NCBI GenBank assembly: GCA_014729025.1
Contig: WJKP01000017.1
Span: forward strand, 1 to 51,344
Reading direction: 5' to 3'
From: Candidatus Buchananbacteria bacterium
Lineage (GTDB): Bacteria; Patescibacteriota; Patescibacteriia; CAIXNZ01
Length of the DNA: 51,344 nt
Part shown: positions 1 through 51,344 of the stretch, piece by piece
Layout of the letters: every line of letters begins with the position of its first letter
Position numbering within the stretch: the first letter of the stretch is position 1
Position numbers and translations under genes: made by a program
Notes under the pieces: model-generated
What the model was told of the DNA's origin: nothing
Databases searched by the model: none
The model's input: the letters and a program-made list of their open reading frames with translations, nothing else

Positions 1-61
1 AAAATAAAAACCCCTGTATCCAAGAGGTTTTTATTACTTTTTTTATAAAATTTTAAAAAAT

Positions 62-1219
62 CTATTGTAAAATCAAACTGAGTTCCTGCTCATTACCTTC
101 ATGCCAATAACCTAAACTGATTTCCTGCCCGGTTTTATATTGCAAAAGAATATCCAATAAATCTGTACCTTGATCAATCTTTTGATCTTCTATACTGGTA
201 ATAATATCACCGCTGACTAATTTACCAAATAATGGGCTGTCTTGCTTAATCGCAATACCATTCTGATTGGGCCATAATAAAACACCGTTTTCCAAGCCTT
301 GTCTATCCTCTTCAGTCAAACCATAAGCCTGGTTTAAATTAATATAGTTAATACCCAATTTCGGCCTGTTAATTTCTTCATCTTTTAAAACTTGGCTAAT
401 AATTTCATTAATATAATGTAAAGGAATAGCTTGATTTAACTGATCAGTTTGGCCTGATAAAAGGCCAATAATTTCACCTTGAAAATTAACCAAAGGCGAA
501 CCATTATATTCATTATCAAGCTCTCTGTCTAATAAAATATGTTTATCAAGATTTTCACTGGATGAAATAAAATCATACTTATTATTAATTATTTTATGTC
601 TTTTATCCTGAATATTGGCTAAATTTAACTGATCAGAATAACTATTATACATAAAAACTTGCTGACCATCATTCACATCTGTAAAATCAACCAATCTTAT
701 AACCGGCAAATTTTGAGCCGTTATTTTGATAAAAACTATTCGTGATAGATCATCTTTAATTATTTTATCGATCTCATAAATTTGTTTATCATAACTAATT
801 ATAAGATTATCCTTATTACTATTAATAACATCAGCAGTACTAATCAGCCAGCCATCACTTGTCAAAACAACTGCCTGGCCTAAATAATCTGCTGGTAAAA
901 AAATCTTATCCAAAAGATTTTTAACAGTCGTTTTCTTTTTATAAACTCCGACAATCGAAGGCTGAATCTCATTTTTTAGCTGATTAATCCTTAAATCCTG
1001 CTCAACCACTACTTTTTTAGGTTCACGAATAATAATTTCTCTTTGACCTAAATCAGTCTGTTCAGTAAAATACAGGTCTCTGAAAAAAGCTAAATTTGAC
1101 AAATAATATTTAGTAAAAAACTCGCCGCTAATCCCGGCGAAAAAGCCCAAAATCACAACTAGAATTAAAATGCTGATTAAATTAATTCCAAATTTACTTT
1201 GTTTTTTTTCATTAGGCAT
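62..1219 (-). CDS. membrane-anchored trypsin-like (HtrA/DegP-family) protease homologue with PDZ-like C-terminus, possibly catalytically degenerate
   Basis: 385-aa ORF; N-terminal TM helix (INLISILILVVILGFFAGI); S1C-like blocks GQAVVLTSDGWLIS and YNGSPLVNFQGEIIGL; PDZ-like C-terminal part (GKLVSGDIITSIEDQKI). Confidence 0.6.
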   Translation of the reverse strand: MPNEKKQSKFGINLISILILVVILGFFAGISGEFFTKYYLSNLAFFRDLYFTEQTDLGQREIIIREPKKVVVEQDLRINQLKNEIQPSIVGVYKKKTTVKNLLDKIFLPADYLGQAVVLTSDGWLISTADVINSNKDNLIISYDKQIYEIDKIIKDDLSRIVFIKITAQNLPVIRLVDFTDVNDGQQVFMYNSYSDQLNLANIQDKRHKIINNKYDFISSSENLDKHILLDRELDNEYNGSPLVNFQGEIIGLLSGQTDQLNQAIPLHYINEIISQVLKDEEINRPKLGINYINLNQAYGLTEEDRQGLENGVLLWPNQNGIAIKQDSPLFGKLVSGDIITSIEDQKIDQGTDLLDILLQYKTGQEISLGYWHEGNEQELSLILQ

Positions 1220-1246
1220 AAATTATATTATAGTTAATATTTAAAA

Positions 1247-2008
1247 TTAGGCCCATTGTGAAGTAATAATTATTATTAATAATAAAATACTGCTAATAAT
1301 CAAATAACGCCAAATTATTTTTCTATTTAATTTTTCATTTAATTTGGCTTTCAAAAGTCCCCAAATCAAATAAAAAATAATGGTTAAAATAATACTGCTG
1401 ACATAAAAATTAGTAGGTAAAAAAATCAAAGACCAGAAAAATTCCAAAATAATAATATTAATTATTATCAAATAAACATAACTGAATTCATGTTTTAATT
1501 TATTGACCCAAAAAGACTGCAAAATCAATAAACTAAGAACTATAATTAAAATCAAGGAAAGCAACCACAAGGGTAAATTCAAAAAAGTATAAAAGGCGTT
1601 TAAAATTATAGCCAATAGGAAAAAATTTATTAAATTAAAAATCGCAGATAAATTTTCCAAAGCGTAAACTTGATAAGCAGCTGGTTTATAGTAAAATAAA
1701 AAAATATTTTCCAAGTATAAAATTAATAATAAAGCAAATAAAATTATGAACAAATGTTTTAAAAATACAACACTAAGAAATAAAAGTAAACTGACTGTAC
1801 AAATAAAAAGCAAAACCGGCAAAAGCGACAAGTAAAAATACTCCTTACTCCGAAACTTTTGCTTAATAAAATACTTTAACATTAATAACAATCCCAAAAG
1901 CCCAATAAAGGGTAAAATATAAAGTAATTTTATATTATAAAATGATAATTCCAGAATTAAAGCAATTAGTAGCGGGCCTAAAAAAACTAAGATTCTTTTG
2001 GCAATCAT
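1247..2008 (-). CDS. polytopic membrane protein, unknown function
   Basis: 253-aa ORF, almost entirely hydrophobic helices; 1-nt gap to upstream ORF (operon-like). Confidence 0.5.
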   Translation of the reverse strand: MIAKRILVFLGPLLIALILELSFYNIKLLYILPFIGLLGLLLMLKYFIKQKFRSKEYFYLSLLPVLLFICTVSLLLFLSVVFLKHLFIILFALLLILYLENIFLFYYKPAAYQVYALENLSAIFNLINFFLLAIILNAFYTFLNLPLWLLSLILIIVLSLLILQSFWVNKLKHEFSYVYLIIINIIILEFFWSLIFLPTNFYVSSIILTIIFYLIWGLLKAKLNEKLNRKIIWRYLIISSILLLIIIITSQWA

Positions 2009-2009
2009 T

Positions 2010-2768
2010 CTAAAGTAATTCCTTAAAATTATTAATTAATATTTCCAAAATCAAGTTGCCATTCATTAAATTAATATTTTGAATTTGGCCGTATTTAGCT
2101 GTCACATTTAAAAAATTGTTTAAACTTTTTTCAGCAATAAACCCAAAAGAAATATTACCAATAAAATTGGGTAGAGTCAAATCACCTATTTTAAAATTAA
2201 CAATTTCCAGATCAGCTTTGCCGTCTTTAATAGTCGGCTTGATATTTAAAGTAATAATTAAATTAGACGGATCTTTGTTTTCAATAAAAACTTCCAAATT
2301 ATCCGGTAAAATAGCTATTTGCGCATATTCAATTTTTTCAGCTAAACTAGCTTTTTCTTTAATTTTATCCCTTAAAACTGCGCTTAAAACTTCTTCGGAT
2401 AAATCAAGCGAAACAGTTAACTCATTTATTTGTTGTTGCGCAACTAGTTCCTGGCTAACCGATTTTTCCAGTCGCGCCAAAATATCTTTATCAGCCTCAC
2501 TAACATTATCAGCTTCAACCAAACGGGCCGGTTCTGGTTCGTGATAAAAATTGGCTGTCAAAAACGGGACTTCTTTTAAACCACTTTTAGCTAAAACATA
2601 AGCGCCAATTAAACTAATGGCTAAAATAATAATTAAAAATAAAATCAAACAACCGGAACAGCCAAACATTTTTTTGTTTTGCTTTCTTTTTAAACCTTTT
2701 TTCATGCGGCTGATTTCCGCCTCTAATTCTTCTACTTTGGTACTTTTATCTTCTTCTTGTCTGCTCAT
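2010..2768 (-). CDS. single-pass membrane-anchored protein, unknown function
   Basis: 252-aa ORF; charged N-terminus, one TM (CSGCLILFLIIILAISLIGAYVL), soluble C-terminal domain. Confidence 0.5.
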   Translation of the reverse strand: MSRQEEDKSTKVEELEAEISRMKKGLKRKQNKKMFGCSGCLILFLIIILAISLIGAYVLAKSGLKEVPFLTANFYHEPEPARLVEADNVSEADKDILARLEKSVSQELVAQQQINELTVSLDLSEEVLSAVLRDKIKEKASLAEKIEYAQIAILPDNLEVFIENKDPSNLIITLNIKPTIKDGKADLEIVNFKIGDLTLPNFIGNISFGFIAEKSLNNFLNVTAKYGQIQNINLMNGNLILEILINNFKELL

Positions 2769-2778
2769 AAATAATAAA

Positions 2779-3834
2779 TTATTCTTCTAATCGCATTTCA
2801 ACTGATCTTTTTTTATCCAAAAAATCCTGAACAAAAACACTTAAAGCTGTAACCACTGGAATTGCCAAAATCACCCCTATTAGCCCGGCCAATTTCCCGC
2901 CAATCAATAAAGCTATAATACTGACTACAGGATTTAAGCCGACTGTTTTTTGCATTATCATTGGCACAAAAATATGATTTTCAAAAAATTGAATAACAAT
3001 ATATAAAATCAAAACCCAAAGCGCCATTAACGGTGACTGAAATAAAGTTAAAAAGACAGCAATAAAACCTGACAAAAAAGGGCCTAAATAAGGTATAAAT
3101 TCTAATAAACCGGCGATAATAGCCAAAATCAAAGCGTATTTAACCCCGGAAACAAGCAAAGCGAAATAAACCAAAAGAAAAATAATAAAACCTAAAATCA
3201 ATTGCCCTCTTAACCATAAGCCTAATTTTTGCTGGATCCGATTTACCAATTGGTACGCATAAGGTAATGATTGACTTGGCACCAATTGACGCAAAACTTT
3301 TTTTATGGCATTTTGCTCAACTAAAATATAAAAAGTTATTACCAAAATAATTATCAAAGAAACAATGCCGGCAAAAAAATTACCGACCCTGGCAAAAATT
3401 TCACCGGTTGAATCAGGAAATTGCAGTTTAAATGATTGGAAAAATGATTCCACACTTTTATCAATACCGTACTGGTTTAAAAAATGGCCGACATTGGAAA
3501 ATTCAATGGTCATTTTCTGCCAATAACGAGGGAAATTGGCTGATAACTGTTGCACTTGATCAATAATCGGTGGGATTAATAAAATAAAAATTAAAGCCAC
3601 TACTGCCACTAAAACCAAATAAACAATAATAACCGATAAAAATTTAGGGATTTTTTTGTTTCTTAACCAATCGACAATCGGTTCCAAAACTGAAACTAAA
3701 ATAATTACAAAAAACAAAATTGCTACAACATCCTGAATTAAATACAAAATCCATAACAAAAACAAAACTATTAAAATCTTAATAATCGAATTAGTGGAAA
3801 TTTCAATATTAATTTTTTTATTACTAATAGCCAT
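2779..3834 (-). CDS. AI-2E family transporter (PerM/UPF0118)
   Basis: 351-aa polytopic ORF with family-typical blocks LGLWLRGQLILG and LEFIPYLGPFLSG. Confidence 0.8.
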   Translation of the reverse strand: MAISNKKINIEISTNSIIKILIVLFLLWILYLIQDVVAILFFVIILVSVLEPIVDWLRNKKIPKFLSVIIVYLVLVAVVALIFILLIPPIIDQVQQLSANFPRYWQKMTIEFSNVGHFLNQYGIDKSVESFFQSFKLQFPDSTGEIFARVGNFFAGIVSLIIILVITFYILVEQNAIKKVLRQLVPSQSLPYAYQLVNRIQQKLGLWLRGQLILGFIIFLLVYFALLVSGVKYALILAIIAGLLEFIPYLGPFLSGFIAVFLTLFQSPLMALWVLILYIVIQFFENHIFVPMIMQKTVGLNPVVSIIALLIGGKLAGLIGVILAIPVVTALSVFVQDFLDKKRSVEMRLEE

Positions 3835-3911
3835 AACAAAGCTTTATATATGCTTATATTATAAAAAATTATTACCGGTTGGTCAATCACAAAATTAGTA
3901 TCCATACAATC

Positions 3912-3940
3912 TTGACAAAAAACTTTTTTGATGCTAAAAT
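3912..3940 (+). promoter_or_regulatory. sigma70-like promoter TTGACA-N17-TAAAAT
   Basis: TTGACA 3912-3917, 17-nt spacer, TAAAAT 3935-3940; drives the hairpin unit below. Confidence 0.5.
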
Positions 3941-3946
3941 AAACTA

Positions 3947-4083
3947 TTAAACTTAACGGCCATAAATTTTTACTTACAGAACCTGATCAAAAAAAACTAT
4001 TACCCCTTTCTTAATTTAGGTTCTGTAAGTAGTAATTTGTGGCTCAGTCGCAAAAAAGAAGGTGTTACCTTCTTTCTTTATTT
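3947..4083 (+). ncRNA. candidate small structured RNA (long hairpin plus intrinsic terminator), unclassified
   Basis: About 25-bp imperfect stem (GCCATAAATTTTTACTTACAGAACC 3959-3983 pairs with GGTTCTGTAAGTAGTAATTTGTGGC, ending 4043) around a 33-nt A/T-rich loop; then AAGAAGGT-gtt-ACCTTCTT plus T-run 4057-4083. Confidence 0.3.
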
Positions 4084-4126
4084 AAAAAATAAATTAGATC
4101 AGCTATAATGATATTATCATAATTTT

Positions 4127-4582
4127 ATGCCTGTTTTAGCAATTAATAAAAAAGCAAAATTTGACTATGAAATACTGGAAACTTTTGAAGCCGGTATTGC
4201 TTTGAGTGGTCAAGAAGTCAAATCAGTCAGACAAAAACAGGCTAGCTTAAAGGGGGCTTATATTACTATTAATAAAAATCAAGAAGTATTTTTAATTAAT
4301 GCCACTATCCCGGCGTATAAAATGGCCGGCCCACTACCTGATTATAATCCAACTCGGCCTAGAAAACTTTTATTAAACCAAAAGGAAATTACTTATTTAG
4401 CCGGAAAATTACAGCAAGCTGGCTTGACATTAGTGCCAATTTCGTTGTATACTAAGCATAACAAAATAAAATTAGAAATCGCGCTGGTTAAAGGTAAGAA
4501 AAAAGCTGATAAACGTCAGCAAATTAAAGAACGAGATGATAAACGCAAAATTCAGCGACTTTTAAAAAATAAATTTCAATAA
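4127..4582 (+). CDS. smpB: SsrA-binding protein SmpB
   Basis: 151-aa ORF, KAKFDYEILETFEAGIALSGQEVKSVR N-terminus typical of SmpB; adjacent to tmRNA. Confidence 0.95.
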   Translation: MPVLAINKKAKFDYEILETFEAGIALSGQEVKSVRQKQASLKGAYITINKNQEVFLINATIPAYKMAGPLPDYNPTRPRKLLLNQKEITYLAGKLQQAGLTLVPISLYTKHNKIKLEIALVKGKKKADKRQQIKERDDKRKIQRLLKNKFQ

Positions 4583-4624
4583 TTATAATTTTAAAATTTA
4601 TTTTATTATTTGTTATTTAATAAT

Positions 4625-4973
4625 GGGGATGACAGGCGTCGATTGAAAGAACTTTTAAAATACTGCAAGTCGAGGCTGTATTTTGCCTCGTTAATCCAAA
4701 ATACAACATCAATAAGTGCAAAAAACTTATTTACCAAAGTAAAGAGTGCTTTTACTCCGAACTTTGCTTTTGCTGCAGTTTAATAAAAACAGCAGCCATC
4801 TCTGCCTTTGATGCCTGATAAAAGGTTTGGGGTGTCATATTTTCTCAGGTAAAGCTGATTTAGTCTGGTCTTAACCAAATCAGTCATACATTATTAAGAC
4901 CTTTTCATTTTTAAGCTTGTCGATGGTATTTTAAAAAACTTTTAAGACGCGGGTTCAATTCCCGCCATCTCCA
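4625..4973 (+). ncRNA. ssrA: tmRNA (SsrA), one-piece
   Basis: 5' GGGGATGACAGGCGTCGA; 3' GACGCGGGTTCAATTCCCGCCATCTCCA (T-arm plus acceptor pairing with the 5' end); internal tag frame GCA...TAATAA at 4718-4786; CCA not encoded. Confidence 0.85.
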
Positions 4974-5056
4974 CACTTCGCCTCAACTTCGTTGATGGCT
5001 CAGTGTCTCGCTGACACTTTGAGCGAAAGTACTGACGAACGACGTGAGGAAGTTGA
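4974..5056 (+). repeat. tRNA/tmRNA 3'-trailer element, copy 1 (after ssrA)
   Basis: Starts CACTTCG one base after the tmRNA discriminator A; shares blocks CTCAGTGTC, GCGAAAGT, CTGACGAACG, GTGAGGAAGTTGA with copies at 11183, 12289 and 51210. Confidence 0.7.
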
Positions 5057-5085
5057 ATTATTATTAAAAATTAACTTACAAAAAC

Positions 5086-5739
5086 TTGAAAAGAATCAGA
5101 TTTAGAAAAAAACAAAGTCAAAAAAAACAAACTCTAGAAATTTATCCTATTAATGAAAAAATTAGAGCACCAGAAGTACGAGTGATTGACGAAGAAGGAC
5201 AAATGTTGGGTGTTTTTCCAACCAGACAAGCAATTGACATGGCAAAAGAAAGAGAGCTTGATCTGGTAGCTGTCTCACCCAAAGCTCAGCCACCTGTTGC
5301 TCGTTTTTTGAATTATGGTAATTTTAAATATCAGCAGGAAAAAGCCGCGAAAAAACAAAAATCACAGCAAAGAAAAACCGAAGTCAAAGATATTAGATTA
5401 TCCCCTAGAATCGGCAAGCATGATCTTGAGTTTCGTTTAAAACAAGCTGATAAATTTTTAAAGCGTGGTGATAAGATTAATATTGAAATTATTTTAAAAG
5501 GCAGGGAAAGACAACATCCGGAACTGGCCAAAGAGATAATTCAGGATTTTATCAATACTATTAATAGTCAAATAACTGAAATAGAAATAGAACAAGCGCC
5601 TAAAAAGCAAGGTAATAAAATTGTTGCTATTGTTTTTCCCAGTAATAAATCAAAAGAAACAAAGCCAGAAACAGATAAAGAAACAGATAAAATAGAAATA
5701 AATAAAGATAAACCAGAAGATCAGCCAAAGCTTGACTAA
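5086..5739 (+). CDS. infC: translation initiation factor IF-3 (non-ATG start; acidic/Lys-rich C-terminal extension)
   Basis: INEKIRAPEVRVIDEEGQMLGV plus C-terminal IF3 domain. The longest ORF starts at TTG 5086; unusual infC starts are the rule, so the exact start is uncertain. Confidence 0.9.
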   Translation: MKRIRFRKKQSQKKQTLEIYPINEKIRAPEVRVIDEEGQMLGVFPTRQAIDMAKERELDLVAVSPKAQPPVARFLNYGNFKYQQEKAAKKQKSQQRKTEVKDIRLSPRIGKHDLEFRLKQADKFLKRGDKINIEIILKGRERQHPELAKEIIQDFINTINSQITEIEIEQAPKKQGNKIVAIVFPSNKSKETKPETDKETDKIEINKDKPEDQPKLD

Positions 5740-5769
5740 TTTAATCAAATAAGCTAAAATTCAATTACT

Positions 5770-5803
5770 AAATCCATTGAAGGATTTATTTTATTTTATT
5801 TTA
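5770..5803 (+). terminator. hairpin plus T-rich tract after infC (terminator/attenuator)
   Basis: AAATCC-attgaa-GGATTT followed by ATTTTATTTTATTTT. Confidence 0.4.
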
Positions 5804-5873
5804 TAAATTGCAAATAGCCTAGAGCTAATAGATTAATAACCATAAAGCCATTAGCTATTTGCCATTAACCAAT

Positions 5874-6077
5874 ATGCCAAAATTAAAAACACGCAAAAGT
5901 ATTGCTAAAAGATACAAATTAACCAAACAAAATAAATTAATGCGCAAACCTGCTGGGCAGGATCATTTTAATGCCCGAGAATCTGGCAATAAAACGCGCA
6001 GTAAAAGAGGCTATGAAAGAGTAGATGAATCTAATCGAAAAACCATTAAAGAATTTTTACCTTATCACAAACAATAA
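5874..6077 (+). CDS. rpmI: 50S ribosomal protein L35
   Basis: MPKLKTRKSIAKRYKLT... canonical L35 N-terminus; ATG at 5874 preferred over upstream TTG at 5859. Confidence 0.9.
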   Translation: MPKLKTRKSIAKRYKLTKQNKLMRKPAGQDHFNARESGNKTRSKRGYERVDESNRKTIKEFLPYHKQ

Positions 6078-6105
6078 CTAATTACCAATTACTAATTTTT
6101 AAAAT

Positions 6106-6576
6106 ATGCCACGAGTAAAAAGATCCAAAGTTCACCTTAAAAAAAGGCGTAAAATCAGAAAAGCCACCAAAGGTTATAAATGGGGCAGAAAATCCAGTGT
6201 ACGCTTAGGTAAAACTGCCATACTTAAAGCTGGTCAGCATGCCCAACAAGACAGGCATAAGAAAAAAGGCCAGATGCGACAATTATGGCAAATCAGAATC
6301 AATGCAGCTGTCCGAGAACACGGTTTAACCTATTCAAAATTTATCAAAGCTTTAAAAGATAATAATATTGAAATCGACCGTAAAATTCTAGCTGATTTAG
6401 CCGTAAACAATCCAAAAATTTTTGCGACAATTATTAAAGAAATTAAAGGGACTAAAACCAGCACAAAAACTTCTAAACCTAAAACCGCAAAAAATACTAG
6501 CAAATCAACAACAAAGAAATCAGCTAAACCAGTTAAAAAAGAAACAAAAACTAAAAAAACTACTGCAAAAAAATAA
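6106..6576 (+). CDS. rplT: 50S ribosomal protein L20 with 42-aa Lys/Thr-rich C-terminal tail
   Basis: MPRVKRSKVHLKKRRKIRKATKGYKWGR... L20 core of about 114 aa, then GTKTSTKTSKPKTAKNTSKSTTKKSAKPVKKETKTKKTTAKK. Confidence 0.9.
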   Translation: MPRVKRSKVHLKKRRKIRKATKGYKWGRKSSVRLGKTAILKAGQHAQQDRHKKKGQMRQLWQIRINAAVREHGLTYSKFIKALKDNNIEIDRKILADLAVNNPKIFATIIKEIKGTKTSTKTSKPKTAKNTSKSTTKKSAKPVKKETKTKKTTAKK

Positions 6577-6589
6577 AATTCAGAGATAA

Positions 6590-6637
6590 GAGAGCCGCAC
6601 CTTTTTAGGGCTAAAAAGGTGCGGCTCTCTTTTTTTA
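6590..6637 (+). terminator. rho-independent terminator of infC-rpmI-rplT
   Basis: 19-bp stem GAGAGCCGCACCTTTTTAG/CTAAAAAGGTGCGGCTCTC followed by T7. Confidence 0.85.
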
Positions 6638-6731
6638 TATAAAAAATAAACAAACAAACAATTCGTGTCCCCCTCTTATAAACCAATTATAAAACCGAGC
6701 ATTTATACTCGGTTTACTTAAAGCGTATTTT

Positions 6732-7292
6732 TTATTTAATCGAATACTTAGCTACTGCATTCAAAAGTGATTTTGTAGGAAAAATAACATCAATGTGCTC
6801 TTTTGTGCGTTTAATCTCAATAAAACCTCTCTTTCCAAGGGCATTTATTCCTTGGGTAATTTTATCCGTACCCCAAAAATATACAAGACTAGAAGGTCCC
6901 CGAAACTCAGGGACAGCCAAATAATTAGGTGGAACAGGTTTTTGAACAAATAAACTATAAAGCCCTAAGGTGCAAAAACATAAAAATTTATAATTTGATT
7001 TTTTTCGCTCATAAACCATTTGCAATTTTCTGTTTCTTGCCTGAATGTTCATTCGATCCTGATTGTTCTTCGCATAATTTTCACAATCTTCCCTAATTTG
7101 ATCAAATAAAAATGGAATGCTTATTCCGCACCAAATCCCTTCCTGTTGACAAGCTACAATTAATCTGGCTGCTACCTCTTCCTGTTCAGCTGATCCCAAT
7201 GTCTGGGATAAATGGTATTTAGGAATTTTAAATTCCTGCGGAGTAAAAGGCATTTTTGCTTTTAATTTATAAATACCTAATTCGCTTGACAT
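6732..7292 (-). CDS. hypothetical protein
   Basis: 186-aa ORF with perfect SD (AAAGGAGGT 7 nt before ATG) and a TTGACA-N17-TATCTT promoter (7365-7370 is the -35 complement); no family recognised. Confidence 0.6.
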   Translation of the reverse strand: MSSELGIYKLKAKMPFTPQEFKIPKYHLSQTLGSAEQEEVAARLIVACQQEGIWCGISIPFLFDQIREDCENYAKNNQDRMNIQARNRKLQMVYERKKSNYKFLCFCTLGLYSLFVQKPVPPNYLAVPEFRGPSSLVYFWGTDKITQGINALGKRGFIEIKRTKEHIDVIFPTKSLLNAVAKYSIK

Positions 7293-7371
7293 TAATTACC
7301 TCCTTTTTGTGATTTTTAATTATTACCGCTTATAATAAAACAAGATAATATATTTTAAATCACTTGTCAAT

Positions 7372-8298
7372 TCAAGTCTTCCAAACACGTTTTGTCATAC
7401 GATCAAGGATCATAGCTAAAATAACAATACCGACTCCACCAGCTATTCCCTGGCCAACTTTAAGCCGCATAATCCCTCTTAATACTTCCTGCCCCAAACC
7501 TTCTGCCCCAATCATTGAAGCAACAACAACCATAGAAAGTGAAAGCATTATAGTTTGATTAATTCCCATCATAATTGAAGGCATCGCTAACGGTAATTCA
7601 ACTTTCCAAAGAAATTGTAATGATGAAGCCCCAAACGAAGTACCGACCTCACGATGTTCTTTTGATAACTGTTCTATACCTAAACTAGTAAGTCTAATTA
7701 CTGGCGGCGTAGCAAAAATGAATGTAGCAACAATACCAGGGACGTTACCGATACTGAAAAATAAAACGGCTGGAATAAGATAAACAAAAAGTGGCATTGT
7801 TTGCATAAAATCTAAAATCGGATCAATAATATATTTAATTAAATTGGATCTTGCCTTAACAATACCGACCGGAATGCCAATAATTAATGAAATTAATGTT
7901 GCAGTCAATGCCAAAGAAAGGGTGATCATTGTTTCCGGCCAAAGTCCCATAGCAACAACAATTAATAAAAGGGATAAAACAAATAAAGCCAAACGCCAGC
8001 CATCCAATAAGTAACTTACACTTGTCAATATTAAAATAATAATTAATGGCGGCAAAGAAGTCAAAACAGTCAAAATTGGTGAAAGTAAAGACTTAATAAT
8101 AAAAACTATTCCCACAAACAAAGGATCGCAGGTTGTATTCAGCCAATTTATTAAGCCCCCTGACCATTCTTCAATCGGTAAATATGGTAAAATTTCCTGT
8201 AATCCCGTCCCGCCGAAACGAATATAAGCTGCTGCTGCAAGAATAAGCGCTCCAATTATATACCAGGCATAAGATTTTTTATAATGTATTCTTTTCAT
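7372..8298 (-). CDS. glycine betaine/proline-type ABC transporter permease (OpuAB/ProW family)
   Basis: 308-aa polytopic ORF with MetI-like permease core; ATGA overlap with the upstream ATPase gene. Confidence 0.85.
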   Translation of the reverse strand: MKRIHYKKSYAWYIIGALILAAAAYIRFGGTGLQEILPYLPIEEWSGGLINWLNTTCDPLFVGIVFIIKSLLSPILTVLTSLPPLIIILILTSVSYLLDGWRLALFVLSLLLIVVAMGLWPETMITLSLALTATLISLIIGIPVGIVKARSNLIKYIIDPILDFMQTMPLFVYLIPAVLFFSIGNVPGIVATFIFATPPVIRLTSLGIEQLSKEHREVGTSFGASSLQFLWKVELPLAMPSIMMGINQTIMLSLSMVVVASMIGAEGLGQEVLRGIMRLKVGQGIAGGVGIVILAMILDRMTKRVWKT

Positions 8299-9479
8299 AT
8301 ATTTTGTTTCAAAATATCAGCTACTGATTTATCACGAATTTCACCGATTAAATAATTTTCTTTATCAACAACGGGTAAAGGATAAGTTTTGGTTATAATA
8401 TTTGGTAAAATATCTTTAATAGAAGCAAGATAATAACCTGGTTTAACATAAACTATTAAATCAGCAATTGTTTCTTTATCGGCTTTACTGAGCGTGTTTT
8501 GAGTAACAATACCACGATACAAACCTTTATCTGTCACAAATACAGTCTGAGCATTGTTTTTCTTCATTTTAGCAAAAACTTCATCAACTGAATCTTTTAT
8601 ATCAGCTTCAAAACTTACTTGATTCATAACATTTTCCAAGCGAATAACAGCAGGACGATCGACGTCAGAAATAAAAGTTTTAACATATTCATCTGCTGGA
8701 TTAAGCAATATATTTTCCGGAGTATCTATCTGAACCAATTCGCCTTCACTATTAAGAATGGCTATTCGATCACCAAGTTTAATAGCCTCATTTAAATCAT
8801 GGGTTACAAAAAGTATTGTTTTACCCATTTTTTCCTGTAAACTTAAAAGCTCATTTTGCAAATTAGTTCTAATAAGGGGGTCTAACGCACTGAAAGGTTC
8901 ATCCATGAGCAAAATTTCCGGATCAATTGCCAAAGCCCTAGCTAAACCTACACGCTGCTTCATGCCTCCGCTTAATTCATCAACTTTTTTATTTTTCCAT
9001 TGATCTAAACCAACAATTTTTAAAACTTCTTCCCCCTTTTTCAGTCTTTCATCCTTGTCCATATTTTTTCTTATTTCCAAACCAAAAATAACATTTTTTA
9101 AAACACTCATATGAGGGAAAAGCGCAAAACTTTGAAAAACCATGCCCATAATAGTTCTTCTTATTTTTCTTAATCTTTCTTCATTTAAACAAGTAATATC
9201 TTCATTATTTACTTTTATAATTCCTTTAGTGGGTTCCTGCAAACGATTTATACAGCGTAAAAGAGTGCTTTTACCACTTCCTGAGAGTCCCATAATAACG
9301 AAAATTTCTTTTTCTTTTACATCAAACGAAATATTGCGAAGCGCGGTTAAAGCTCCGTTCTGCTTTTGGATTTCATCTCGAGTCTTTCCTTTTTCAATTA
9401 ATGAAAAAGCTTCTTCTTGATTAGAACCAAAAATTTTATACAAATTTTCTATTTGTATTTTAACTGAATTTTGCGACAT
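8295..9479 (-). CDS. glycine betaine/proline-type ABC transporter ATP-binding protein with C-terminal CBS pair (OpuAA/ProV family)
   Basis: Walker A GLSGSGKST, signature LSGGMKQRVGLARAL, Walker B LLMDEPFSALD; about 120-aa C-terminal CBS-like region. Confidence 0.9.
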   Translation of the reverse strand: MSQNSVKIQIENLYKIFGSNQEEAFSLIEKGKTRDEIQKQNGALTALRNISFDVKEKEIFVIMGLSGSGKSTLLRCINRLQEPTKGIIKVNNEDITCLNEERLRKIRRTIMGMVFQSFALFPHMSVLKNVIFGLEIRKNMDKDERLKKGEEVLKIVGLDQWKNKKVDELSGGMKQRVGLARALAIDPEILLMDEPFSALDPLIRTNLQNELLSLQEKMGKTILFVTHDLNEAIKLGDRIAILNSEGELVQIDTPENILLNPADEYVKTFISDVDRPAVIRLENVMNQVSFEADIKDSVDEVFAKMKKNNAQTVFVTDKGLYRGIVTQNTLSKADKETIADLIVYVKPGYYLASIKDILPNIITKTYPLPVVDKENYLIGEIRDKSVADILKQNI

Positions 9480-9533
9480 GAAATTATATATAAAACACTC
9501 TCATTTAAAAGAGAGTGTTTTATTTTTTGATTA

Positions 9534-10535
9534 TTATTTTAAATCTTCAATAGACTTTATATTCTCGTCCACATATTGAGGAACCGCAAGTCCCAGCCAG
9601 GTCTGGGTAATATTTATACCGGCTATTTCCAGCTGATCGCCTTTTTCTTCCCAATATGATTGATGCGTAGTAGGTAACCAACCAGCTACGCTAACATCTA
9701 TTTGTTTGTCAGCAAGTGAAGTATAAACAACACCGCTATCCATTTCTTTAACTTCTGTTTGATAACCGATCTCTTCAAGAATAGCAGCTACAACACGACT
9801 TTTAACAGTCGCTCCCGGCCAAGGTGGAATACCAATAGTTATGGCATCTTTACCTAAATCAGTTTCTTGCGATGGTAGCCATTTTTCAATAAGATCCCGA
9901 TTTTCATCAACATATTCATCAGCAATAACTTCTGGATCTTTATCCTGTACATTTAATTGATAAATCCAATTGCTTTGAGTATCAGAAGAAACATTAAAAT
10001 TTTGGAAAAAATTATACGCCACAGGAGCATCATTTTTAAAGCCTTGATAAACTACTGTAGCAATTACATCTGATGATACTTCGGCGGCAGAATATTCTGG
10101 AGCAAATTCCTTCAAAAATTCTTTAGTTGCTTGGGGATCATTATAAATATTCTCAGGATCCTCAAGTTTACGTAAATCAGCTATGGCAAAAGCTGAATGT
10201 GGTTCCCAAACTGTAGCAATAATCGGCTCATTATTTTCAACTGAATCTTGTAGTGCCGACATCATAGCAGCAGAACTGCTTGCTGAAAGCTGCCAACCAG
10301 CCTTTTCAAGAGTGTATTTATCCATAGCTTTCTCAGTATTAATCATAATACCTGCTCCAGGATCAATCCCCGTAATAGTGAAATCAACTGCTCCTGCAAA
10401 AGCAGATTTTGAGATATTATTTTGTTGTTCCAGTGCTTGTTGCTGCTCTCCGCTTGACATTAACCAAATCACAACAGCGCCAATAATTACAAGGGCAATG
10501 ATAATTGGCACATAATTTTTTTTATTTTTTTCCAT
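9534..10535 (-). CDS. glycine betaine-type ABC substrate-binding protein (OpuAC/ProX family), TM-anchored
   Basis: 333-aa ORF; N-terminal TM without lipobox Cys; OpuAC-like block PPWPGATVKSRVVAAILEEIGYQTEVKEMDSGVVYTSLADKQIDVSVAGWLP. Confidence 0.8.
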   Translation of the reverse strand: MEKNKKNYVPIIIALVIIGAVVIWLMSSGEQQQALEQQNNISKSAFAGAVDFTITGIDPGAGIMINTEKAMDKYTLEKAGWQLSASSSAAMMSALQDSVENNEPIIATVWEPHSAFAIADLRKLEDPENIYNDPQATKEFLKEFAPEYSAAEVSSDVIATVVYQGFKNDAPVAYNFFQNFNVSSDTQSNWIYQLNVQDKDPEVIADEYVDENRDLIEKWLPSQETDLGKDAITIGIPPWPGATVKSRVVAAILEEIGYQTEVKEMDSGVVYTSLADKQIDVSVAGWLPTTHQSYWEEKGDQLEIAGINITQTWLGLAVPQYVDENIKSIEDLK

Positions 10536-10678
10536 ATGCCTTAAGTTATTTATTAGTTTAAACTTATTTTTTTTAATTTAACACAATTTTATCTGATTGA
10601 CAAGCCAAAATTTAAATATTGCTTATCTTAAAATAATTTGCTAAAGTAAAATAAATCCAAATAACAGGAGGGGTGAAA

Positions 10679-10819
10679 ATGATAGCAAATATATTAAGTT
10701 TAAACATTATTTTTGCTGCTGGAATCATGATTGTAATGGGCAGTAAAAAAAATAATAAATACTTATATATTGGAGGAATAATTGTAGCTATATTAGGTTT
10801 ATTACCAATTTTTATTTAA
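10679..10819 (+). CDS. 46-aa two-TM small membrane protein (below ORF-track cutoff)
   Basis: ATG preceded by AGGAGGGGTGAAA; MIANILSLNIIFAAGIMIVMGSKKNNKYLYIGGIIVAILGLLPIFI; hairpin AAGCTTC..GGAAGCTT downstream. Confidence 0.45.
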   Translation: MIANILSLNIIFAAGIMIVMGSKKNNKYLYIGGIIVAILGLLPIFI

Positions 10820-10892
10820 ATTTTTTTTTAATCAAGCTTCTCAAATACCTAGGAAGCTTTATTTAATGAGCTTAATATAATCATTGTTCATT

Positions 10893-10925
10893 AAACCCCA
10901 GCGATAATATCAACGGGGTTTTTGT
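10893..10925 (+). terminator. terminator hairpin AAACCCCAGCGATAATATCAACGGGGTTT plus T-run
   Basis: Stem CCCC/GGGG with GAT-ATTATC core; related in sequence to hairpins at 11411 and 12418. Confidence 0.5.
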
Positions 10926-10947
10926 TTTAATAAAAGCACACCAAGCC

Positions 10948-10976
10948 TTGCCAAACATAAAAATTAATGCTATAAT
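10948..10976 (+). promoter_or_regulatory. sigma70-like promoter TTGCCA-N17-TATAAT
   Basis: TTGCCA 10948-10953, TATAAT 10971-10976. Confidence 0.55.
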
Positions 10977-10982
10977 AGTTTC

Positions 10983-11053
10983 ACAAGGATTTCAGTCATA
11001 GGCTGCCTGTCTGCCTGTGGCAGGATCCGCCTTTAGCGGAAATTCCTTTTTTT
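10983..11053 (+). ncRNA. candidate ~70-nt structured RNA or leader upstream of tRNA-Asp
   Basis: Closing stem AAGGATTTC/GAAATTCCTT, inner hairpins CTGCC..GGCAG and CCGC-cttta-GCGG, then T7. Confidence 0.3.
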
Positions 11054-11108
11054 GTTTTAAATATATGAAGTTCGTATTTTATACTCACTACATTAATTTT
11101 ACTTTTAT

Positions 11109-11182
11109 GGGGGCGTAGCTCAGTTGGTTAGAGCGCTTGCCTGTCACGCAAGAGGTCGCGAGTTCGAGTCTCGTCGTCCCCG
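11109..11182 (+). tRNA. tRNA-Asp (GTC), CCA not encoded
   Basis: Acceptor GGGGGCG/CGTCCCC (one G-T pair), D-arm GCTCAGTTGGTTAGAGC, anticodon loop CTGTCAC, T-arm GCGAGTTCGAGTCTCGT, discriminator G. Confidence 0.9.
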
Positions 11183-11262
11183 CACTTCGGTCTTCACTTC
11201 GTTCAGACCTCAGTGTCTAAAGACCTTTACCGAAGTCGCTGACGAACGTAGTGAGGAAGTGA
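11183..11262 (+). repeat. tRNA 3'-trailer element, copy 2 (after tRNA-Asp)
   Basis: CACTTCGGTCTTCACTTCGTTCAGACCTCAGTGTCTAAAGACCTTTACCGAAGTCGCTGACGAACGTAGTGAGGAAGTGA; followed by terminator AAATAACCACC-tttc-GGTGGTTATTT. Confidence 0.75.
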
Positions 11263-11265
11263 CAA

Positions 11266-11295
11266 AAATAACCACCTTTCGGTGGTTATTTTATT
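11266..11295 (+). terminator. rho-independent terminator after tRNA-Asp plus trailer
   Basis: ATAACCACC-tttc-GGTGGTTAT followed by a T-rich run. Confidence 0.7.
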
Positions 11296-11410
11296 TTGTA
11301 TAATTTTTTCATTACATTTTCATTAAATCTATTTTTAAAAAAAATTAATTCTCAAATTAGTTTTTTTGATTAGGTCTACGAGACGGTTAGAACTTTAAGA
11401 AATAAAAAAA

Positions 11411-11435
11411 GACCCAGCGATGTTATCACTGGGTC
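11411..11435 (-). terminator. terminator hairpin of cassette 1
   Basis: GACCCAGCGAT-gtt-ATCACTGGGTC with a T-run on the minus strand; overlaps the stop codon. Confidence 0.6.
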
Positions 11436-11776
11436 ATATCCAATGCGTTTTTTATTATTGGTCTGTATTTTTCAGGGGTTTTAATCTTATAACCTATACT
11501 TTCCCATCCTCTAATATTTCCTTTCTCACATTCGCCTGCACCAATTGCAGTTGGCAAATCTGCAGGATTTTTCCCAAGAATACCTCTATGCCAAGCACTC
11601 CATAGTAAATCTTTATGTTCAAAAATTTCGAAAGAACCGACAAGAAGTAAATCATTCTTTTGTCCAATTTGCTCTTTGGGAAAAAATAAAAATTTACAGG
11701 CTTTTGTTTTATGACTTTGGGAATTATAATCTACAGCTTGTTTTGGTCTCTTACTTATAAATTTCACAATTATCAT
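11426..11776 (-). CDS. hypothetical protein (cassette 1)
   Basis: 116-aa ORF, perfect SD AAAGGAGGTG, own promoter; no family recognised. Confidence 0.6.
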   Translation of the reverse strand: MIIVKFISKRPKQAVDYNSQSHKTKACKFLFFPKEQIGQKNDLLLVGSFEIFEHKDLLWSAWHRGILGKNPADLPTAIGAGECEKGNIRGWESIGYKIKTPEKYRPIIKNALDMTQ

Positions 11777-11803
11777 CCTTTACACCTCCTTTTTTGATTT
11801 TAT

Positions 11804-11832
11804 ATATTATCATTTTTTTGCAAAAAAGTCAA
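11804..11832 (-). promoter_or_regulatory. promoter TTGACT-N17-TAATAT for cassette 1
   Basis: Minus-strand TTGACT (11827-11832) and TAATAT (11804-11809), 17-nt spacer. Confidence 0.55.
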
Positions 11833-11851
11833 GCGTTTTACATTAACAAAC

Positions 11852-11868
11852 AGTTCCAACATAGTCAA
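11852..11868 (-). repeat. 17-nt cassette box, copy 1 (TTGACTATGTTGGAACT in gene sense)
   Basis: Exact match to 12921-12937; 16/17 overlap with 12263-12278. Confidence 0.8.
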
Positions 11869-11931
11869 TAAGGCTCCGTGGGTATCAGAAAAACAAGGTA
11901 TTAACCTTGTTTTTCTATTTTATGGAAATTT

Positions 11932-12213
11932 CTATTTGTTAGTGGATACACAACTATATTCATTAAATTTTACTTGCTTCCAATTACCATTCTTAATAAA
12001 GCAGAATAATTTATTATTTATATTTTTATATATCAGTATAGTGGTACAAGTTCCTTTAATATCATAAACTCCTTCCATTGAAGACGCCTCACAATGCTCA
12101 AACTCTTCAGTAACATTATATGTTGGATTAAATTTTATATTGAGCCCAATAACAACAATTAAAAATACAATTATGATTAGGACTAAAAATACAATTTTAG
12201 AATTTTTTTTCAT
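11932..12213 (-). CDS. small Cys-containing exported/membrane-anchored protein (cassette 2)
   Basis: 93-aa ORF, N-terminal TM/signal (IVFLVLIIIVFLIVVIGL), 5 Cys in the mature part. Confidence 0.5.
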   Translation of the reverse strand: MKKNSKIVFLVLIIIVFLIVVIGLNIKFNPTYNVTEEFEHCEASSMEGVYDIKGTCTTILIYKNINNKLFCFIKNGNWKQVKFNEYSCVSTNK

Positions 12214-12262
12214 AAATATTTTTTAATAATCTATGTTCATATAATATCATAATTAACCAATT

Positions 12263-12278
12263 GTTCCAACATAGTCAA
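12263..12278 (-). repeat. cassette box, copy 2
   Basis: GTTCCAACATAGTCAA on plus strand, 3 nt from the duplicated tRNA-Asp 3' end. Confidence 0.8.
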
Positions 12279-12281
12279 CTA

Positions 12282-12368
12282 GTCCCCGCACTTCGGTCTT
12301 CACTTCGTTCAGACCTCAGTGTCTAAAGACCTTTACCGAAGTCGCTGACGAACATAGTGAGGAAGTGA
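12282..12368 (+). repeat. orphan duplicate of tRNA-Asp 3' end (7 nt) plus trailer element (copy 3)
   Basis: 87 nt matching 11176-11262 at all but one position (A at 12354 versus G at 11248). Confidence 0.9.
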
Positions 12369-12370
12369 TA

Positions 12371-12402
12371 CGAAACTAGAACTTTTTCAAGTTCTAGTTT
12401 TT
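12371..12402 (+). terminator. hairpin terminator after trailer copy 3
   Basis: AAACTAGAAC-ttttca-AGTTCTAGTTTTT. Confidence 0.55.
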
Positions 12403-12457
12403 GGTTTCAAATAAAAAGACCCTTTGATATTATCGCCGGGTCAGGGTTCTTCGTTCG

Positions 12458-12661
12458 TTATGTTTCTGACTTTGGAATGGCAGTAATAATCCCGCAAAAT
12501 CCTACGTAAAATAAGATTGAAGATACTGCTATCACATAGCCAATACCTGTAAACTTCGTATCAGGCATATAGCCATATAAAAGCAAAGAAAACATTCCAC
12601 CTAACATTGCTGCCCAAGGCAGAAAGAACAAGTAAGGTCCGAGCCATCGTAATTTTTTCAT
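12458..12661 (-). CDS. 67-aa two-TM small membrane protein (cassette 3, second gene)
   Basis: SD AAAGGAG; hydrophobic helices; related terminator hairpin GACCCTTTGAT-att-ATCGCCGGGTC at 12418-12442. Confidence 0.5.
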   Translation of the reverse strand: MKKLRWLGPYLFFLPWAAMLGGMFSLLLYGYMPDTKFTGIGYVIAVSSILFYVGFCGIITAIPKSET

Positions 12662-12674
12662 CTTTTTCTCCTTT

Positions 12675-12860
12675 TTAAGATATCTCTTTCTTAGTCTTCT
12701 CTTTTTTGGGTATGATTAGGGCTGCCAATCCCATAAGGACAGCTACCAAGATAAGGAAAAGACCAAGGTCTTCTTTTCTGGGGATTGATAGGATTGCCAT
12801 TCCAATAGCCGAAATAAAGCCAGCGATTACAACAAGTATCAAAGCGATATTTTTCTTCAT
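12675..12860 (-). CDS. 61-aa two-TM small membrane protein (cassette 3, first gene)
   Basis: Perfect SD GAAAGGAGGAA; MKKNIALILVVIAGFISAIGMAILSI... Confidence 0.55.
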   Translation of the reverse strand: MKKNIALILVVIAGFISAIGMAILSIPRKEDLGLFLILVAVLMGLAALIIPKKEKTKKEIS

Positions 12861-12886
12861 TTCGAATTCCTCCTTTCTGATAATTT

Positions 12887-12915
12887 AACTTATCAAAAAA
12901 AGATTAAAATGTCAA
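12887..12915 (-). promoter_or_regulatory. promoter TTGACA-N17-TAAGTT for cassette 3
   Basis: Minus-strand TTGACA (12910-12915) and TAAGTT (12887-12892). Confidence 0.45.
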
Positions 12916-12920
12916 CAAAT

Positions 12921-12937
12921 AGTTCCAACATAGTCAA
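12921..12937 (-). repeat. 17-nt cassette box, copy 3
   Basis: AGTTCCAACATAGTCAA on plus strand, identical to 11852-11868. Confidence 0.8.
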
Positions 12938-13003
12938 TTAGACGCCACATTAAATAAAAAAAGAACCAATAGTATGGGTTCTTTTTTTTATTTTATTAAA
13001 TTA

Positions 13004-13588
13004 CTATTTTTTATTATTCTTCTTAACCAAATTATAGGTCTTAGCCAATAAAGTTAATATTTCAGCCGTGTTTTTTTCTGATTTTAAATCAATTTGATAA
13101 TCAAGCTCAGCTCTTTGATCCTGCACTTCTGACTGACGATTTTGTGAAATTAAAATAAAAGTAGCTAATAAAATCGCTTCCAAGGAAACAATCAAAGTTA
13201 ATAACCCAAAAGGAAATGGATCAAACGGATTTTCAATACTTAAATTATAAATCAACCAGCCTGCAAACCAGACAATATGAATATAAATAAAATTCATACT
13301 ACCACAAAAATCAGTAATTGCATCGGAAATTTTATCAGTAAGCGTTTCGTTGCTTTCAATTTCCTTTCTTATATTTTTAGTGAGTGTTAAAATATGCTTA
13401 TTAGTCTCTAACCAATCCTGTTTATTGCCTTTTTCAATACAAATTTCACAAGGCGAAGCGACTTCGCCTTCAATCATGGCCTGCAAATTACCGCAACGAG
13501 AACACTTATAAATCAAATCTTTTTTAGATTTTTTACCGACTTTTAAAATTTTATTTTTTTGAACCATATTTTTATAATTAATTGCCAA
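13004..13588 (-). CDS. DUF1003-family membrane protein with N-terminal zinc ribbon
   Basis: CSRCGN...CEIC; DUF1003-like block ITDFCGSMNFIYIHIVWFAGWLIYN...DPFPFGLLTLIVSLEAILLATFILISQNR. Confidence 0.7.
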   Translation of the reverse strand: MAINYKNMVQKNKILKVGKKSKKDLIYKCSRCGNLQAMIEGEVASPCEICIEKGNKQDWLETNKHILTLTKNIRKEIESNETLTDKISDAITDFCGSMNFIYIHIVWFAGWLIYNLSIENPFDPFPFGLLTLIVSLEAILLATFILISQNRQSEVQDQRAELDYQIDLKSEKNTAEILTLLAKTYNLVKKNNKK

Positions 13589-13591
13589 TAA

Positions 13592-14959
13592 TTAATAACC
13601 TAGCTCTTTCTTATATTTTTCATAATCTGGTTTCCCTAATAAGGCCTGGGTATAATTTTTACTTTGTTCTACTCCTGGCTGATTAAAAACATTGACCTGC
13701 ATTAATTCTCCTAGATAAAGTGCGGCTATTTCAAAAAAATAAAATAATTGTCCCAGGCAATATTCGTTTAATTCCGGTAAAATAATCGTGCCATTGGGGC
13801 GCTTGTTTTTCATTAAAGAAACAGCCGTAGCCTGATGTTCAATATTTAAAATATCAGCAAACTTATGACCGCCTAAATATTCCAAATCAGTATTTTTATA
13901 TTTCGGTACTTTTAAATTATTTTTTATTTTTGCTACTTTAATAAAAGTAATTATTTTATCATAGGGGCCTTCAATATATAATTGGATCTGTGAATGCTGA
14001 TCAGTCGGGCCCAAAGCCGCAACAGGTGTAATCCCCAAATTAACTTTTTTATTTTTAAAATTAACTTTATTAGCCAAACTTTCTCCCCATAACTGCCTGA
14101 ACCATTGACTGAATTCAGCTAACGCATTGGCATAAGGCATTAAAACTGAAATATTTTGTTGACGTTTTGTGTATGCTAAATACTGCAAAGCAGCAAATAA
14201 AAAAGGTGAATTTTTAGCAACTCTATTATTTTTACTTTGTCTGACCATTGTTTTGGCTCCGGCTAAAAGCCTTTCAATATCAAATCCGGCAGCCGCAGCC
14301 GGCAATAAACCATTAACTGATAAAACCGAATAACGCCCACCGCCAGGATAATGCGGTAAAACCAAATAATCTTCTTTTTGAGCTATTTCCCCTAAACTGC
14401 CTGTTTCTGTATTAGTGGTAATAATAAAATGTTCTTTATGTTTTTTATAGCCCATTTGCCAAATCATTTTTTTACGTAAAAATAAAAAATTAGACAAAGT
14501 TTCAATGGTATTGCCTGATTTGGAAACTATATAAAAAACAGTTTTCTTTAAATTTAAAACTTTAATTAAATCAGCCAAAGGCTGGGGATCAGTTGTATTA
14601 CCACTAAAATAAATTTTTAATTTGCGCCATTTTTTCGGCAATTGATTGGCATCTTGGCCGGCTAAAGCCTGATAAATCGCTTTGGCTCCTAAATTTGAAC
14701 CGCCAATACCAACTACTACCAAATTATCAAACTTAGCTGGCAATTTACGGGTTATTCTTAAAACTTGTCGTAAAGTCTGATTATCATAAGGTGATTTTAA
14801 AAAACTTAATTCCGATTCATTTTTGGTTTGTTTTATTTTTTTATTAAAACTTTTTAAATTTTTAGCTAATTTTTCCAATTCCTGCTTTTTAAACCCAAAA
14901 CGGCCGACTTTATCAGCTGACATAAATGCGTAATCGTATTGTATTTTACCTCCAAGCAT
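13592..14959 (-). CDS. pgi: glucose-6-phosphate isomerase
   Basis: 455-aa ORF; SIS/PGI blocks VVVGIGGSNLGAKA, IVSKSGNTIET, GGRYSVLS, QHSQIQLY. Confidence 0.9.
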   Translation of the reverse strand: MLGGKIQYDYAFMSADKVGRFGFKKQELEKLAKNLKSFNKKIKQTKNESELSFLKSPYDNQTLRQVLRITRKLPAKFDNLVVVGIGGSNLGAKAIYQALAGQDANQLPKKWRKLKIYFSGNTTDPQPLADLIKVLNLKKTVFYIVSKSGNTIETLSNFLFLRKKMIWQMGYKKHKEHFIITTNTETGSLGEIAQKEDYLVLPHYPGGGRYSVLSVNGLLPAAAAGFDIERLLAGAKTMVRQSKNNRVAKNSPFLFAALQYLAYTKRQQNISVLMPYANALAEFSQWFRQLWGESLANKVNFKNKKVNLGITPVAALGPTDQHSQIQLYIEGPYDKIITFIKVAKIKNNLKVPKYKNTDLEYLGGHKFADILNIEHQATAVSLMKNKRPNGTIILPELNEYCLGQLFYFFEIAALYLGELMQVNVFNQPGVEQSKNYTQALLGKPDYEKYKKELGY

Positions 14960-15071
14960 AATATAAAGTTTAATTTTTATTATCTTAATTATACCATATT
15001 AAAAGAATTTACTTAAAATTATAGGCAATAAATGGTATAATTAAATAAATTAATAATTTTAATCTAAAATC

Positions 15072-15797
15072 ATGAAAAATTTCACCATTATATTGTTTAT
15101 TTTTTACATTTTATTTTTAATGGGTTCTTTGTTTATTATTGACCCTTTATTATTTTTTCTAACAATTTTTGTCGGTTTTGTAATAGGGTTTATTTGCCTA
15201 AATTATTATCTTAGTTTTTGGCGCGGCATCTCAATTGGCATATTATTTATTTTTTTACCTTTTATTTTTGAATATCTAGGATTTAGATTTAATTTACCTT
15301 TTTTTGATACCCATTTAATCCAAACATTGACTTTAAACCAAATTGATTTACCAATTACTTTGAATACGCTTTTTTCAATTTTTACCATCCCCTTGCTTCT
15401 TATTAGTGCCTTATTTTTTAGCCATAAATTAAAGCTTTTTGCCAATGTTAAAAATTATCATAAAACATTTATTATTATTACCGGTTCATTACTGGTAGCG
15501 CTTAATTTTTTATCTATAACCAACGAAGCGATCAAATATCAGGATTTTCTAAAATGGCTGGCAATTGCTTTGGTTATTAATTTTATTTTATCATGGCTTT
15601 ATAAATTTCAGGTTGAAACTCCGGAAATTTATAAAGAATTACCGATCATTCTTTATTTATCCATTTATGGCAGCCGGGCTTTAAGAAGTTTTGATTATTT
15701 TAATCTGACTATTACAGTAATTTTGACTTTTGCCTATTTAATTGTTTTATATAATGAATATAAACTAAAAAAAATCAGTCAACAGGAGCAGTCTTAG
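15072..15797 (+). CDS. polytopic membrane protein, unknown function
   Basis: 241-aa hydrophobic ORF; 3' end overlaps convergent lgt by 23 nt. Confidence 0.5.
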   Translation: MKNFTIILFIFYILFLMGSLFIIDPLLFFLTIFVGFVIGFICLNYYLSFWRGISIGILFIFLPFIFEYLGFRFNLPFFDTHLIQTLTLNQIDLPITLNTLFSIFTIPLLLISALFFSHKLKLFANVKNYHKTFIIITGSLLVALNFLSITNEAIKYQDFLKWLAIALVINFILSWLYKFQVETPEIYKELPIILYLSIYGSRALRSFDYFNLTITVILTFAYLIVLYNEYKLKKISQQEQS

Positions 15798-16611
15798 ATT
15801 TATAATATTTTCTGGCAATAATAATTATTAAACAGGTAATAATTATTATTAAACTAATAAACTGAGCCCAGCGCAAACCTAGAAAATAAGGACTATAATC
15901 AAGTCTCAAAAATTCATTTAAGAATCTGCCCAATGAATATAAAATAAAATAAGTTAAAGCAATATTACCCAAACCCTGAATTTTATCAGGGTTTTTATAT
16001 TTATTTAAACGAAGTTTATGCCAGGCAAATAAAATTATAAAAACTATTAAATTCCACAGACTTTCATATAAAAAAGTCGGATGAAAATGTGTCGCAGTTA
16101 AATATTGAATCGGTCTTTTAAGCTCAGTAATGGGAATGCCCCAGGGTAAATCAGTTGGCAAACCAAATAGTTCCATATTAAAATAATTGCCAAAGCGGCC
16201 AAAAAACATGGCCAAGGGCAAACCAATCAAAAATAAATCAGCTAAAAACCCGAATCTCAGATCATGTTTTTTACCATAAATATACAAAACCAATAATCCG
16301 GCTATCATGGCGCCATGAATTGCCAAGCCGCCCTGCCAGATTTTAAAAATATCCAGTAAATTATGGGAATAATAATCCCAGGCATAAATAACATAATATA
16401 AGCGATCACCTATTAAACCAAAAATTATCAAATAAAAAGCCAGGTTATAAACATGATCCTTAGCAAGCTTATATTGTTTAGCCAAATATAAAATCACTAA
16501 AAAAGCCAAAACAATACCAACAGCAATTAAAAAACCATACCAGTAAATTTTAAGCCAGCCGATTTCTAATAAAATCGACTGTGGCTGAAAAGTATGTAAA
16601 AACTTAAACAT
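15775..16611 (-). CDS. lgt: prolipoprotein diacylglyceryl transferase
   Basis: Lgt blocks YGFLIAVGI, GGLAIHGAMIAG, GRFGNYFNMELFGLPTDLPWG; ATG at 16611 preferred over TTG at 16638. Confidence 0.85.
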   Translation of the reverse strand: MFKFLHTFQPQSILLEIGWLKIYWYGFLIAVGIVLAFLVILYLAKQYKLAKDHVYNLAFYLIIFGLIGDRLYYVIYAWDYYSHNLLDIFKIWQGGLAIHGAMIAGLLVLYIYGKKHDLRFGFLADLFLIGLPLAMFFGRFGNYFNMELFGLPTDLPWGIPITELKRPIQYLTATHFHPTFLYESLWNLIVFIILFAWHKLRLNKYKNPDKIQGLGNIALTYFILYSLGRFLNEFLRLDYSPYFLGLRWAQFISLIIIITCLIIIIARKYYKSKTAPVD

Positions 16612-16639
16612 GTTTATATTATACAAAAAATTAACCAAA

Positions 16640-16676
16640 GAAAAAAGGGTTCACTCGGTGAACCCTTATTTTTTTG
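16640..16676. terminator. bidirectional terminator
   Basis: AAGGGTTCAC-tcg-GTGAACCCTT flanked by an A-run and a T-run. Confidence 0.7.
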
Positions 16677-16685
16677 GATTGAGAT

Positions 16686-16946
16686 TTACCAGGTAAAATA
16701 AACCCTGGGATCTCTTGTGATTTTTTTGATTGTTTGCTCTCTGATCGAGAGCTTTTGTTTTTTAGCAGCGCGCTCAAATACGTATTCAAGCACACCGCTG
16801 GCTACCGTCAGGCTGATGAAAAACACCAGTAACCAAAACGGTATAATTTTACAAGGTGCAAAAATGTTTGCCATCCCCAAAAGAGATAGCATCAGGAAAA
16901 AACCACCCACGCAACCACAAATTTCCGCATAATCCGCTTTCCGCAT
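16686..16946 (-). CDS. 86-aa small membrane protein
   Basis: SD TAAGGAGGAA; two TM helices. Confidence 0.55.
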   Translation of the reverse strand: MRKADYAEICGCVGGFFLMLSLLGMANIFAPCKIIPFWLLVFFISLTVASGVLEYVFERAAKKQKLSIREQTIKKITRDPRVYFTW

Positions 16947-17007
16947 CAGATTCCTCCTTAGTTTTTTCAGCTCTAAAAAGAGCCCAATTTAACTTCCTGA
17001 TACATAC

Positions 17008-17036
17008 ATTATAGCATATTTTAATAAAAAAGTCAA
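17008..17036 (-). promoter_or_regulatory. promoter TTGACT-N17-TATAAT
   Basis: Minus-strand TTGACT (17031-17036) and TATAAT (17008-17013). Confidence 0.6.
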
Positions 17037-17097
17037 TAAAATTTAATTAAAAAAACCTGCCTTTACTAAGCAGGTCAATTTTAAAAATTATATTTTT

Positions 17098-17316
17098 TTA
17101 GTCAATTATCAAGACTTTAGGCCCCTTAATTCCTACTTCACCCGATTCAGGATTGGTTCTTATTTCAAAAAAAATCGTTAAACCGCAATCAACGCAGCGC
17201 AGATGAGCGCGTCCGCTATCCAAATCATCACTTGTTAATTTATATTCTAATTCTTTTTGACAGTCATCTGCCGGACAAGTAAATTTTTCAGAGCTTTGAG
17301 CTACCACAAATTTCAT
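17098..17316 (-). CDS. 72-aa zinc-ribbon protein
   Basis: SD AAAGGAGGC; CPADDC...CVDCG. Confidence 0.55.
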   Translation of the reverse strand: MKFVVAQSSEKFTCPADDCQKELEYKLTSDDLDSGRAHLRCVDCGLTIFFEIRTNPESGEVGIKGPKVLIID

Positions 17317-17352
17317 CAGTGCCTCCTTTTTTAAAAGATATATTTTAATCTA

Positions 17353-19728
17353 TCATTTACTTTTACCTAAGTCAAGCCTGGTTTTAATCACTGTATCAGG
17401 ATTTAAAGAAATACTGTCAATCCCCTGTTTGCTTAAAAATTTGGCGAAATCAGGAAAATCACTCGGTGCCTGACCGCAAATGCCGATTTTTATTTTATGT
17501 TTCTTGGCTGTCTTAATTACCTGACTGATTAATTTTTTAACCGCTTCATTTCTCTCATCAGCTATATCTGAAATTAATTCTGAATCACGATCCAAACCTA
17601 AAGTCAATTGCGTTAAATCATTAGAACCTATAGAAAATCCATCAAAAATTTGAGCAAACTCATCAGCCAAGAGCACATTGGACGGAATTTCAATCATTAC
17701 ATAAATCTGCAAATCATCTTGGCCCGATTTCAAACCGTTATTTTTTAAAATTTTAAGCACCTTTTTTCCTTCTTCAATTGTCCGGCAAAACGGTACCATG
17801 ATTTTCAAATTTTTCAAACCCATTTCTTGCCTGACTTTTTTTACTGCCTGACATTCCAATTCAAAAGCCGGTTGAAATTTATCGTCATAATACCGGGAAG
17901 CACCGCGCCAGCCCAGCATAGGATTGGCTTCTTCTGGTTCAAATGATTCACCGCCGATTAAATTAGCATATTCATTGGTTTTAAAATCAGAAAACCTGAC
18001 TATTACTTCTTGCGGATAAAAAGCCGCAGCAATTTTAGCCATACCCCAAGCCAATTTATCAATGTAATATTGTTTTTTATTATCAAAAGCCTGTGTTAAT
18101 TTATTTATTTTATCTTTTAATTTTTTATCCTCCAAATCCTTAAAATTAAGCAGGGCTAAGGGATGAATTTTAATATTATTGGCAATAATAAATTCTATTC
18201 TGGCCAAACCAACACCTTGGCTGGGTAAAAAAGAATATTTAAAAGCCAAATTGGGCTCAGCCAAAATCATCATTATTTTAGTTTTTGTTTGCGGAATTTT
18301 TTTTAAATTTGTTTTTTTAACTTGAAAATCCAAAATCCCTTGATAAACATAACCTTTTTCACCTTCAGCACAAGAAACAGTCACTTTATTTTTATCTTTT
18401 AAAACTTGGGTGGCGTCTTTAGTCCCAACAATAGCTGGGACACCTAATTCACGGGAAACAATAGCGGCATGTGAAGTCCGACCGCCCAAATCAGTCACAA
18501 TAGCTGCGGCTTTTTTCATTACTGGTTCCCAGTCAGGATCAGTCATTGTAGTTACCAAAACATCACCTTTTTTAAATTTAGTAATATTTTTAACATCTTT
18601 AATTACTTTGACTTGTCCCTGGCCGATTTTTTCACCAATGCTATTACCCTGACATAAAACCTTACCTTTTTCCTGTAAAATATGCTCCTCTAAAATATTA
18701 GTGTCTTTTTTATGAGATATGGTTTCAGGCCGGGCTTGAACAATATAAAGTTTATTATCTAGTCCGTCTTTAGCCCACTCAATATCCATTGGTTTATCGT
18801 ATAATTTTTCTATTTTAACTGACCATTTGGCGAGCTGTAAAATTTCCTTATCAGTTAAAGAAAAATTGGCTTGTTTTTGGGGGTCTACTGAAACATTGGC
18901 AGTTGTTTTTTTACCGTTGGTTTTATAAATTAATTTTTTTTCTTTACTGCCAAGTTCTTTACTAATAATAGCTTGAAAATCTTTAGCTAATGTTGGTTTG
19001 AAAATATAAAATTGATCCGGATTAATCCGGCCTTTAACTACATTCTCACCTAAACCATAAGCCGAATTAATCAAAACAACATCTTTAAAGCCTGTTTCAG
19101 TATCAATTGTAAAAATCACACCGGCTGAGGCTTTATCACTCCTTACCATTTTTTGAACACCAACAGACAGGAAAATATTATCATATTTAAAATCCTGATC
19201 ATGCACATAAGAAATTGTCCGATTACCATACAAAGAAGCAAAACATTTTTTTATATTGGCCAAAAGCTGATTTTGCCCCTTAACATTTAAAAAAGATTCC
19301 AATTGACCGGCAAAAGAAGCGACCGGCAAATCCTCGGCTGTGGCAGAAGACCGAATTGCCACATCCAAATTATCTTTATCATATTCCTGACTTAAATTCT
19401 GATATGCTTTAATAATCGCCTTTTCTAAATCCTCAGGAAAATCAGATTTTAAAATTAATTGACGTATTTGCTGTCCTTTGTCTTTCAAATCTTTTAATTC
19501 ATTATAATCAATACTATTTAAAATTTTTTTTATTTCCTTATCAATTTCATTAAATTGCAAAAAAGCTTTAAAGCCTTCGGCAGTGACTGCAAAACCATGA
19601 GGGATATTAATACCTTTTTTAACTAATTTATTATACATTTCACCTAAAGAAGCGTTTTTACCCCCAACCATTGGCACGTCTTTCATGCTCAATTCAGAAA
19701 ATTTTAAAATATATTTTTGTTCGGACAT
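17353..19728 (-). CDS. ppsA: phosphoenolpyruvate synthase (pyruvate, water dikinase)
   Basis: 791-aa ORF; ATP-grasp N-domain, phosphohistidine swivel motif GGRTSHAAIVSRELGVPAIVG, C-terminal PEP-utilising domain. Confidence 0.9.
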   Translation of the reverse strand: MSEQKYILKFSELSMKDVPMVGGKNASLGEMYNKLVKKGINIPHGFAVTAEGFKAFLQFNEIDKEIKKILNSIDYNELKDLKDKGQQIRQLILKSDFPEDLEKAIIKAYQNLSQEYDKDNLDVAIRSSATAEDLPVASFAGQLESFLNVKGQNQLLANIKKCFASLYGNRTISYVHDQDFKYDNIFLSVGVQKMVRSDKASAGVIFTIDTETGFKDVVLINSAYGLGENVVKGRINPDQFYIFKPTLAKDFQAIISKELGSKEKKLIYKTNGKKTTANVSVDPQKQANFSLTDKEILQLAKWSVKIEKLYDKPMDIEWAKDGLDNKLYIVQARPETISHKKDTNILEEHILQEKGKVLCQGNSIGEKIGQGQVKVIKDVKNITKFKKGDVLVTTMTDPDWEPVMKKAAAIVTDLGGRTSHAAIVSRELGVPAIVGTKDATQVLKDKNKVTVSCAEGEKGYVYQGILDFQVKKTNLKKIPQTKTKIMMILAEPNLAFKYSFLPSQGVGLARIEFIIANNIKIHPLALLNFKDLEDKKLKDKINKLTQAFDNKKQYYIDKLAWGMAKIAAAFYPQEVIVRFSDFKTNEYANLIGGESFEPEEANPMLGWRGASRYYDDKFQPAFELECQAVKKVRQEMGLKNLKIMVPFCRTIEEGKKVLKILKNNGLKSGQDDLQIYVMIEIPSNVLLADEFAQIFDGFSIGSNDLTQLTLGLDRDSELISDIADERNEAVKKLISQVIKTAKKHKIKIGICGQAPSDFPDFAKFLSKQGIDSISLNPDTVIKTRLDLGKSK

Positions 19729-19769
19729 ATTTTTATATTTAAAAATCTTAATTCTCTAATTTCTGGGCT

Positions 19770-19984
19770 ACAAAACTAAAGTTTTATAATCCAAATTTCT
19801 CTGACCACCCCAGGACTATAAAGCTTTAGCTTTATTTAATCCCCCAGGACTGTAAAACTTTAGTTTTATAATCCGAGGTTGCTGGGAAAAACTGAAGTCT
19901 TATAATCCTAATTACACCACACATCCCAGGATTGTAAAGCTTTAGCTTTACCCAATATCCATAAAATGTAAAACTTTAGTTTTA
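19770..19984. repeat. array of 6 REP-like hairpins downstream of RAYT
   Basis: Units TAAAAC-TTTA-GTTTTA or TAAAGC-TTTA-GCTTTA, usually preceded by CCAGGAYTG and followed by TAATCC; the last hairpin abuts the RAYT stop. Confidence 0.85.
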
Positions 19985-19985
19985 C

Positions 19986-20486
19986 CTAAAAAAAATCCAT
20001 TAATTTTTCGGTACCATATTCTTTATAATAATCCTTAAAACTACTAAATTCATAATCTTTTAATTCTTCATGATTTTTAACTAAACCATGCTTTATTGGA
20101 TTACTATGTATATAATTAAAATGCTTATAAAAATCATCTTCGTCTCTAATACAATAATCCCAATAATTCCACCAAATTTGTCTGCCAGGCATATTTTCAA
20201 ATTTATTCAAATCATAAGAAGCACCGCCATTAATAGATCTTATGATTGCTGGCAACTTATTGCCATTTTTTAATAAAAAAAGCAGATGATAATGATTCAT
20301 CAAAACACTCCAAGCAAATAATTTTAAATTGAATTTTTCAACAGTTAAAATTATTTTATTTGAAAGTATTCTTATTTTTTCTTCATTATTAAAAAATCTC
20401 TTAGCTTTTATTGTTCTGGCAGTAATAAAATAAATCTGATCATCTAAATAAACATGACATGGGATATGTTTAGGAAATCTTTTCAT
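19986..20486 (-). CDS. REP-associated tyrosine transposase-like protein (IS200/Y1 HUH superfamily)
   Basis: HUH motif MNHYHLLF; catalytic-Tyr block FNYIHSNPIKHGLV. Confidence 0.8.
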   Translation of the reverse strand: MKRFPKHIPCHVYLDDQIYFITARTIKAKRFFNNEEKIRILSNKIILTVEKFNLKLFAWSVLMNHYHLLFLLKNGNKLPAIIRSINGGASYDLNKFENMPGRQIWWNYWDYCIRDEDDFYKHFNYIHSNPIKHGLVKNHEELKDYEFSSFKDYYKEYGTEKLMDFF

Positions 20487-20492
20487 AAATTT

Positions 20493-20632
20493 TGTAAAGC
20501 TTCAGCTTAACATAAGTCATTACTCAACTCAGACAAAACTAAAGTTTTATAATCCAAATTTCTCTGACCACCCCAGGAATATAAAAGCTTTAGCTTTATT
20601 TAATCCCCAGGACTGTAAAACTTTAGTTTTAT
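20493..20632. repeat. array of 4 REP-like hairpins upstream of RAYT
   Basis: Same hairpin units as 19770-19984. Confidence 0.8.
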
Positions 20633-20703
20633 TTAAATTACTTTAATTATAACAAAAGAGACCTGGTTTCCCAAGTCTCTTTTATTTTATAGTAAAAACA
20701 CTT

Positions 20704-21384
20704 TTACTCTTTGATATTTTCTTTGAATTTTTCAATAGTTTCCCGAGCTGCATCGCGACCGCCTAAACCAAAAGCCAAGCCAGCTGCCAAGGCAATTGTT
20801 ACTACTATGGCTGTAAATAAGGTCTGAATTAAAGTAACTGCTACGCCTAATTGTAATAAAGCGGCCAATAAAGCAAAAATAAAAATTGACCATTTGGCAA
20901 TAGTACCCATTAAAGGTGCTAATTTTGCCCTAGTGCTTTTTAAAACACTAACAATCAATTTATCAACAAAATCACCCAAAACAAGGCCGACTACCAAAAT
21001 CAAAACAGCAATAATCACGTTTGGCAAATATAACGCAATTTCCTTTAAAAAGACTGTAAACTGGCCTAATTTTAAAATTTCAGAAATAGCGATCAAAAGG
21101 ACAATATACAAAAACCATTTAATCAACCAGGCTAAAATTTCTGATAAAACAACTTTTGTACCGGTATCTTCAATTTTCTGAATAATATTAATCTTGCGAA
21201 TTAAAGGATCAAGACGTAAAGCTTCAATAACTGTTTTGACTAATTTGGCTATTGCCTTGGCAATAAAAATACCAATGATTAAAATAATTACTGCGGCAAC
21301 CAAATTGGGCAAATAATCGACTAATTTTACCCATAAAATAGCCAAAGAGTCTAAAATTGTTTGGCCAACAGATCTTAAAAACAT
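20704..21384 (-). CDS. conserved-TM-helix repeat membrane protein (MscS N-terminal-like)
   Basis: 226 aa; two repeats of YLPN(L/V)..A..ILI(I/V)G... Confidence 0.55.
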   Translation of the reverse strand: MFLRSVGQTILDSLAILWVKLVDYLPNLVAAVIILIIGIFIAKAIAKLVKTVIEALRLDPLIRKINIIQKIEDTGTKVVLSEILAWLIKWFLYIVLLIAISEILKLGQFTVFLKEIALYLPNVIIAVLILVVGLVLGDFVDKLIVSVLKSTRAKLAPLMGTIAKWSIFIFALLAALLQLGVAVTLIQTLFTAIVVTIALAAGLAFGLGGRDAARETIEKFKENIKE

Positions 21385-21447
21385 AAGCTTTAAAAATTAA
21401 TTATTAAACAAATTAATATACTTTTTTAAACTCTGCCACTATTAATC

Positions 21448-22629
21448 TTATATATTCCCAGGCAAAAAATTTTCTGGCAAATCAGTAACTGAATAAATTG
21501 GCTCGCCAATAGTATAATCAGGCCAAAAAGCAACGTTTAAATCATTAACATAATCTGACCAATTTTCACCATATAATTCTTCAGCTATTTTTTCGGATGT
21601 CACCCATCGCAAAACCGCGCCTGGTGTAACAAAATAAACTTTGGGAATAGATTGAATTTTAAGCATTCTAACTCCTGGATTATATGTCATATTTGCACCT
21701 AATGATATAGTGCTTAATTGCTGATCAGTAATTTTTTGAACCATGGAAAAATCACCGTTATAATAACTGTCATAAGTGCCAATGTCAGGAAAAGCATGCC
21801 GTTTACCATCATCGCTATAATAATAAACAGCCGATAATGAACCTTTAATCAAATCGCCTTCTTCCAAATCCAAACCGTCTCCAGCACCACCTGGTTCTTC
21901 TTCCGGTTCATCGGCTACTTGATCACAACCGGAATATTTTAATTCTATTGAATCGCTTAATTTATTAGAAAAAGTGTTGGTAGAACTTCGATAAAGCACA
22001 TAAACTGTTTTTAAACCATCCCCTGATTCCAGTCGCCAATTAATTTCACTAGGATTAGTAAACTCTTGCCATTGAGCATTAACAAAATGTTCATTATTAC
22101 TAATTAAAACATCTTCAGCATCTTCAGCCTGTAAATTCAAAATTACATTTTCGGTCTCAGTACAGTCAGCATCATTATTGATTGAAAATGAATAATTTTT
22201 AGGAATAATATATGTCCCCCCTCCTCCACCTGGACAAACAGGTCTGGTAGATGTAACTTCTAAACGTACCGTAGCATTAACAGTGGATTGTAATCCTATT
22301 TGATCTTGAATACACCCTGGCGTAACAGTTACGCCAGCCGGTACGGGATTAGGCAAATTAAAATAAAAGCCAGCGGCCGCATTAAAACTTATATCAGAAC
22401 CTGAATCTAGTAAAATATCAATATAATTTGACTGAACATCCAAAGAAGTAACAACACCGCCAGGCTGAGCATAAATGGTTGCCAAGGTTACCGGCGCATC
22501 AATGGTATCCAGTTGAAAATCAACAGTTCCATTAAAAGTAACATCGTTTACAGCTAAAACTAAAAATGGCATTAATAAAATCAATACCGCTAGAAAATAT
22601 ATTTTAAATTTTCGTTTTGATTTTAACAT
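21448..22629 (-). CDS. secreted protein, unknown function
   Basis: 393 aa; signal-like N-terminus (IYFLAVLILLMPFLVLA); acidic linker EPEEEPGGAGDG; C-terminal module SAVYYYSDDGKRHAFPD... Confidence 0.6.
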   Translation of the reverse strand: MLKSKRKFKIYFLAVLILLMPFLVLAVNDVTFNGTVDFQLDTIDAPVTLATIYAQPGGVVTSLDVQSNYIDILLDSGSDISFNAAAGFYFNLPNPVPAGVTVTPGCIQDQIGLQSTVNATVRLEVTSTRPVCPGGGGGTYIIPKNYSFSINNDADCTETENVILNLQAEDAEDVLISNNEHFVNAQWQEFTNPSEINWRLESGDGLKTVYVLYRSSTNTFSNKLSDSIELKYSGCDQVADEPEEEPGGAGDGLDLEEGDLIKGSLSAVYYYSDDGKRHAFPDIGTYDSYYNGDFSMVQKITDQQLSTISLGANMTYNPGVRMLKIQSIPKVYFVTPGAVLRWVTSEKIAEELYGENWSDYVNDLNVAFWPDYTIGEPIYSVTDLPENFLPGNI

Positions 22630-22751
22630 TTAGATATAAATAAACAATAAAAAGTGATTAAATGATTATTTGGATAGCCGCTCCAATCTACGGCCAAATC
22701 CTTCGGCAATATTGGCAAAAATAAAATCAACTGCTCTAATGCTTTAATAAT

Positions 22752-23441
22752 TTATTCTCTTCCTACTATCACCAATATCGCTGCTCCTTCCGGAGCTGCT
22801 TCCCCTTCTGGTAATTCAGAAACTTGACCACCCAAAGCCTCAGCAATTTCTTGGATATTTTGATTTTCACCGGTTAAATCAATAACCAAAGTATTATTAT
22901 AAGTATTGGCAGCCGCTTCTCTGACATTTATTTCGACATTATTAAATGTACTTGTTAATTTTTCCTCAAATTCATTTAATCTTTGATCATTGCCTGAACC
23001 GTTATACAGGGCCACATTAACCTGCTGTAACGCCGATTGATTAAAATTTACCGGCCCGACTTTAATAATTTTATTGGCCTGAGCATCATAAACAATCGCC
23101 ATCGTCGGATAAATAATCAAACGATGCCCGTTTTCCGCATTAGCAAAAAAATTAGGCTGATTTTCCCTTAAAGCTTGAACATCGGTTATAACCGCCATAG
23201 TCGGCTTGGTATCTTCAGGCAAAAGTAGGCTTTGTTTTAATTCTTTTAAAATTTCCTGATCTTCAGCTGAAAGCTGCTGCTGTTGTTGGATTTGTCTGGC
23301 AATTTTTAAAGTTTCCAAAACACCTGTTTGCCAAAGAATCAAATAACCGGCCACCACAATCACCAAAATAACAATTATAATTTTAATAATTTTCCCCCAA
23401 GATTGTTTGTGTTTTTTGTCTTTACGTTTGAAAATTTTCAT
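22752..23441 (-). CDS. membrane-anchored LytR_C domain protein
   Basis: N-terminal TM; C-terminal VALYNGSGNDQRLNEFEEKL...NTLVIDLTG pattern typical of the LytR C-terminal domain; ATG at 23441 preferred. Confidence 0.6.
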   Translation of the reverse strand: MKIFKRKDKKHKQSWGKIIKIIIVILVIVVAGYLILWQTGVLETLKIARQIQQQQQLSAEDQEILKELKQSLLLPEDTKPTMAVITDVQALRENQPNFFANAENGHRLIIYPTMAIVYDAQANKIIKVGPVNFNQSALQQVNVALYNGSGNDQRLNEFEEKLTSTFNNVEINVREAAANTYNNTLVIDLTGENQNIQEIAEALGGQVSELPEGEAAPEGAAILVIVGRE

Positions 23442-23525
23442 AATTGAATTTATATTTAAAAATTTAATTATAACTAACATTATTATTATACCAAAATAAT
23501 TACAATCATTTCAAATCCAATTGTC

Positions 23526-26303
23526 TTAATGAAACTGATACTCTCCCCTTGTTCCCCCTTCAAAACTATTAACTTTAATACCACCATCAAAAATTCCTCT
23601 AATTCTATATTTACTTGAATTTGATGTGCCAATTACGTTTCCTGCAGCATCCTGGGCGTTTGCAACGGTAATAGTAACACTCGCACCGTTTATCAAAGCT
23701 CCCGAACTCCAAGTTAATCTATAAATATTACCGGATACAAGCGCAACATTATTTGGATTATCGGCGACAGTACCTTGGCCTGAACTAGAAATTGTATAAT
23801 TAGCAGCTGTAGTAACACCGCTACCCATAGAGTCATCAAAAGTTACATCAATAGTAGTAAGCGATTGAATCTCAACTGAACTGACAGCTGGCGCAGTCGT
23901 ATCAATATTAATATCACTAGTATCAGCTATATTATTAGGCGAAGCTGGTACGGTTGAAAATGATTGAGTCCCGCCGGCCGTACTTGTAACACTTTCTGAA
24001 GAAATGGAAGATACGGTAAGGTCTGTAGCATCTTCTCCACTACCAGTAGATCCTACAGAATAAGTACCAGAAACGGTTTTTCCGGATACTGTGCTTAAAG
24101 TGACTGAGACACCATTACTCAAAACTGCTGTCAAAGTACTCGTACCGTCTAAATTTAAATCATAAGTAGCTGTAATATTTATATTTGAACCTGGACCATA
24201 AATTCCATCAGTAGTGGTTGAAGTAAAACTTTGCAAAATCGGGGGGAGAATAATTACTACCGAGCCATCACCACCAGACGCACCAGCTGTTCCAGTAGCG
24301 CCTCCCGTACCACCTACACCGACACTTGAAATATAATCACTATCTGTATTATTACCAGGTGTTGTGCCGCTACCGCTTGTCGTAGTATCACCATAACCAG
24401 AACCACCGCCACCACCGGCTCCAGAAGTATTGGAAGCATTAGCCGCACCGCCACCGCCGCCGCCGTAATAACCAGCGCCAGCACCTCCACCGCCAGAACG
24501 ACCTGTCCCATCATTACCACCGCCGCCACGACCGCCTCCATTAGTACCGCCTGGGATTCTACTACCAGTTAAATGCCCACCGTCTCCTCCTGCTAAAGAA
24601 GAACCGGCCGTGGGTGAACCATCACCACTGCCTGCGCTGCCTCCAGCCGATTGAGTTCCGCCGCTACCACCGGTCACAGAACCGCCACCGCCACTACCGC
24701 TTCCTCCACTGGTACCACCACCAACACCCCCCGCACCGCCAGCCGGAGCACCGGCTTGATTATCACCGCCACCACCACCGCCGCCACCAGCAGCTACAAT
24801 AAGCGATGTAGTATTTCTAAAAACACCAGAATAACCACCGCCGCCGCCGCCAGAAGACACTCCACTAACCACTGCACCGCCTGAACCACCACCACCGACA
24901 CGGATTGTTAAATTTTCCCCTGGTGTAACACTAAGCGTAGAATTTGTATAACCAGCACCACCACCATCACCACCAGACTGAGCAGAACCACCTCCGCCGC
25001 CACCACCACCAGCTCCCCATGATTTAACATTAATCTGATAAACACCTACCGGAACTTGCCAGGTAGTCCCGCTTGTGGCAGCGCCAAAAACAATTTGTCC
25101 GTCTTGTGACTGCTCAGGACCTAAATTATAAAAAGTTGAAGGTGAATTTTGATTATTATATGAAGTTGTAATCCAACCGCTACTTCTATTGACCGAACTT
25201 ACACGGACTTCATCGACAAGCCCCTCCCACCAACGGCCATCATAATCAACATATTGTCTGCCAATACGAAAATCATCACCAGTATCGGATACTGCATGAG
25301 TGCTCGTATCTGTTTGTAACACGCCATCAATATATAAATAACTAGTACCACCATCCCTTACGCCGACAATATAATGCCAGTCAGTATCATTATAAACAGA
25401 ATCACTTAAAATATAATCAGTTGAGCCACCACTGGCAATAAAAAAACGAAAATAATTACCACCATCTTTTGAGATATTATATCCATTATAATTACCGCCA
25501 GCATATTCAAGTTTACCAGCTATGCCCATATAAGTATCAGTTACATCTGGTTTTGCCCATCCCGCAATAGTCATATCCCCTGTTAATTGTAGACTGCTGG
25601 GATTTTGACAATCAACTTCATCATTATTTCCGTCAAAATCAAAACTACCATCAATATTACCTGTTACCTGATCACTGGTGTTCATGCCAGAAGTAGTACC
25701 ATCATTGGCATTTGCGGTGCTATCTTTTATATCATCGGTTCCTCCGTCTATATCCGTTTCTTGAAGATGCTGTACTAACTCATAATCACTATTCCAAACA
25801 CCGGTCATATTTTGCTGGTCTGTCGCTCCGCTATTACCATAATACATATAAAATACTGTATTAGCGGTATTAGAAAGGCTAGGCACTCTTACCCAAGCGA
25901 CTAGCTCACCGGTAGAGCTGGTATAATTTTCAATCTCATGATCAAGCTTGGTTGTACCATCAGACGAAGTAAACAATATATCATAACCGTCACTTCGGGC
26001 ATTAGTAGCCAAATTAAGATCGGAATTCAAATTTATCAATACCGGAAAATTAGTTTGGGAACTTGTTGAAACCTGTGTGTAATCAACGGTTATTGATTTT
26101 CGATAATCCCAGCTGGAATTATACCAGCTTGCAGCCTGTGCTTCAGGAATATTAATAAATATATTACTAAAAAAAACACCTGTAGAAGTTAAAATAAAAA
26201 TAAAAATAAACCAAATAAGCAAACCTTTACGCAAAGAACCAAGCCGCAGGCCTATATAATTTTTTAATTTTAAATTTAATTTATTTATACCCGTTTTTCT
26301 CAT
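23526..26303 (-). CDS. large secreted protein: DUF2341-like, LamG-like, glycine-rich (ALK-type Gly_rich-like) and Ig-like regions
   Basis: 925 aa. SWDYRKSITV...FPVLINL...DGYDILFTS...LDHEIE (DUF2341-like); LamG-like FDFDGNNDEVDC...WHYIVGV...LYIDG...DEVRVS; WQVPVGVYQINVKSWGAGGGGGG... plus about 250 aa of Gly runs. Confidence 0.8.
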   Translation of the reverse strand: MRKTGINKLNLKLKNYIGLRLGSLRKGLLIWFIFIFILTSTGVFFSNIFINIPEAQAASWYNSSWDYRKSITVDYTQVSTSSQTNFPVLINLNSDLNLATNARSDGYDILFTSSDGTTKLDHEIENYTSSTGELVAWVRVPSLSNTANTVFYMYYGNSGATDQQNMTGVWNSDYELVQHLQETDIDGGTDDIKDSTANANDGTTSGMNTSDQVTGNIDGSFDFDGNNDEVDCQNPSSLQLTGDMTIAGWAKPDVTDTYMGIAGKLEYAGGNYNGYNISKDGGNYFRFFIASGGSTDYILSDSVYNDTDWHYIVGVRDGGTSYLYIDGVLQTDTSTHAVSDTGDDFRIGRQYVDYDGRWWEGLVDEVRVSSVNRSSGWITTSYNNQNSPSTFYNLGPEQSQDGQIVFGAATSGTTWQVPVGVYQINVKSWGAGGGGGGGGSAQSGGDGGGAGYTNSTLSVTPGENLTIRVGGGGSGGAVVSGVSSGGGGGGYSGVFRNTTSLIVAAGGGGGGGGDNQAGAPAGGAGGVGGGTSGGSGSGGGGSVTGGSGGTQSAGGSAGSGDGSPTAGSSLAGGDGGHLTGSRIPGGTNGGGRGGGGNDGTGRSGGGGAGAGYYGGGGGGAANASNTSGAGGGGGSGYGDTTTSGSGTTPGNNTDSDYISSVGVGGTGGATGTAGASGGDGSVVIILPPILQSFTSTTTDGIYGPGSNINITATYDLNLDGTSTLTAVLSNGVSVTLSTVSGKTVSGTYSVGSTGSGEDATDLTVSSISSESVTSTAGGTQSFSTVPASPNNIADTSDINIDTTAPAVSSVEIQSLTTIDVTFDDSMGSGVTTAANYTISSSGQGTVADNPNNVALVSGNIYRLTWSSGALINGASVTITVANAQDAAGNVIGTSNSSKYRIRGIFDGGIKVNSFEGGTRGEYQFH

Positions 26304-26334
26304 AAAAAATTTTATAGATTATCAATTCAGCTTA

Positions 26335-29300
26335 TTAATTATAGCTAAAAACGGCCTTACCAATATCTACTGTAGCTGTATCATCAACAGTACCCTTACA
26401 AACAATAACAAAAGGATTTCCCGCTGTCCAAGTCCCCCCGCCAATATTGGTACTGGTTATATTTATTGTAGACTCACTGGTTGAAGCGCTATCAGCTGTA
26501 GTATAAGTTGAACTCCCGGCGGTATCATAAACCGTACAGGCTACTTTAGAAGTATTGGTATCTGCAGAACTAGTTTTATAAGTTATTGTAATCGCACTAG
26601 TTGACCAAGAGCTAAAATCTGAAGGTAACAGTTTTTGATAAACTATATCCAAATCTTGATCTGCTGCATTACCATAAATATGATTATATTGTTCTTGGTC
26701 GGTATAATCGTATAATCTCCAGGAGTCAACATTATTACTGCCCCCGTCTGCTTCATGAATTGCTTCAGCCGAATTGGCCATAAAGTTTTGTGTTCCACTT
26801 GCCCCTGATGATATACAATCTGTCCAAGAACCGTTTTCATAACATCTAAATTTATTTAAATTATCATTATAATATACACCGCCATTAGTACCGACCGGAT
26901 CGCCAGAATCTGATTTAATATCAAAAACTAATAAATCCGGGTTGCTTGAACCAGCGCCACCATCACCAATTTGTACATTTGCTGTTGTTCCGGTCCCAGC
27001 CGCCTGCAAATTAATACTGCCAGAACCTGAAGAAACAGTTAATGCTCCATTAGATGTTAAATCAGTAGAAGTTCCCAGTGAAACAGTACCAGAACCAGCC
27101 TGTAAAGTCAGGTCTCCACTACTGGTTGCAATAGATGAAGCGCTTAAACCTGAAAGTGATAAGCTGCCTGAAGTCGCTGTCATATTCAAAGCACCGGTTG
27201 TTAAAGTAAAACCGTTTTGAGCTGTCAATGTACCGGCTGAAGTAATCGTCCCTGTGCCGGTTGTATTAATATTGCCGCTGGTATTAATAACACCGGCATT
27301 AGTAATATACCAATCACCATCAGTGGTATTAATATCATTACCGCTACCTGTATTATTTATTTCTAAAGCTGCCGGATTATTAGTAGTATCATTTTGATTA
27401 ATAATCAAGCTGCTATTATTTGAGCCGTCAGGCGTAGTAAAGGTTATTGGCACTCCGCCTGAAGTAGTAATAGTCGCTCCGCCATTATAAGCTGTCTGCA
27501 AACTGACTGTACCGCCAGTATCACAATCTTTCCAAGAACCGCTTTCATAACAACGAAATTTATTATCATTGGAATTATAATACATAGCACCATCAGCACC
27601 TGTAGGATCCCCTGAATCAGTTTTAGTATCAAGCACTAAGGTTGTGCCGGTAGTATCCGACGTACCAATGGTCACATTACCTCCAAGCGGCAACAAATTA
27701 ACATTACCGCTACCTGACTGAATACTGGTAGTTGAAGTAGTATTGGTTGAACCTAAAGTCAAAATTTTGTCAGCTGCGCCAGTGCCAATATTAATAGTTT
27801 CAGCGCTACTATCATCACCGATCGCTAAATTGCCGGTCGTACCAGAATTAAGAGTCAAAGTAGTTGCATTAGCTGAAGTTATAGTCAAAGCACCGCTAGC
27901 TGTCAAATCCGTTGAAGTACCCAAACTAACAGTGCCAGAACCGGCCTGTAAAGTTAAATTATTACTTGGGGTTAGACTGACATCGCCAGTATTATTAACC
28001 GTAAAATCACCTGTTCCCGTAGTATTTAAATTAAAATTATTCAAACCAATTGTTGTAGTAGCATCCAAAGACAGGCTATCGGCAAAATTAACAAAATCCA
28101 GGCCAGTAGTAATATTATTCAAATTCTGCCAGGTTGGGAGACCCGAAGAAACAGCTAAAACCAAATTATCACTACCGCCAATGCTTAATCTGCTCAAAGT
28201 ATTGGCAGCTGAAGCGTACAATAAATCACCAGCACTCCAAATAGTTTGCGCTGTCCCGCCATATTGTTCTGTAATAACATTACCTTGCCAAGTACCGCCA
28301 GATAAAACACCGGCAGTGCTTATATCTAAAGCTGTTGAATCCACTGCAAAAGTACCATTATTATCACCTAAACTTATTGCTCCTGAACCAGCGATTGTAA
28401 ATCCTCCTGAACTTAAATTAAAAGCTATATCAGTTGTACCGGCTGTTGTAATTGTTGCCCCGTTATCATAAGCGTCTTGCAAGGTTGTTGCTGCACTCGT
28501 ATTATCAGACTGACATGACCACTGACCTGTGCCAGTTGAATATTTTAGTATTTCATTATCGCCGCAATCTATTAATGATAAACCATTACCATCTACTTCC
28601 AAACCTTTATTGGCTTGTAAAGCTAAGGTAATATCATCTGCATTAACCGTAATACCATTACCGGCTCCTACTGCTACAGTCGGGGTAGCGCCTTCTGAAG
28701 CCACGTCTCCTGTTAAACCACCTCCAGCCGTTAAGCTAGCTATATAATTGCCCGTAGTATCTGTAGTTAAAGCCACACTATCCGCTTGAATTGTTGTTGC
28801 CCCGTCCGTTGCTATATCAACATCTCCTGTCATATCTACTCCGGTTGCCACATTACTTCCGTTGCCTACAAATATATATCCGCCAGTTAAAGCATTGCTC
28901 ATATCATTTGACACATCCTGATCCCAACCGCTTACATCCAGCCAGCTTGGGGCTGCTGCTCCGTTTGACTGCAGTAAATAACCGCTGGTTCCGGCTGCCA
29001 ATGAATCATAAGTGGTTGCGCCTGTTGAATATAATATTTCACCTGCTCCGGCTGCTGTTACATCTCCGCCCAAACCGCCGTATGTCACTTCAATTGCATT
29101 GCCGTTCCAAGTTGCTCCTGTAATTGTTCCTCCTGTTGTACTAAATGTCCCGTCTGTTAAGGTTGTAGCTGTTAAAGCTCCACTGGCATTCACGCTCCAA
29201 TCATTACTGGTTACGATGAAATCAGATGTGCCGGTATTAATTGTAAAAGCACTATTACTGGTAGTTAAAGTATTATCAGCATCCGTAGCATAAACCGCTT

Positions 29301-32300
29301 CAAAATCCGAACTGCCTCCGGTAGCATCAGCCGAGCAAGCCCAGTAATCACTAGTTTCATCCCATTTTAATAATTCATTATCCGCACAACCTTGCAACAT
29401 AGACAATTGACCACTGATAAATTCCAGGCCGGAAGCTGAATTAGTCGTTGTACTTAAAGCATCCGCTGGAGTGGCTAATAAATCCAAACTCAAACTATGT
29501 GCTATATTTTCTCCGGTTGTTGCCCCTGTTGAAGCTATACCATTGCCAGCGGTTATATCTGAAACATAATCTCCCGTAGTATCCGTGGCCAAAGCTACGC
29601 TATCAGCTGCAATTGTCGGATTTGGATATGTACCGGTTAAATCTCCTCCGGCGCTTGTTGCGCTGCTGATTAATGTGCCTGTTTCTGCCGGTAAAGTTAA
29701 AGTGTAATCCGTACTAAGAGCTGGCGCTGTTAATTGGATTTCATTTGCATCGCTTACTGTTCCTTCAAAGTATAAATTATTACCCGCACCATCTTCAGTA
29801 AAAACAGCGCCTGATAAACCATCGCCAACTTGAGCAATATCACCGCCGCCACCTGGCGATGCCCAGGTTAAATTACCACTACCGTCTGTTTGTAAAAATT
29901 CGCCGGAACCGCCATCATTAATCGGCAAAGTTAAAGTATAATCTGCTCCAATCGCCGGACTGATTAATGTTATTTTATTATTTGATGCGTCATATAATTC
30001 CAAACTACCCGTAGTTGTGTTACTACCGGCTGTTAATGTACCGCCAGTTGCCGTTACATTAGCAAAACTTGGACTGTCGCCTGTGCCCAAACCTAAACTG
30101 GTTCTGGCTGTATTGCCACTTTCAGCTACCCAATTGGCCCCGTCGCCAACAATAAAATTACCGTCAGTCAAGGCCAAACCGGATATATCATCCAAAACGG
30201 CATCCCAAGCCTGAACTGTTGAACCTATATCATTATTTAATAACACTGTACCAGTAGCGTCAGGCAAAGTTATGGTATTGGCCCCGGTTGGATCAGTGAT
30301 TGCCAAAGTTGTTGTGTTGCCGTCATTTGTTGCGCCTTCAAATATTAAAGCGTTAGATCCTAATACTTCAGCATTAAATGTTAAACTATCAGTTGCGTCA
30401 CTACCAATAGTTGTATTAGCATTAGCAGTCAAATCGCCTGAAACTGTTAAAGCTCCAGCGGCATCTACGCTCCAGTCATTGCTTGTGACTATAAAATCCG
30501 ATGTGCCGGTATTAATTGTAAAAGCTCCATCACTGGTTATTAAGGTATTATCAGCATCCGTAGCATAAACCGCTTCAAAATCCGAACTGCCTGCGGCACT
30601 TTGCCAGCTTGTTCCGTCATACCATTTTAAAGTATTACCATCACCTGAATCCATAAACATATCACCGGTTGTTGGCGTGCCCGGCAAAGCTGCTGTCGCT
30701 AAATTAAGCCCGCCGGTTGCATATAACTGCAATTTTGTACCTTCCACCGGATGAGCAAAGCCCAATATATCTGGCGCGCCTGAAGTAAAAGTTAAAGCAA
30801 AATCATCATCAGTTTCATTATTACCAACCCTTAATGAATTACCTGTCACATACACATTGGCCCATCTTGCTCCGTTAGTGCCCAGATCATAAGAATTATT
30901 GGCTGACGGCACTATATCTCCGGAAGTAGTTACTGTACCGCTGCCTAAAAATGTGAAACTTGGATTAGTGGTTGTGTTACCAAAAGATATATTTTCAGAG
31001 CCATCAGTTGTATTGATATTTATATAATTATTGGTTCCTTCCTGCATATCAAGAGCGTCAGCAGTATTATCGGTTAATGAAGAAGAAATAGCACCGGCCC
31101 AGCTTAAATTACCGCTACCGTCTGTCTGTAAAAATTCATCGGGATTACCATCAGTAGCAGGCAAAATCCAAGCGATATTAGTGCCAATATTATCAGGCGC
31201 TTTAAAACCAACATAATTTGTACCATTAGCTGCCAATTCCACAAATTCCAAATTACCGGTATCGCCTGAATTAGTGCCGTACGGTTCAATTCTTAAAGCA
31301 TCAGCAGTAGATGGCTTTATATCCAATTTAGCACCGGGAGAAATCATACCAATACCCACATCTCCGCCGCTGGTAAGGCGCATTTTTTCATCACTGGCCG
31401 TAGTTCCGCCTGTAGAAAATTTAATATCAGTTCCCGGGATACCGGAAGCTATAGCCAAACCATCACCAAAACTAACCAAAAAAGACTCATTTGCTCCTGC
31501 CAAACTATAAGCTGGATTATTAAAAGTAGAAGAAGTTATCCCTACTGCCATGGAATAACGCAATGCTGGCGCAACAGCTGGATCATAACTATCAGAAGCT
31601 GCCGCCAAAACAGAAGTAGCATTATTAAGATTACTATTATTACGAACACTAAAAATTAAATTATCGTCTAAATTGCCCTGAAGATTAAGGATATCAGGAT
31701 TGCTTCCTGAATCAATTAAAACTTTTGCTTTAGGTGAACCCAAATTATCCGTACCAATTGCCACATTACCATCGGCGTCAATTAAAAACGGGGTAGTATC
31801 ACCCAGGCCATCTTGATCATCAACCCGAAAACTATCACCATTGCCAAGATTTTTTACATGCAAAGGCATAGCAGTTGAACCAGCTAATGTAGAAGCCTTT
31901 AAAATAGCTGAATCACCGGTCGCAGTTGAAGCCGTATTTTCTGAAAAAGTAAAGCCGGCCTGATCAGCGGTGGTTAATGACCAATTCCAAACCTGGGCAT
32001 TATCACCATTATTTATAGTATTAGCACCAGTGGCTGCCAAGATTGACGATAAAGGCAAATTAGTACCAACTGATGTCCAGCTTAAAGCACCGCTACCGTC
32101 AGTTGAAAGCACCTCCCCTGGTGAACCGTCAGCATTAGGTAAAGTCCAAGTTACATCACCAGCCAGAGCATCAGGAGATTTAAAAGCAAGATAATCAGAA
32201 CCATTGGCAGCTAATTCAACAAAACGTAATTCAGTTGTATCACCGGCATTAGCACCATAAGGATTTAAATTAAGACCGCTTTGCGGTTCAAAATTAATTG

Positions 32301-33774
32301 CCCCGACACCGTCAATATTAAAATCACCGGAACTTAAAGTAAAAGCTATTGGCGTACTGCCTGCCGTAGTAACAGTGGAACCGGTATCATAAGATGACTG
32401 TAAGCCGGTAATACAATTAACCCAATCTCCATTCACAAAACAACGAAATGTATTATTAGAAATATTATAATACACGGAACCCTCAGTAGCTCCAGCCGGA
32501 TCAGGATCGTTTTTTTGTCCTAATCTTAATAAGGATCCATCACCAACTTTAATATCACCACTTACCTCTAAAGCATAATTAGGCGCATTATTACCAATAC
32601 CCAAACGTTTATTAGTATTATCCCAAAATAAATTATTAAAATCTTCTATAACCTCACCATTAAAACCGCCAAACGCTATTCCTCCTTGATTAAGAGATCC
32701 ATGATGAGCATCATCAATATCAACCAAAATACGACCGGTACCAGCAAGCGCTTCTGTAATATAACCAATAGCTACTTCCAGATTAGGCTGCTGTGGTCTT
32801 GTGGTTGTAAACTCACCGGCTGTGCTTGGCGATAAATAAAGCTTATCGCCTGATGAATATATAGCTGTATTCAAATTATGAACTAGGCCAAAATTAGTCA
32901 CATAACCATAACTGCCATTTGGAATATCACCAGTGGTCAGCCCAAGTACCTTAGAAGTGTTTAAATTATCAGCTTGAGCCAAATCAATAGTGGGGGCGCT
33001 ACCATTAACTCCAGTAATATAAACTGCCTTACCATTGCCTATTAATCCGCCTGAATTATTATAAACCTTAATTAAAGATTCTTCACCAATATTAACTATA
33101 ACTGCTGAATCTTCATTATAATAAGAAAGTGTCTTTTCAGTATTATCATAAAAAACCCTGCCTTCCTGATAAACCGGATTAGCAGTAGTATTTAAATCAA
33201 TATAATCAGCCACATCCAAAGAACCATTAATTGTTGTGTTAACACCGGCCTGGCCGATTGCAACTGAAGAAGCCGTACCAGTCCCCAAATTAAGATTGGC
33301 CGCGGCATCAATATTTAAATCACCAGTGGTAGTTGACCAGGTTGAGGTCGCATCAGCTGTAATTGTTAAAACTGCGCCACTGGTTGACAAATTCAAACCG
33401 CCACCGCCTGCCGTATCATTGATTGTCAAAGCATTGCCAGCCAAATCTATGCCAGTAGCCGCATCCAAAATCATTGAATCAGCAAAATTGGAAAAATCCA
33501 AACTGCTGCCAACAACTGAAATACAATCTACCCAGGTACCATTTTCATAACAACGGAATTTATCGGTTGAAGAATTATAAATTATTCTGCCATTGGCACC
33601 GGTTGCTGGATCTGAGCCAAAAGAACCGATTTGCAAATAACCTGTAGTAGTAATATCCTGGCCAATCGTGGTTGCCGCCCAAACATTAGAAGCACTAAAA
33701 AACAAAAAAAAGATCAAAACCATGACCAGTGCTTTAAATATTTTTATAATATTTTTACCTCTAAAAATCTGCAT
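26335..33774 (-). CDS. giant secreted repeat protein (tail-fibre/adhesin-like)
   Basis: 2479-aa uninterrupted ORF; signal peptide ending NVWA; Thr/Gly/Ser/Asn-rich; recurring F(R)C(Y/F)xxGxWxxC and LP..DG..(E/G)(F/V)L.TDGSG.L(S/T)W modules. Confidence 0.85.
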   Translation of the reverse strand: MQIFRGKNIIKIFKALVMVLIFFLFFSASNVWAATTIGQDITTTGYLQIGSFGSDPATGANGRIIYNSSTDKFRCYENGTWVDCISVVGSSLDFSNFADSMILDAATGIDLAGNALTINDTAGGGGLNLSTSGAVLTITADATSTWSTTTGDLNIDAAANLNLGTGTASSVAIGQAGVNTTINGSLDVADYIDLNTTANPVYQEGRVFYDNTEKTLSYYNEDSAVIVNIGEESLIKVYNNSGGLIGNGKAVYITGVNGSAPTIDLAQADNLNTSKVLGLTTGDIPNGSYGYVTNFGLVHNLNTAIYSSGDKLYLSPSTAGEFTTTRPQQPNLEVAIGYITEALAGTGRILVDIDDAHHGSLNQGGIAFGGFNGEVIEDFNNLFWDNTNKRLGIGNNAPNYALEVSGDIKVGDGSLLRLGQKNDPDPAGATEGSVYYNISNNTFRCFVNGDWVNCITGLQSSYDTGSTVTTAGSTPIAFTLSSGDFNIDGVGAINFEPQSGLNLNPYGANAGDTTELRFVELAANGSDYLAFKSPDALAGDVTWTLPNADGSPGEVLSTDGSGALSWTSVGTNLPLSSILAATGANTINNGDNAQVWNWSLTTADQAGFTFSENTASTATGDSAILKASTLAGSTAMPLHVKNLGNGDSFRVDDQDGLGDTTPFLIDADGNVAIGTDNLGSPKAKVLIDSGSNPDILNLQGNLDDNLIFSVRNNSNLNNATSVLAAASDSYDPAVAPALRYSMAVGITSSTFNNPAYSLAGANESFLVSFGDGLAIASGIPGTDIKFSTGGTTASDEKMRLTSGGDVGIGMISPGAKLDIKPSTADALRIEPYGTNSGDTGNLEFVELAANGTNYVGFKAPDNIGTNIAWILPATDGNPDEFLQTDGSGNLSWAGAISSSLTDNTADALDMQEGTNNYININTTDGSENISFGNTTTNPSFTFLGSGTVTTSGDIVPSANNSYDLGTNGARWANVYVTGNSLRVGNNETDDDFALTFTSGAPDILGFAHPVEGTKLQLYATGGLNLATAALPGTPTTGDMFMDSGDGNTLKWYDGTSWQSAAGSSDFEAVYATDADNTLITSDGAFTINTGTSDFIVTSNDWSVDAAGALTVSGDLTANANTTIGSDATDSLTFNAEVLGSNALIFEGATNDGNTTTLAITDPTGANTITLPDATGTVLLNNDIGSTVQAWDAVLDDISGLALTDGNFIVGDGANWVAESGNTARTSLGLGTGDSPSFANVTATGGTLTAGSNTTTGSLELYDASNNKITLISPAIGADYTLTLPINDGGSGEFLQTDGSGNLTWASPGGGGDIAQVGDGLSGAVFTEDGAGNNLYFEGTVSDANEIQLTAPALSTDYTLTLPAETGTLISSATSAGGDLTGTYPNPTIAADSVALATDTTGDYVSDITAGNGIASTGATTGENIAHSLSLDLLATPADALSTTTNSASGLEFISGQLSMLQGCADNELLKWDETSDYWACSADATGGSSDFEAVYATDADNTLTTSNSAFTINTGTSDFIVTSNDWSVNASGALTATTLTDGTFSTTGGTITGATWNGNAIEVTYGGLGGDVTAAGAGEILYSTGATTYDSLAAGTSGYLLQSNGAAAPSWLDVSGWDQDVSNDMSNALTGGYIFVGNGSNVATGVDMTGDVDIATDGATTIQADSVALTTDTTGNYIASLTAGGGLTGDVASEGATPTVAVGAGNGITVNADDITLALQANKGLEVDGNGLSLIDCGDNEILKYSTGTGQWSCQSDNTSAATTLQDAYDNGATITTAGTTDIAFNLSSGGFTIAGSGAISLGDNNGTFAVDSTALDISTAGVLSGGTWQGNVITEQYGGTAQTIWSAGDLLYASAANTLSRLSIGGSDNLVLAVSSGLPTWQNLNNITTGLDFVNFADSLSLDATTTIGLNNFNLNTTGTGDFTVNNTGDVSLTPSNNLTLQAGSGTVSLGTSTDLTASGALTITSANATTLTLNSGTTGNLAIGDDSSAETINIGTGAADKILTLGSTNTTSTTSIQSGSGNVNLLPLGGNVTIGTSDTTGTTLVLDTKTDSGDPTGADGAMYYNSNDNKFRCYESGSWKDCDTGGTVSLQTAYNGGATITTSGGVPITFTTPDGSNNSSLIINQNDTTNNPAALEINNTGSGNDINTTDGDWYITNAGVINTSGNINTTGTGTITSAGTLTAQNGFTLTTGALNMTATSGSLSLSGLSASSIATSSGDLTLQAGSGTVSLGTSTDLTSNGALTVSSGSGSINLQAAGTGTTANVQIGDGGAGSSNPDLLVFDIKSDSGDPVGTNGGVYYNDNLNKFRCYENGSWTDCISSGASGTQNFMANSAEAIHEADGGSNNVDSWRLYDYTDQEQYNHIYGNAADQDLDIVYQKLLPSDFSSWSTSAITITYKTSSADTNTSKVACTVYDTAGSSTYTTADSASTSESTINITSTNIGGGTWTAGNPFVIVCKGTVDDTATVDIGKAVFSYN

Positions 33775-33874
33775 ATTAAAATTTATTTTTAATAATATTC
33801 AAAATATTGGATAATTTAATAAAATTATACCCCTTATGTTTTTCATATAAATTCTTAAACATTTTACCATCTTA

Positions 33875-33883
33875 ATTATAACA
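33875..33883 (-). promoter_or_regulatory. extended -10 (TGTTATAAT) upstream of the giant gene
   Basis: Minus-strand TGTTATAAT about 100 nt upstream of ATG 33774; a TTGACA lies nearby but at suboptimal spacing. Confidence 0.35.
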
Positions 33884-33920
33884 TAAAATCTACCTGTCAA
33901 CCACTTTTTTTGTAAAATTT

Positions 33921-34112
33921 TTACACATGCAAGCGTTTTTCACATTCCGGACAATGATATTTTGGCTTAACTAAGTCATAAATCATTAAAATCACCCAGC
34001 CAACCCCCAAAGTAATAAACCCTAAAATTGTCAGTAAAACCCTGACTTTTAAACTGCGACCGTGCTTAGGCTTGACTTGCTTGCCGCATTTTGGACATTT
34101 TATTTTTTTCAT
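33921..34112 (-). CDS. 63-aa membrane protein with split zinc ribbon
   Basis: CPKCGK ... TM helix ... CPECEK. Confidence 0.55.
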   Translation of the reverse strand: MKKIKCPKCGKQVKPKHGRSLKVRVLLTILGFITLGVGWVILMIYDLVKPKYHCPECEKRLHV

Positions 34113-34121
34113 TTTATTATT

Positions 34122-34730
34122 TTAATATTCAAAAAAATCAATTTTAAAAACGGCTTGATCATTTAATTCATAATTTCGCCAGGAACAATATTTATATAAA
34201 CTAATATCCTTGACTAAACCTGCTTTAAGCGGATTTGTATGTATATAATCTAATTTTTCTTGAAATTTTTTATTAGAATAAATATTGAAATCATAGAAAC
34301 CAGGCTGCCAGATTCTATATTTCAAACCTCTATTGTGATTATTGTTTTCCTTGCGGAGCTTTTGTTCCATATTGGATCTCTTCCTACGAGTAGAATGGAG
34401 CATCTGCTCCATTCGGGAATTATCTGCCAAGAGCAGATGCTCATGGCTACCCAATGACGTGTATAAATCTATTATCCTTCTGGCGGTAGCTCCCTTTAAC
34501 CTTTGAACAATATTTGAAATAGTTAAATTTTTATCTTCAAAATAAATTAAAGCGTGAAAATGATCCGGCATTATTACGTAACCATATATTTTCAATGATA
34601 ATTTATTTCTATAAAAATTTAATTCTTCTAAAAATAACTGACAACATTTATCATCTTTAAAATAATTTTTATTATTAAATGTACGAAAAGTTACAAAATG
34701 AATGTCACCTACTGAATTAAATTTTTTCAT
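34122..34730 (-). CDS. RAYT-like HUH-Y1 transposase homologue with ~45-aa internal insertion
   Basis: HUH MPDHFHALI; YRIWQPGFYD; catalytic-Tyr block LDYIHTNPLKAGLV; no REP hairpins seen nearby. Confidence 0.75.
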   Translation of the reverse strand: MKKFNSVGDIHFVTFRTFNNKNYFKDDKCCQLFLEELNFYRNKLSLKIYGYVIMPDHFHALIYFEDKNLTISNIVQRLKGATARRIIDLYTSLGSHEHLLLADNSRMEQMLHSTRRKRSNMEQKLRKENNNHNRGLKYRIWQPGFYDFNIYSNKKFQEKLDYIHTNPLKAGLVKDISLYKYCSWRNYELNDQAVFKIDFFEY

Positions 34731-34737
34731 ATCCCGC

Positions 34738-36186
34738 TTATTTTATCTCATGTATCTTGATCCAATTAACAGTACCGCTCTGCCCCAAAGGAAAGCCGGA
34801 AACAATAATAATTATATTTTTTTTATTAACCCATTTTTTATCTTTGATATAAGCCAAAGCTTTATCAGTCAATTCTTCAATTGTTTTACATTTAGGCAAA
34901 ACAAACGGGACAACTCCCCAACTCAGATTTAATTGTCGTCTGACTTTTTGATTATTGGTTGAGACCAAAATCGGCAGTTCCGGGCGGTAACGCGAAATAA
35001 TCCTGCCGGTATAACCGGTAATAGTGGCCACCAAAATAGCTTTAGGATTTAAATTTTTTACCAGCAAATTAGCACTGGAAGAAATCGCATCATCAACTTT
35101 TAATTTACTTTTAAACATTTTACGAAATTCCAAATCATCATATTTTGATTTTTCCGTACGTAAAATAATCTTGGTCATTGTTTTGACTGAAACAACAGGA
35201 TACTTACCATTGGCTGTTTCACCTGACAGCATAACGGCATCAGCGTGATCAATTACTGCATTAGCTACATCAGAAACTTCGGCTCTGGTCGGCCGCGGAT
35301 TAACAATCATGGAATCAAGCATTTGCGTAGCCACAATCACTGGCTTGGCTTGATCCATGCATTTATCAATAATTCTTTTTTGCACCAACGGCACTTTGTC
35401 AGCGGCCATTTCAATACCCAAATCTCCTCGGGCTACCATGACACCGTCCGTAGCCTGTAAAATTTTATCAAAATTTTTAACTGCTTCTGGTTTTTCTATT
35501 TTAACAACCACTTGAATCGGGAAAGTTTCTTTCTTCTGGTATTTTTTTTCTGATTTTTTAATTAATTTTTTCAAATCATTAACATCTTTTTCACTACGAA
35601 CAAATGACATAGCCACCATATCAACTTTATTTTTAATGCCAAATTGTAAATCTTTTTTATCTTTTTCCGTAATAGTCGGTATGGAAATATCAGTATCAGG
35701 CAAATTAATACCTTTATGTGAATTGACCATACCTGGTAAAATTACCCGACAGCTAATTTCCTTGTCTTTAACTTTTAAAACTTTGAGTTTAATCAACCCG
35801 TCTACCATTAAAATATTCTCGCCTTTCTTTACATCCAAATGCATTTTATTATAAGTCACTGGTATTTTATTGGGCTGATCTTTTTGCCACTTATATTTCT
35901 GGTCACTGGTTAAAATAACGGTTTGGCCTTTTTTTAACATTACGCCTTTATCCGCCAAATCACCGACCCTAATTCTAGGCCCCTGCAAATCCTGCAAAAT
36001 TGTAATTGGCTGATTTAATTTTTGGCTGATTTTTCTAATCAAACTAATGACTTTTTTATGCTCTTTATAAGCGCCATGAGAAAAATTAAGCCTGGCTACG
36101 TTCATGCCGGCTTTAATCATCTGAGTCAAAACTTGCTCAGAATCAGAAGAAGGGCCAATTGTACAAACTATTTTGGTGCGCTTCAT
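34738..36186 (-). CDS. pyk: pyruvate kinase
   Basis: MKRTKIVCTIGPSS...MNVARLNFSHG...MVARGDLGIE.. Confidence 0.95.
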   Translation of the reverse strand: MKRTKIVCTIGPSSDSEQVLTQMIKAGMNVARLNFSHGAYKEHKKVISLIRKISQKLNQPITILQDLQGPRIRVGDLADKGVMLKKGQTVILTSDQKYKWQKDQPNKIPVTYNKMHLDVKKGENILMVDGLIKLKVLKVKDKEISCRVILPGMVNSHKGINLPDTDISIPTITEKDKKDLQFGIKNKVDMVAMSFVRSEKDVNDLKKLIKKSEKKYQKKETFPIQVVVKIEKPEAVKNFDKILQATDGVMVARGDLGIEMAADKVPLVQKRIIDKCMDQAKPVIVATQMLDSMIVNPRPTRAEVSDVANAVIDHADAVMLSGETANGKYPVVSVKTMTKIILRTEKSKYDDLEFRKMFKSKLKVDDAISSSANLLVKNLNPKAILVATITGYTGRIISRYRPELPILVSTNNQKVRRQLNLSWGVVPFVLPKCKTIEELTDKALAYIKDKKWVNKKNIIIIVSGFPLGQSGTVNWIKIHEIK

Positions 36187-36435
36187 GAACTCACTAATTA
36201 ATACTAATTTAAACTAATTTAACGAATTTTTGTGTAAATTTTCTTTTTATCTCTAGAGGAGATTAGTTGAAAAATAAGGAGTATAAGAAAATAAGAACAG
36301 AGGATAAAAAGGAAAAAAAACTATTCATTTTCAGCCATTTGCCAGGCTATTAACTTTTTATGGCTACCGTATTTATATTTATTACTTGTCATATTTTCCT
36401 TTTTATCTTCTTCTGCCCCTTCTTCCTCTATATTC

Positions 36436-36777
36436 CTATATCTTTATTTTCTTCGCATAATCTGACAAATACGGCATTTCCCAATATTCACCTTGCAAAG
36501 CTTTTAAAATGCCTAAAATCATTAAAATTATCAAAGCAACCATACCAATAAAACCTAAAAGCCAGCCAATTATAGGGATTATGCCAATAAAAAAATTAAT
36601 TATCCAGCCAATTACCAAAACCAAGCCTTGTTTACCGTGAAATTTGGCAAATTCACTTTTAGGTTTTAAAAGCAAAGGAATTAAACATAAAATACCAATG
36701 TAGCCAATAGCTGCAACCACTCTATTTTCCGCAATATCTTTTTTGATTTGCGGATCAGAAAGATTGATTTTTACCAT
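36436..36777 (-). CDS. DUF4870-like small membrane protein
   Basis: AAIGYIGILCLIPLLLKPKSEFAKFHGKQGLVL pattern. Confidence 0.6.
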   Translation of the reverse strand: MVKINLSDPQIKKDIAENRVVAAIGYIGILCLIPLLLKPKSEFAKFHGKQGLVLVIGWIINFFIGIIPIIGWLLGFIGMVALIILMILGILKALQGEYWEMPYLSDYAKKIKI

Positions 36778-36882
36778 ACGATTAAATTTAATTTTTAAAT
36801 TTTAAAATTTATTTAATTATACCATAAAAATAATCATAAAAAAACAGGAACCTTTGGGTTCCTGATAAAACTTTTTTTTAAC

Positions 36883-37314
36883 TCAGATAAACTTACCGCA
36901 ACCGGCGCATTTCTCACCCTTACCGCCATAAACATAGGGTGCGTGACAAAAACGGCAACGGTTGTGATAAAAGCTTTCACACAGCGGGCATTTTCCCAAA
37001 TCAGGATGGACAATCACTTGATCATAACAAACCGGACAAGCTATTACAATAAATTTGGTCTGACATGACGAACATTGTTTGCTATCTGAAAAAATTTTAG
37101 TTTGACAAACTGGACATTGAATTTTTAATTTCGCCTTACCGCATTTAGGGCAATCGTGTCTGATACTATAAATATAAATATCTGCCTCACCTAAAATATC
37201 CTTACAGCGCGGGCAAATATGCCAAACTGCCTTACATTGATCACAGCTTATTTCTGTACAATCTTCTGAAAAATGCATTAAGCTCTTGCAATCAGGACAT
37301 TTTATTTCTGTCAT
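36883..37314 (-). CDS. 143-aa protein built of about five tandem zinc ribbons
   Basis: 10 CxxC motifs; ATG at 37314 preceded by GGAAAGGAGGCAAGAGGTA. Confidence 0.6.
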   Translation of the reverse strand: MTEIKCPDCKSLMHFSEDCTEISCDQCKAVWHICPRCKDILGEADIYIYSIRHDCPKCGKAKLKIQCPVCQTKIFSDSKQCSSCQTKFIVIACPVCYDQVIVHPDLGKCPLCESFYHNRCRFCHAPYVYGGKGEKCAGCGKFI

Positions 37315-37410
37315 TACCTCTTGCCTCCTTTCCCGCCAAAATTTCGAATAAGACAGGCTTTTTTTAAGATTTTTTAGTTTAGCAAATTTAATTATTATTA
37401 TCAATTAAAA

Positions 37411-37442
37411 AAATCCCGAGTCATAAAACCCGGGATTTTTTA
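37411..37442 (-). terminator. groESL terminator
   Basis: AAATCCCGGG-ttttatgact-CGGGATTT followed by T7 on the minus strand. Confidence 0.75.
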
Positions 37443-37473
37443 TATTTGAAAATTACAAATTGCAAATTGAACA

Positions 37474-39150
<1,677 letters not shown>

Positions 39151-39208
39151 TTAATTTATTAGTTAATTGGTTTATTTGTTTATTGGTAATTGGAATTTGA
39201 TTATTAAA

Positions 39209-39499
39209 TTATTCAATCACTGCCATTATATCTTCTTCTTTAATCATCATTAAATCTTCTTCCCCGGGGATTTCATCTGGCGCGTATTTTTTAAAAACAA
39301 CCTTATCACCGATTTTAACTGAAATCTGCGCCCTTTGACCGTTATCCAATAATTTTCCTTCACCAACCGCAACAATTTCACCTTTTTCAGGTTTTTCTTT
39401 ATCAACAGTATCAGGTAAAATAATACCGGCCTTGGTTGTTTCATCTTCAGTAATTGGTTTAACTAAAACATAATCATTTAAAGGTTTGTAGTTTGGCAT
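39209..39499 (-). CDS. groES: co-chaperonin GroES
   Basis: MPNYKPLNDYVLVKP...GIILPDT...GEIVAVGEG; ATG at 39499. Confidence 0.95.
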   Translation of the reverse strand: MPNYKPLNDYVLVKPITEDETTKAGIILPDTVDKEKPEKGEIVAVGEGKLLDNGQRAQISVKIGDKVVFKKYAPDEIPGEEDLMMIKEEDIMAVIE

Positions 39500-39579
39500 A
39501 ATAGTGTTTATTAGTTTATTAGTTAATTGTTTAATTAGTTTATTGGTAATTATAAATTGGTATAAATATTTTAAAACAT

Positions 39580-39606
39580 CTGGCACTCTAATGTCAAGAG
39601 TGCTAA
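39580..39606. promoter_or_regulatory. CIRCE operator (HrcA binding site)
   Basis: CTGGCACTC-N9-GAGTGCTAA against consensus TTAGCACTC-N9-GAGTGCTAA; about 80 nt upstream of groES; possible TTGACT -35 at 39653-39658 (minus). Confidence 0.8.
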
Positions 39607-39684
39607 AAATATTTAATTCTCTATTACCTTAGCTTAACAAAAAATTTATAAAAGTCAAGAGTTATTTTTAGTTTAAAAATATAA

Positions 39685-39728
39685 AAACCCCTTTAGTCGA
39701 ATGAACTTAAGGGGTTTATTTTTTTTGA
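39685..39728. terminator. terminator after the aspC-tyrA-pheA cluster
   Basis: AAACCCCTT..(14 nt)..AAGGGGTTT with flanking A/T runs. Confidence 0.65.
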
Positions 39729-39730
39729 AG

Positions 39731-40888
39731 TTATTTGATCCAAAAATTTTTTAAACGCTGCAAACCCTCTGACAATTGCTGTTCAGAAGCCGCATAGCTT
39801 AAGCGAACCCAGCCAGGATAACCAAACGCTTGACCCGGTACTAAAGCCAGTTTTTCTTTTTTCAATAAATCCTGGCAAAAAATCGTGCAATCAGTACCTT
39901 CAGCTAATTTGAAAAAAACATAAAAAGCGCCCTCGGGCTGAAAATACTTTTTGCCTGACTGTTTAAAAAACGGTCTGATAATCGTATTAAGTCGATGTTC
40001 GTAAGACTTGCGCATTTCTTCAACTTCCAGCTTGGCCTTTTTCAATGCTGCTTCAGCAGCTACCTGGCTGATTGAACAAGGACAGCCAATTACTTGTGAC
40101 TGAATTTGCGCCATTTTTCCAATAATCCACTGATTACCCCAGATAAAACCTATCCGGTAGCCGGTCATGGCAAACGCTTTGGAAGCACCATTAATAATAA
40201 CGGTTTTTTCTTTCAACTGATCATTTAAGCTGGCAATACTGACATGACGATTACTGCCATAAACCAAATTGGCATAAATCTCGTCAGAGATCAGCCAGAT
40301 ATTTTTATCAGTAAAAATTTCTTCCAAAATAGCCAGATCCTGCGGAGAAAAAACATAACCAGCCGGATTATTAGGCGAATTAAGAATAATTGCCTTGGTT
40401 TTGTCAGTGATTAGCTTTTCCAGCAAATACTGATTACTATCTTTGGCTGATAATTTTTTATAATCAAAAAAGACAGGAACACCACCACATAATTCAACCA
40501 TGGCCGGGTAACTTGTCCAGTAAGGCGTTAAAATAATCACCTCATCACCCGGATTGATCGTGGCAAATAAAGGCCAAAAACAAGCGACTTTGCCGCCACT
40601 TGTTACCATGACATTTTTAGCACTACTGCCATAATCCAACTGCAGATTAAAAAAATCTGCGACCTTTTGCAGTAAACTGGCCTGACCTTTGGCCTGGGTA
40701 TACTTTGTTTTTCCGGTTAAAGCAGCCTGGCAAGTTGCCAGTAAAATAGATTCTGGCGGACTAAAATCCGGCTCACCTGCTGTCAGATTAATTACAGCTT
40801 CACCAGCCGCAACCATGGCTTTAGCTTGGGCATCAAGCTCCATAGTGGCTGACGGCTTTAAATTTTTAAGTCGATCTGCAATTTGCAT
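39731..40888 (-). CDS. class I/II PLP-dependent aminotransferase (aspartate/aromatic type)
   Basis: NSPNNPAGYVF; PLP-Lys block GASKAFAMTGYRIGF; perfect SD. Confidence 0.85.
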   Translation of the reverse strand: MQIADRLKNLKPSATMELDAQAKAMVAAGEAVINLTAGEPDFSPPESILLATCQAALTGKTKYTQAKGQASLLQKVADFFNLQLDYGSSAKNVMVTSGGKVACFWPLFATINPGDEVIILTPYWTSYPAMVELCGGVPVFFDYKKLSAKDSNQYLLEKLITDKTKAIILNSPNNPAGYVFSPQDLAILEEIFTDKNIWLISDEIYANLVYGSNRHVSIASLNDQLKEKTVIINGASKAFAMTGYRIGFIWGNQWIIGKMAQIQSQVIGCPCSISQVAAEAALKKAKLEVEEMRKSYEHRLNTIIRPFFKQSGKKYFQPEGAFYVFFKLAEGTDCTIFCQDLLKKEKLALVPGQAFGYPGWVRLSYAASEQQLSEGLQRLKNFWIK

Positions 40889-40908
40889 AGCTACCTCCTT
40901 TCAAAGTG

Positions 40909-41634
40909 CTATTTTATTTTTTTATTTACCTTTTTCAATGATTTGATAAACTTTTGGCGAATTTCTTTAGTATAAGGATTGTATTTTTGCATGTCAAGAA
41001 AAAGCTGCCAAGAATCATTAGTCACTGTTTCATTAACTTTTAAAAGCCGCTCATAGCCTAAACTGGTAATTTGCTGTTTTGCTATTCCAAATTCCTGCAA
41101 CCCCCGGCCAATAAAATGAACTAAAGCCAAAGAAACCGCTGCTTGCTGATCATGATCAGCCGGTGAAGTTTCAATTATTTTAACTTCAAGTTTATTTAAA
41201 ATATCTTTAACTTTTTCTAAAGTTGAAGCACTAATTCTCAAGGGGCATAAAACCCATTGTAAATCTTTGGTGCCGTTTTGGGCTGAATCAGGCCCAAACA
41301 TGGGATGAGTGGCCATGATTTCATTTTTATTGTCGATATTTTCTTTTAGCCATTTGGCTGGCAAAACTTTGACAGAACAAACATCCATAACCAAAGCACC
41401 CTTTTTTAATAAAGGCGCTATTTTTTTAATCATTGCTTCAGTTACTGAAATGGCCACAGCCACAAAAACCCAGTCAGCCTGACAAACTTCTTCTAAACTG
41501 GTAAACTTAACTCCCAGTTGCTTGGCTTCTTTAGATTTGTCTGAGCGATTATAAGCAAGAACCTCGGCATGAGGTTTTAAAATTTTGGCTAAAAGTTGTC
41601 CGAACCGGGAGAACCCGATAATACCGATAGTCAT
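40909..41634 (-). CDS. tyrA: prephenate/arogenate dehydrogenase
   Basis: N-terminal Rossmann IGIIGFSRFGQ; MATHPMFGPDS. Confidence 0.75.
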   Translation of the reverse strand: MTIGIIGFSRFGQLLAKILKPHAEVLAYNRSDKSKEAKQLGVKFTSLEEVCQADWVFVAVAISVTEAMIKKIAPLLKKGALVMDVCSVKVLPAKWLKENIDNKNEIMATHPMFGPDSAQNGTKDLQWVLCPLRISASTLEKVKDILNKLEVKIIETSPADHDQQAAVSLALVHFIGRGLQEFGIAKQQITSLGYERLLKVNETVTNDSWQLFLDMQKYNPYTKEIRQKFIKSLKKVNKKIK

Positions 41635-41709
41635 ATTTTTATTTCGGGTATAAAAGGCTTTTATGCCTTTTCACGCCAAAACATAAAAGCTTTGGCTACC
41701 CTGCTTTAA

Positions 41710-42285
41710 TTACTTTTTTGTCACTGCCAAAAAAGTCGTAAAATTAAACTTTAAATCTTGAATTCCTTCTTCCATAACTTCCATATCATACAGTTTGGCA
41801 GCTGCCTTGGGCGCAATAGCCGCAGTATCAGTACTCAAATTACCTTCTTTAATGTCTTTAACCGCTTTGGCCGTATCCTGCCATTGAATAATTTCGGCCT
41901 TAGGCCAAACTCGTTTCAAATACATTTTGCATTGTTTTAAAGCCTGGTCATGCGAAGCGATTTTTTTAATATCTTCAAGTTTAGTATCTGGTTTTACAAT
42001 TAAATTATGCTTGATATCAATTTCAAACATGTTTTCAATATTAAAAACATGATTAGCCATTGCCTGAACAGCCTCAATCACAACACCGCCATTGGAATTT
42101 TCAATAGGGAAAATCCCCATGGTTATTTCTTCATTATCCAAAGAGTTTAAAACATTTTCAACTGAGACCAAATATTTTAATTCAAAGTCAGGCACATCGT
42201 TTTTATAACAATAATATTCAGCTGCTTCTTCTGAAAACGAGCCTTTATCTCCGGAAACACCGATGATTTGTTTACTGTTAGTCAT
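41710..42285 (-). CDS. pheA: prephenate dehydratase, catalytic PDT domain only (no ACT domain)
   Basis: GDKGSFSEEAA; FPIENSNGGVV; SHDQALKQC; NFTTFLAV; only 191 aa. Confidence 0.8.
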   Translation of the reverse strand: MTNSKQIIGVSGDKGSFSEEAAEYYCYKNDVPDFELKYLVSVENVLNSLDNEEITMGIFPIENSNGGVVIEAVQAMANHVFNIENMFEIDIKHNLIVKPDTKLEDIKKIASHDQALKQCKMYLKRVWPKAEIIQWQDTAKAVKDIKEGNLSTDTAAIAPKAAAKLYDMEVMEEGIQDLKFNFTTFLAVTKK

Positions 42286-42378
42286 ATTAATATAAAATTA
42301 AGAATTAAACATTAAATTCAATTTATAAAAAATTAAGTCAAAAGTCAAAATGAAACTATTTAAACAATTAAAATTAAG

Positions 42379-43767
42379 CTATTTCATTAAACTAACCTGC
42401 TTTAACCATAAACCCAGTATTAGCCACCATAAAATAATACCAAAATATAAAGTCCAAATATAATGATCAAAAAACATTACTACCAAAAGCATGAAAAATA
42501 TTGCTGAAAGTCCCAAAAACCAATAAAATCTGCGCTGATAAAAATAATAAATCGTGGTAAATTTAAAAAGCTTAAAAACATTTATTAATTTTAACTGTTC
42601 TTTAATTTTAAAATGCCAAAGCTTATGAAAAACCTCAATAACCAGCAAAACAAATATTAAAAAACCAATCACGCCAATTTCCGTAGCCATTAGAATAAAA
42701 ACATTATGAACCGGCTGATAAGCCCAAACCACCTGATCCTGACCCGACTGAGAGTATAAAGCCAAAGTATAATTACCAAGCCCAACTCCTTTTAACCAAT
42801 TTGATTCCAATAAACTTTTGGCCTCTTCAAAATACAGGGCCCGTTCAGTATAAGATTGCTGTTCCAAACGAGTCTCGCCTTGCAACCGGGTTATCAAAGG
42901 ATCTTGGTAAATCAAAATCAAAAAACCAAAAACAACCAAAATCACAAAAAGTATATGAATTAAAATAAATTTAGTTTTCTGATCCTGACTTAAAAAAACA
43001 AAAATAAAAATAAAAGCCAAACCAAACAAAAAAGCCAAAATACCGCTTTTAGAAAAAGTAAAAAAAAGCCCGCTTAATAAAATCGGCAAAAATGCCCAGA
43101 GTAAAACACTACTTTTTTGTTTATTGCTTAAAATTATTAAAACAATTAAAACTATTAAACAAATGGCCAAAAAACCGGCTAAAACATTGGGGTGCGGTAA
43201 GGCTCCATAAGCTCTGAGCCAACGCAAGCCGTCTGATTCAACGACCGAAACCCCGCCGTTGCCACTCAATTGTTCTGCCAGGCCCAGCCATTTACTGGCC
43301 CAGATTTTTTGAGTTAAAAATTGATAAATTGCCAAAATTGATTGAAACATACCAGCTAAAACTATTGCCCATCCTAATTTTTTATAAGAAAATTTAAAAT
43401 TAATAATAAACAGCAAAATTGCAAAACCTTCTAAAAATTTTATTAAATAATAAAAAGCAACTTGTGTATTTTGAGCAAAAAATAAGATTAAAATACTGAC
43501 AATAAAAAATAAAATAATTAAAATATAAAAATTCAAAATTTTTAAGTTTAAAAAATTGATTTCTTCATCAGGATTTTTTAAACGATAATATAAAGTTAAA
43601 GCCAATAAAATAAAAAGTATAATTTCCGTACCATATAAAGAAAAACTTAAATACTGACTGGTTCCTTCAGCCAATTGCCCGTAATGCCAAATCCACCTGG
43701 TTTGCCAGGGTAAAAGAAATACAAAAGCATAAAATAAATATTCAATTATTTTGGCTAGTTTATTCAT
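42379..43767 (-). CDS. O-antigen ligase/polymerase-like (Wzy_C) polytopic membrane protein
   Basis: More than 10 TM helices with a central periplasmic-type loop (RWLRAYGALPHPNVLAGF); ATG at 43767 avoids overlapping the divergent promoter. Confidence 0.6.
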   Translation of the reverse strand: MNKLAKIIEYLFYAFVFLLPWQTRWIWHYGQLAEGTSQYLSFSLYGTEIILFILLALTLYYRLKNPDEEINFLNLKILNFYILIILFFIVSILILFFAQNTQVAFYYLIKFLEGFAILLFIINFKFSYKKLGWAIVLAGMFQSILAIYQFLTQKIWASKWLGLAEQLSGNGGVSVVESDGLRWLRAYGALPHPNVLAGFLAICLIVLIVLIILSNKQKSSVLLWAFLPILLSGLFFTFSKSGILAFLFGLAFIFIFVFLSQDQKTKFILIHILFVILVVFGFLILIYQDPLITRLQGETRLEQQSYTERALYFEEAKSLLESNWLKGVGLGNYTLALYSQSGQDQVVWAYQPVHNVFILMATEIGVIGFLIFVLLVIEVFHKLWHFKIKEQLKLINVFKLFKFTTIYYFYQRRFYWFLGLSAIFFMLLVVMFFDHYIWTLYFGIILWWLILGLWLKQVSLMK

Positions 43768-43810
43768 AACTTTATTATAGCCTAATAATTTAATAAAACA
43801 CAAAGCCGGC

Positions 43811-43839
43811 TTGACAAATTTCTTGAAATAATTTAATAT
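43811..43839 (+). promoter_or_regulatory. promoter TTGACA-N17-TAATAT
   Basis: TTGACA 43811-43816, TAATAT 43834-43839. Confidence 0.6.
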
Positions 43840-43869
43840 CATATAAAGTATTTTTTAAGGAGGCAAATC

Positions 43870-44355
43870 ATGGAGAAAAAAACAGTAGAAGAGGAACCAA
43901 TGGTAAAAACAGTAGATGCGGAAACAAGGGTGAAAACAGTAAGTTTTGAGGTTTATTTTTTAGGAGAAAATTCATTAAGCGGTAATTATTTATTAGTTGA
44001 AGCTTTAGAGAATAAACTTGGAATTTCTATAACGTCTGACACTTTTTATGACGAAGCGGAAATAACAAAAGAAGATCATTCTAATTTAAAATGTCTCATC
44101 CTTTGCTTTGAGCTAACTAATAAGCAAAACTCCATGGAAAAAACATATAATGCTTGGAGATCGTTTTTCCCTGATATTCCGATAATCATAATCCCGGCTG
44201 ACGAGAATTTAGATTATAATTTTATCGACCCAAAAACTTTTTTGGTGTCAAACTGCTTGTCAGATAAAAAAGAATTTTTAAATATTATGAAAGGCAAAAA
44301 ACGGACAAGTAATTTTGAGAAACTGTGTAGCTTAATACAACAATTCACTAAATAA
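43870..44355 (+). CDS. hypothetical protein
   Basis: 161 aa; SD TAAGGAGGC; no family recognised. Confidence 0.55.
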   Translation: MEKKTVEEEPMVKTVDAETRVKTVSFEVYFLGENSLSGNYLLVEALENKLGISITSDTFYDEAEITKEDHSNLKCLILCFELTNKQNSMEKTYNAWRSFFPDIPIIIIPADENLDYNFIDPKTFLVSNCLSDKKEFLNIMKGKKRTSNFEKLCSLIQQFTK

Positions 44356-44382
44356 AATTAGTATCTCCAGTTAAAAAATTTA

Positions 44383-44412
44383 ACGGGTCAGTATCGCTGA
44401 CCTGTTTTTTTT
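44383..44412 (+). terminator. rho-independent terminator
   Basis: ACGGGTCAG-tatcg-CTGACCTGT followed by T8. Confidence 0.8.
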
Positions 44413-45391
44413 ATAATTGCTCAATTAATTCTTTTCTTTTGGCTTCAAATTTTTGCAAATAATATAAACGCCGATCATTTTCATGAAATTTAAGCATTTG
44501 ATCATTAATAATTACCCAGTTTTTTTCCCGAACAGAAATATCTCTTTTACTTTGTGACATTTTTTTATGCTGAATGTATTTGCTTATTTTTTCCAGCCAA
44601 TTACCCAAAACTCCTTGCCAAATCAATTGTTTGAATTTATAAATACTTTCACTAAATTTAGTATCTTCAACTTGATACCGATGCCCGACTTGTTTATCTT
44701 GATAATTAGGTAAATATTGTTTAAACCAATTATTGGCTTGTAAAAATTGGTTATGAAAATCATCACGTTCATAAACCGGGGATAAGGTTGCCAGCCAATA
44801 AATCAAATAAATATCATCAGGTACTATTTTTATCTGATTTAAATCCAAATTATCTTCAGTTAAATAAAAACTTAAACATAAACGGTCAGTAACTTTATGA
44901 CCATGACGTCTAATCCCCATTAAACTAAGCAATAAAGTAATAAAAAAACGACTAAAATATAATCGATTTTTACTGGTAATAATAAACAAATCCACATCAC
45001 TTTGCTTACGAGCATTAAAGTAAGCTAAATTATTACAAACCGCGACTAATTTAATAAACGGAAAAAATTTTAAAAATTTAACAGCTTTTAAAGCTATTTT
45101 AAATTTTTTATCGGCAATATTGTATTGCTGCAACCTTGTTTGAATAATCTGCCGGCGATTTTTTAAAAAATAAAAACCAGACTGACTGGTTATAATTTTC
45201 TTGAGTTTTGGATTATTTTCCAAATTATCTTTTATTTCTGGCAATGAATAATCAGCGCCTGACATGCCGCCGGTATATAAGTAATTATATATTTCCAATA
45301 AAGTCAATGGGTAATCAAAAACATCAAAATAAGCGACGGTATTAATAATAAATAATTCCAAAAATGATAAATCTTTAGTAAATGCTGACAT
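44411..45391 (-). CDS. hypothetical protein, possibly nucleotidyltransferase-fold
   Basis: 326 aa; QSDVDLFIITS resembles a Pol-beta-type NTase motif; weak call. Confidence 0.45.
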   Translation of the reverse strand: MSAFTKDLSFLELFIINTVAYFDVFDYPLTLLEIYNYLYTGGMSGADYSLPEIKDNLENNPKLKKIITSQSGFYFLKNRRQIIQTRLQQYNIADKKFKIALKAVKFLKFFPFIKLVAVCNNLAYFNARKQSDVDLFIITSKNRLYFSRFFITLLLSLMGIRRHGHKVTDRLCLSFYLTEDNLDLNQIKIVPDDIYLIYWLATLSPVYERDDFHNQFLQANNWFKQYLPNYQDKQVGHRYQVEDTKFSESIYKFKQLIWQGVLGNWLEKISKYIQHKKMSQSKRDISVREKNWVIINDQMLKFHENDRRLYYLQKFEAKRKELIEQL

Positions 45392-45452
45392 TTATTAAAT
45401 AATAATTTTTAATCTTACCAATGCCCAGTGCCTAATTACCAATACCTAATGC

Positions 45453-45773
45453 TCAATTAACTCTTTTACTAGTAATAGCCGGTTCTGTACCTTCCAGTTT
45501 ATTGACTTCTGGTTCGACTTTGGAAGTCAATTCTTTTGCCTTAATTACATTATCTTCAACAACCATTTTCTGATCATCAAAATTAATAATTTGTTCTTTA
45601 TTAATAATCAATTTATTTTCAAATAAACCTGTTAAAGAAAGCTTGGTTTTAACATGATATTTTTCAATGATACCGGTATCAGTTTCCAATTCAAAATCAG
45701 TAATCCTCCCCAAATATTCACAGGATAGAGTCTCGACTTCAACTTTTTTTAACTGTTTATTTTTAATAAGCAT
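45453..45773 (-). CDS. PRC-barrel domain protein (YlmC/YmxH-like)
   Basis: 106 aa; LGRITDFELETDTGIIEKYHV pattern. Confidence 0.55.
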   Translation of the reverse strand: MLIKNKQLKKVEVETLSCEYLGRITDFELETDTGIIEKYHVKTKLSLTGLFENKLIINKEQIINFDDQKMVVEDNVIKAKELTSKVEPEVNKLEGTEPAITSKRVN

Positions 45774-45776
45774 ATT

Positions 45777-46646
45777 TTATTGTTTATCCTTGCTTGTTTC
45801 AGTCTCTGTTGGCTCACTTGACTCAATTTGCTGGACATTTTCTTTTACTGTTTTTTCTGTATCATTATTAACTTCAATAATTTTATTTTCAGAGTCAGAA
45901 GATTCCCTTTTTTTCTCTTTATTGTTACGTTTAAACATCCATAATTGCTGCAAAGCCATTAATAAAGTAGTGATAAACCAATACAAGGTCAAACCGGCCG
46001 GTAAACTAATGCCAATAATAATGGTAATAAACGGCATAAAATAAACCATTTGTTTATTCATTATGGCCATCATTTTTTCATCGCCGGCTCCTTTGATTTC
46101 TTTACCTTTAATCATTGGCGGTTTACGAGTCATCATCATTTTAGCCTGCCAAAACTGTGAACCGCCAGCTAAAAACGCCAAAATAATACTTGGTACTGCC
46201 AAATCTGTGCCTAACAAAAAATTAGAAACAGAATCAATATGACCTGGATTTTCAATAAAAGGATACAAAATATTTAAACTTTCCGAATTTAAACCATGAC
46301 GAAAAACCTGAAAAACAGCAATTAAAAACGGGAACTGAACAAGTAAAGGCAAACAAGAAGAAAAAGGGTTAACTTTTTCTTCTTTGTAAAGCTGCATCAT
46401 TTCCATTGACATTTTTTCTTTATCGTCTTTGTATTTCTTTTTCAGCTCCTCAATTTTAGGCTGAATCTCCTGTAAAGCTTTTTGTGATTTAATTGACTGA
46501 TAATATAAAGGAAATAAAATTATTCTAATCGCTACTGTTAAAGCAATAATTGCTAAACCAATATCATTGCCCGGAATAATATTATAAAGCCAGATTAAAA
46601 AATTAAAAATCGGTTGATAAAAAATGAGATTATAGAGTTCGATCAT
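45777..46646 (-). CDS. yidC: membrane protein insertase YidC/Oxa1
   Basis: MMQLYKEEKVNPFSSCLPLLVQFPFLIAVF. Confidence 0.9.
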   Translation of the reverse strand: MIELYNLIFYQPIFNFLIWLYNIIPGNDIGLAIIALTVAIRIILFPLYYQSIKSQKALQEIQPKIEELKKKYKDDKEKMSMEMMQLYKEEKVNPFSSCLPLLVQFPFLIAVFQVFRHGLNSESLNILYPFIENPGHIDSVSNFLLGTDLAVPSIILAFLAGGSQFWQAKMMMTRKPPMIKGKEIKGAGDEKMMAIMNKQMVYFMPFITIIIGISLPAGLTLYWFITTLLMALQQLWMFKRNNKEKKRESSDSENKIIEVNNDTEKTVKENVQQIESSEPTETETSKDKQ

Positions 46647-46715
46647 AATATTAGCTTATAGCTAATAACATCTGGCTAATAGCTATGAGCTACAAGCCAT
46701 TTGCAATTAACCAAA

Positions 46716-48131
46716 TTATTTTTTAGTTTTTTTATCAGATTTGTCTGTTTTTTTAGCTGATTTAGCTTTTTTTGTTACTTTTTCAGCCTTTGGCTGATTT
46801 TTTTCTTTAGCTTCTTTTTTAGCAGACTTTTTTTCTGTTTTTTTAGTTTTTTTCTTCGTCTCTTTTTTTGCTGATTCTGTTTTAGCTTGTTTTTTACTAG
46901 TTGTTTTGGGCTCTTCTTCTGTTTGAGCTGGTTCTGCTTCCTTAGATTCACTTTTTTCTTCAAGATCTTCCGGTTTAGCTTCGCCCATTTCAACTTTTTC
47001 TTTTTCACCACTGGCAGTTTCTTTTAAAATATTAATTTTCCAGCCGGTTAATTTGGCTGCCAAACGAACATTTTGACCTTCTTTACCGATTGCTAAAGAA
47101 AGCTGATCTTCATTAACAGTGACAATGGCTGTTTTGTCTTCTTCATTAATCTCAATCGCAGCAACATTGGCTGGTGATAACGAATTCGTAATAAATTTTG
47201 CCGGCTCTTCATTATATTCAATGATATCTATTTTTTCACCGCCTAATTCATTAATAATAGTCTGAATTCTGGCACCGCGCTGTCCCACACAAGAACCGAT
47301 CGGGTCAATATTTTCTTGATTACTTTTTACTGCTATTTTGGAACGTGAACCGGCTTCTCTGGCTAAACCCATTATATCAATTGCCCCGGACGCGATTTCT
47401 GGGATTTCTGTTTCAAATAATTTCCTGATCATTCCGGCACTGGCTCGAGAAACAATTATTTCCGGACCTTTAATGGTTTGTTCAACCGAAACCAGATAAA
47501 ATTTCATGCGGTCACCAGGATTATATCTTTCGTGCTTAATTTGTTCTTCAAAAGGCAGTAAAGCTGCTGCTTTACCCAAATCAACCAAAAAGCCGCGCGG
47601 ATCACGTCTTTGAATAACACCAATAACCAATTGACCTTCTTTATCTTTATATTCATTAAATAATGTTTCTCTTTCAGCTTCTCGGATTTTTTGCACAATT
47701 ACCTGTTTGGCGGTCTGAGCAGCCATCCGACCAAAATCTTCGGGCACCTCCAAAGGCACAACCAATTCATCACCGACTTTAATGTTTTTTTTAATTTTCT
47801 TAGCGTCTTCCAAAAGAATATCTGTTTTGGGATTGAATTTTAATGGTTCTTCCTGGCTTTCAATTTCTTTGACAAATTTTTTATCACGACCGTTTTCATC
47901 TATTTCATCAATGATTTCCTGCGGGAAATCAACTACTGCTTTTTTATCATAAACTTTCATTTTACCGTCTTTTGGTTCAAATTCAAGAATAATATTTTGG
48001 TTTTTATCACCAAAATCCTTACGATAAGCAGCTGCCAAAGCCGAATTAATTGTCTCAGCAATAGCCTCTTCTGCCAGACCTTTTTCAGCAGCGATTTGTT
48101 TTATAGCTTGTTGTATTGTTTGTAAATCCAT
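46716..48131 (-). CDS. nusA: transcription termination/antitermination factor NusA with ~100-aa Glu/Lys-rich C-terminal tail
   Basis: NusA N-domain, S1 (GQLVIGVIQR) and KH (GSCVGQRGARIQ, AIGKEGQNVRLAAKLTGWKI) blocks; ATG at 48131. Confidence 0.9.
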   Translation of the reverse strand: MDLQTIQQAIKQIAAEKGLAEEAIAETINSALAAAYRKDFGDKNQNIILEFEPKDGKMKVYDKKAVVDFPQEIIDEIDENGRDKKFVKEIESQEEPLKFNPKTDILLEDAKKIKKNIKVGDELVVPLEVPEDFGRMAAQTAKQVIVQKIREAERETLFNEYKDKEGQLVIGVIQRRDPRGFLVDLGKAAALLPFEEQIKHERYNPGDRMKFYLVSVEQTIKGPEIIVSRASAGMIRKLFETEIPEIASGAIDIMGLAREAGSRSKIAVKSNQENIDPIGSCVGQRGARIQTIINELGGEKIDIIEYNEEPAKFITNSLSPANVAAIEINEEDKTAIVTVNEDQLSLAIGKEGQNVRLAAKLTGWKINILKETASGEKEKVEMGEAKPEDLEEKSESKEAEPAQTEEEPKTTSKKQAKTESAKKETKKKTKKTEKKSAKKEAKEKNQPKAEKVTKKAKSAKKTDKSDKKTKK

Positions 48132-48326
48132 AATTTTTATAAAATTTTTTAAAAAATAAACTAGTTTAAAATATATCAAACTAGCTTAATTTAAAGATAC
48201 ACTAGTTATTAATTATTGTCAAATAAAAATTTTGATTAATAAATAAAAGTCAAACTTGACGAAATTGCAAAAATCTGTTAAATTTTAATATTAAATGAAC
48301 TTTACCCAAAAAGGAGGGAAGCTAAA

Positions 48327-48776
48327 ATGGATAAGTTTAAAAAAACCATCAAATATATCCGTAATATCGTCTGGTTAAAACTGGGTTTGGATATTTTTAC
48401 TAGTTTGGTAATTCTTTATTTGATTGTACAATTTTTTCTCAATGAAACATTGAGCACACCGGAATGGATGCTGGATTTATACAAAATAGTCTTATCAACT
48501 TTTGTTTTTTCGCACGAAGCTTTTCGCTGGATCATCGGCCATGGCCGGGAAAAACACTATAGCTGGTATTTTGATCACGGCGAAATTTACGTGGTGGCCT
48601 GGATTTTGGCAGCTCTTTTTCTCTGGATTATGGAAGGTATTTTCCATTATCCTGAACCAAGTATGGTTATTGAGCTGACTATCTGGTCAGTCGGGGCTTA
48701 TGCCGCTTCTCGTATCAGTAAAGAATCTCACAAAGCTTTACAAAAACGAAAAAATAAACAAACTGATCAAGAATAA
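48327..48776 (+). CDS. 4-TM membrane protein, unknown function
   Basis: 149 aa; SD AAAGGAGGGAAG; terminator ATCCCC..GGGGAT plus T-run at 48782-48815. Confidence 0.55.
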   Translation: MDKFKKTIKYIRNIVWLKLGLDIFTSLVILYLIVQFFLNETLSTPEWMLDLYKIVLSTFVFSHEAFRWIIGHGREKHYSWYFDHGEIYVVAWILAALFLWIMEGIFHYPEPSMVIELTIWSVGAYAASRISKESHKALQKRKNKQTDQE

Positions 48777-48813
48777 ACTCAAATCCCCTGTGCTTTCATA
48801 GTGCGGGGATTTT

Positions 48814-49173
48814 TTAATAAATATTTTTATGATGACGAATCTGGGCTTTTTTATTAGCTTGATCAATCTCCACAGCCAAACAATCTATCCGCCAATTATC
48901 GTGGTTAATTTCTTCTTTCGCTAAATAAGTCAGAGCTGTCTGATATAATTTTTCTTTTTTATTCTGATCAATTGCTTCTTCTGGCAAACCAAATTTATTT
49001 GAAAGTCTGGTTTTGACCTCTACAAACACCAATTGTTTTTGATCAGCTAAAATCAAATCAATCTCACCTTCCGGACAATAATAATTTTCTTTGATTAATT
49101 GATAATCTCTATTAAGTAAAAATTGAGCAGCTAATTGCTGCCCAAATTTACCTATTTTTATCTTTTTATTCAT
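48814..49173 (-). CDS. yraN: YraN-family (UPF0102) endonuclease
   Basis: GEIDLILADQKQLVFVEVKTR. Confidence 0.8.
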   Translation of the reverse strand: MNKKIKIGKFGQQLAAQFLLNRDYQLIKENYYCPEGEIDLILADQKQLVFVEVKTRLSNKFGLPEEAIDQNKKEKLYQTALTYLAKEEINHDNWRIDCLAVEIDQANKKAQIRHHKNIY

Positions 49174-49181
49174 GAAATTAA

Positions 49182-49625
49182 TTATTTCTTTTTCTTTTTA
49201 ATACCGACCAAATACTTGTCTTTTTTCTGTTTTTGTTCCAATTCAGCCAATTGCTGGGGTATTTGAGTAAAATAATAACGCAATAAATAGCCCAACCAAA
49301 TAACACCAGTTATCAGCCAAATCAAGACCCAAAAACGTCCGCCTAAAATAGGAATGGCCTCATAACGAAAAAAGAAAATAAAAGTAAACGAGACCGCCAT
49401 AAACAGACAAAAACTGGCTGTTTTTTGCAAAAATTTTGCTTTAATAAAATTGCGTCTGGCAGTTAATCGTTTTTCAAAAAATTTACTTAAAAAATAAATC
49501 ACATAACTTACAAGTAAAACTAGCAGAAAAATTTTTTCAAATCTGGGCGACAGTTCACCTGGCCTGACTTCCAACCAAAACGGTATGGAAAATATCTTCC
49601 CCCAATCAATTCCTAAAAATACCAT
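49182..49625 (-). CDS. membrane protein, unknown function
   Basis: 147 aa, 4 TM helices, Lys-rich C-terminus. Confidence 0.5.
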   Translation of the reverse strand: MVFLGIDWGKIFSIPFWLEVRPGELSPRFEKIFLLVLLVSYVIYFLSKFFEKRLTARRNFIKAKFLQKTASFCLFMAVSFTFIFFFRYEAIPILGGRFWVLIWLITGVIWLGYLLRYYFTQIPQQLAELEQKQKKDKYLVGIKKKKK

Positions 49626-49662
49626 AAATCACTTGAATTTAATTATTAATAACAAATATTTT

Positions 49663-50214
49663 TTAACTTTTTGTAAAAATCAAACCCCAAAAATACTCGC
49701 CAAAATCTGTTTCTTCAACCAATTGCAAATTTAATTCCTGGGCAATTGCCTTGATTTCATTGGGATCAATTCGTAATGAAACTTCTGGACCAAAAGGTAC
49801 ACCGATTTTTTTCCAATCAACCACGATTAATTTACCGCCTGATTCAAGTAATCTTACTGCTTCTGTCATTATATCTTTACGATTTTTGTTTTGAAACAAA
49901 ATATTAATCAACAAAGCTACATCCAAACTTGCTTCCGGAATATTGGTTGCGCCGACTTTTTCCAAATTAGACCAAACAGTTTCTATATTGGTCAAACCAT
50001 CCAATTTCGCCTGGCTTTTAACACCTTCCAAAACCGATTTTTGAATATCTACCGCATAAACTTTACCCTCTTTACCGACTAATTTGGCGATAGGAATAAC
50101 AAAATAACCCAAATTACCGCAACCTAAATCAGCCACCGTCATGCCGGCTGTTATCTGACATTTATTAATCACCTCTTGAGGTTTAATAAATTGTTTTTCT
50201 CCTGGGTCAGGCAT
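49663..50214 (-). CDS. class I SAM-dependent methyltransferase
   Basis: Motif I VADLGCGNLGY; post-I VYAVDI. Confidence 0.75.
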   Translation of the reverse strand: MPDPGEKQFIKPQEVINKCQITAGMTVADLGCGNLGYFVIPIAKLVGKEGKVYAVDIQKSVLEGVKSQAKLDGLTNIETVWSNLEKVGATNIPEASLDVALLINILFQNKNRKDIMTEAVRLLESGGKLIVVDWKKIGVPFGPEVSLRIDPNEIKAIAQELNLQLVEETDFGEYFWGLIFTKS

Positions 50215-50232
50215 AATATTATAAATTATTTA

Positions 50233-50469
50233 TTAATTAGGTAAAATTGGCCCTAGCGCCCAATAAACAATGCCGCCAAATAAATTAAAAATCATAATCA
50301 ACCCAACAAAAATAAAAACCAATCCCAATAATTTAAAAAAACTGCGAGTGCTTCCTATTACTTTCTCTGCCCAGGCAATGCGGCCAATCGCCCGTAAAAA
50401 CCAATCGGTTTTTATAATCATTAAAATTCCAATAATTACTAAAATTGTCCCAAAGATTCTAAGTAACAT
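50233..50469 (-). CDS. 78-aa small membrane protein
   Basis: Three hydrophobic helices. Confidence 0.5.
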   Translation of the reverse strand: MLLRIFGTILVIIGILMIIKTDWFLRAIGRIAWAEKVIGSTRSFFKLLGLVFIFVGLIMIFNLFGGIVYWALGPILPN

Positions 50470-50622
50470 AATTATAAATAAAATAATTTAAATTATAAGC
50501 TTAAATATATAATAACAAAATTTAAAAACATTGCCAATAAATAAATTTGGGGGAAATAAATTTTTCTGTTATTATAATTATATAAGCTCAAAGCTTATTT
50601 TTAATTATTAACAATTAGTCAT

Positions 50623-50811
50623 ATGAAACCAGTTGTTAATCAAGAAGCTTGCATTGGCTGCGGTGCCTGTGAAGGTATTGCGCCGGAAGTTTTCAAACTA
50701 AATGACGGCAAAAGCGAAGTTATTGCTTTAGATGATTATAGCCAATATGAAGAACAAATCAAACAGGCTGTTGATTCTTGCCCTGTCCAATGTATTAGTA
50801 TTGAAGAGTAA
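50623..50811 (+). CDS. small single-cluster ferredoxin
   Basis: CIGCGACEGIAPEVF ... CPVQCI. Confidence 0.85.
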   Translation: MKPVVNQEACIGCGACEGIAPEVFKLNDGKSEVIALDDYSQYEEQIKQAVDSCPVQCISIEE

Positions 50812-50824
50812 TTTTTTCCAGATA

Positions 50825-50852
50825 AAAAAACGGCTAAAAAAGCCGTTTTTTT
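50825..50852 (+). terminator. rho-independent terminator
   Basis: CGGCT-aaaaa-AGCCG followed by T7. Confidence 0.75.
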
Positions 50853-50871
50853 ATTTTATATTTACCTATTA

Positions 50872-50900
50872 TTGACTTGCCCTTAACTTTATGCTATAAT
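50872..50900 (+). promoter_or_regulatory. consensus promoter TTGACT-N17-TATAAT for the tRNA cluster
   Basis: TTGACT 50872-50877, TATAAT 50895-50900. Confidence 0.65.
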
Positions 50901-50936
50901 TTTTTTATCATTTATAATTATTTATTCCGAGGACAA

Positions 50937-50954
50937 GCCGAGGTGGTGGAATTG
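50937..50954 (+). pseudogene. tRNA-Leu-like 5' fragment (acceptor 5' strand plus D-arm only)
   Basis: GCCGAGGTGGTGGAATTG matches GCTGAAGTGGCGGAATTG of the intact tRNA-Leu 55 nt downstream at 15 of 18 positions; no anticodon or T arm follows. Confidence 0.3.
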
Positions 50955-50991
50955 CCTGCCCGCAGAAATACTATGAAGGCGAGTAGACATT

Positions 50992-51080
50992 GCTGAAGTG
51001 GCGGAATTGGCATACGCGCATGCTTGAGGTGCATGTTCCCAAATTAGGGATTGAGGGTTCGAGTCCCTCCTTCAGCACCA
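50992..51080 (+). tRNA. tRNA-Leu (GAG), class II, CCA encoded
   Basis: Acceptor GCTGAAG/CTTCAGC, anticodon stem-loop CATGC-TTGAGGT-GCATG, long variable arm, T-arm GAGGGTTCGAGTCCCTC, then ACCA. Confidence 0.85.
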
Positions 51081-51134
51081 AGCAGGTTTCGGCTTTTGGC
51101 AGACAGGCAAAGCCTGTCCTTGGCACATAAAAAA

Positions 51135-51209
51135 GGGCGGTTAGCTCAGTTGGTTTAGAGCGTCTGGTTTACACCCAGAAGGTCATAGGTTCGAATCCTA
51201 TACCGCCCA
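51135..51209 (+). tRNA. tRNA-Val (TAC), CCA not encoded
   Basis: Acceptor GGGCGGT/ACCGCCC, anticodon stem-loop TCTGG-TTTACAC-CCAGA, T-arm ATAGGTTCGAATCCTAT, discriminator A. Confidence 0.9.
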
Positions 51210-51294
51210 CACTTCGCCCTTCACTCCGTTCAGGGCTCAGTGTGTCTTTCGACACCCTCGAGCGAAGTCATTGACGAACGTAGTGAGGAGGTGA
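51210..51294 (+). repeat. tRNA 3'-trailer element, copy 4 (after tRNA-Val)
   Basis: CACTTCGCCCTTCACTCCGTTCAGGGCTCAGTGTGTCTTTCGACACCCTCGAGCGAAGTCATTGACGAACGTAGTGAGGAGGTGA. Confidence 0.75.
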
Positions 51295-51300
51295 TAAATA

Positions 51301-51328
51301 ACTTCGTTAAGCCCTCAGTGTCTTTGAC
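51301..51328 (+). repeat. partial tandem trailer-element copy near the window edge
   Basis: ACTTCGTTAAGCCCTCAGTGTCTTTGAC matches the ACTTCGTTCAG..CTCAGTGTCT core; the window ends at 51344. Confidence 0.5.
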
Positions 51329-51344
51329 TCTTAAAATTATGACC

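Follow-up and report, generated by a model that had tools for sequence, protein, structure and literature searches.

The window, meaning the whole stretch of 51,344 nucleotides analysed here, carries a tRNA-Asp(GTC) gene on the plus strand, which is the only tRNA-Asp gene in the whole-genome tRNA list of the source genome (G000). Its 3' end opens a direct repeat. The copies at 11176-11262 and 12282-12368 are identical at 86 of 87 positions by direct reading, the sole difference being a G at 11248 and an A at 12354, and the repeat search of the sequence returns a wider pair (11167-11262 and 12273-12368). The first 7 nt of the repeat, GTCCCCG (11176-11182), are the 3' end of the tRNA as placed by ARAGORN and Rfam, and the other 80 nt are a trailer element, here called T. 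Between the two copies lie 1019 bp (11263-12281) with ORFs of 116 and 93 aa, both on the minus strand and both having promoter-like and terminator-like sites. The sequence continues with CAAAAATAACC at 11263, right after the first trailer copy (T1), and with TACGAAACTAG at 12369, right after the second (T2). The initial annotation, which read this arrangement as an att-like duplication around a single insert, was accurate about the repeat and its one base change, the start of the identity 7 nt inside the tRNA, and the two small ORFs. It had also advised a search for other copies of the insert, which turns out to be single-copy in the 1.08-Mb, 97%-complete genome.

The repeat is part of a longer arrangement. 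A second conserved element, the 36-nt motif D2, occurs three times at this locus, and the region from 11184 to 12947 is probably an array of three small gene cassettes (A, B, and C) behind tRNA-Asp. The features are as follows.

11109-11182/11183, plus strand: tRNA-Asp(GTC) (ARAGORN; Rfam, 72 bits)
11184-11878: cassette A, with T1, terminator, P' motif, 116-aa ORF, and D2a
11183-11262, plus strand: T1, 80-nt structured trailer (nhmmer, 82 bits), taken to be the cassette A leader and, at present, the trailer of tRNA-Asp
11265-11292, plus strand: intrinsic terminator 3' of T1
11374-11393, plus strand: P' motif GTCTACGAGACGGTTAGAAC, an imperfect inverted copy of D2 plus core
11426-11776, minus strand: cargo of cassette A, a 116-aa protein of an uncharacterised family, with its own terminator (11411-11435) and a promoter-like site (11804-11832)
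11842-11878, plus strand: D2a, end site of cassette A, with the degenerate core TAAGGCTCCG
11879-12288: cassette B, with terminator, 93-aa ORF, and D2b
11887-11916: leader terminator of cassette B
11932-12213, minus strand: cargo of cassette B, a 93-aa ORF with a hydrophobic N-terminal stretch
12252-12288, plus strand: D2b with core CTAGTCCCCG, end site of cassette B; the same site is found in G001
12289-12947: cassette C, with T2, terminator, two small hydrophobic ORFs, and D2c
12289-12368, plus strand: T2, an orphan copy of T that matches T1 at 79/80 positions, taken to be the cassette C leader and formerly the trailer of tRNA-Asp
12369-12405, plus strand: terminator hairpin 3' of T2, overlapping the degenerate P'-like TACGAAACTAGAAC (direct reading, compared with P')
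12413-12443: terminator-like repeat of cassette C
12458-12860, minus strand: cargo of cassette C, two small hydrophobic ORFs of 67 aa (12458-12661) and 61 aa (12675-12860)
12911-12947, plus strand: D2c, end site of cassette C, with core TTAGACGCCA

The conserved flank starts at 12952, just past D2c. The DNA bracketed by the repeat, described earlier as one insert, corresponds to two of the three cassettes of the array. The 116-aa cargo protein has no relative in Pfam or in the PDB, and the 93-aa ORF belongs to no Pfam family. Cassette B has at its leader terminator a GGGTATCAGAAAA-plus-hairpin module that also occurs in the family genome G006 and in L170, and the P' motif reappears after leader terminators in related arrays without being general.

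T is not confined to this locus but belongs to a genome-wide family of tRNA trailers. The nhmmer search finds 11 T sites in the genome, and T lies directly 3' of 10 of the 43 tRNA and tmRNA genes, the T-bearing genes including tmRNA and the tRNA genes Asp, Val-TAC, Val-GAC, Ala-TGC, Lys-TTT, Lys-CTT, Arg-TCG, and Ile-GAT. A tandem second copy follows tRNA-Ala and a partial second copy follows tRNA-Val. Every first copy begins one base past the discriminator of its tRNA or tmRNA, with the orphan at 12289-12368 as the sole exception. T1 and T2 share 79 of 80 positions, whereas the other T copies are about 70-85% alike. The element is structured, with a fold z score of -4.5 and two helices that are 86% paired and contain three compensatory pairs; between 10500 and 13500 no Rfam covariance model matches T, the tRNA being the only match at E <= 1 above chance-level support. 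Because the other T copies always abut tRNA or tmRNA ends, the orphan behind the 7-nt tRNA-Asp end is best read as a displaced trailer.

D2 has the form TTAACAAATA-GTTCCAACATAGTCAA-CTAG-NCCCCG, and its copies at 11842, 12252, and 12911, all on the plus strand, are the only ones in the genome, being only about 81% alike among themselves. The GTCCCCG that starts the second repeat copy is the last 7 nt of D2b with its core, i.e., the 3' end of D2. Since the first D2 of G001 also leads into CTAGTCCCCGC, followed there by a terminator unlike that of G000, this heptamer is an old part of the site and not a fresh copy of the tRNA end; the 7 tRNA nucleotides of the second copy, previously taken as a product of the duplication, are part of the conserved 36-nt D2, which is older than the event. 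Whether the site is a tRNA gene or a D2, the conserved sequence stops precisely with the tRNA end or the core end and variable sequence lies beyond, and an intrinsic terminator lies within 20-40 nt of nearly every D2-core, as at a tRNA gene. We propose GTCCCCG, the last 7 nt of tRNA-Asp, as the primary attachment core.

Several identities for D2 were considered and rejected. It shows no dyad symmetry of the kind found in tyrosine or serine recombinase core sites, G000 contains neither a dif-like relative nor any palindrome with D2 arms, and the locus has no GC-skew switch; dif was rejected on these grounds. Nor is it a coding remnant, as the reverse-strand "VDYVGT" frame is open for just 15-121 aa and is not a gene; the plus-strand frame has a stop only in the CTAG variants. 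An attC-like hairpin site formed by D2 and P' was discarded since P' is present at a minority of sites. The sequence GTTGGAAC, allowing at most one mismatch, occurs within 160 nt 3' of D2 at 6 of 53 sites, which is not above the best shuffled motif.

We compared the locus across its family, namely G000 and 13 other species, giving six D2-bearing and eight D2-free genomes. Five of the 13 other species (G001, G003, G004, G006, and G011, the last labelled Candidatus Falkowbacteria) carry one to three D2 copies, located 0.7-2.8 kb downstream of tRNA-Asp and co-oriented with it. The cargo between the D2 sites of these relatives is unrelated, including GIY-YIG, a shikimate-kinase-like (SKI-like) P-loop protein, GrpB, a SAM methyltransferase, and unknowns. 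The comparison with G001, which belongs to the same genus, is the closest: its tRNA-Asp is identical and the flanks are about 88% identical, and yet it has no T at this position and no cargo in common with G000. An old tandem duplication had been considered in the initial annotation, with all relatives expected to carry the same duplicated arrangement, and the opposite was found, G001 having other cargo and no T at tRNA-Asp. In G004 and G011, the D2 core is GCCCCCG though the tRNA ends in CGCTCCG, and an exact match between core and tRNA is seen in only some genomes.

Beyond the family, an exact 16-mer scan with one genome per species yields at least 120 loci, and the extended motif gives about 39 sites in about 36 other loci among the matches listed, nearly all of these in CPR Microgenomates (Levy-, Woese-, Davies-, Curtiss-, and Gottesmanbacteria). 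Among the same matches, D2 is identical at 16 of 16 positions across distant CPR classes. The stretch of roughly 8 nt that comes next, 3' of GTCAAC-YAG, varies with the kind of tRNA nearby, with G(T/C)CCCCG behind tRNA-Asp, GGCACCGC behind tRNA-Ser, and GTGCCAGC or GAGCCAGCCA behind tRNA-Gln. A co-oriented tRNA is found at most 1.6 kb upstream in 14 of the 26 loci that could be evaluated and an oppositely oriented one in none (0/26), again among the matches listed. The largest array among them, L082, has five D2 sites in 8 kb. In other arrays, plus-strand cargo ORFs end at or inside D2. Each genome has one array, and D2 sites are more alike within an array than between genomes. Within the class to which the window belongs, only this family has D2 above the control level, and the distribution is therefore patchy.

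The repeated trailer also recurs. In G011, about 45 nt after the D2-core repeat the genome's own tRNA-Asp trailer, which is unrelated to T, and in L071 and L111 the trailer is repeated after the D2-core at tRNA-Gln. Within the arrays of L082 and G001, successive D2 sites have a post-core sequence in common, and in L169, an unrelated metagenome contig, D2 plus CTAAACCCCG runs directly into a different T variant. Copies of a [core-terminator-P'] module that are 88-89% identical follow tRNA-Asp in G004 and a D2 site in L169 and in L170. Their neighbouring cargo is unrelated, and the two methyltransferases are just 32% identical. The cargo of a further locus, L171, is a Dcm-like methyltransferase, a name given by sequence pattern only. 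The att-like geometry put forward in the initial annotation survives this comparison, the same layout being built from different trailers in other genera and CPR classes (G011, L071, and L111). The interpretation attached to it is partly supported, as its details differ, the locus being an array with a pre-existing D2 and a trailer that is found genome-wide.

The best explanation of the locus is serial site-specific insertion of the three cassettes at the 3' end of tRNA-Asp, to which we assign a probability of about 60%. Each cassette would consist of a leader, then one or two self-expressed small genes, and then the 36-nt D2, whose 3' end would imitate that of tRNA-Asp. While a cassette adjoins the tRNA, its leader would serve as tRNA trailer and terminator, the leader being of the T-plus-terminator type in A and C and a plain terminator in B. 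In a free circular cassette, the D2-core would be joined to the leader, and the core of this circle may recombine with the tRNA's own 3' end (GTCCCCG), placing the cassette directly behind an intact tRNA and leaving the earlier leader behind the newcomer's D2-core. Repeated insertions of this kind would stack the cassettes, with D2 as the element-side arm, and the enzyme would act in trans, encoded away from the array. T2 would then be the tRNA trailer from before the arrival of A and B, and T1 would have come in as the leader of the newcomer, so that the 87-nt repeat would represent core plus T at the heads of cassette A (present trailer) and cassette C (former trailer). The 99% identity of T1 and T2, set against D2 copies that are about 81% alike, also fits a recent local copying event.

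Such copying is part of an alternative in which homologous, RecA-dependent exchange follows the uptake of DNA from related strains, D2 and T are mere conserved anchors, and T2 arose locally from the tRNA-Asp end and its trailer, by duplication or gene conversion. The contrast in identity between the T pair and the D2 copies speaks for it, as do the [core-terminator-P'] modules common to genomes at 88-89%, which are possible homology arms, and the fact that no dedicated enzyme was found. It leaves unexplained the 16/16 identity of D2 between distant CPR classes, the way its 3' end follows the neighbouring tRNA type, and the exact stop of conservation where the tRNA or the core ends, and a core of 7-11 nt is too short for RecA-dependent recombination; we consider this explanation unlikely. 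Somewhat less probable again is that T itself is mobile, copying itself behind tRNA-like 3' ends, with the orphan having landed behind the GTCCCCG mimic of D2b and the 1019 bp never having been inserted. The placement of T exactly after the discriminator of 10 tRNA and tmRNA genes, its tandem and partial copies at tRNA-Ala and tRNA-Val, its presence at tRNA-Asp in G000 and absence there in G001, and the second D2-core/T junction in L169 are all in line with this idea. However, T copies other than T1 and T2 are only about 70-85% alike, which gives no hint that T spread through the genome recently, seven mimicking nucleotides make a weak target next to a complete tRNA, and the same duplication occurs in G011 and L071 with trailers that are not T.

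D2 might also be a regulatory or expression signal of small accessory genes (a minus-strand promoter or operator, or a signal at the RNA level) in an array grown by unrelated processes. D2b indeed overlaps the minus-strand promoter-like sites TTGACT-18-AATTAT and TTGGAA-17-TATTAT (with TG) upstream of the 93-aa ORF, and all three D2 copies of the window lie upstream of minus-strand ORFs. Most other arrays, however, have plus-strand cargo that runs up to D2 and stops there, the orientation of D2 follows that of the tRNA in every case and does not depend on the cargo strand, and terminators lie between the tRNA transcript and D2. The mimicry of the tRNA end and the repeated trailers would also go unexplained, making a purely regulatory role quite improbable.

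Serial insertion calls for an enzyme, and the genome-wide integrase search recommended in the initial annotation turned up two tyrosine recombinases and one large serine recombinase. The statement that neither the insert nor the window has a recognisable recombinase holds in that the insert contains no recombinase gene and the window no tyrosine recombinase, but Pfam does identify two genes for IS200-like Y1 transposases in the window, at 19986-20486 and 34122-34730. Elsewhere, a tyrosine recombinase lies within 8 kb in only 1 of about 36 D2 loci among the matches listed. A decayed island, one of the two readings offered at first, is unlikely because inserts of 0.15-4.6 kb lack an integrase at about 40 loci; the other, a miniature element mobilised in trans, comes closer, although the locus is an array of cassettes and not one element.

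The large serine recombinase (438 aa) was rejected, as it is present in 1 of 6 D2-bearing versus 5 of 8 D2-free family genomes. The IS200-like Y1 transposases were likewise rejected, occurring in all 14 family genomes regardless of D2, and no Y1 gene was found in 4 of 16 D2-bearing Microgenomates genomes, that with the five-cassette array included. An XerA/IntI-like recombinase (270 aa), encoded on contig C33 about 500 nt from tRNA-Ser(GGA), is found in 5 of 6 D2-bearing versus 1 of 8 D2-free family genomes (one-sided Fisher p ~0.016, uncorrected for phylogeny). Only 1 of 16 D2-bearing Microgenomates genomes has an ortholog, and the protein reaches 212 bits with TIGR02249, whose cut-off is 265, the match falling into two segments that leave out the IntI-specific region; it is a weak candidate for the enzyme. 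The other tyrosine recombinase, an XerC/D-like protein (315 aa), is present in every family genome. In G000, the large serine recombinase gene adjoins an ORF that we read, from its sequence only, as a terminase.

The array is a variant of integrons and of tRNA-targeting islands, yet it lacks defining features of both. As in integrons, above all the sedentary chromosomal ones and the CALIN arrays that lack an integrase, there is one array per genome, built of small cassettes of one or two genes that each end in a co-oriented conserved site, and these sites divide unrelated cargo with a fast turnover (toxin, methyltransferases, unknowns) and are more alike within an array than between genomes. 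Unlike integrons, the array has no intI beside it, neither in the window nor as any tyrosine recombinase at about 35 of 36 D2 loci among the matches listed. Whereas attC has an R''-L''/L'-R' palindrome, D2 is a sequence-defined 36-nt site without one. The docking site is a tRNA 3' end, and the cassettes have their own promoters and terminators and lie in either orientation.

Integrative elements and genomic islands with tyrosine integrases are reported to target tRNA genes, one sublocation class using the 3' end. As in such islands, direct repeats including the tRNA 3' end bracket an insert here (GTCCCCG plus T at 11176 and 12282), the tRNA stays intact as the incoming element supplies a new 3' flank, and successive insertions would stack in tandem. 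The differences are that no integrase lies in or beside any insert, that the units are single-gene cassettes of 0.4-1 kb, that the identity block starts just 7 nt inside the tRNA and extends 80 nt into the trailer, and that CPR classes share a conserved element-side arm, D2.

Xer-exploiting elements (IMEX) and the pdif modules of Acinetobacter are small, integrase-less, and rely on a host recombinase in trans. The cassettes resemble them in being small modules without an integrase, and an XerC/D-like gene is present in every genome examined; however, D2 has no dif-like 11-6-11 dyad with two inverted Xer arms, and the sites are in direct orientation at a tRNA and not at the replication terminus, with no GC-skew switch. 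Elements of the large-serine-recombinase type and of the IS200/IS605 type (Y1 HUH) differ in that the distribution of neither enzyme follows D2. In full-text searches of the literature, we found no description of integrase-less, tRNA-docked cassette arrays of this kind.

The sole public read run found has 5% of the sampled words, too thin for usable coverage, and an exact-junction scan of metagenome contigs gave no junctions from other strains. Exact-protein look-ups of the flanking DUF1003 and pgi proteins were without match, no further strain of the species is recorded, and the 116-aa ORF is known from this contig only.

The genomes of CPR bacteria measure about 1 Mb, and few mobile elements have been recognised in them. 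A tentative wider reading, to which we give slightly less than even odds, is that CPR bacteria (Patescibacteria) have a gene-capture platform of their own, independent of integrons, in which a site of about 36 nt mimicking the end of an Asp, Ser, or Gln tRNA would dock self-contained mini-gene cassettes serially, each bringing a new trailer and terminator, the process being run by a recombinase encoded elsewhere, either a co-opted Xer-type enzyme or one so far unrecognised. The finding would also make T an 80-nt tRNA trailer element able to travel within cassettes. The 36-nt D2 motif provides a search handle for arrays and their cargo in metagenomes and a defined substrate for finding the enzyme. 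If the reading is true, a conserved tRNA-docking cassette site would give CPR bacteria a compact gene-exchange system and would mean that the problem addressed by integrons has been solved a second time, independently.

Ten of the 43 tRNA and tmRNA genes of the source genome (G000) carry the 80-nt structured trailer element T, which begins exactly 3' of the discriminator base; at tRNA-Ala a second copy follows in tandem, and at tRNA-Val a partial one. No matching family was found in Rfam. The T sites are listed here, with contigs outside the window numbered C.

4974-5056, window, T
11183-11262, window, T behind tRNA-Asp
51210-51294, window, T
C52:3023-3182, G000, T
C29:858-939, G000, T
C41:5281-5361, G000, T
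C41:3631-3705, G000, T
C18:6606-6685, G000, T
C4:38529-38600, G000, T

The 3' end of the element reads GTGAGGAAGTGA or GAGGAGGTGA, which by its sequence appears Shine-Dalgarno-like.

The two species of the genus differ in the orientation of tRNA-Asp and its cassette array, which are inverted as one unit relative to the flanks (window 10940-12950 versus G001:C1:10690-14959), with the pgi/DUF1003 side lying to the right of the array in the window and to the left of the tRNA in the congeneric genome G001. Similar terminator hairpins in mutually inverted orientation are found at 10897-10928 and 12409-12440 of the window. In G001 (C1, locus L010, 1385-1500), 13 nt of the tRNA-Asp 5' end (GGGGGCGTAGCTC) occur a second time, roughly 100 nt 5' of the intact gene, and a GC-rich REP-like hairpin element stands between the two. 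Several tRNAs in these genomes are flanked by similar GC-rich hairpins.

A minority of cassettes also carry a conserved motif, TTTTTTTGATAGG-GTCTACGAGACGGTTGGAAC-TTT, 3' of the leader terminators (window copy at 11374-11393), which recurs in G001, in the family genomes G004 and G006, in the metagenome contig L169, and in the D2-bearing loci L170 and L171. Its reverse complement is similar to D2, the 36-nt site ending each cassette, and to the 3' half of tRNA-Asp.

The 116-aa cargo protein (11426-11776, minus strand) belongs to a small uncharacterised family of 39 representatives, in which F29, H54, A80, G81, and W91 are invariant, and it has no relative in Pfam or the PDB. The closest homolog (locus L168) is 50% identical and its gene is overlapped at the 3' end by a terminator, as is the 116-aa ORF; it is flanked by chromosomal genes of ordinary appearance, and D2 is absent from its vicinity.

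The XerC/D-like recombinase gene of G000 adjoins a reverse transcriptase (Pfam RVT_1), and this region (C3:595-4137, L007) may be a diversity-generating retroelement. An ORF beside the reverse transcriptase resembles, by eye only, an Avd-like four-helix bundle.

D2 arrays are also found in MAGs labelled Gammaproteobacteria or Pseudomonadales (L057, L064, L075, L082, L093, L101, L102, L105, and L112), several of which contain tRNA-Ser/Arg clusters as in Levybacteria; these labels may be wrong.

The first gene behind a tRNA gene repeatedly encodes a small stand-alone GIY-YIG nuclease (80-100 aa; Pfam ID PF01541).

G000 C38 (continues the window at its end), GIY-YIG gene behind tRNA-Val and T
G001, G006, G011, and L171, GIY-YIG genes directly behind tRNA-Asp
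G000 C33:12953-13237, GIY-YIG gene just before tRNA-Ser

The family genome G008, in which D2 is absent, has at G008:C41:5576-6643, directly downstream of tRNA-Asp, a large serine recombinase gene (518-aa open frame) that differs from the one of G000 (31% identical), indicating that tRNA-Asp is also host to another kind of element.

Follow-up and report, generated by a model that had tools for sequence, protein, structure and literature searches.

A hairpin repeat at the 3' ends of tRNA and tmRNA genes in Candidatus Buchananbacteria, probably a mobile element partnered with small GIY-YIG nuclease cassettes

The window, meaning the whole analyzed stretch of 51,344 nucleotides from a Candidatus Buchananbacteria contig, carries on its plus strand the tmRNA gene ssrA (4625-4974; ARAGORN, and Rfam RF00023 at 128.5 bits), tRNA-Asp(GTC) (11109-11183) and tRNA-Val(TAC) (51135-51210), none of which encodes CCA. 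tRNA-Leu(GAG) is located at 50992-51080. The tRNA genes were called with both ARAGORN and Rfam. Four full copies of a short element were found on the plus strand. Copy 1 (4975-5056) is a solo copy between ssrA and infC, the latter identified with Pfam; copy 2 (11183-11263) follows tRNA-Asp, copy 3 (12289-12369) is an orphan and copy 4 (51210-51295) follows tRNA-Val. A covariance model (R1) run over the 51-kb window with filters off returned exactly these four full copies at 78-90 bits (4973-5057, 80.8 bits; 11182-11264, 81.2 bits; 12288-12370, 77.6 bits; 51209-51296, 90 bits), and the next match scored 12 bits. A truncated second tandem copy, AACTTCGTTAAGCCCTCAGTGTCTTTGAC, lies at 51301-51332 (plus strand) and has neither the 5' CACTTCG nor the 3' half. 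The initial annotation, made from the letters alone, had listed four full copies and a partial one, and their sites were confirmed within one base.

As that annotation also held, the element abuts the 3' ends of tRNA-like genes. Its start, CACTTCG, is placed one base past the discriminator in ssrA, tRNA-Asp and tRNA-Val, the first C being C74. The conserved blocks of the element occur 3-4 times in the window against 0-0.16 expected by chance, and identity among the window copies is only 64-73%. The copies differ by indels and contain stops, and a coding sequence was ruled out. No terminator-like site was called between gene and element when the ssrA and tRNA-Asp loci were scanned, in agreement with the initial annotation. 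Of the two terminators it had placed behind copies, the hairpin after the Asp copy was recovered as an intrinsic-terminator-like hairpin directly 3' of copy 2 (11265-11292, plus strand); that at 12371-12402 was not called by the scan. Since the element adjoins the gene 3' end with no terminator called between them at ssrA and tRNA-Asp, it is probably co-transcribed with the tRNA-like gene as a trailer, and it would probably be cut off the transcript by tRNA 3' processing. Leader-trailer pairing was also considered; an 8-nt match upstream of tRNA-Asp is absent at the other loci and is therefore probably due to chance.

No match to the element was obtained from Rfam 15 at gathering score, where only tRNA and tmRNA match. 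With the threshold relaxed to E up to 10, only sub-threshold matches far below the gathering scores were returned, none of them to a ribozyme family. No copies were found in the viral contigs searched. Structure was assessed with a 13-sequence alignment (A3) of element copies. Two nested models gave 87.5% and 89.4% of cells paired, compared with 24-38% when the partners were slid, with 7-8 pairs per model changed on both sides. The covariation score was reached by 0 of 500 shuffles. Judged from this alignment the structure is real and co-varying, and the earlier proposal of a conserved, structured element outside Rfam is borne out. Compensatory changes include TTAAC/GTTAA, TGAAC/GTTCA and TCAAC/GTTGA; GGTCT/AGACC versus GCCCT/AGGGC; GTCAC/GTGAC changed to GGCAC/GTGCC (L125a); and CATT/AATG (L121).

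Two modules and a connecting segment were distinguished in copy 2, all on the plus strand. Module A, CACT-TCG-(GTCTTCAC TTC GTTCAGAC)-CTC-AGTG, occupies 11183-11215 and was delimited from the helix 1 pair counts (87.5% paired, 5 pairs with double changes). Its general form is CACT-TCG, a 9-bp hairpin with a TTC loop, and CTC-AGTG, with C74 as part of the outer 4-bp stem; taken on the minus strand, the module is stem-GAG...CGA-stem. The CACT/AGTG stem is replaced by CCCT/AGGG in loci L285 and L286, and the same architecture is present in other CPR lineages and in Bacteroidota. Next to module A, the segment at 11216-11236 comprises small hairpin 2 (TCT-AA-AGA), a linker and CCGAAGT. The CCGAAGT block can form an alternative outer stem with the 5' ACTTCGG, of the general form ACTTCGS:SCGAAGT. 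This stem (columns 3-9 with 56-62) is 90% paired, and column pair 9:56 is CG or GC, in 4 sequences each. Column 9 co-varies with column 28 and also with column 55/56, indicating competition between hairpin 1 and the outer stem for shared bases. Module B, AGTCGCT-GAC-GAACGTAGTGA-GGA-AGTGAC, occupies 11234-11263 and is supported by the helix 3 pair counts, in which GGCAC/GTGCC and CATT/AATG are compensatory. Its general form is AGTCACT-GAC-GAACGNAGTGA-GGA-AGTGACT, a hairpin like that of module A in inverted orientation, and its loop is conserved. Of the pairings proposed earlier, hairpin 1, hairpin 2 and the outer stem are supported by the 13-sequence alignment. The GAAGTGA:TCACTTC tail pairing is not general; the 3' tail of most copies pairs locally, AGTCACT with AGTGACT, closing a 3' hairpin. 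The matched insertion described in the tmRNA copy is lost in the orthologous copy L205.

Modules A (CACT-TCG...CTC-AGTG) and B (CACT-GAC...GGA-AGTG) are mirror forms, and on one strand both read as short variable stem-GA(G/C)-variable inner-(C/G)GA-complementary stem. The helix can be lengthened by tandem G.A pairs on one of the strands, the bottom for module A and the top for module B. Because the modules are mirror forms with the G.A strand opposite, the element, as read from the sequence, is an inverted dimer of one hairpin type. Its ends carry terminal inverted repeats, CACTTC...GAAGTG. TGACGAACGNAGTGAGGA, the module B loop, recurs widely in hairpins whose stems differ, and TGACGAACG(A/C)AGTGAGGA was found in hairpins with unrelated stems in many phyla. 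This loop motif was brought out by a first, short genome pattern, whose ~120 matches were mostly due to chance. No common neighboring gene or protein family was found at loci of the generic loop motif.

The possibility of a self-cleaving ribozyme (HDV-like or hatchet-like) cutting at its own 5' end, and in this way making the tRNA 3' end, was weighed on these data. The start of the element coincides exactly with the processing site, and a length of ~80 nt containing nested helices would suit such a ribozyme. Against it stand the Rfam result at E up to 10, nested hairpins in place of the HDV double-pseudoknot topology, a CUGACGA block without a hammerhead stem II, and the presence/absence pattern and fast divergence of copies described below. 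This explanation is considered highly improbable.

Relatives were retrieved by DNA patterns and protein neighbors. Half of the element-family loci were retrieved via GIY-YIG homologs, and the sample is biased accordingly. Related Patescibacteria contigs yielded 13 further copies, located downstream of nine different tRNA species and tmRNA. The DNA-pattern scan yielded L121, with tRNA-Val(GAC) and the element, and L122, with tRNA-Leu, tRNA-Val(TAC) and the element. L125 holds tRNA-Tyr, two element copies and a GIY-YIG gene; L286 holds tRNA-Leu(GAG) with the element, and its tRNA-Val is followed by two copies and a GIY-YIG gene. The element follows tRNA-Lys in L285, tRNA-Ala in L287 and tRNA-Ile in L288 and L289. 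Look-ups of neighbor genes gave the orthologous ssrA copy in L205 and the orthologous tRNA-Asp copy in L290. Two MAGs of study SRP141376 are close to the window genome, with SmpB 93% (L205) and 81% (L206) identical.

Occupancy by the element varies among these relatives. The window and L205 carry it at ssrA, and L206 does not. tRNA-Leu(GAG) has no element in the window and has one in L286. The tRNA-Asp locus holds the element alone in L290; in the window the element is joined by a 1.7-kb island that includes a second copy, and in L292 there are different modules with a GIY-YIG gene. Similarity among copies, as compared at the sequence level, is independent of tRNA identity: the copy after tRNA-Ala in L287 is 93% identical to that after tRNA-Val(GAC) in L121, the copy after tRNA-Val(TAC) in L122 is 91% identical to that after tRNA-Ile in L288, and the ssrA copy of the window is closer to the tRNA-Lys copy of L285 (83%) than to its own ortholog (79%). 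Between ssrA-locus orthologs the element is 78.6% identical, compared with 95.5% for tmRNA, 92.5% for infC and 62-65% for the spacers. Between the window and L290 the element at tRNA-Asp is 83% identical, the tRNA 100% and module B alone 67%. On these identities the element is under weak constraint. Tandem, truncated and orphan copies all occur, and the second tandem copies are 5'-truncated at the same point in L125b, L286b and the window (51301).

These comparisons bear directly on the roles suggested by the initial annotation, in which the element would be a determinant required by RNase Z or CCA addition, or a rider sRNA released during tRNA and tmRNA maturation. Such a role would fit the start one base past the discriminator in all gene-linked copies, the lack of an encoded CCA in the tRNA and tmRNA genes bearing the element, and a G+C content of 45-53% versus 23-38% in weak background covariance-model matches of the same window. 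The correlation with CCA holds within the window, where it arises because the element replaces the bases after C74; in L286 tRNA-Leu(GAG) carries the element. Both roles are weakened by ssrA without the element in L206, by the differing occupancy of tRNA-Leu between the window and L286, and by the scarcity of such trailers, which most CCA-less CPR tRNAs in the sampled loci do not have. They are also at odds with module B decaying in L290 beside a fully conserved tRNA-Asp and with the existence of tandem and truncated copies. Orthologous copies that diverge much faster than the adjacent RNA genes (79% vs 95.5% for tmRNA; 83% vs 100% for tRNA-Asp), copy similarity that does not follow the tRNA, and a favorable fold of module A on the strand antisense to the tRNA, argue against both. 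We consider a processing or rider role quite improbable. The label of a tRNA-trailer RNA given earlier was right as to position and structure; the function it implies is, from the comparative pattern, probably wrong.

An 80-aa GIY-YIG nuclease gene begins just downstream of the element in eight relative loci. In L121 and L122, both found purely by DNA pattern, a GIY-YIG ORF lies directly downstream, and among loci fetched via GIY-YIG homologs the order tRNA-element-GIY-YIG was found after Lys, Val, Ala, Ile and Tyr tRNAs. The ORF is intact between conserved genes in L122, L125 and L285-L288; in L121 it is a pseudogene, cut short. The proteins are chromosomal, 80-92 aa in length and COG2827/UPF0213-like; each consists of the single, catalytic domain PF01541, and no separate DNA-binding domain was found in them, a point that weighs against their targeting of tRNA ends. 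In this lineage the element occurs exactly at tRNA and tmRNA 3' ends and forms the 5' flank of ~80-aa GIY-YIG cassettes. The partial copy of the window (51301-51332) is of the GIY-YIG-proximal subtype and matches L121, L125b, L286a and L287. It is followed at 51339-51344 (plus strand) by ATGACC, the probable start of a small GIY-YIG gene that would run past the window end. Because the window end CTTAAAATTATGACC resembles the GIY-YIG start regions CTTTAAAATTTATGACC (L125) and CTTATAATTTTATGACC (L121), the Val copy very probably continues into such a gene, as judged from 6 nt and the similarity upstream of them. The syntenic locus L286 has the order Leu-Val-element-element-GIY-YIG. The gene itself would lie beyond the window end, out of view of the initial annotation.

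The association was also seen in a wider sample. Small GIY-YIG genes were located 20-170 nt downstream of a same-strand tRNA in 21 of 85 cases sampled across phyla, mostly in CPR MAGs. The CPR spacers carry (CA)CTTCG-hairpin-CTCAG(T/G)G(T/C)AA(A/G)C, often two or three times. Inverted module-A copies bracket the ORF and extend to both neighboring tRNA termini in ~10 further CPR loci, where the mirror form GTTTACACTGAG-hairpin-CGAAGTG comes after the stop codon and runs up to the 5' end of the next tRNA. At 13/13 tRNA-adjacent sites the final 1-3 nt of the tRNA belong to the basal 4-bp stem, a count made by our own comparison of motif starts with tRNA ends in CPR loci; the stems are CCAT/ATGG, CACC/GGTG, CACT/AGTG and CCCT/AGGG. 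In Bacteroidota such GIY-YIG ORFs lie within arrays of N4-TCGACAGGCTC-N4'-TGACA, and the modules of these arrays occur in both orientations, also away from tRNAs. The strict module motif gave 188 matches versus 20 in shuffled sequence. Its density was 4.6/kb of non-coding sequence within 300 nt of GIY-YIG ORFs versus 0.47/kb further out, and at least one strict match was present near the ORF in 25/58 loci and further out in 12/58, the matches near GIY-YIG genes being clustered and hence not independent. A strand-asymmetry test with a one-mismatch module motif gave 70 matches versus 31 in shuffled sequence, many of them identical copies, and proved too noisy to be informative. The orders Leu-Val-Phe-GIY-Gly and Pro-GIY-Gly recur in distinct CPR lineages; this could reflect old vertical inheritance and a host function of the nuclease genes, and it counts against a mobile cassette.

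A second explanation was examined against these loci, in which the element is a cis-acting RNA in the tRNA 3' trailer, serving either as a structured leader by which translation or stability of the downstream GIY-YIG mRNA is controlled, or in defining how the tRNA and the next transcript are processed apart, with solo copies as relics. The orientation of the element is always that of the tRNA, no terminator was called between the two at the loci scanned, the helices co-vary, and G:U (11) exceeds A:C (4) on the plus (tRNA) strand, which is a weak signal. Module B contains GAGGAAGTGA, which resembles a Shine-Dalgarno sequence, and the GIY-YIG ATG is preceded at 7-20 nt by GAGGAGGTGAT or GAGGAAGTGA, half of which is taken up by the stem of module B. 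Elsewhere in CPR, the outer stems of the modules share bases with the 3' and 5' termini of the mature tRNAs, so that an excised spacer or mRNA would have paired ends, CACTTCG...CGAAGTG. This explanation is opposed by solo copies that have no ORF to regulate, by the pyrimidine-pyrimidine mismatches (TC/CT) of module A on the transcribed strand, with tandem G.A pairs opposite, by the orientation and placement of the Bacteroidota modules, and by the fast divergence of orthologous copies. It is regarded as unlikely; given the G:U excess and the Shine-Dalgarno-like sequence of module B, the element may still have some RNA-level role.

The tRNA-Asp locus contains an island of ~1.7 kb (11264-12950) that is absent from L290, where the order is tRNA-Asp, one element, a terminator and then DUF1003 directly. 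Minus-strand ORFs of 116, 93, 67 and 61 aa are present in the island, and family searches gave no significant match for any of them. The island holds copy 3 and three copies of a D15 repeat (11842-11878, 12252-12288 and 12911-12947). Copy 3 lies behind GTCCCCG, the last 7 nt of tRNA-Asp, within a D15 repeat. The repeat search placed it in family D9, 95% identical over 96 nt. The D15 repeat has the form of a promoter on the minus strand (TTGACT...) and may derive from a decayed 3' end of tRNA-Asp; in L292 a D15-like sequence lies 3' of the GIY-YIG gene. Elsewhere, some GIY-YIG cassettes have partial tRNA duplications at their sides: the last 17-18 nt of the tRNA are repeated after the cassette in L150 and L154, and a tRNA 5' half is repeated in L125 and L288.

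An attachment site of an integrase-driven island family targeting tRNA genes would account for direct repeats (7 nt of tRNA-Asp plus the element) bracketing ~1 kb of the island, for the absence of the island from L290, and for the duplicated tRNA 3' ends in L150 and L154. Pfam scanning of 39 window ORFs identified no integrase, recombinase or transposase, and none was found in the island. Most copies flank only an 80-aa nuclease gene, and tandem 5'-truncated copies are unlike att sites. Attachment of integrase-driven islands is therefore held to be improbable. The initial annotation had offered a target for tRNA-integrating elements as one of three functional guesses; it came closest of the three.

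The reading we prefer, with a probability of about 0.6, is that the element is a REPIN/MITE-like repeat whose partners are free-standing GIY-YIG cassettes directed at tRNA ends, with a putative role for the nuclease. Mobile DNA is favored over a processing signal because of the variable occupancy, the similarity that ignores tRNA identity, the fast divergence, the rearranged copies and the GIY-YIG genes just downstream in relatives. In the proposed mechanism the GIY-YIG nuclease would break DNA at or near tRNA gene ends, and repair would copy the cassette, or its hairpin flank without the ORF, into the broken site. Such repair would leave tandem copies, truncated copies and partial tRNA duplications, and the solo copies at ssrA and tRNA-Asp would be non-autonomous derivatives. 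Cassette-linked module B would probably supply, and partly hide, the ribosome-binding site of the nuclease mRNA through the Shine-Dalgarno-like GAGGA(A/G)GTGA. Against this reading, the loci compared gave neither a clean boundary between empty and filled sites nor a target-site duplication, and no clean duplication was seen at ssrA.

The element was compared with known systems. As in REP/REPIN repeats, the units are short intergenic imperfect palindromes with variable, compensatory stems and conserved flanking or loop bases; the inverted dimer of two hairpin units resembles a REPIN, and repeat clusters flanking a small nuclease gene, together with non-autonomous solo copies, resemble REP/REPIN-RAYT. 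In contrast to those systems, no GTAG tag is present 5' of the hairpin (related modules carry TGTCA or GTTTAC), the flanked gene encodes GIY-YIG (PF01541) and not a Y1 HUH transposase, and insertion is tied to tRNA and tmRNA ends. Subterminal hairpins are shared with IS200/IS605 ends and MITE-like derivatives, as is a short stem beside the hairpin whose complement lies in the flanking target bases, in this case the final 1-3 nt of the tRNA; unlike IS200/IS605, neither TnpA nor TnpB is present with the element. The terminal inverted repeats are MITE-like. tRNA 3' trailer sRNAs such as 3'ETS-leuZ are single-locus and conserved with their operon. The element is likewise a tRNA gene trailer with predicted transcription, but it is multi-copy, polymorphic and palindromic. 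SegB is a protein of ~220 aa with a DNA-binding domain, whereas the proteins here are ~80 aa, chromosomal and bracketed by hairpin repeats. The segB gene of phage T4, for a free-standing GIY-YIG homing endonuclease, is located within a tRNA cluster (PMC2330249; PMC13096335); here too the gene lies between tRNA genes, is present or absent among relatives and has duplications nearby. CGTC-tagged REPs, hairpin repeats reported from Bacteroidetes, Chlorobi, Spirochaetes and other groups, have loops of 4-5 nt, a CGTC tag and a CCA tail, and no dedicated transposase was identified for them (Di Nocera et al. 2013, PMC3733652). Related motifs here start with GTCA beside the stem and are only candidate members of that family; unlike CGTC-tagged REPs, the modules here have conserved inner parts of 5-20 nt bracketed by GAG/CGA or GAC/GGA. 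The element is a variant, not a member, of the closest systems (REP/REPIN-RAYT, CGTC-tagged REPs and T4 SegB), because the RAYT gene and GTAG tag are absent, as are the size and DNA-binding domain of SegB. The element is real, and no description of it, of repeats at CPR tRNA ends or of hairpin repeats linked to GIY-YIG genes was found in the literature searched, of which coverage was incomplete.

A broader and more tentative extension, which we hold to be possible though not probable, is that small stand-alone GIY-YIG nucleases (~80-100 aa) are the cognate enzymes of a very widespread hairpin-repeat superfamily. The common GTCAYYCTGAGCG..CGAAGRRT and TGTCACCCTGAGCCTGTCGAAGGG repeats, known from Bacteroidota and further phyla, may belong to this superfamily, stem-GA(G/C)-inner-(C/G)GA-stem, which by analogy may represent a REPIN/RAYT-like partnership on a different nuclease fold. 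In CPR genomes the basal 4-bp stem, which takes in the last tRNA bases, could then be a base-paired guide for insertion at tRNA ends. If true, a partner enzyme would be named for a large class of orphan bacterial hairpin repeats, uncharacterized small GIY-YIG proteins would gain a function, and the duplications and cassettes that scar tRNA gene ends in the tiny genomes of candidate phyla would be accounted for. For annotation, such trailers should not be called new sRNAs, and ORFs should not be read through the element. Several database proteins (P0002, P0005) carry spurious N-terminal extensions translated from the element.

Database entries for P0002 and P0005, homologs of the free-standing GIY-YIG nuclease (PF01541) encoded downstream of the element in relatives, are 103 and 122 amino acids long because the gene calls begin within the element, and their N-terminal extensions are spurious. 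The same read-through of the element was found in L125, a locus from another genome, in an ORF with a GTG start (1038-1382). A second GIY-YIG ORF of L125 was located at 634-876, within the region 507-883. This ORF was flanked by a duplicated tRNA-Tyr 5' half on one side, carrying a 70-nt insert in the anticodon loop, and by an intact tRNA-Tyr on the other.

A tRNA-Val or tRNA-Asp leader was duplicated together with the first 13 nt of the tRNA in the relatives' loci L122 (2340-2520, minus strand), L286 (1120-1260) and L290 (3440-3570, minus strand). In the upstream copy, a G+C-rich hairpin (CCCGC...GCGGG) split the sequence directly 3' of GTAGCTC, and these interrupted duplicates look like a second type of insertion scar, situated in the D-arm. 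L122 also contained an ORF for a LAGLIDADG-type homing endonuclease (2658-3305, minus strand), its motifs recognised by eye, which adjoined tRNA-Leu and shared the locus with the GIY-YIG cassette.

Other hairpins were observed near tRNA genes and ssrA. G+C-rich hairpins resembling CTGCCTGTCTGCC / GGCAGACAGGCAAAGCCTGTCC were located in the window upstream of tRNA-Asp (10995-11040) and between tRNA-Leu and tRNA-Val (51095-51125), with similar sequences near tRNAs in L288 and L150. Two loci of more distant Parcubacteria, L207 and L208, had different module-like hairpins directly 3' of ssrA, in varying order (GCTCC-TATC-GGAGC-TTCGGGGTGTAAAC and GGTACTCC-GTAGCTTCAGCGAA-GGAGTACC). The 18-mer TGACGAACG(A/C)AGTGAGGA formed a conserved hairpin loop on unrelated stems (loci L008-L120) in Bacteroidales, Spirochaetes, Actinomycetota, Chloroflexota, Myxococcota and archaeal MAGs; at least 8 copies were present in MAG nzgw171, within a longer repeat.

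The D15 repeat of the window comprised three 37-nt copies (11842-11878, 12252-12288 and 12911-12947) with the consensus GTTCCAACATAGTCAAY.AG.C.CC. On the minus strand, the copies resembled TTGACT-17/18-TAAT promoters ahead of small ORFs (116, 93 and 61+67 amino acids), which gave no significant family match. The end of the middle copy was identical to the last 7 nt of tRNA-Asp, and a D15-like sequence was located in L292 (3420-3445), 3' of the GIY-YIG gene.

Three 100-nt window repeats (19770-19869, 19886-19985 and 20533-20632) were built of short palindromes (AAAACTAAAGTTTT, TAAAGCTTTAGCTTTA) and flanked a 166-amino acid ORF (19986-20486) with no Pfam match. A 2479-amino acid ORF (26335-33774) with internal DNA repeats of families D2, D3, D5, D8, D11 and D13 adjoined the gene of a 925-amino acid protein with LamG and DUF2341 domains (23526-26303, minus strand); both products may be large surface proteins.
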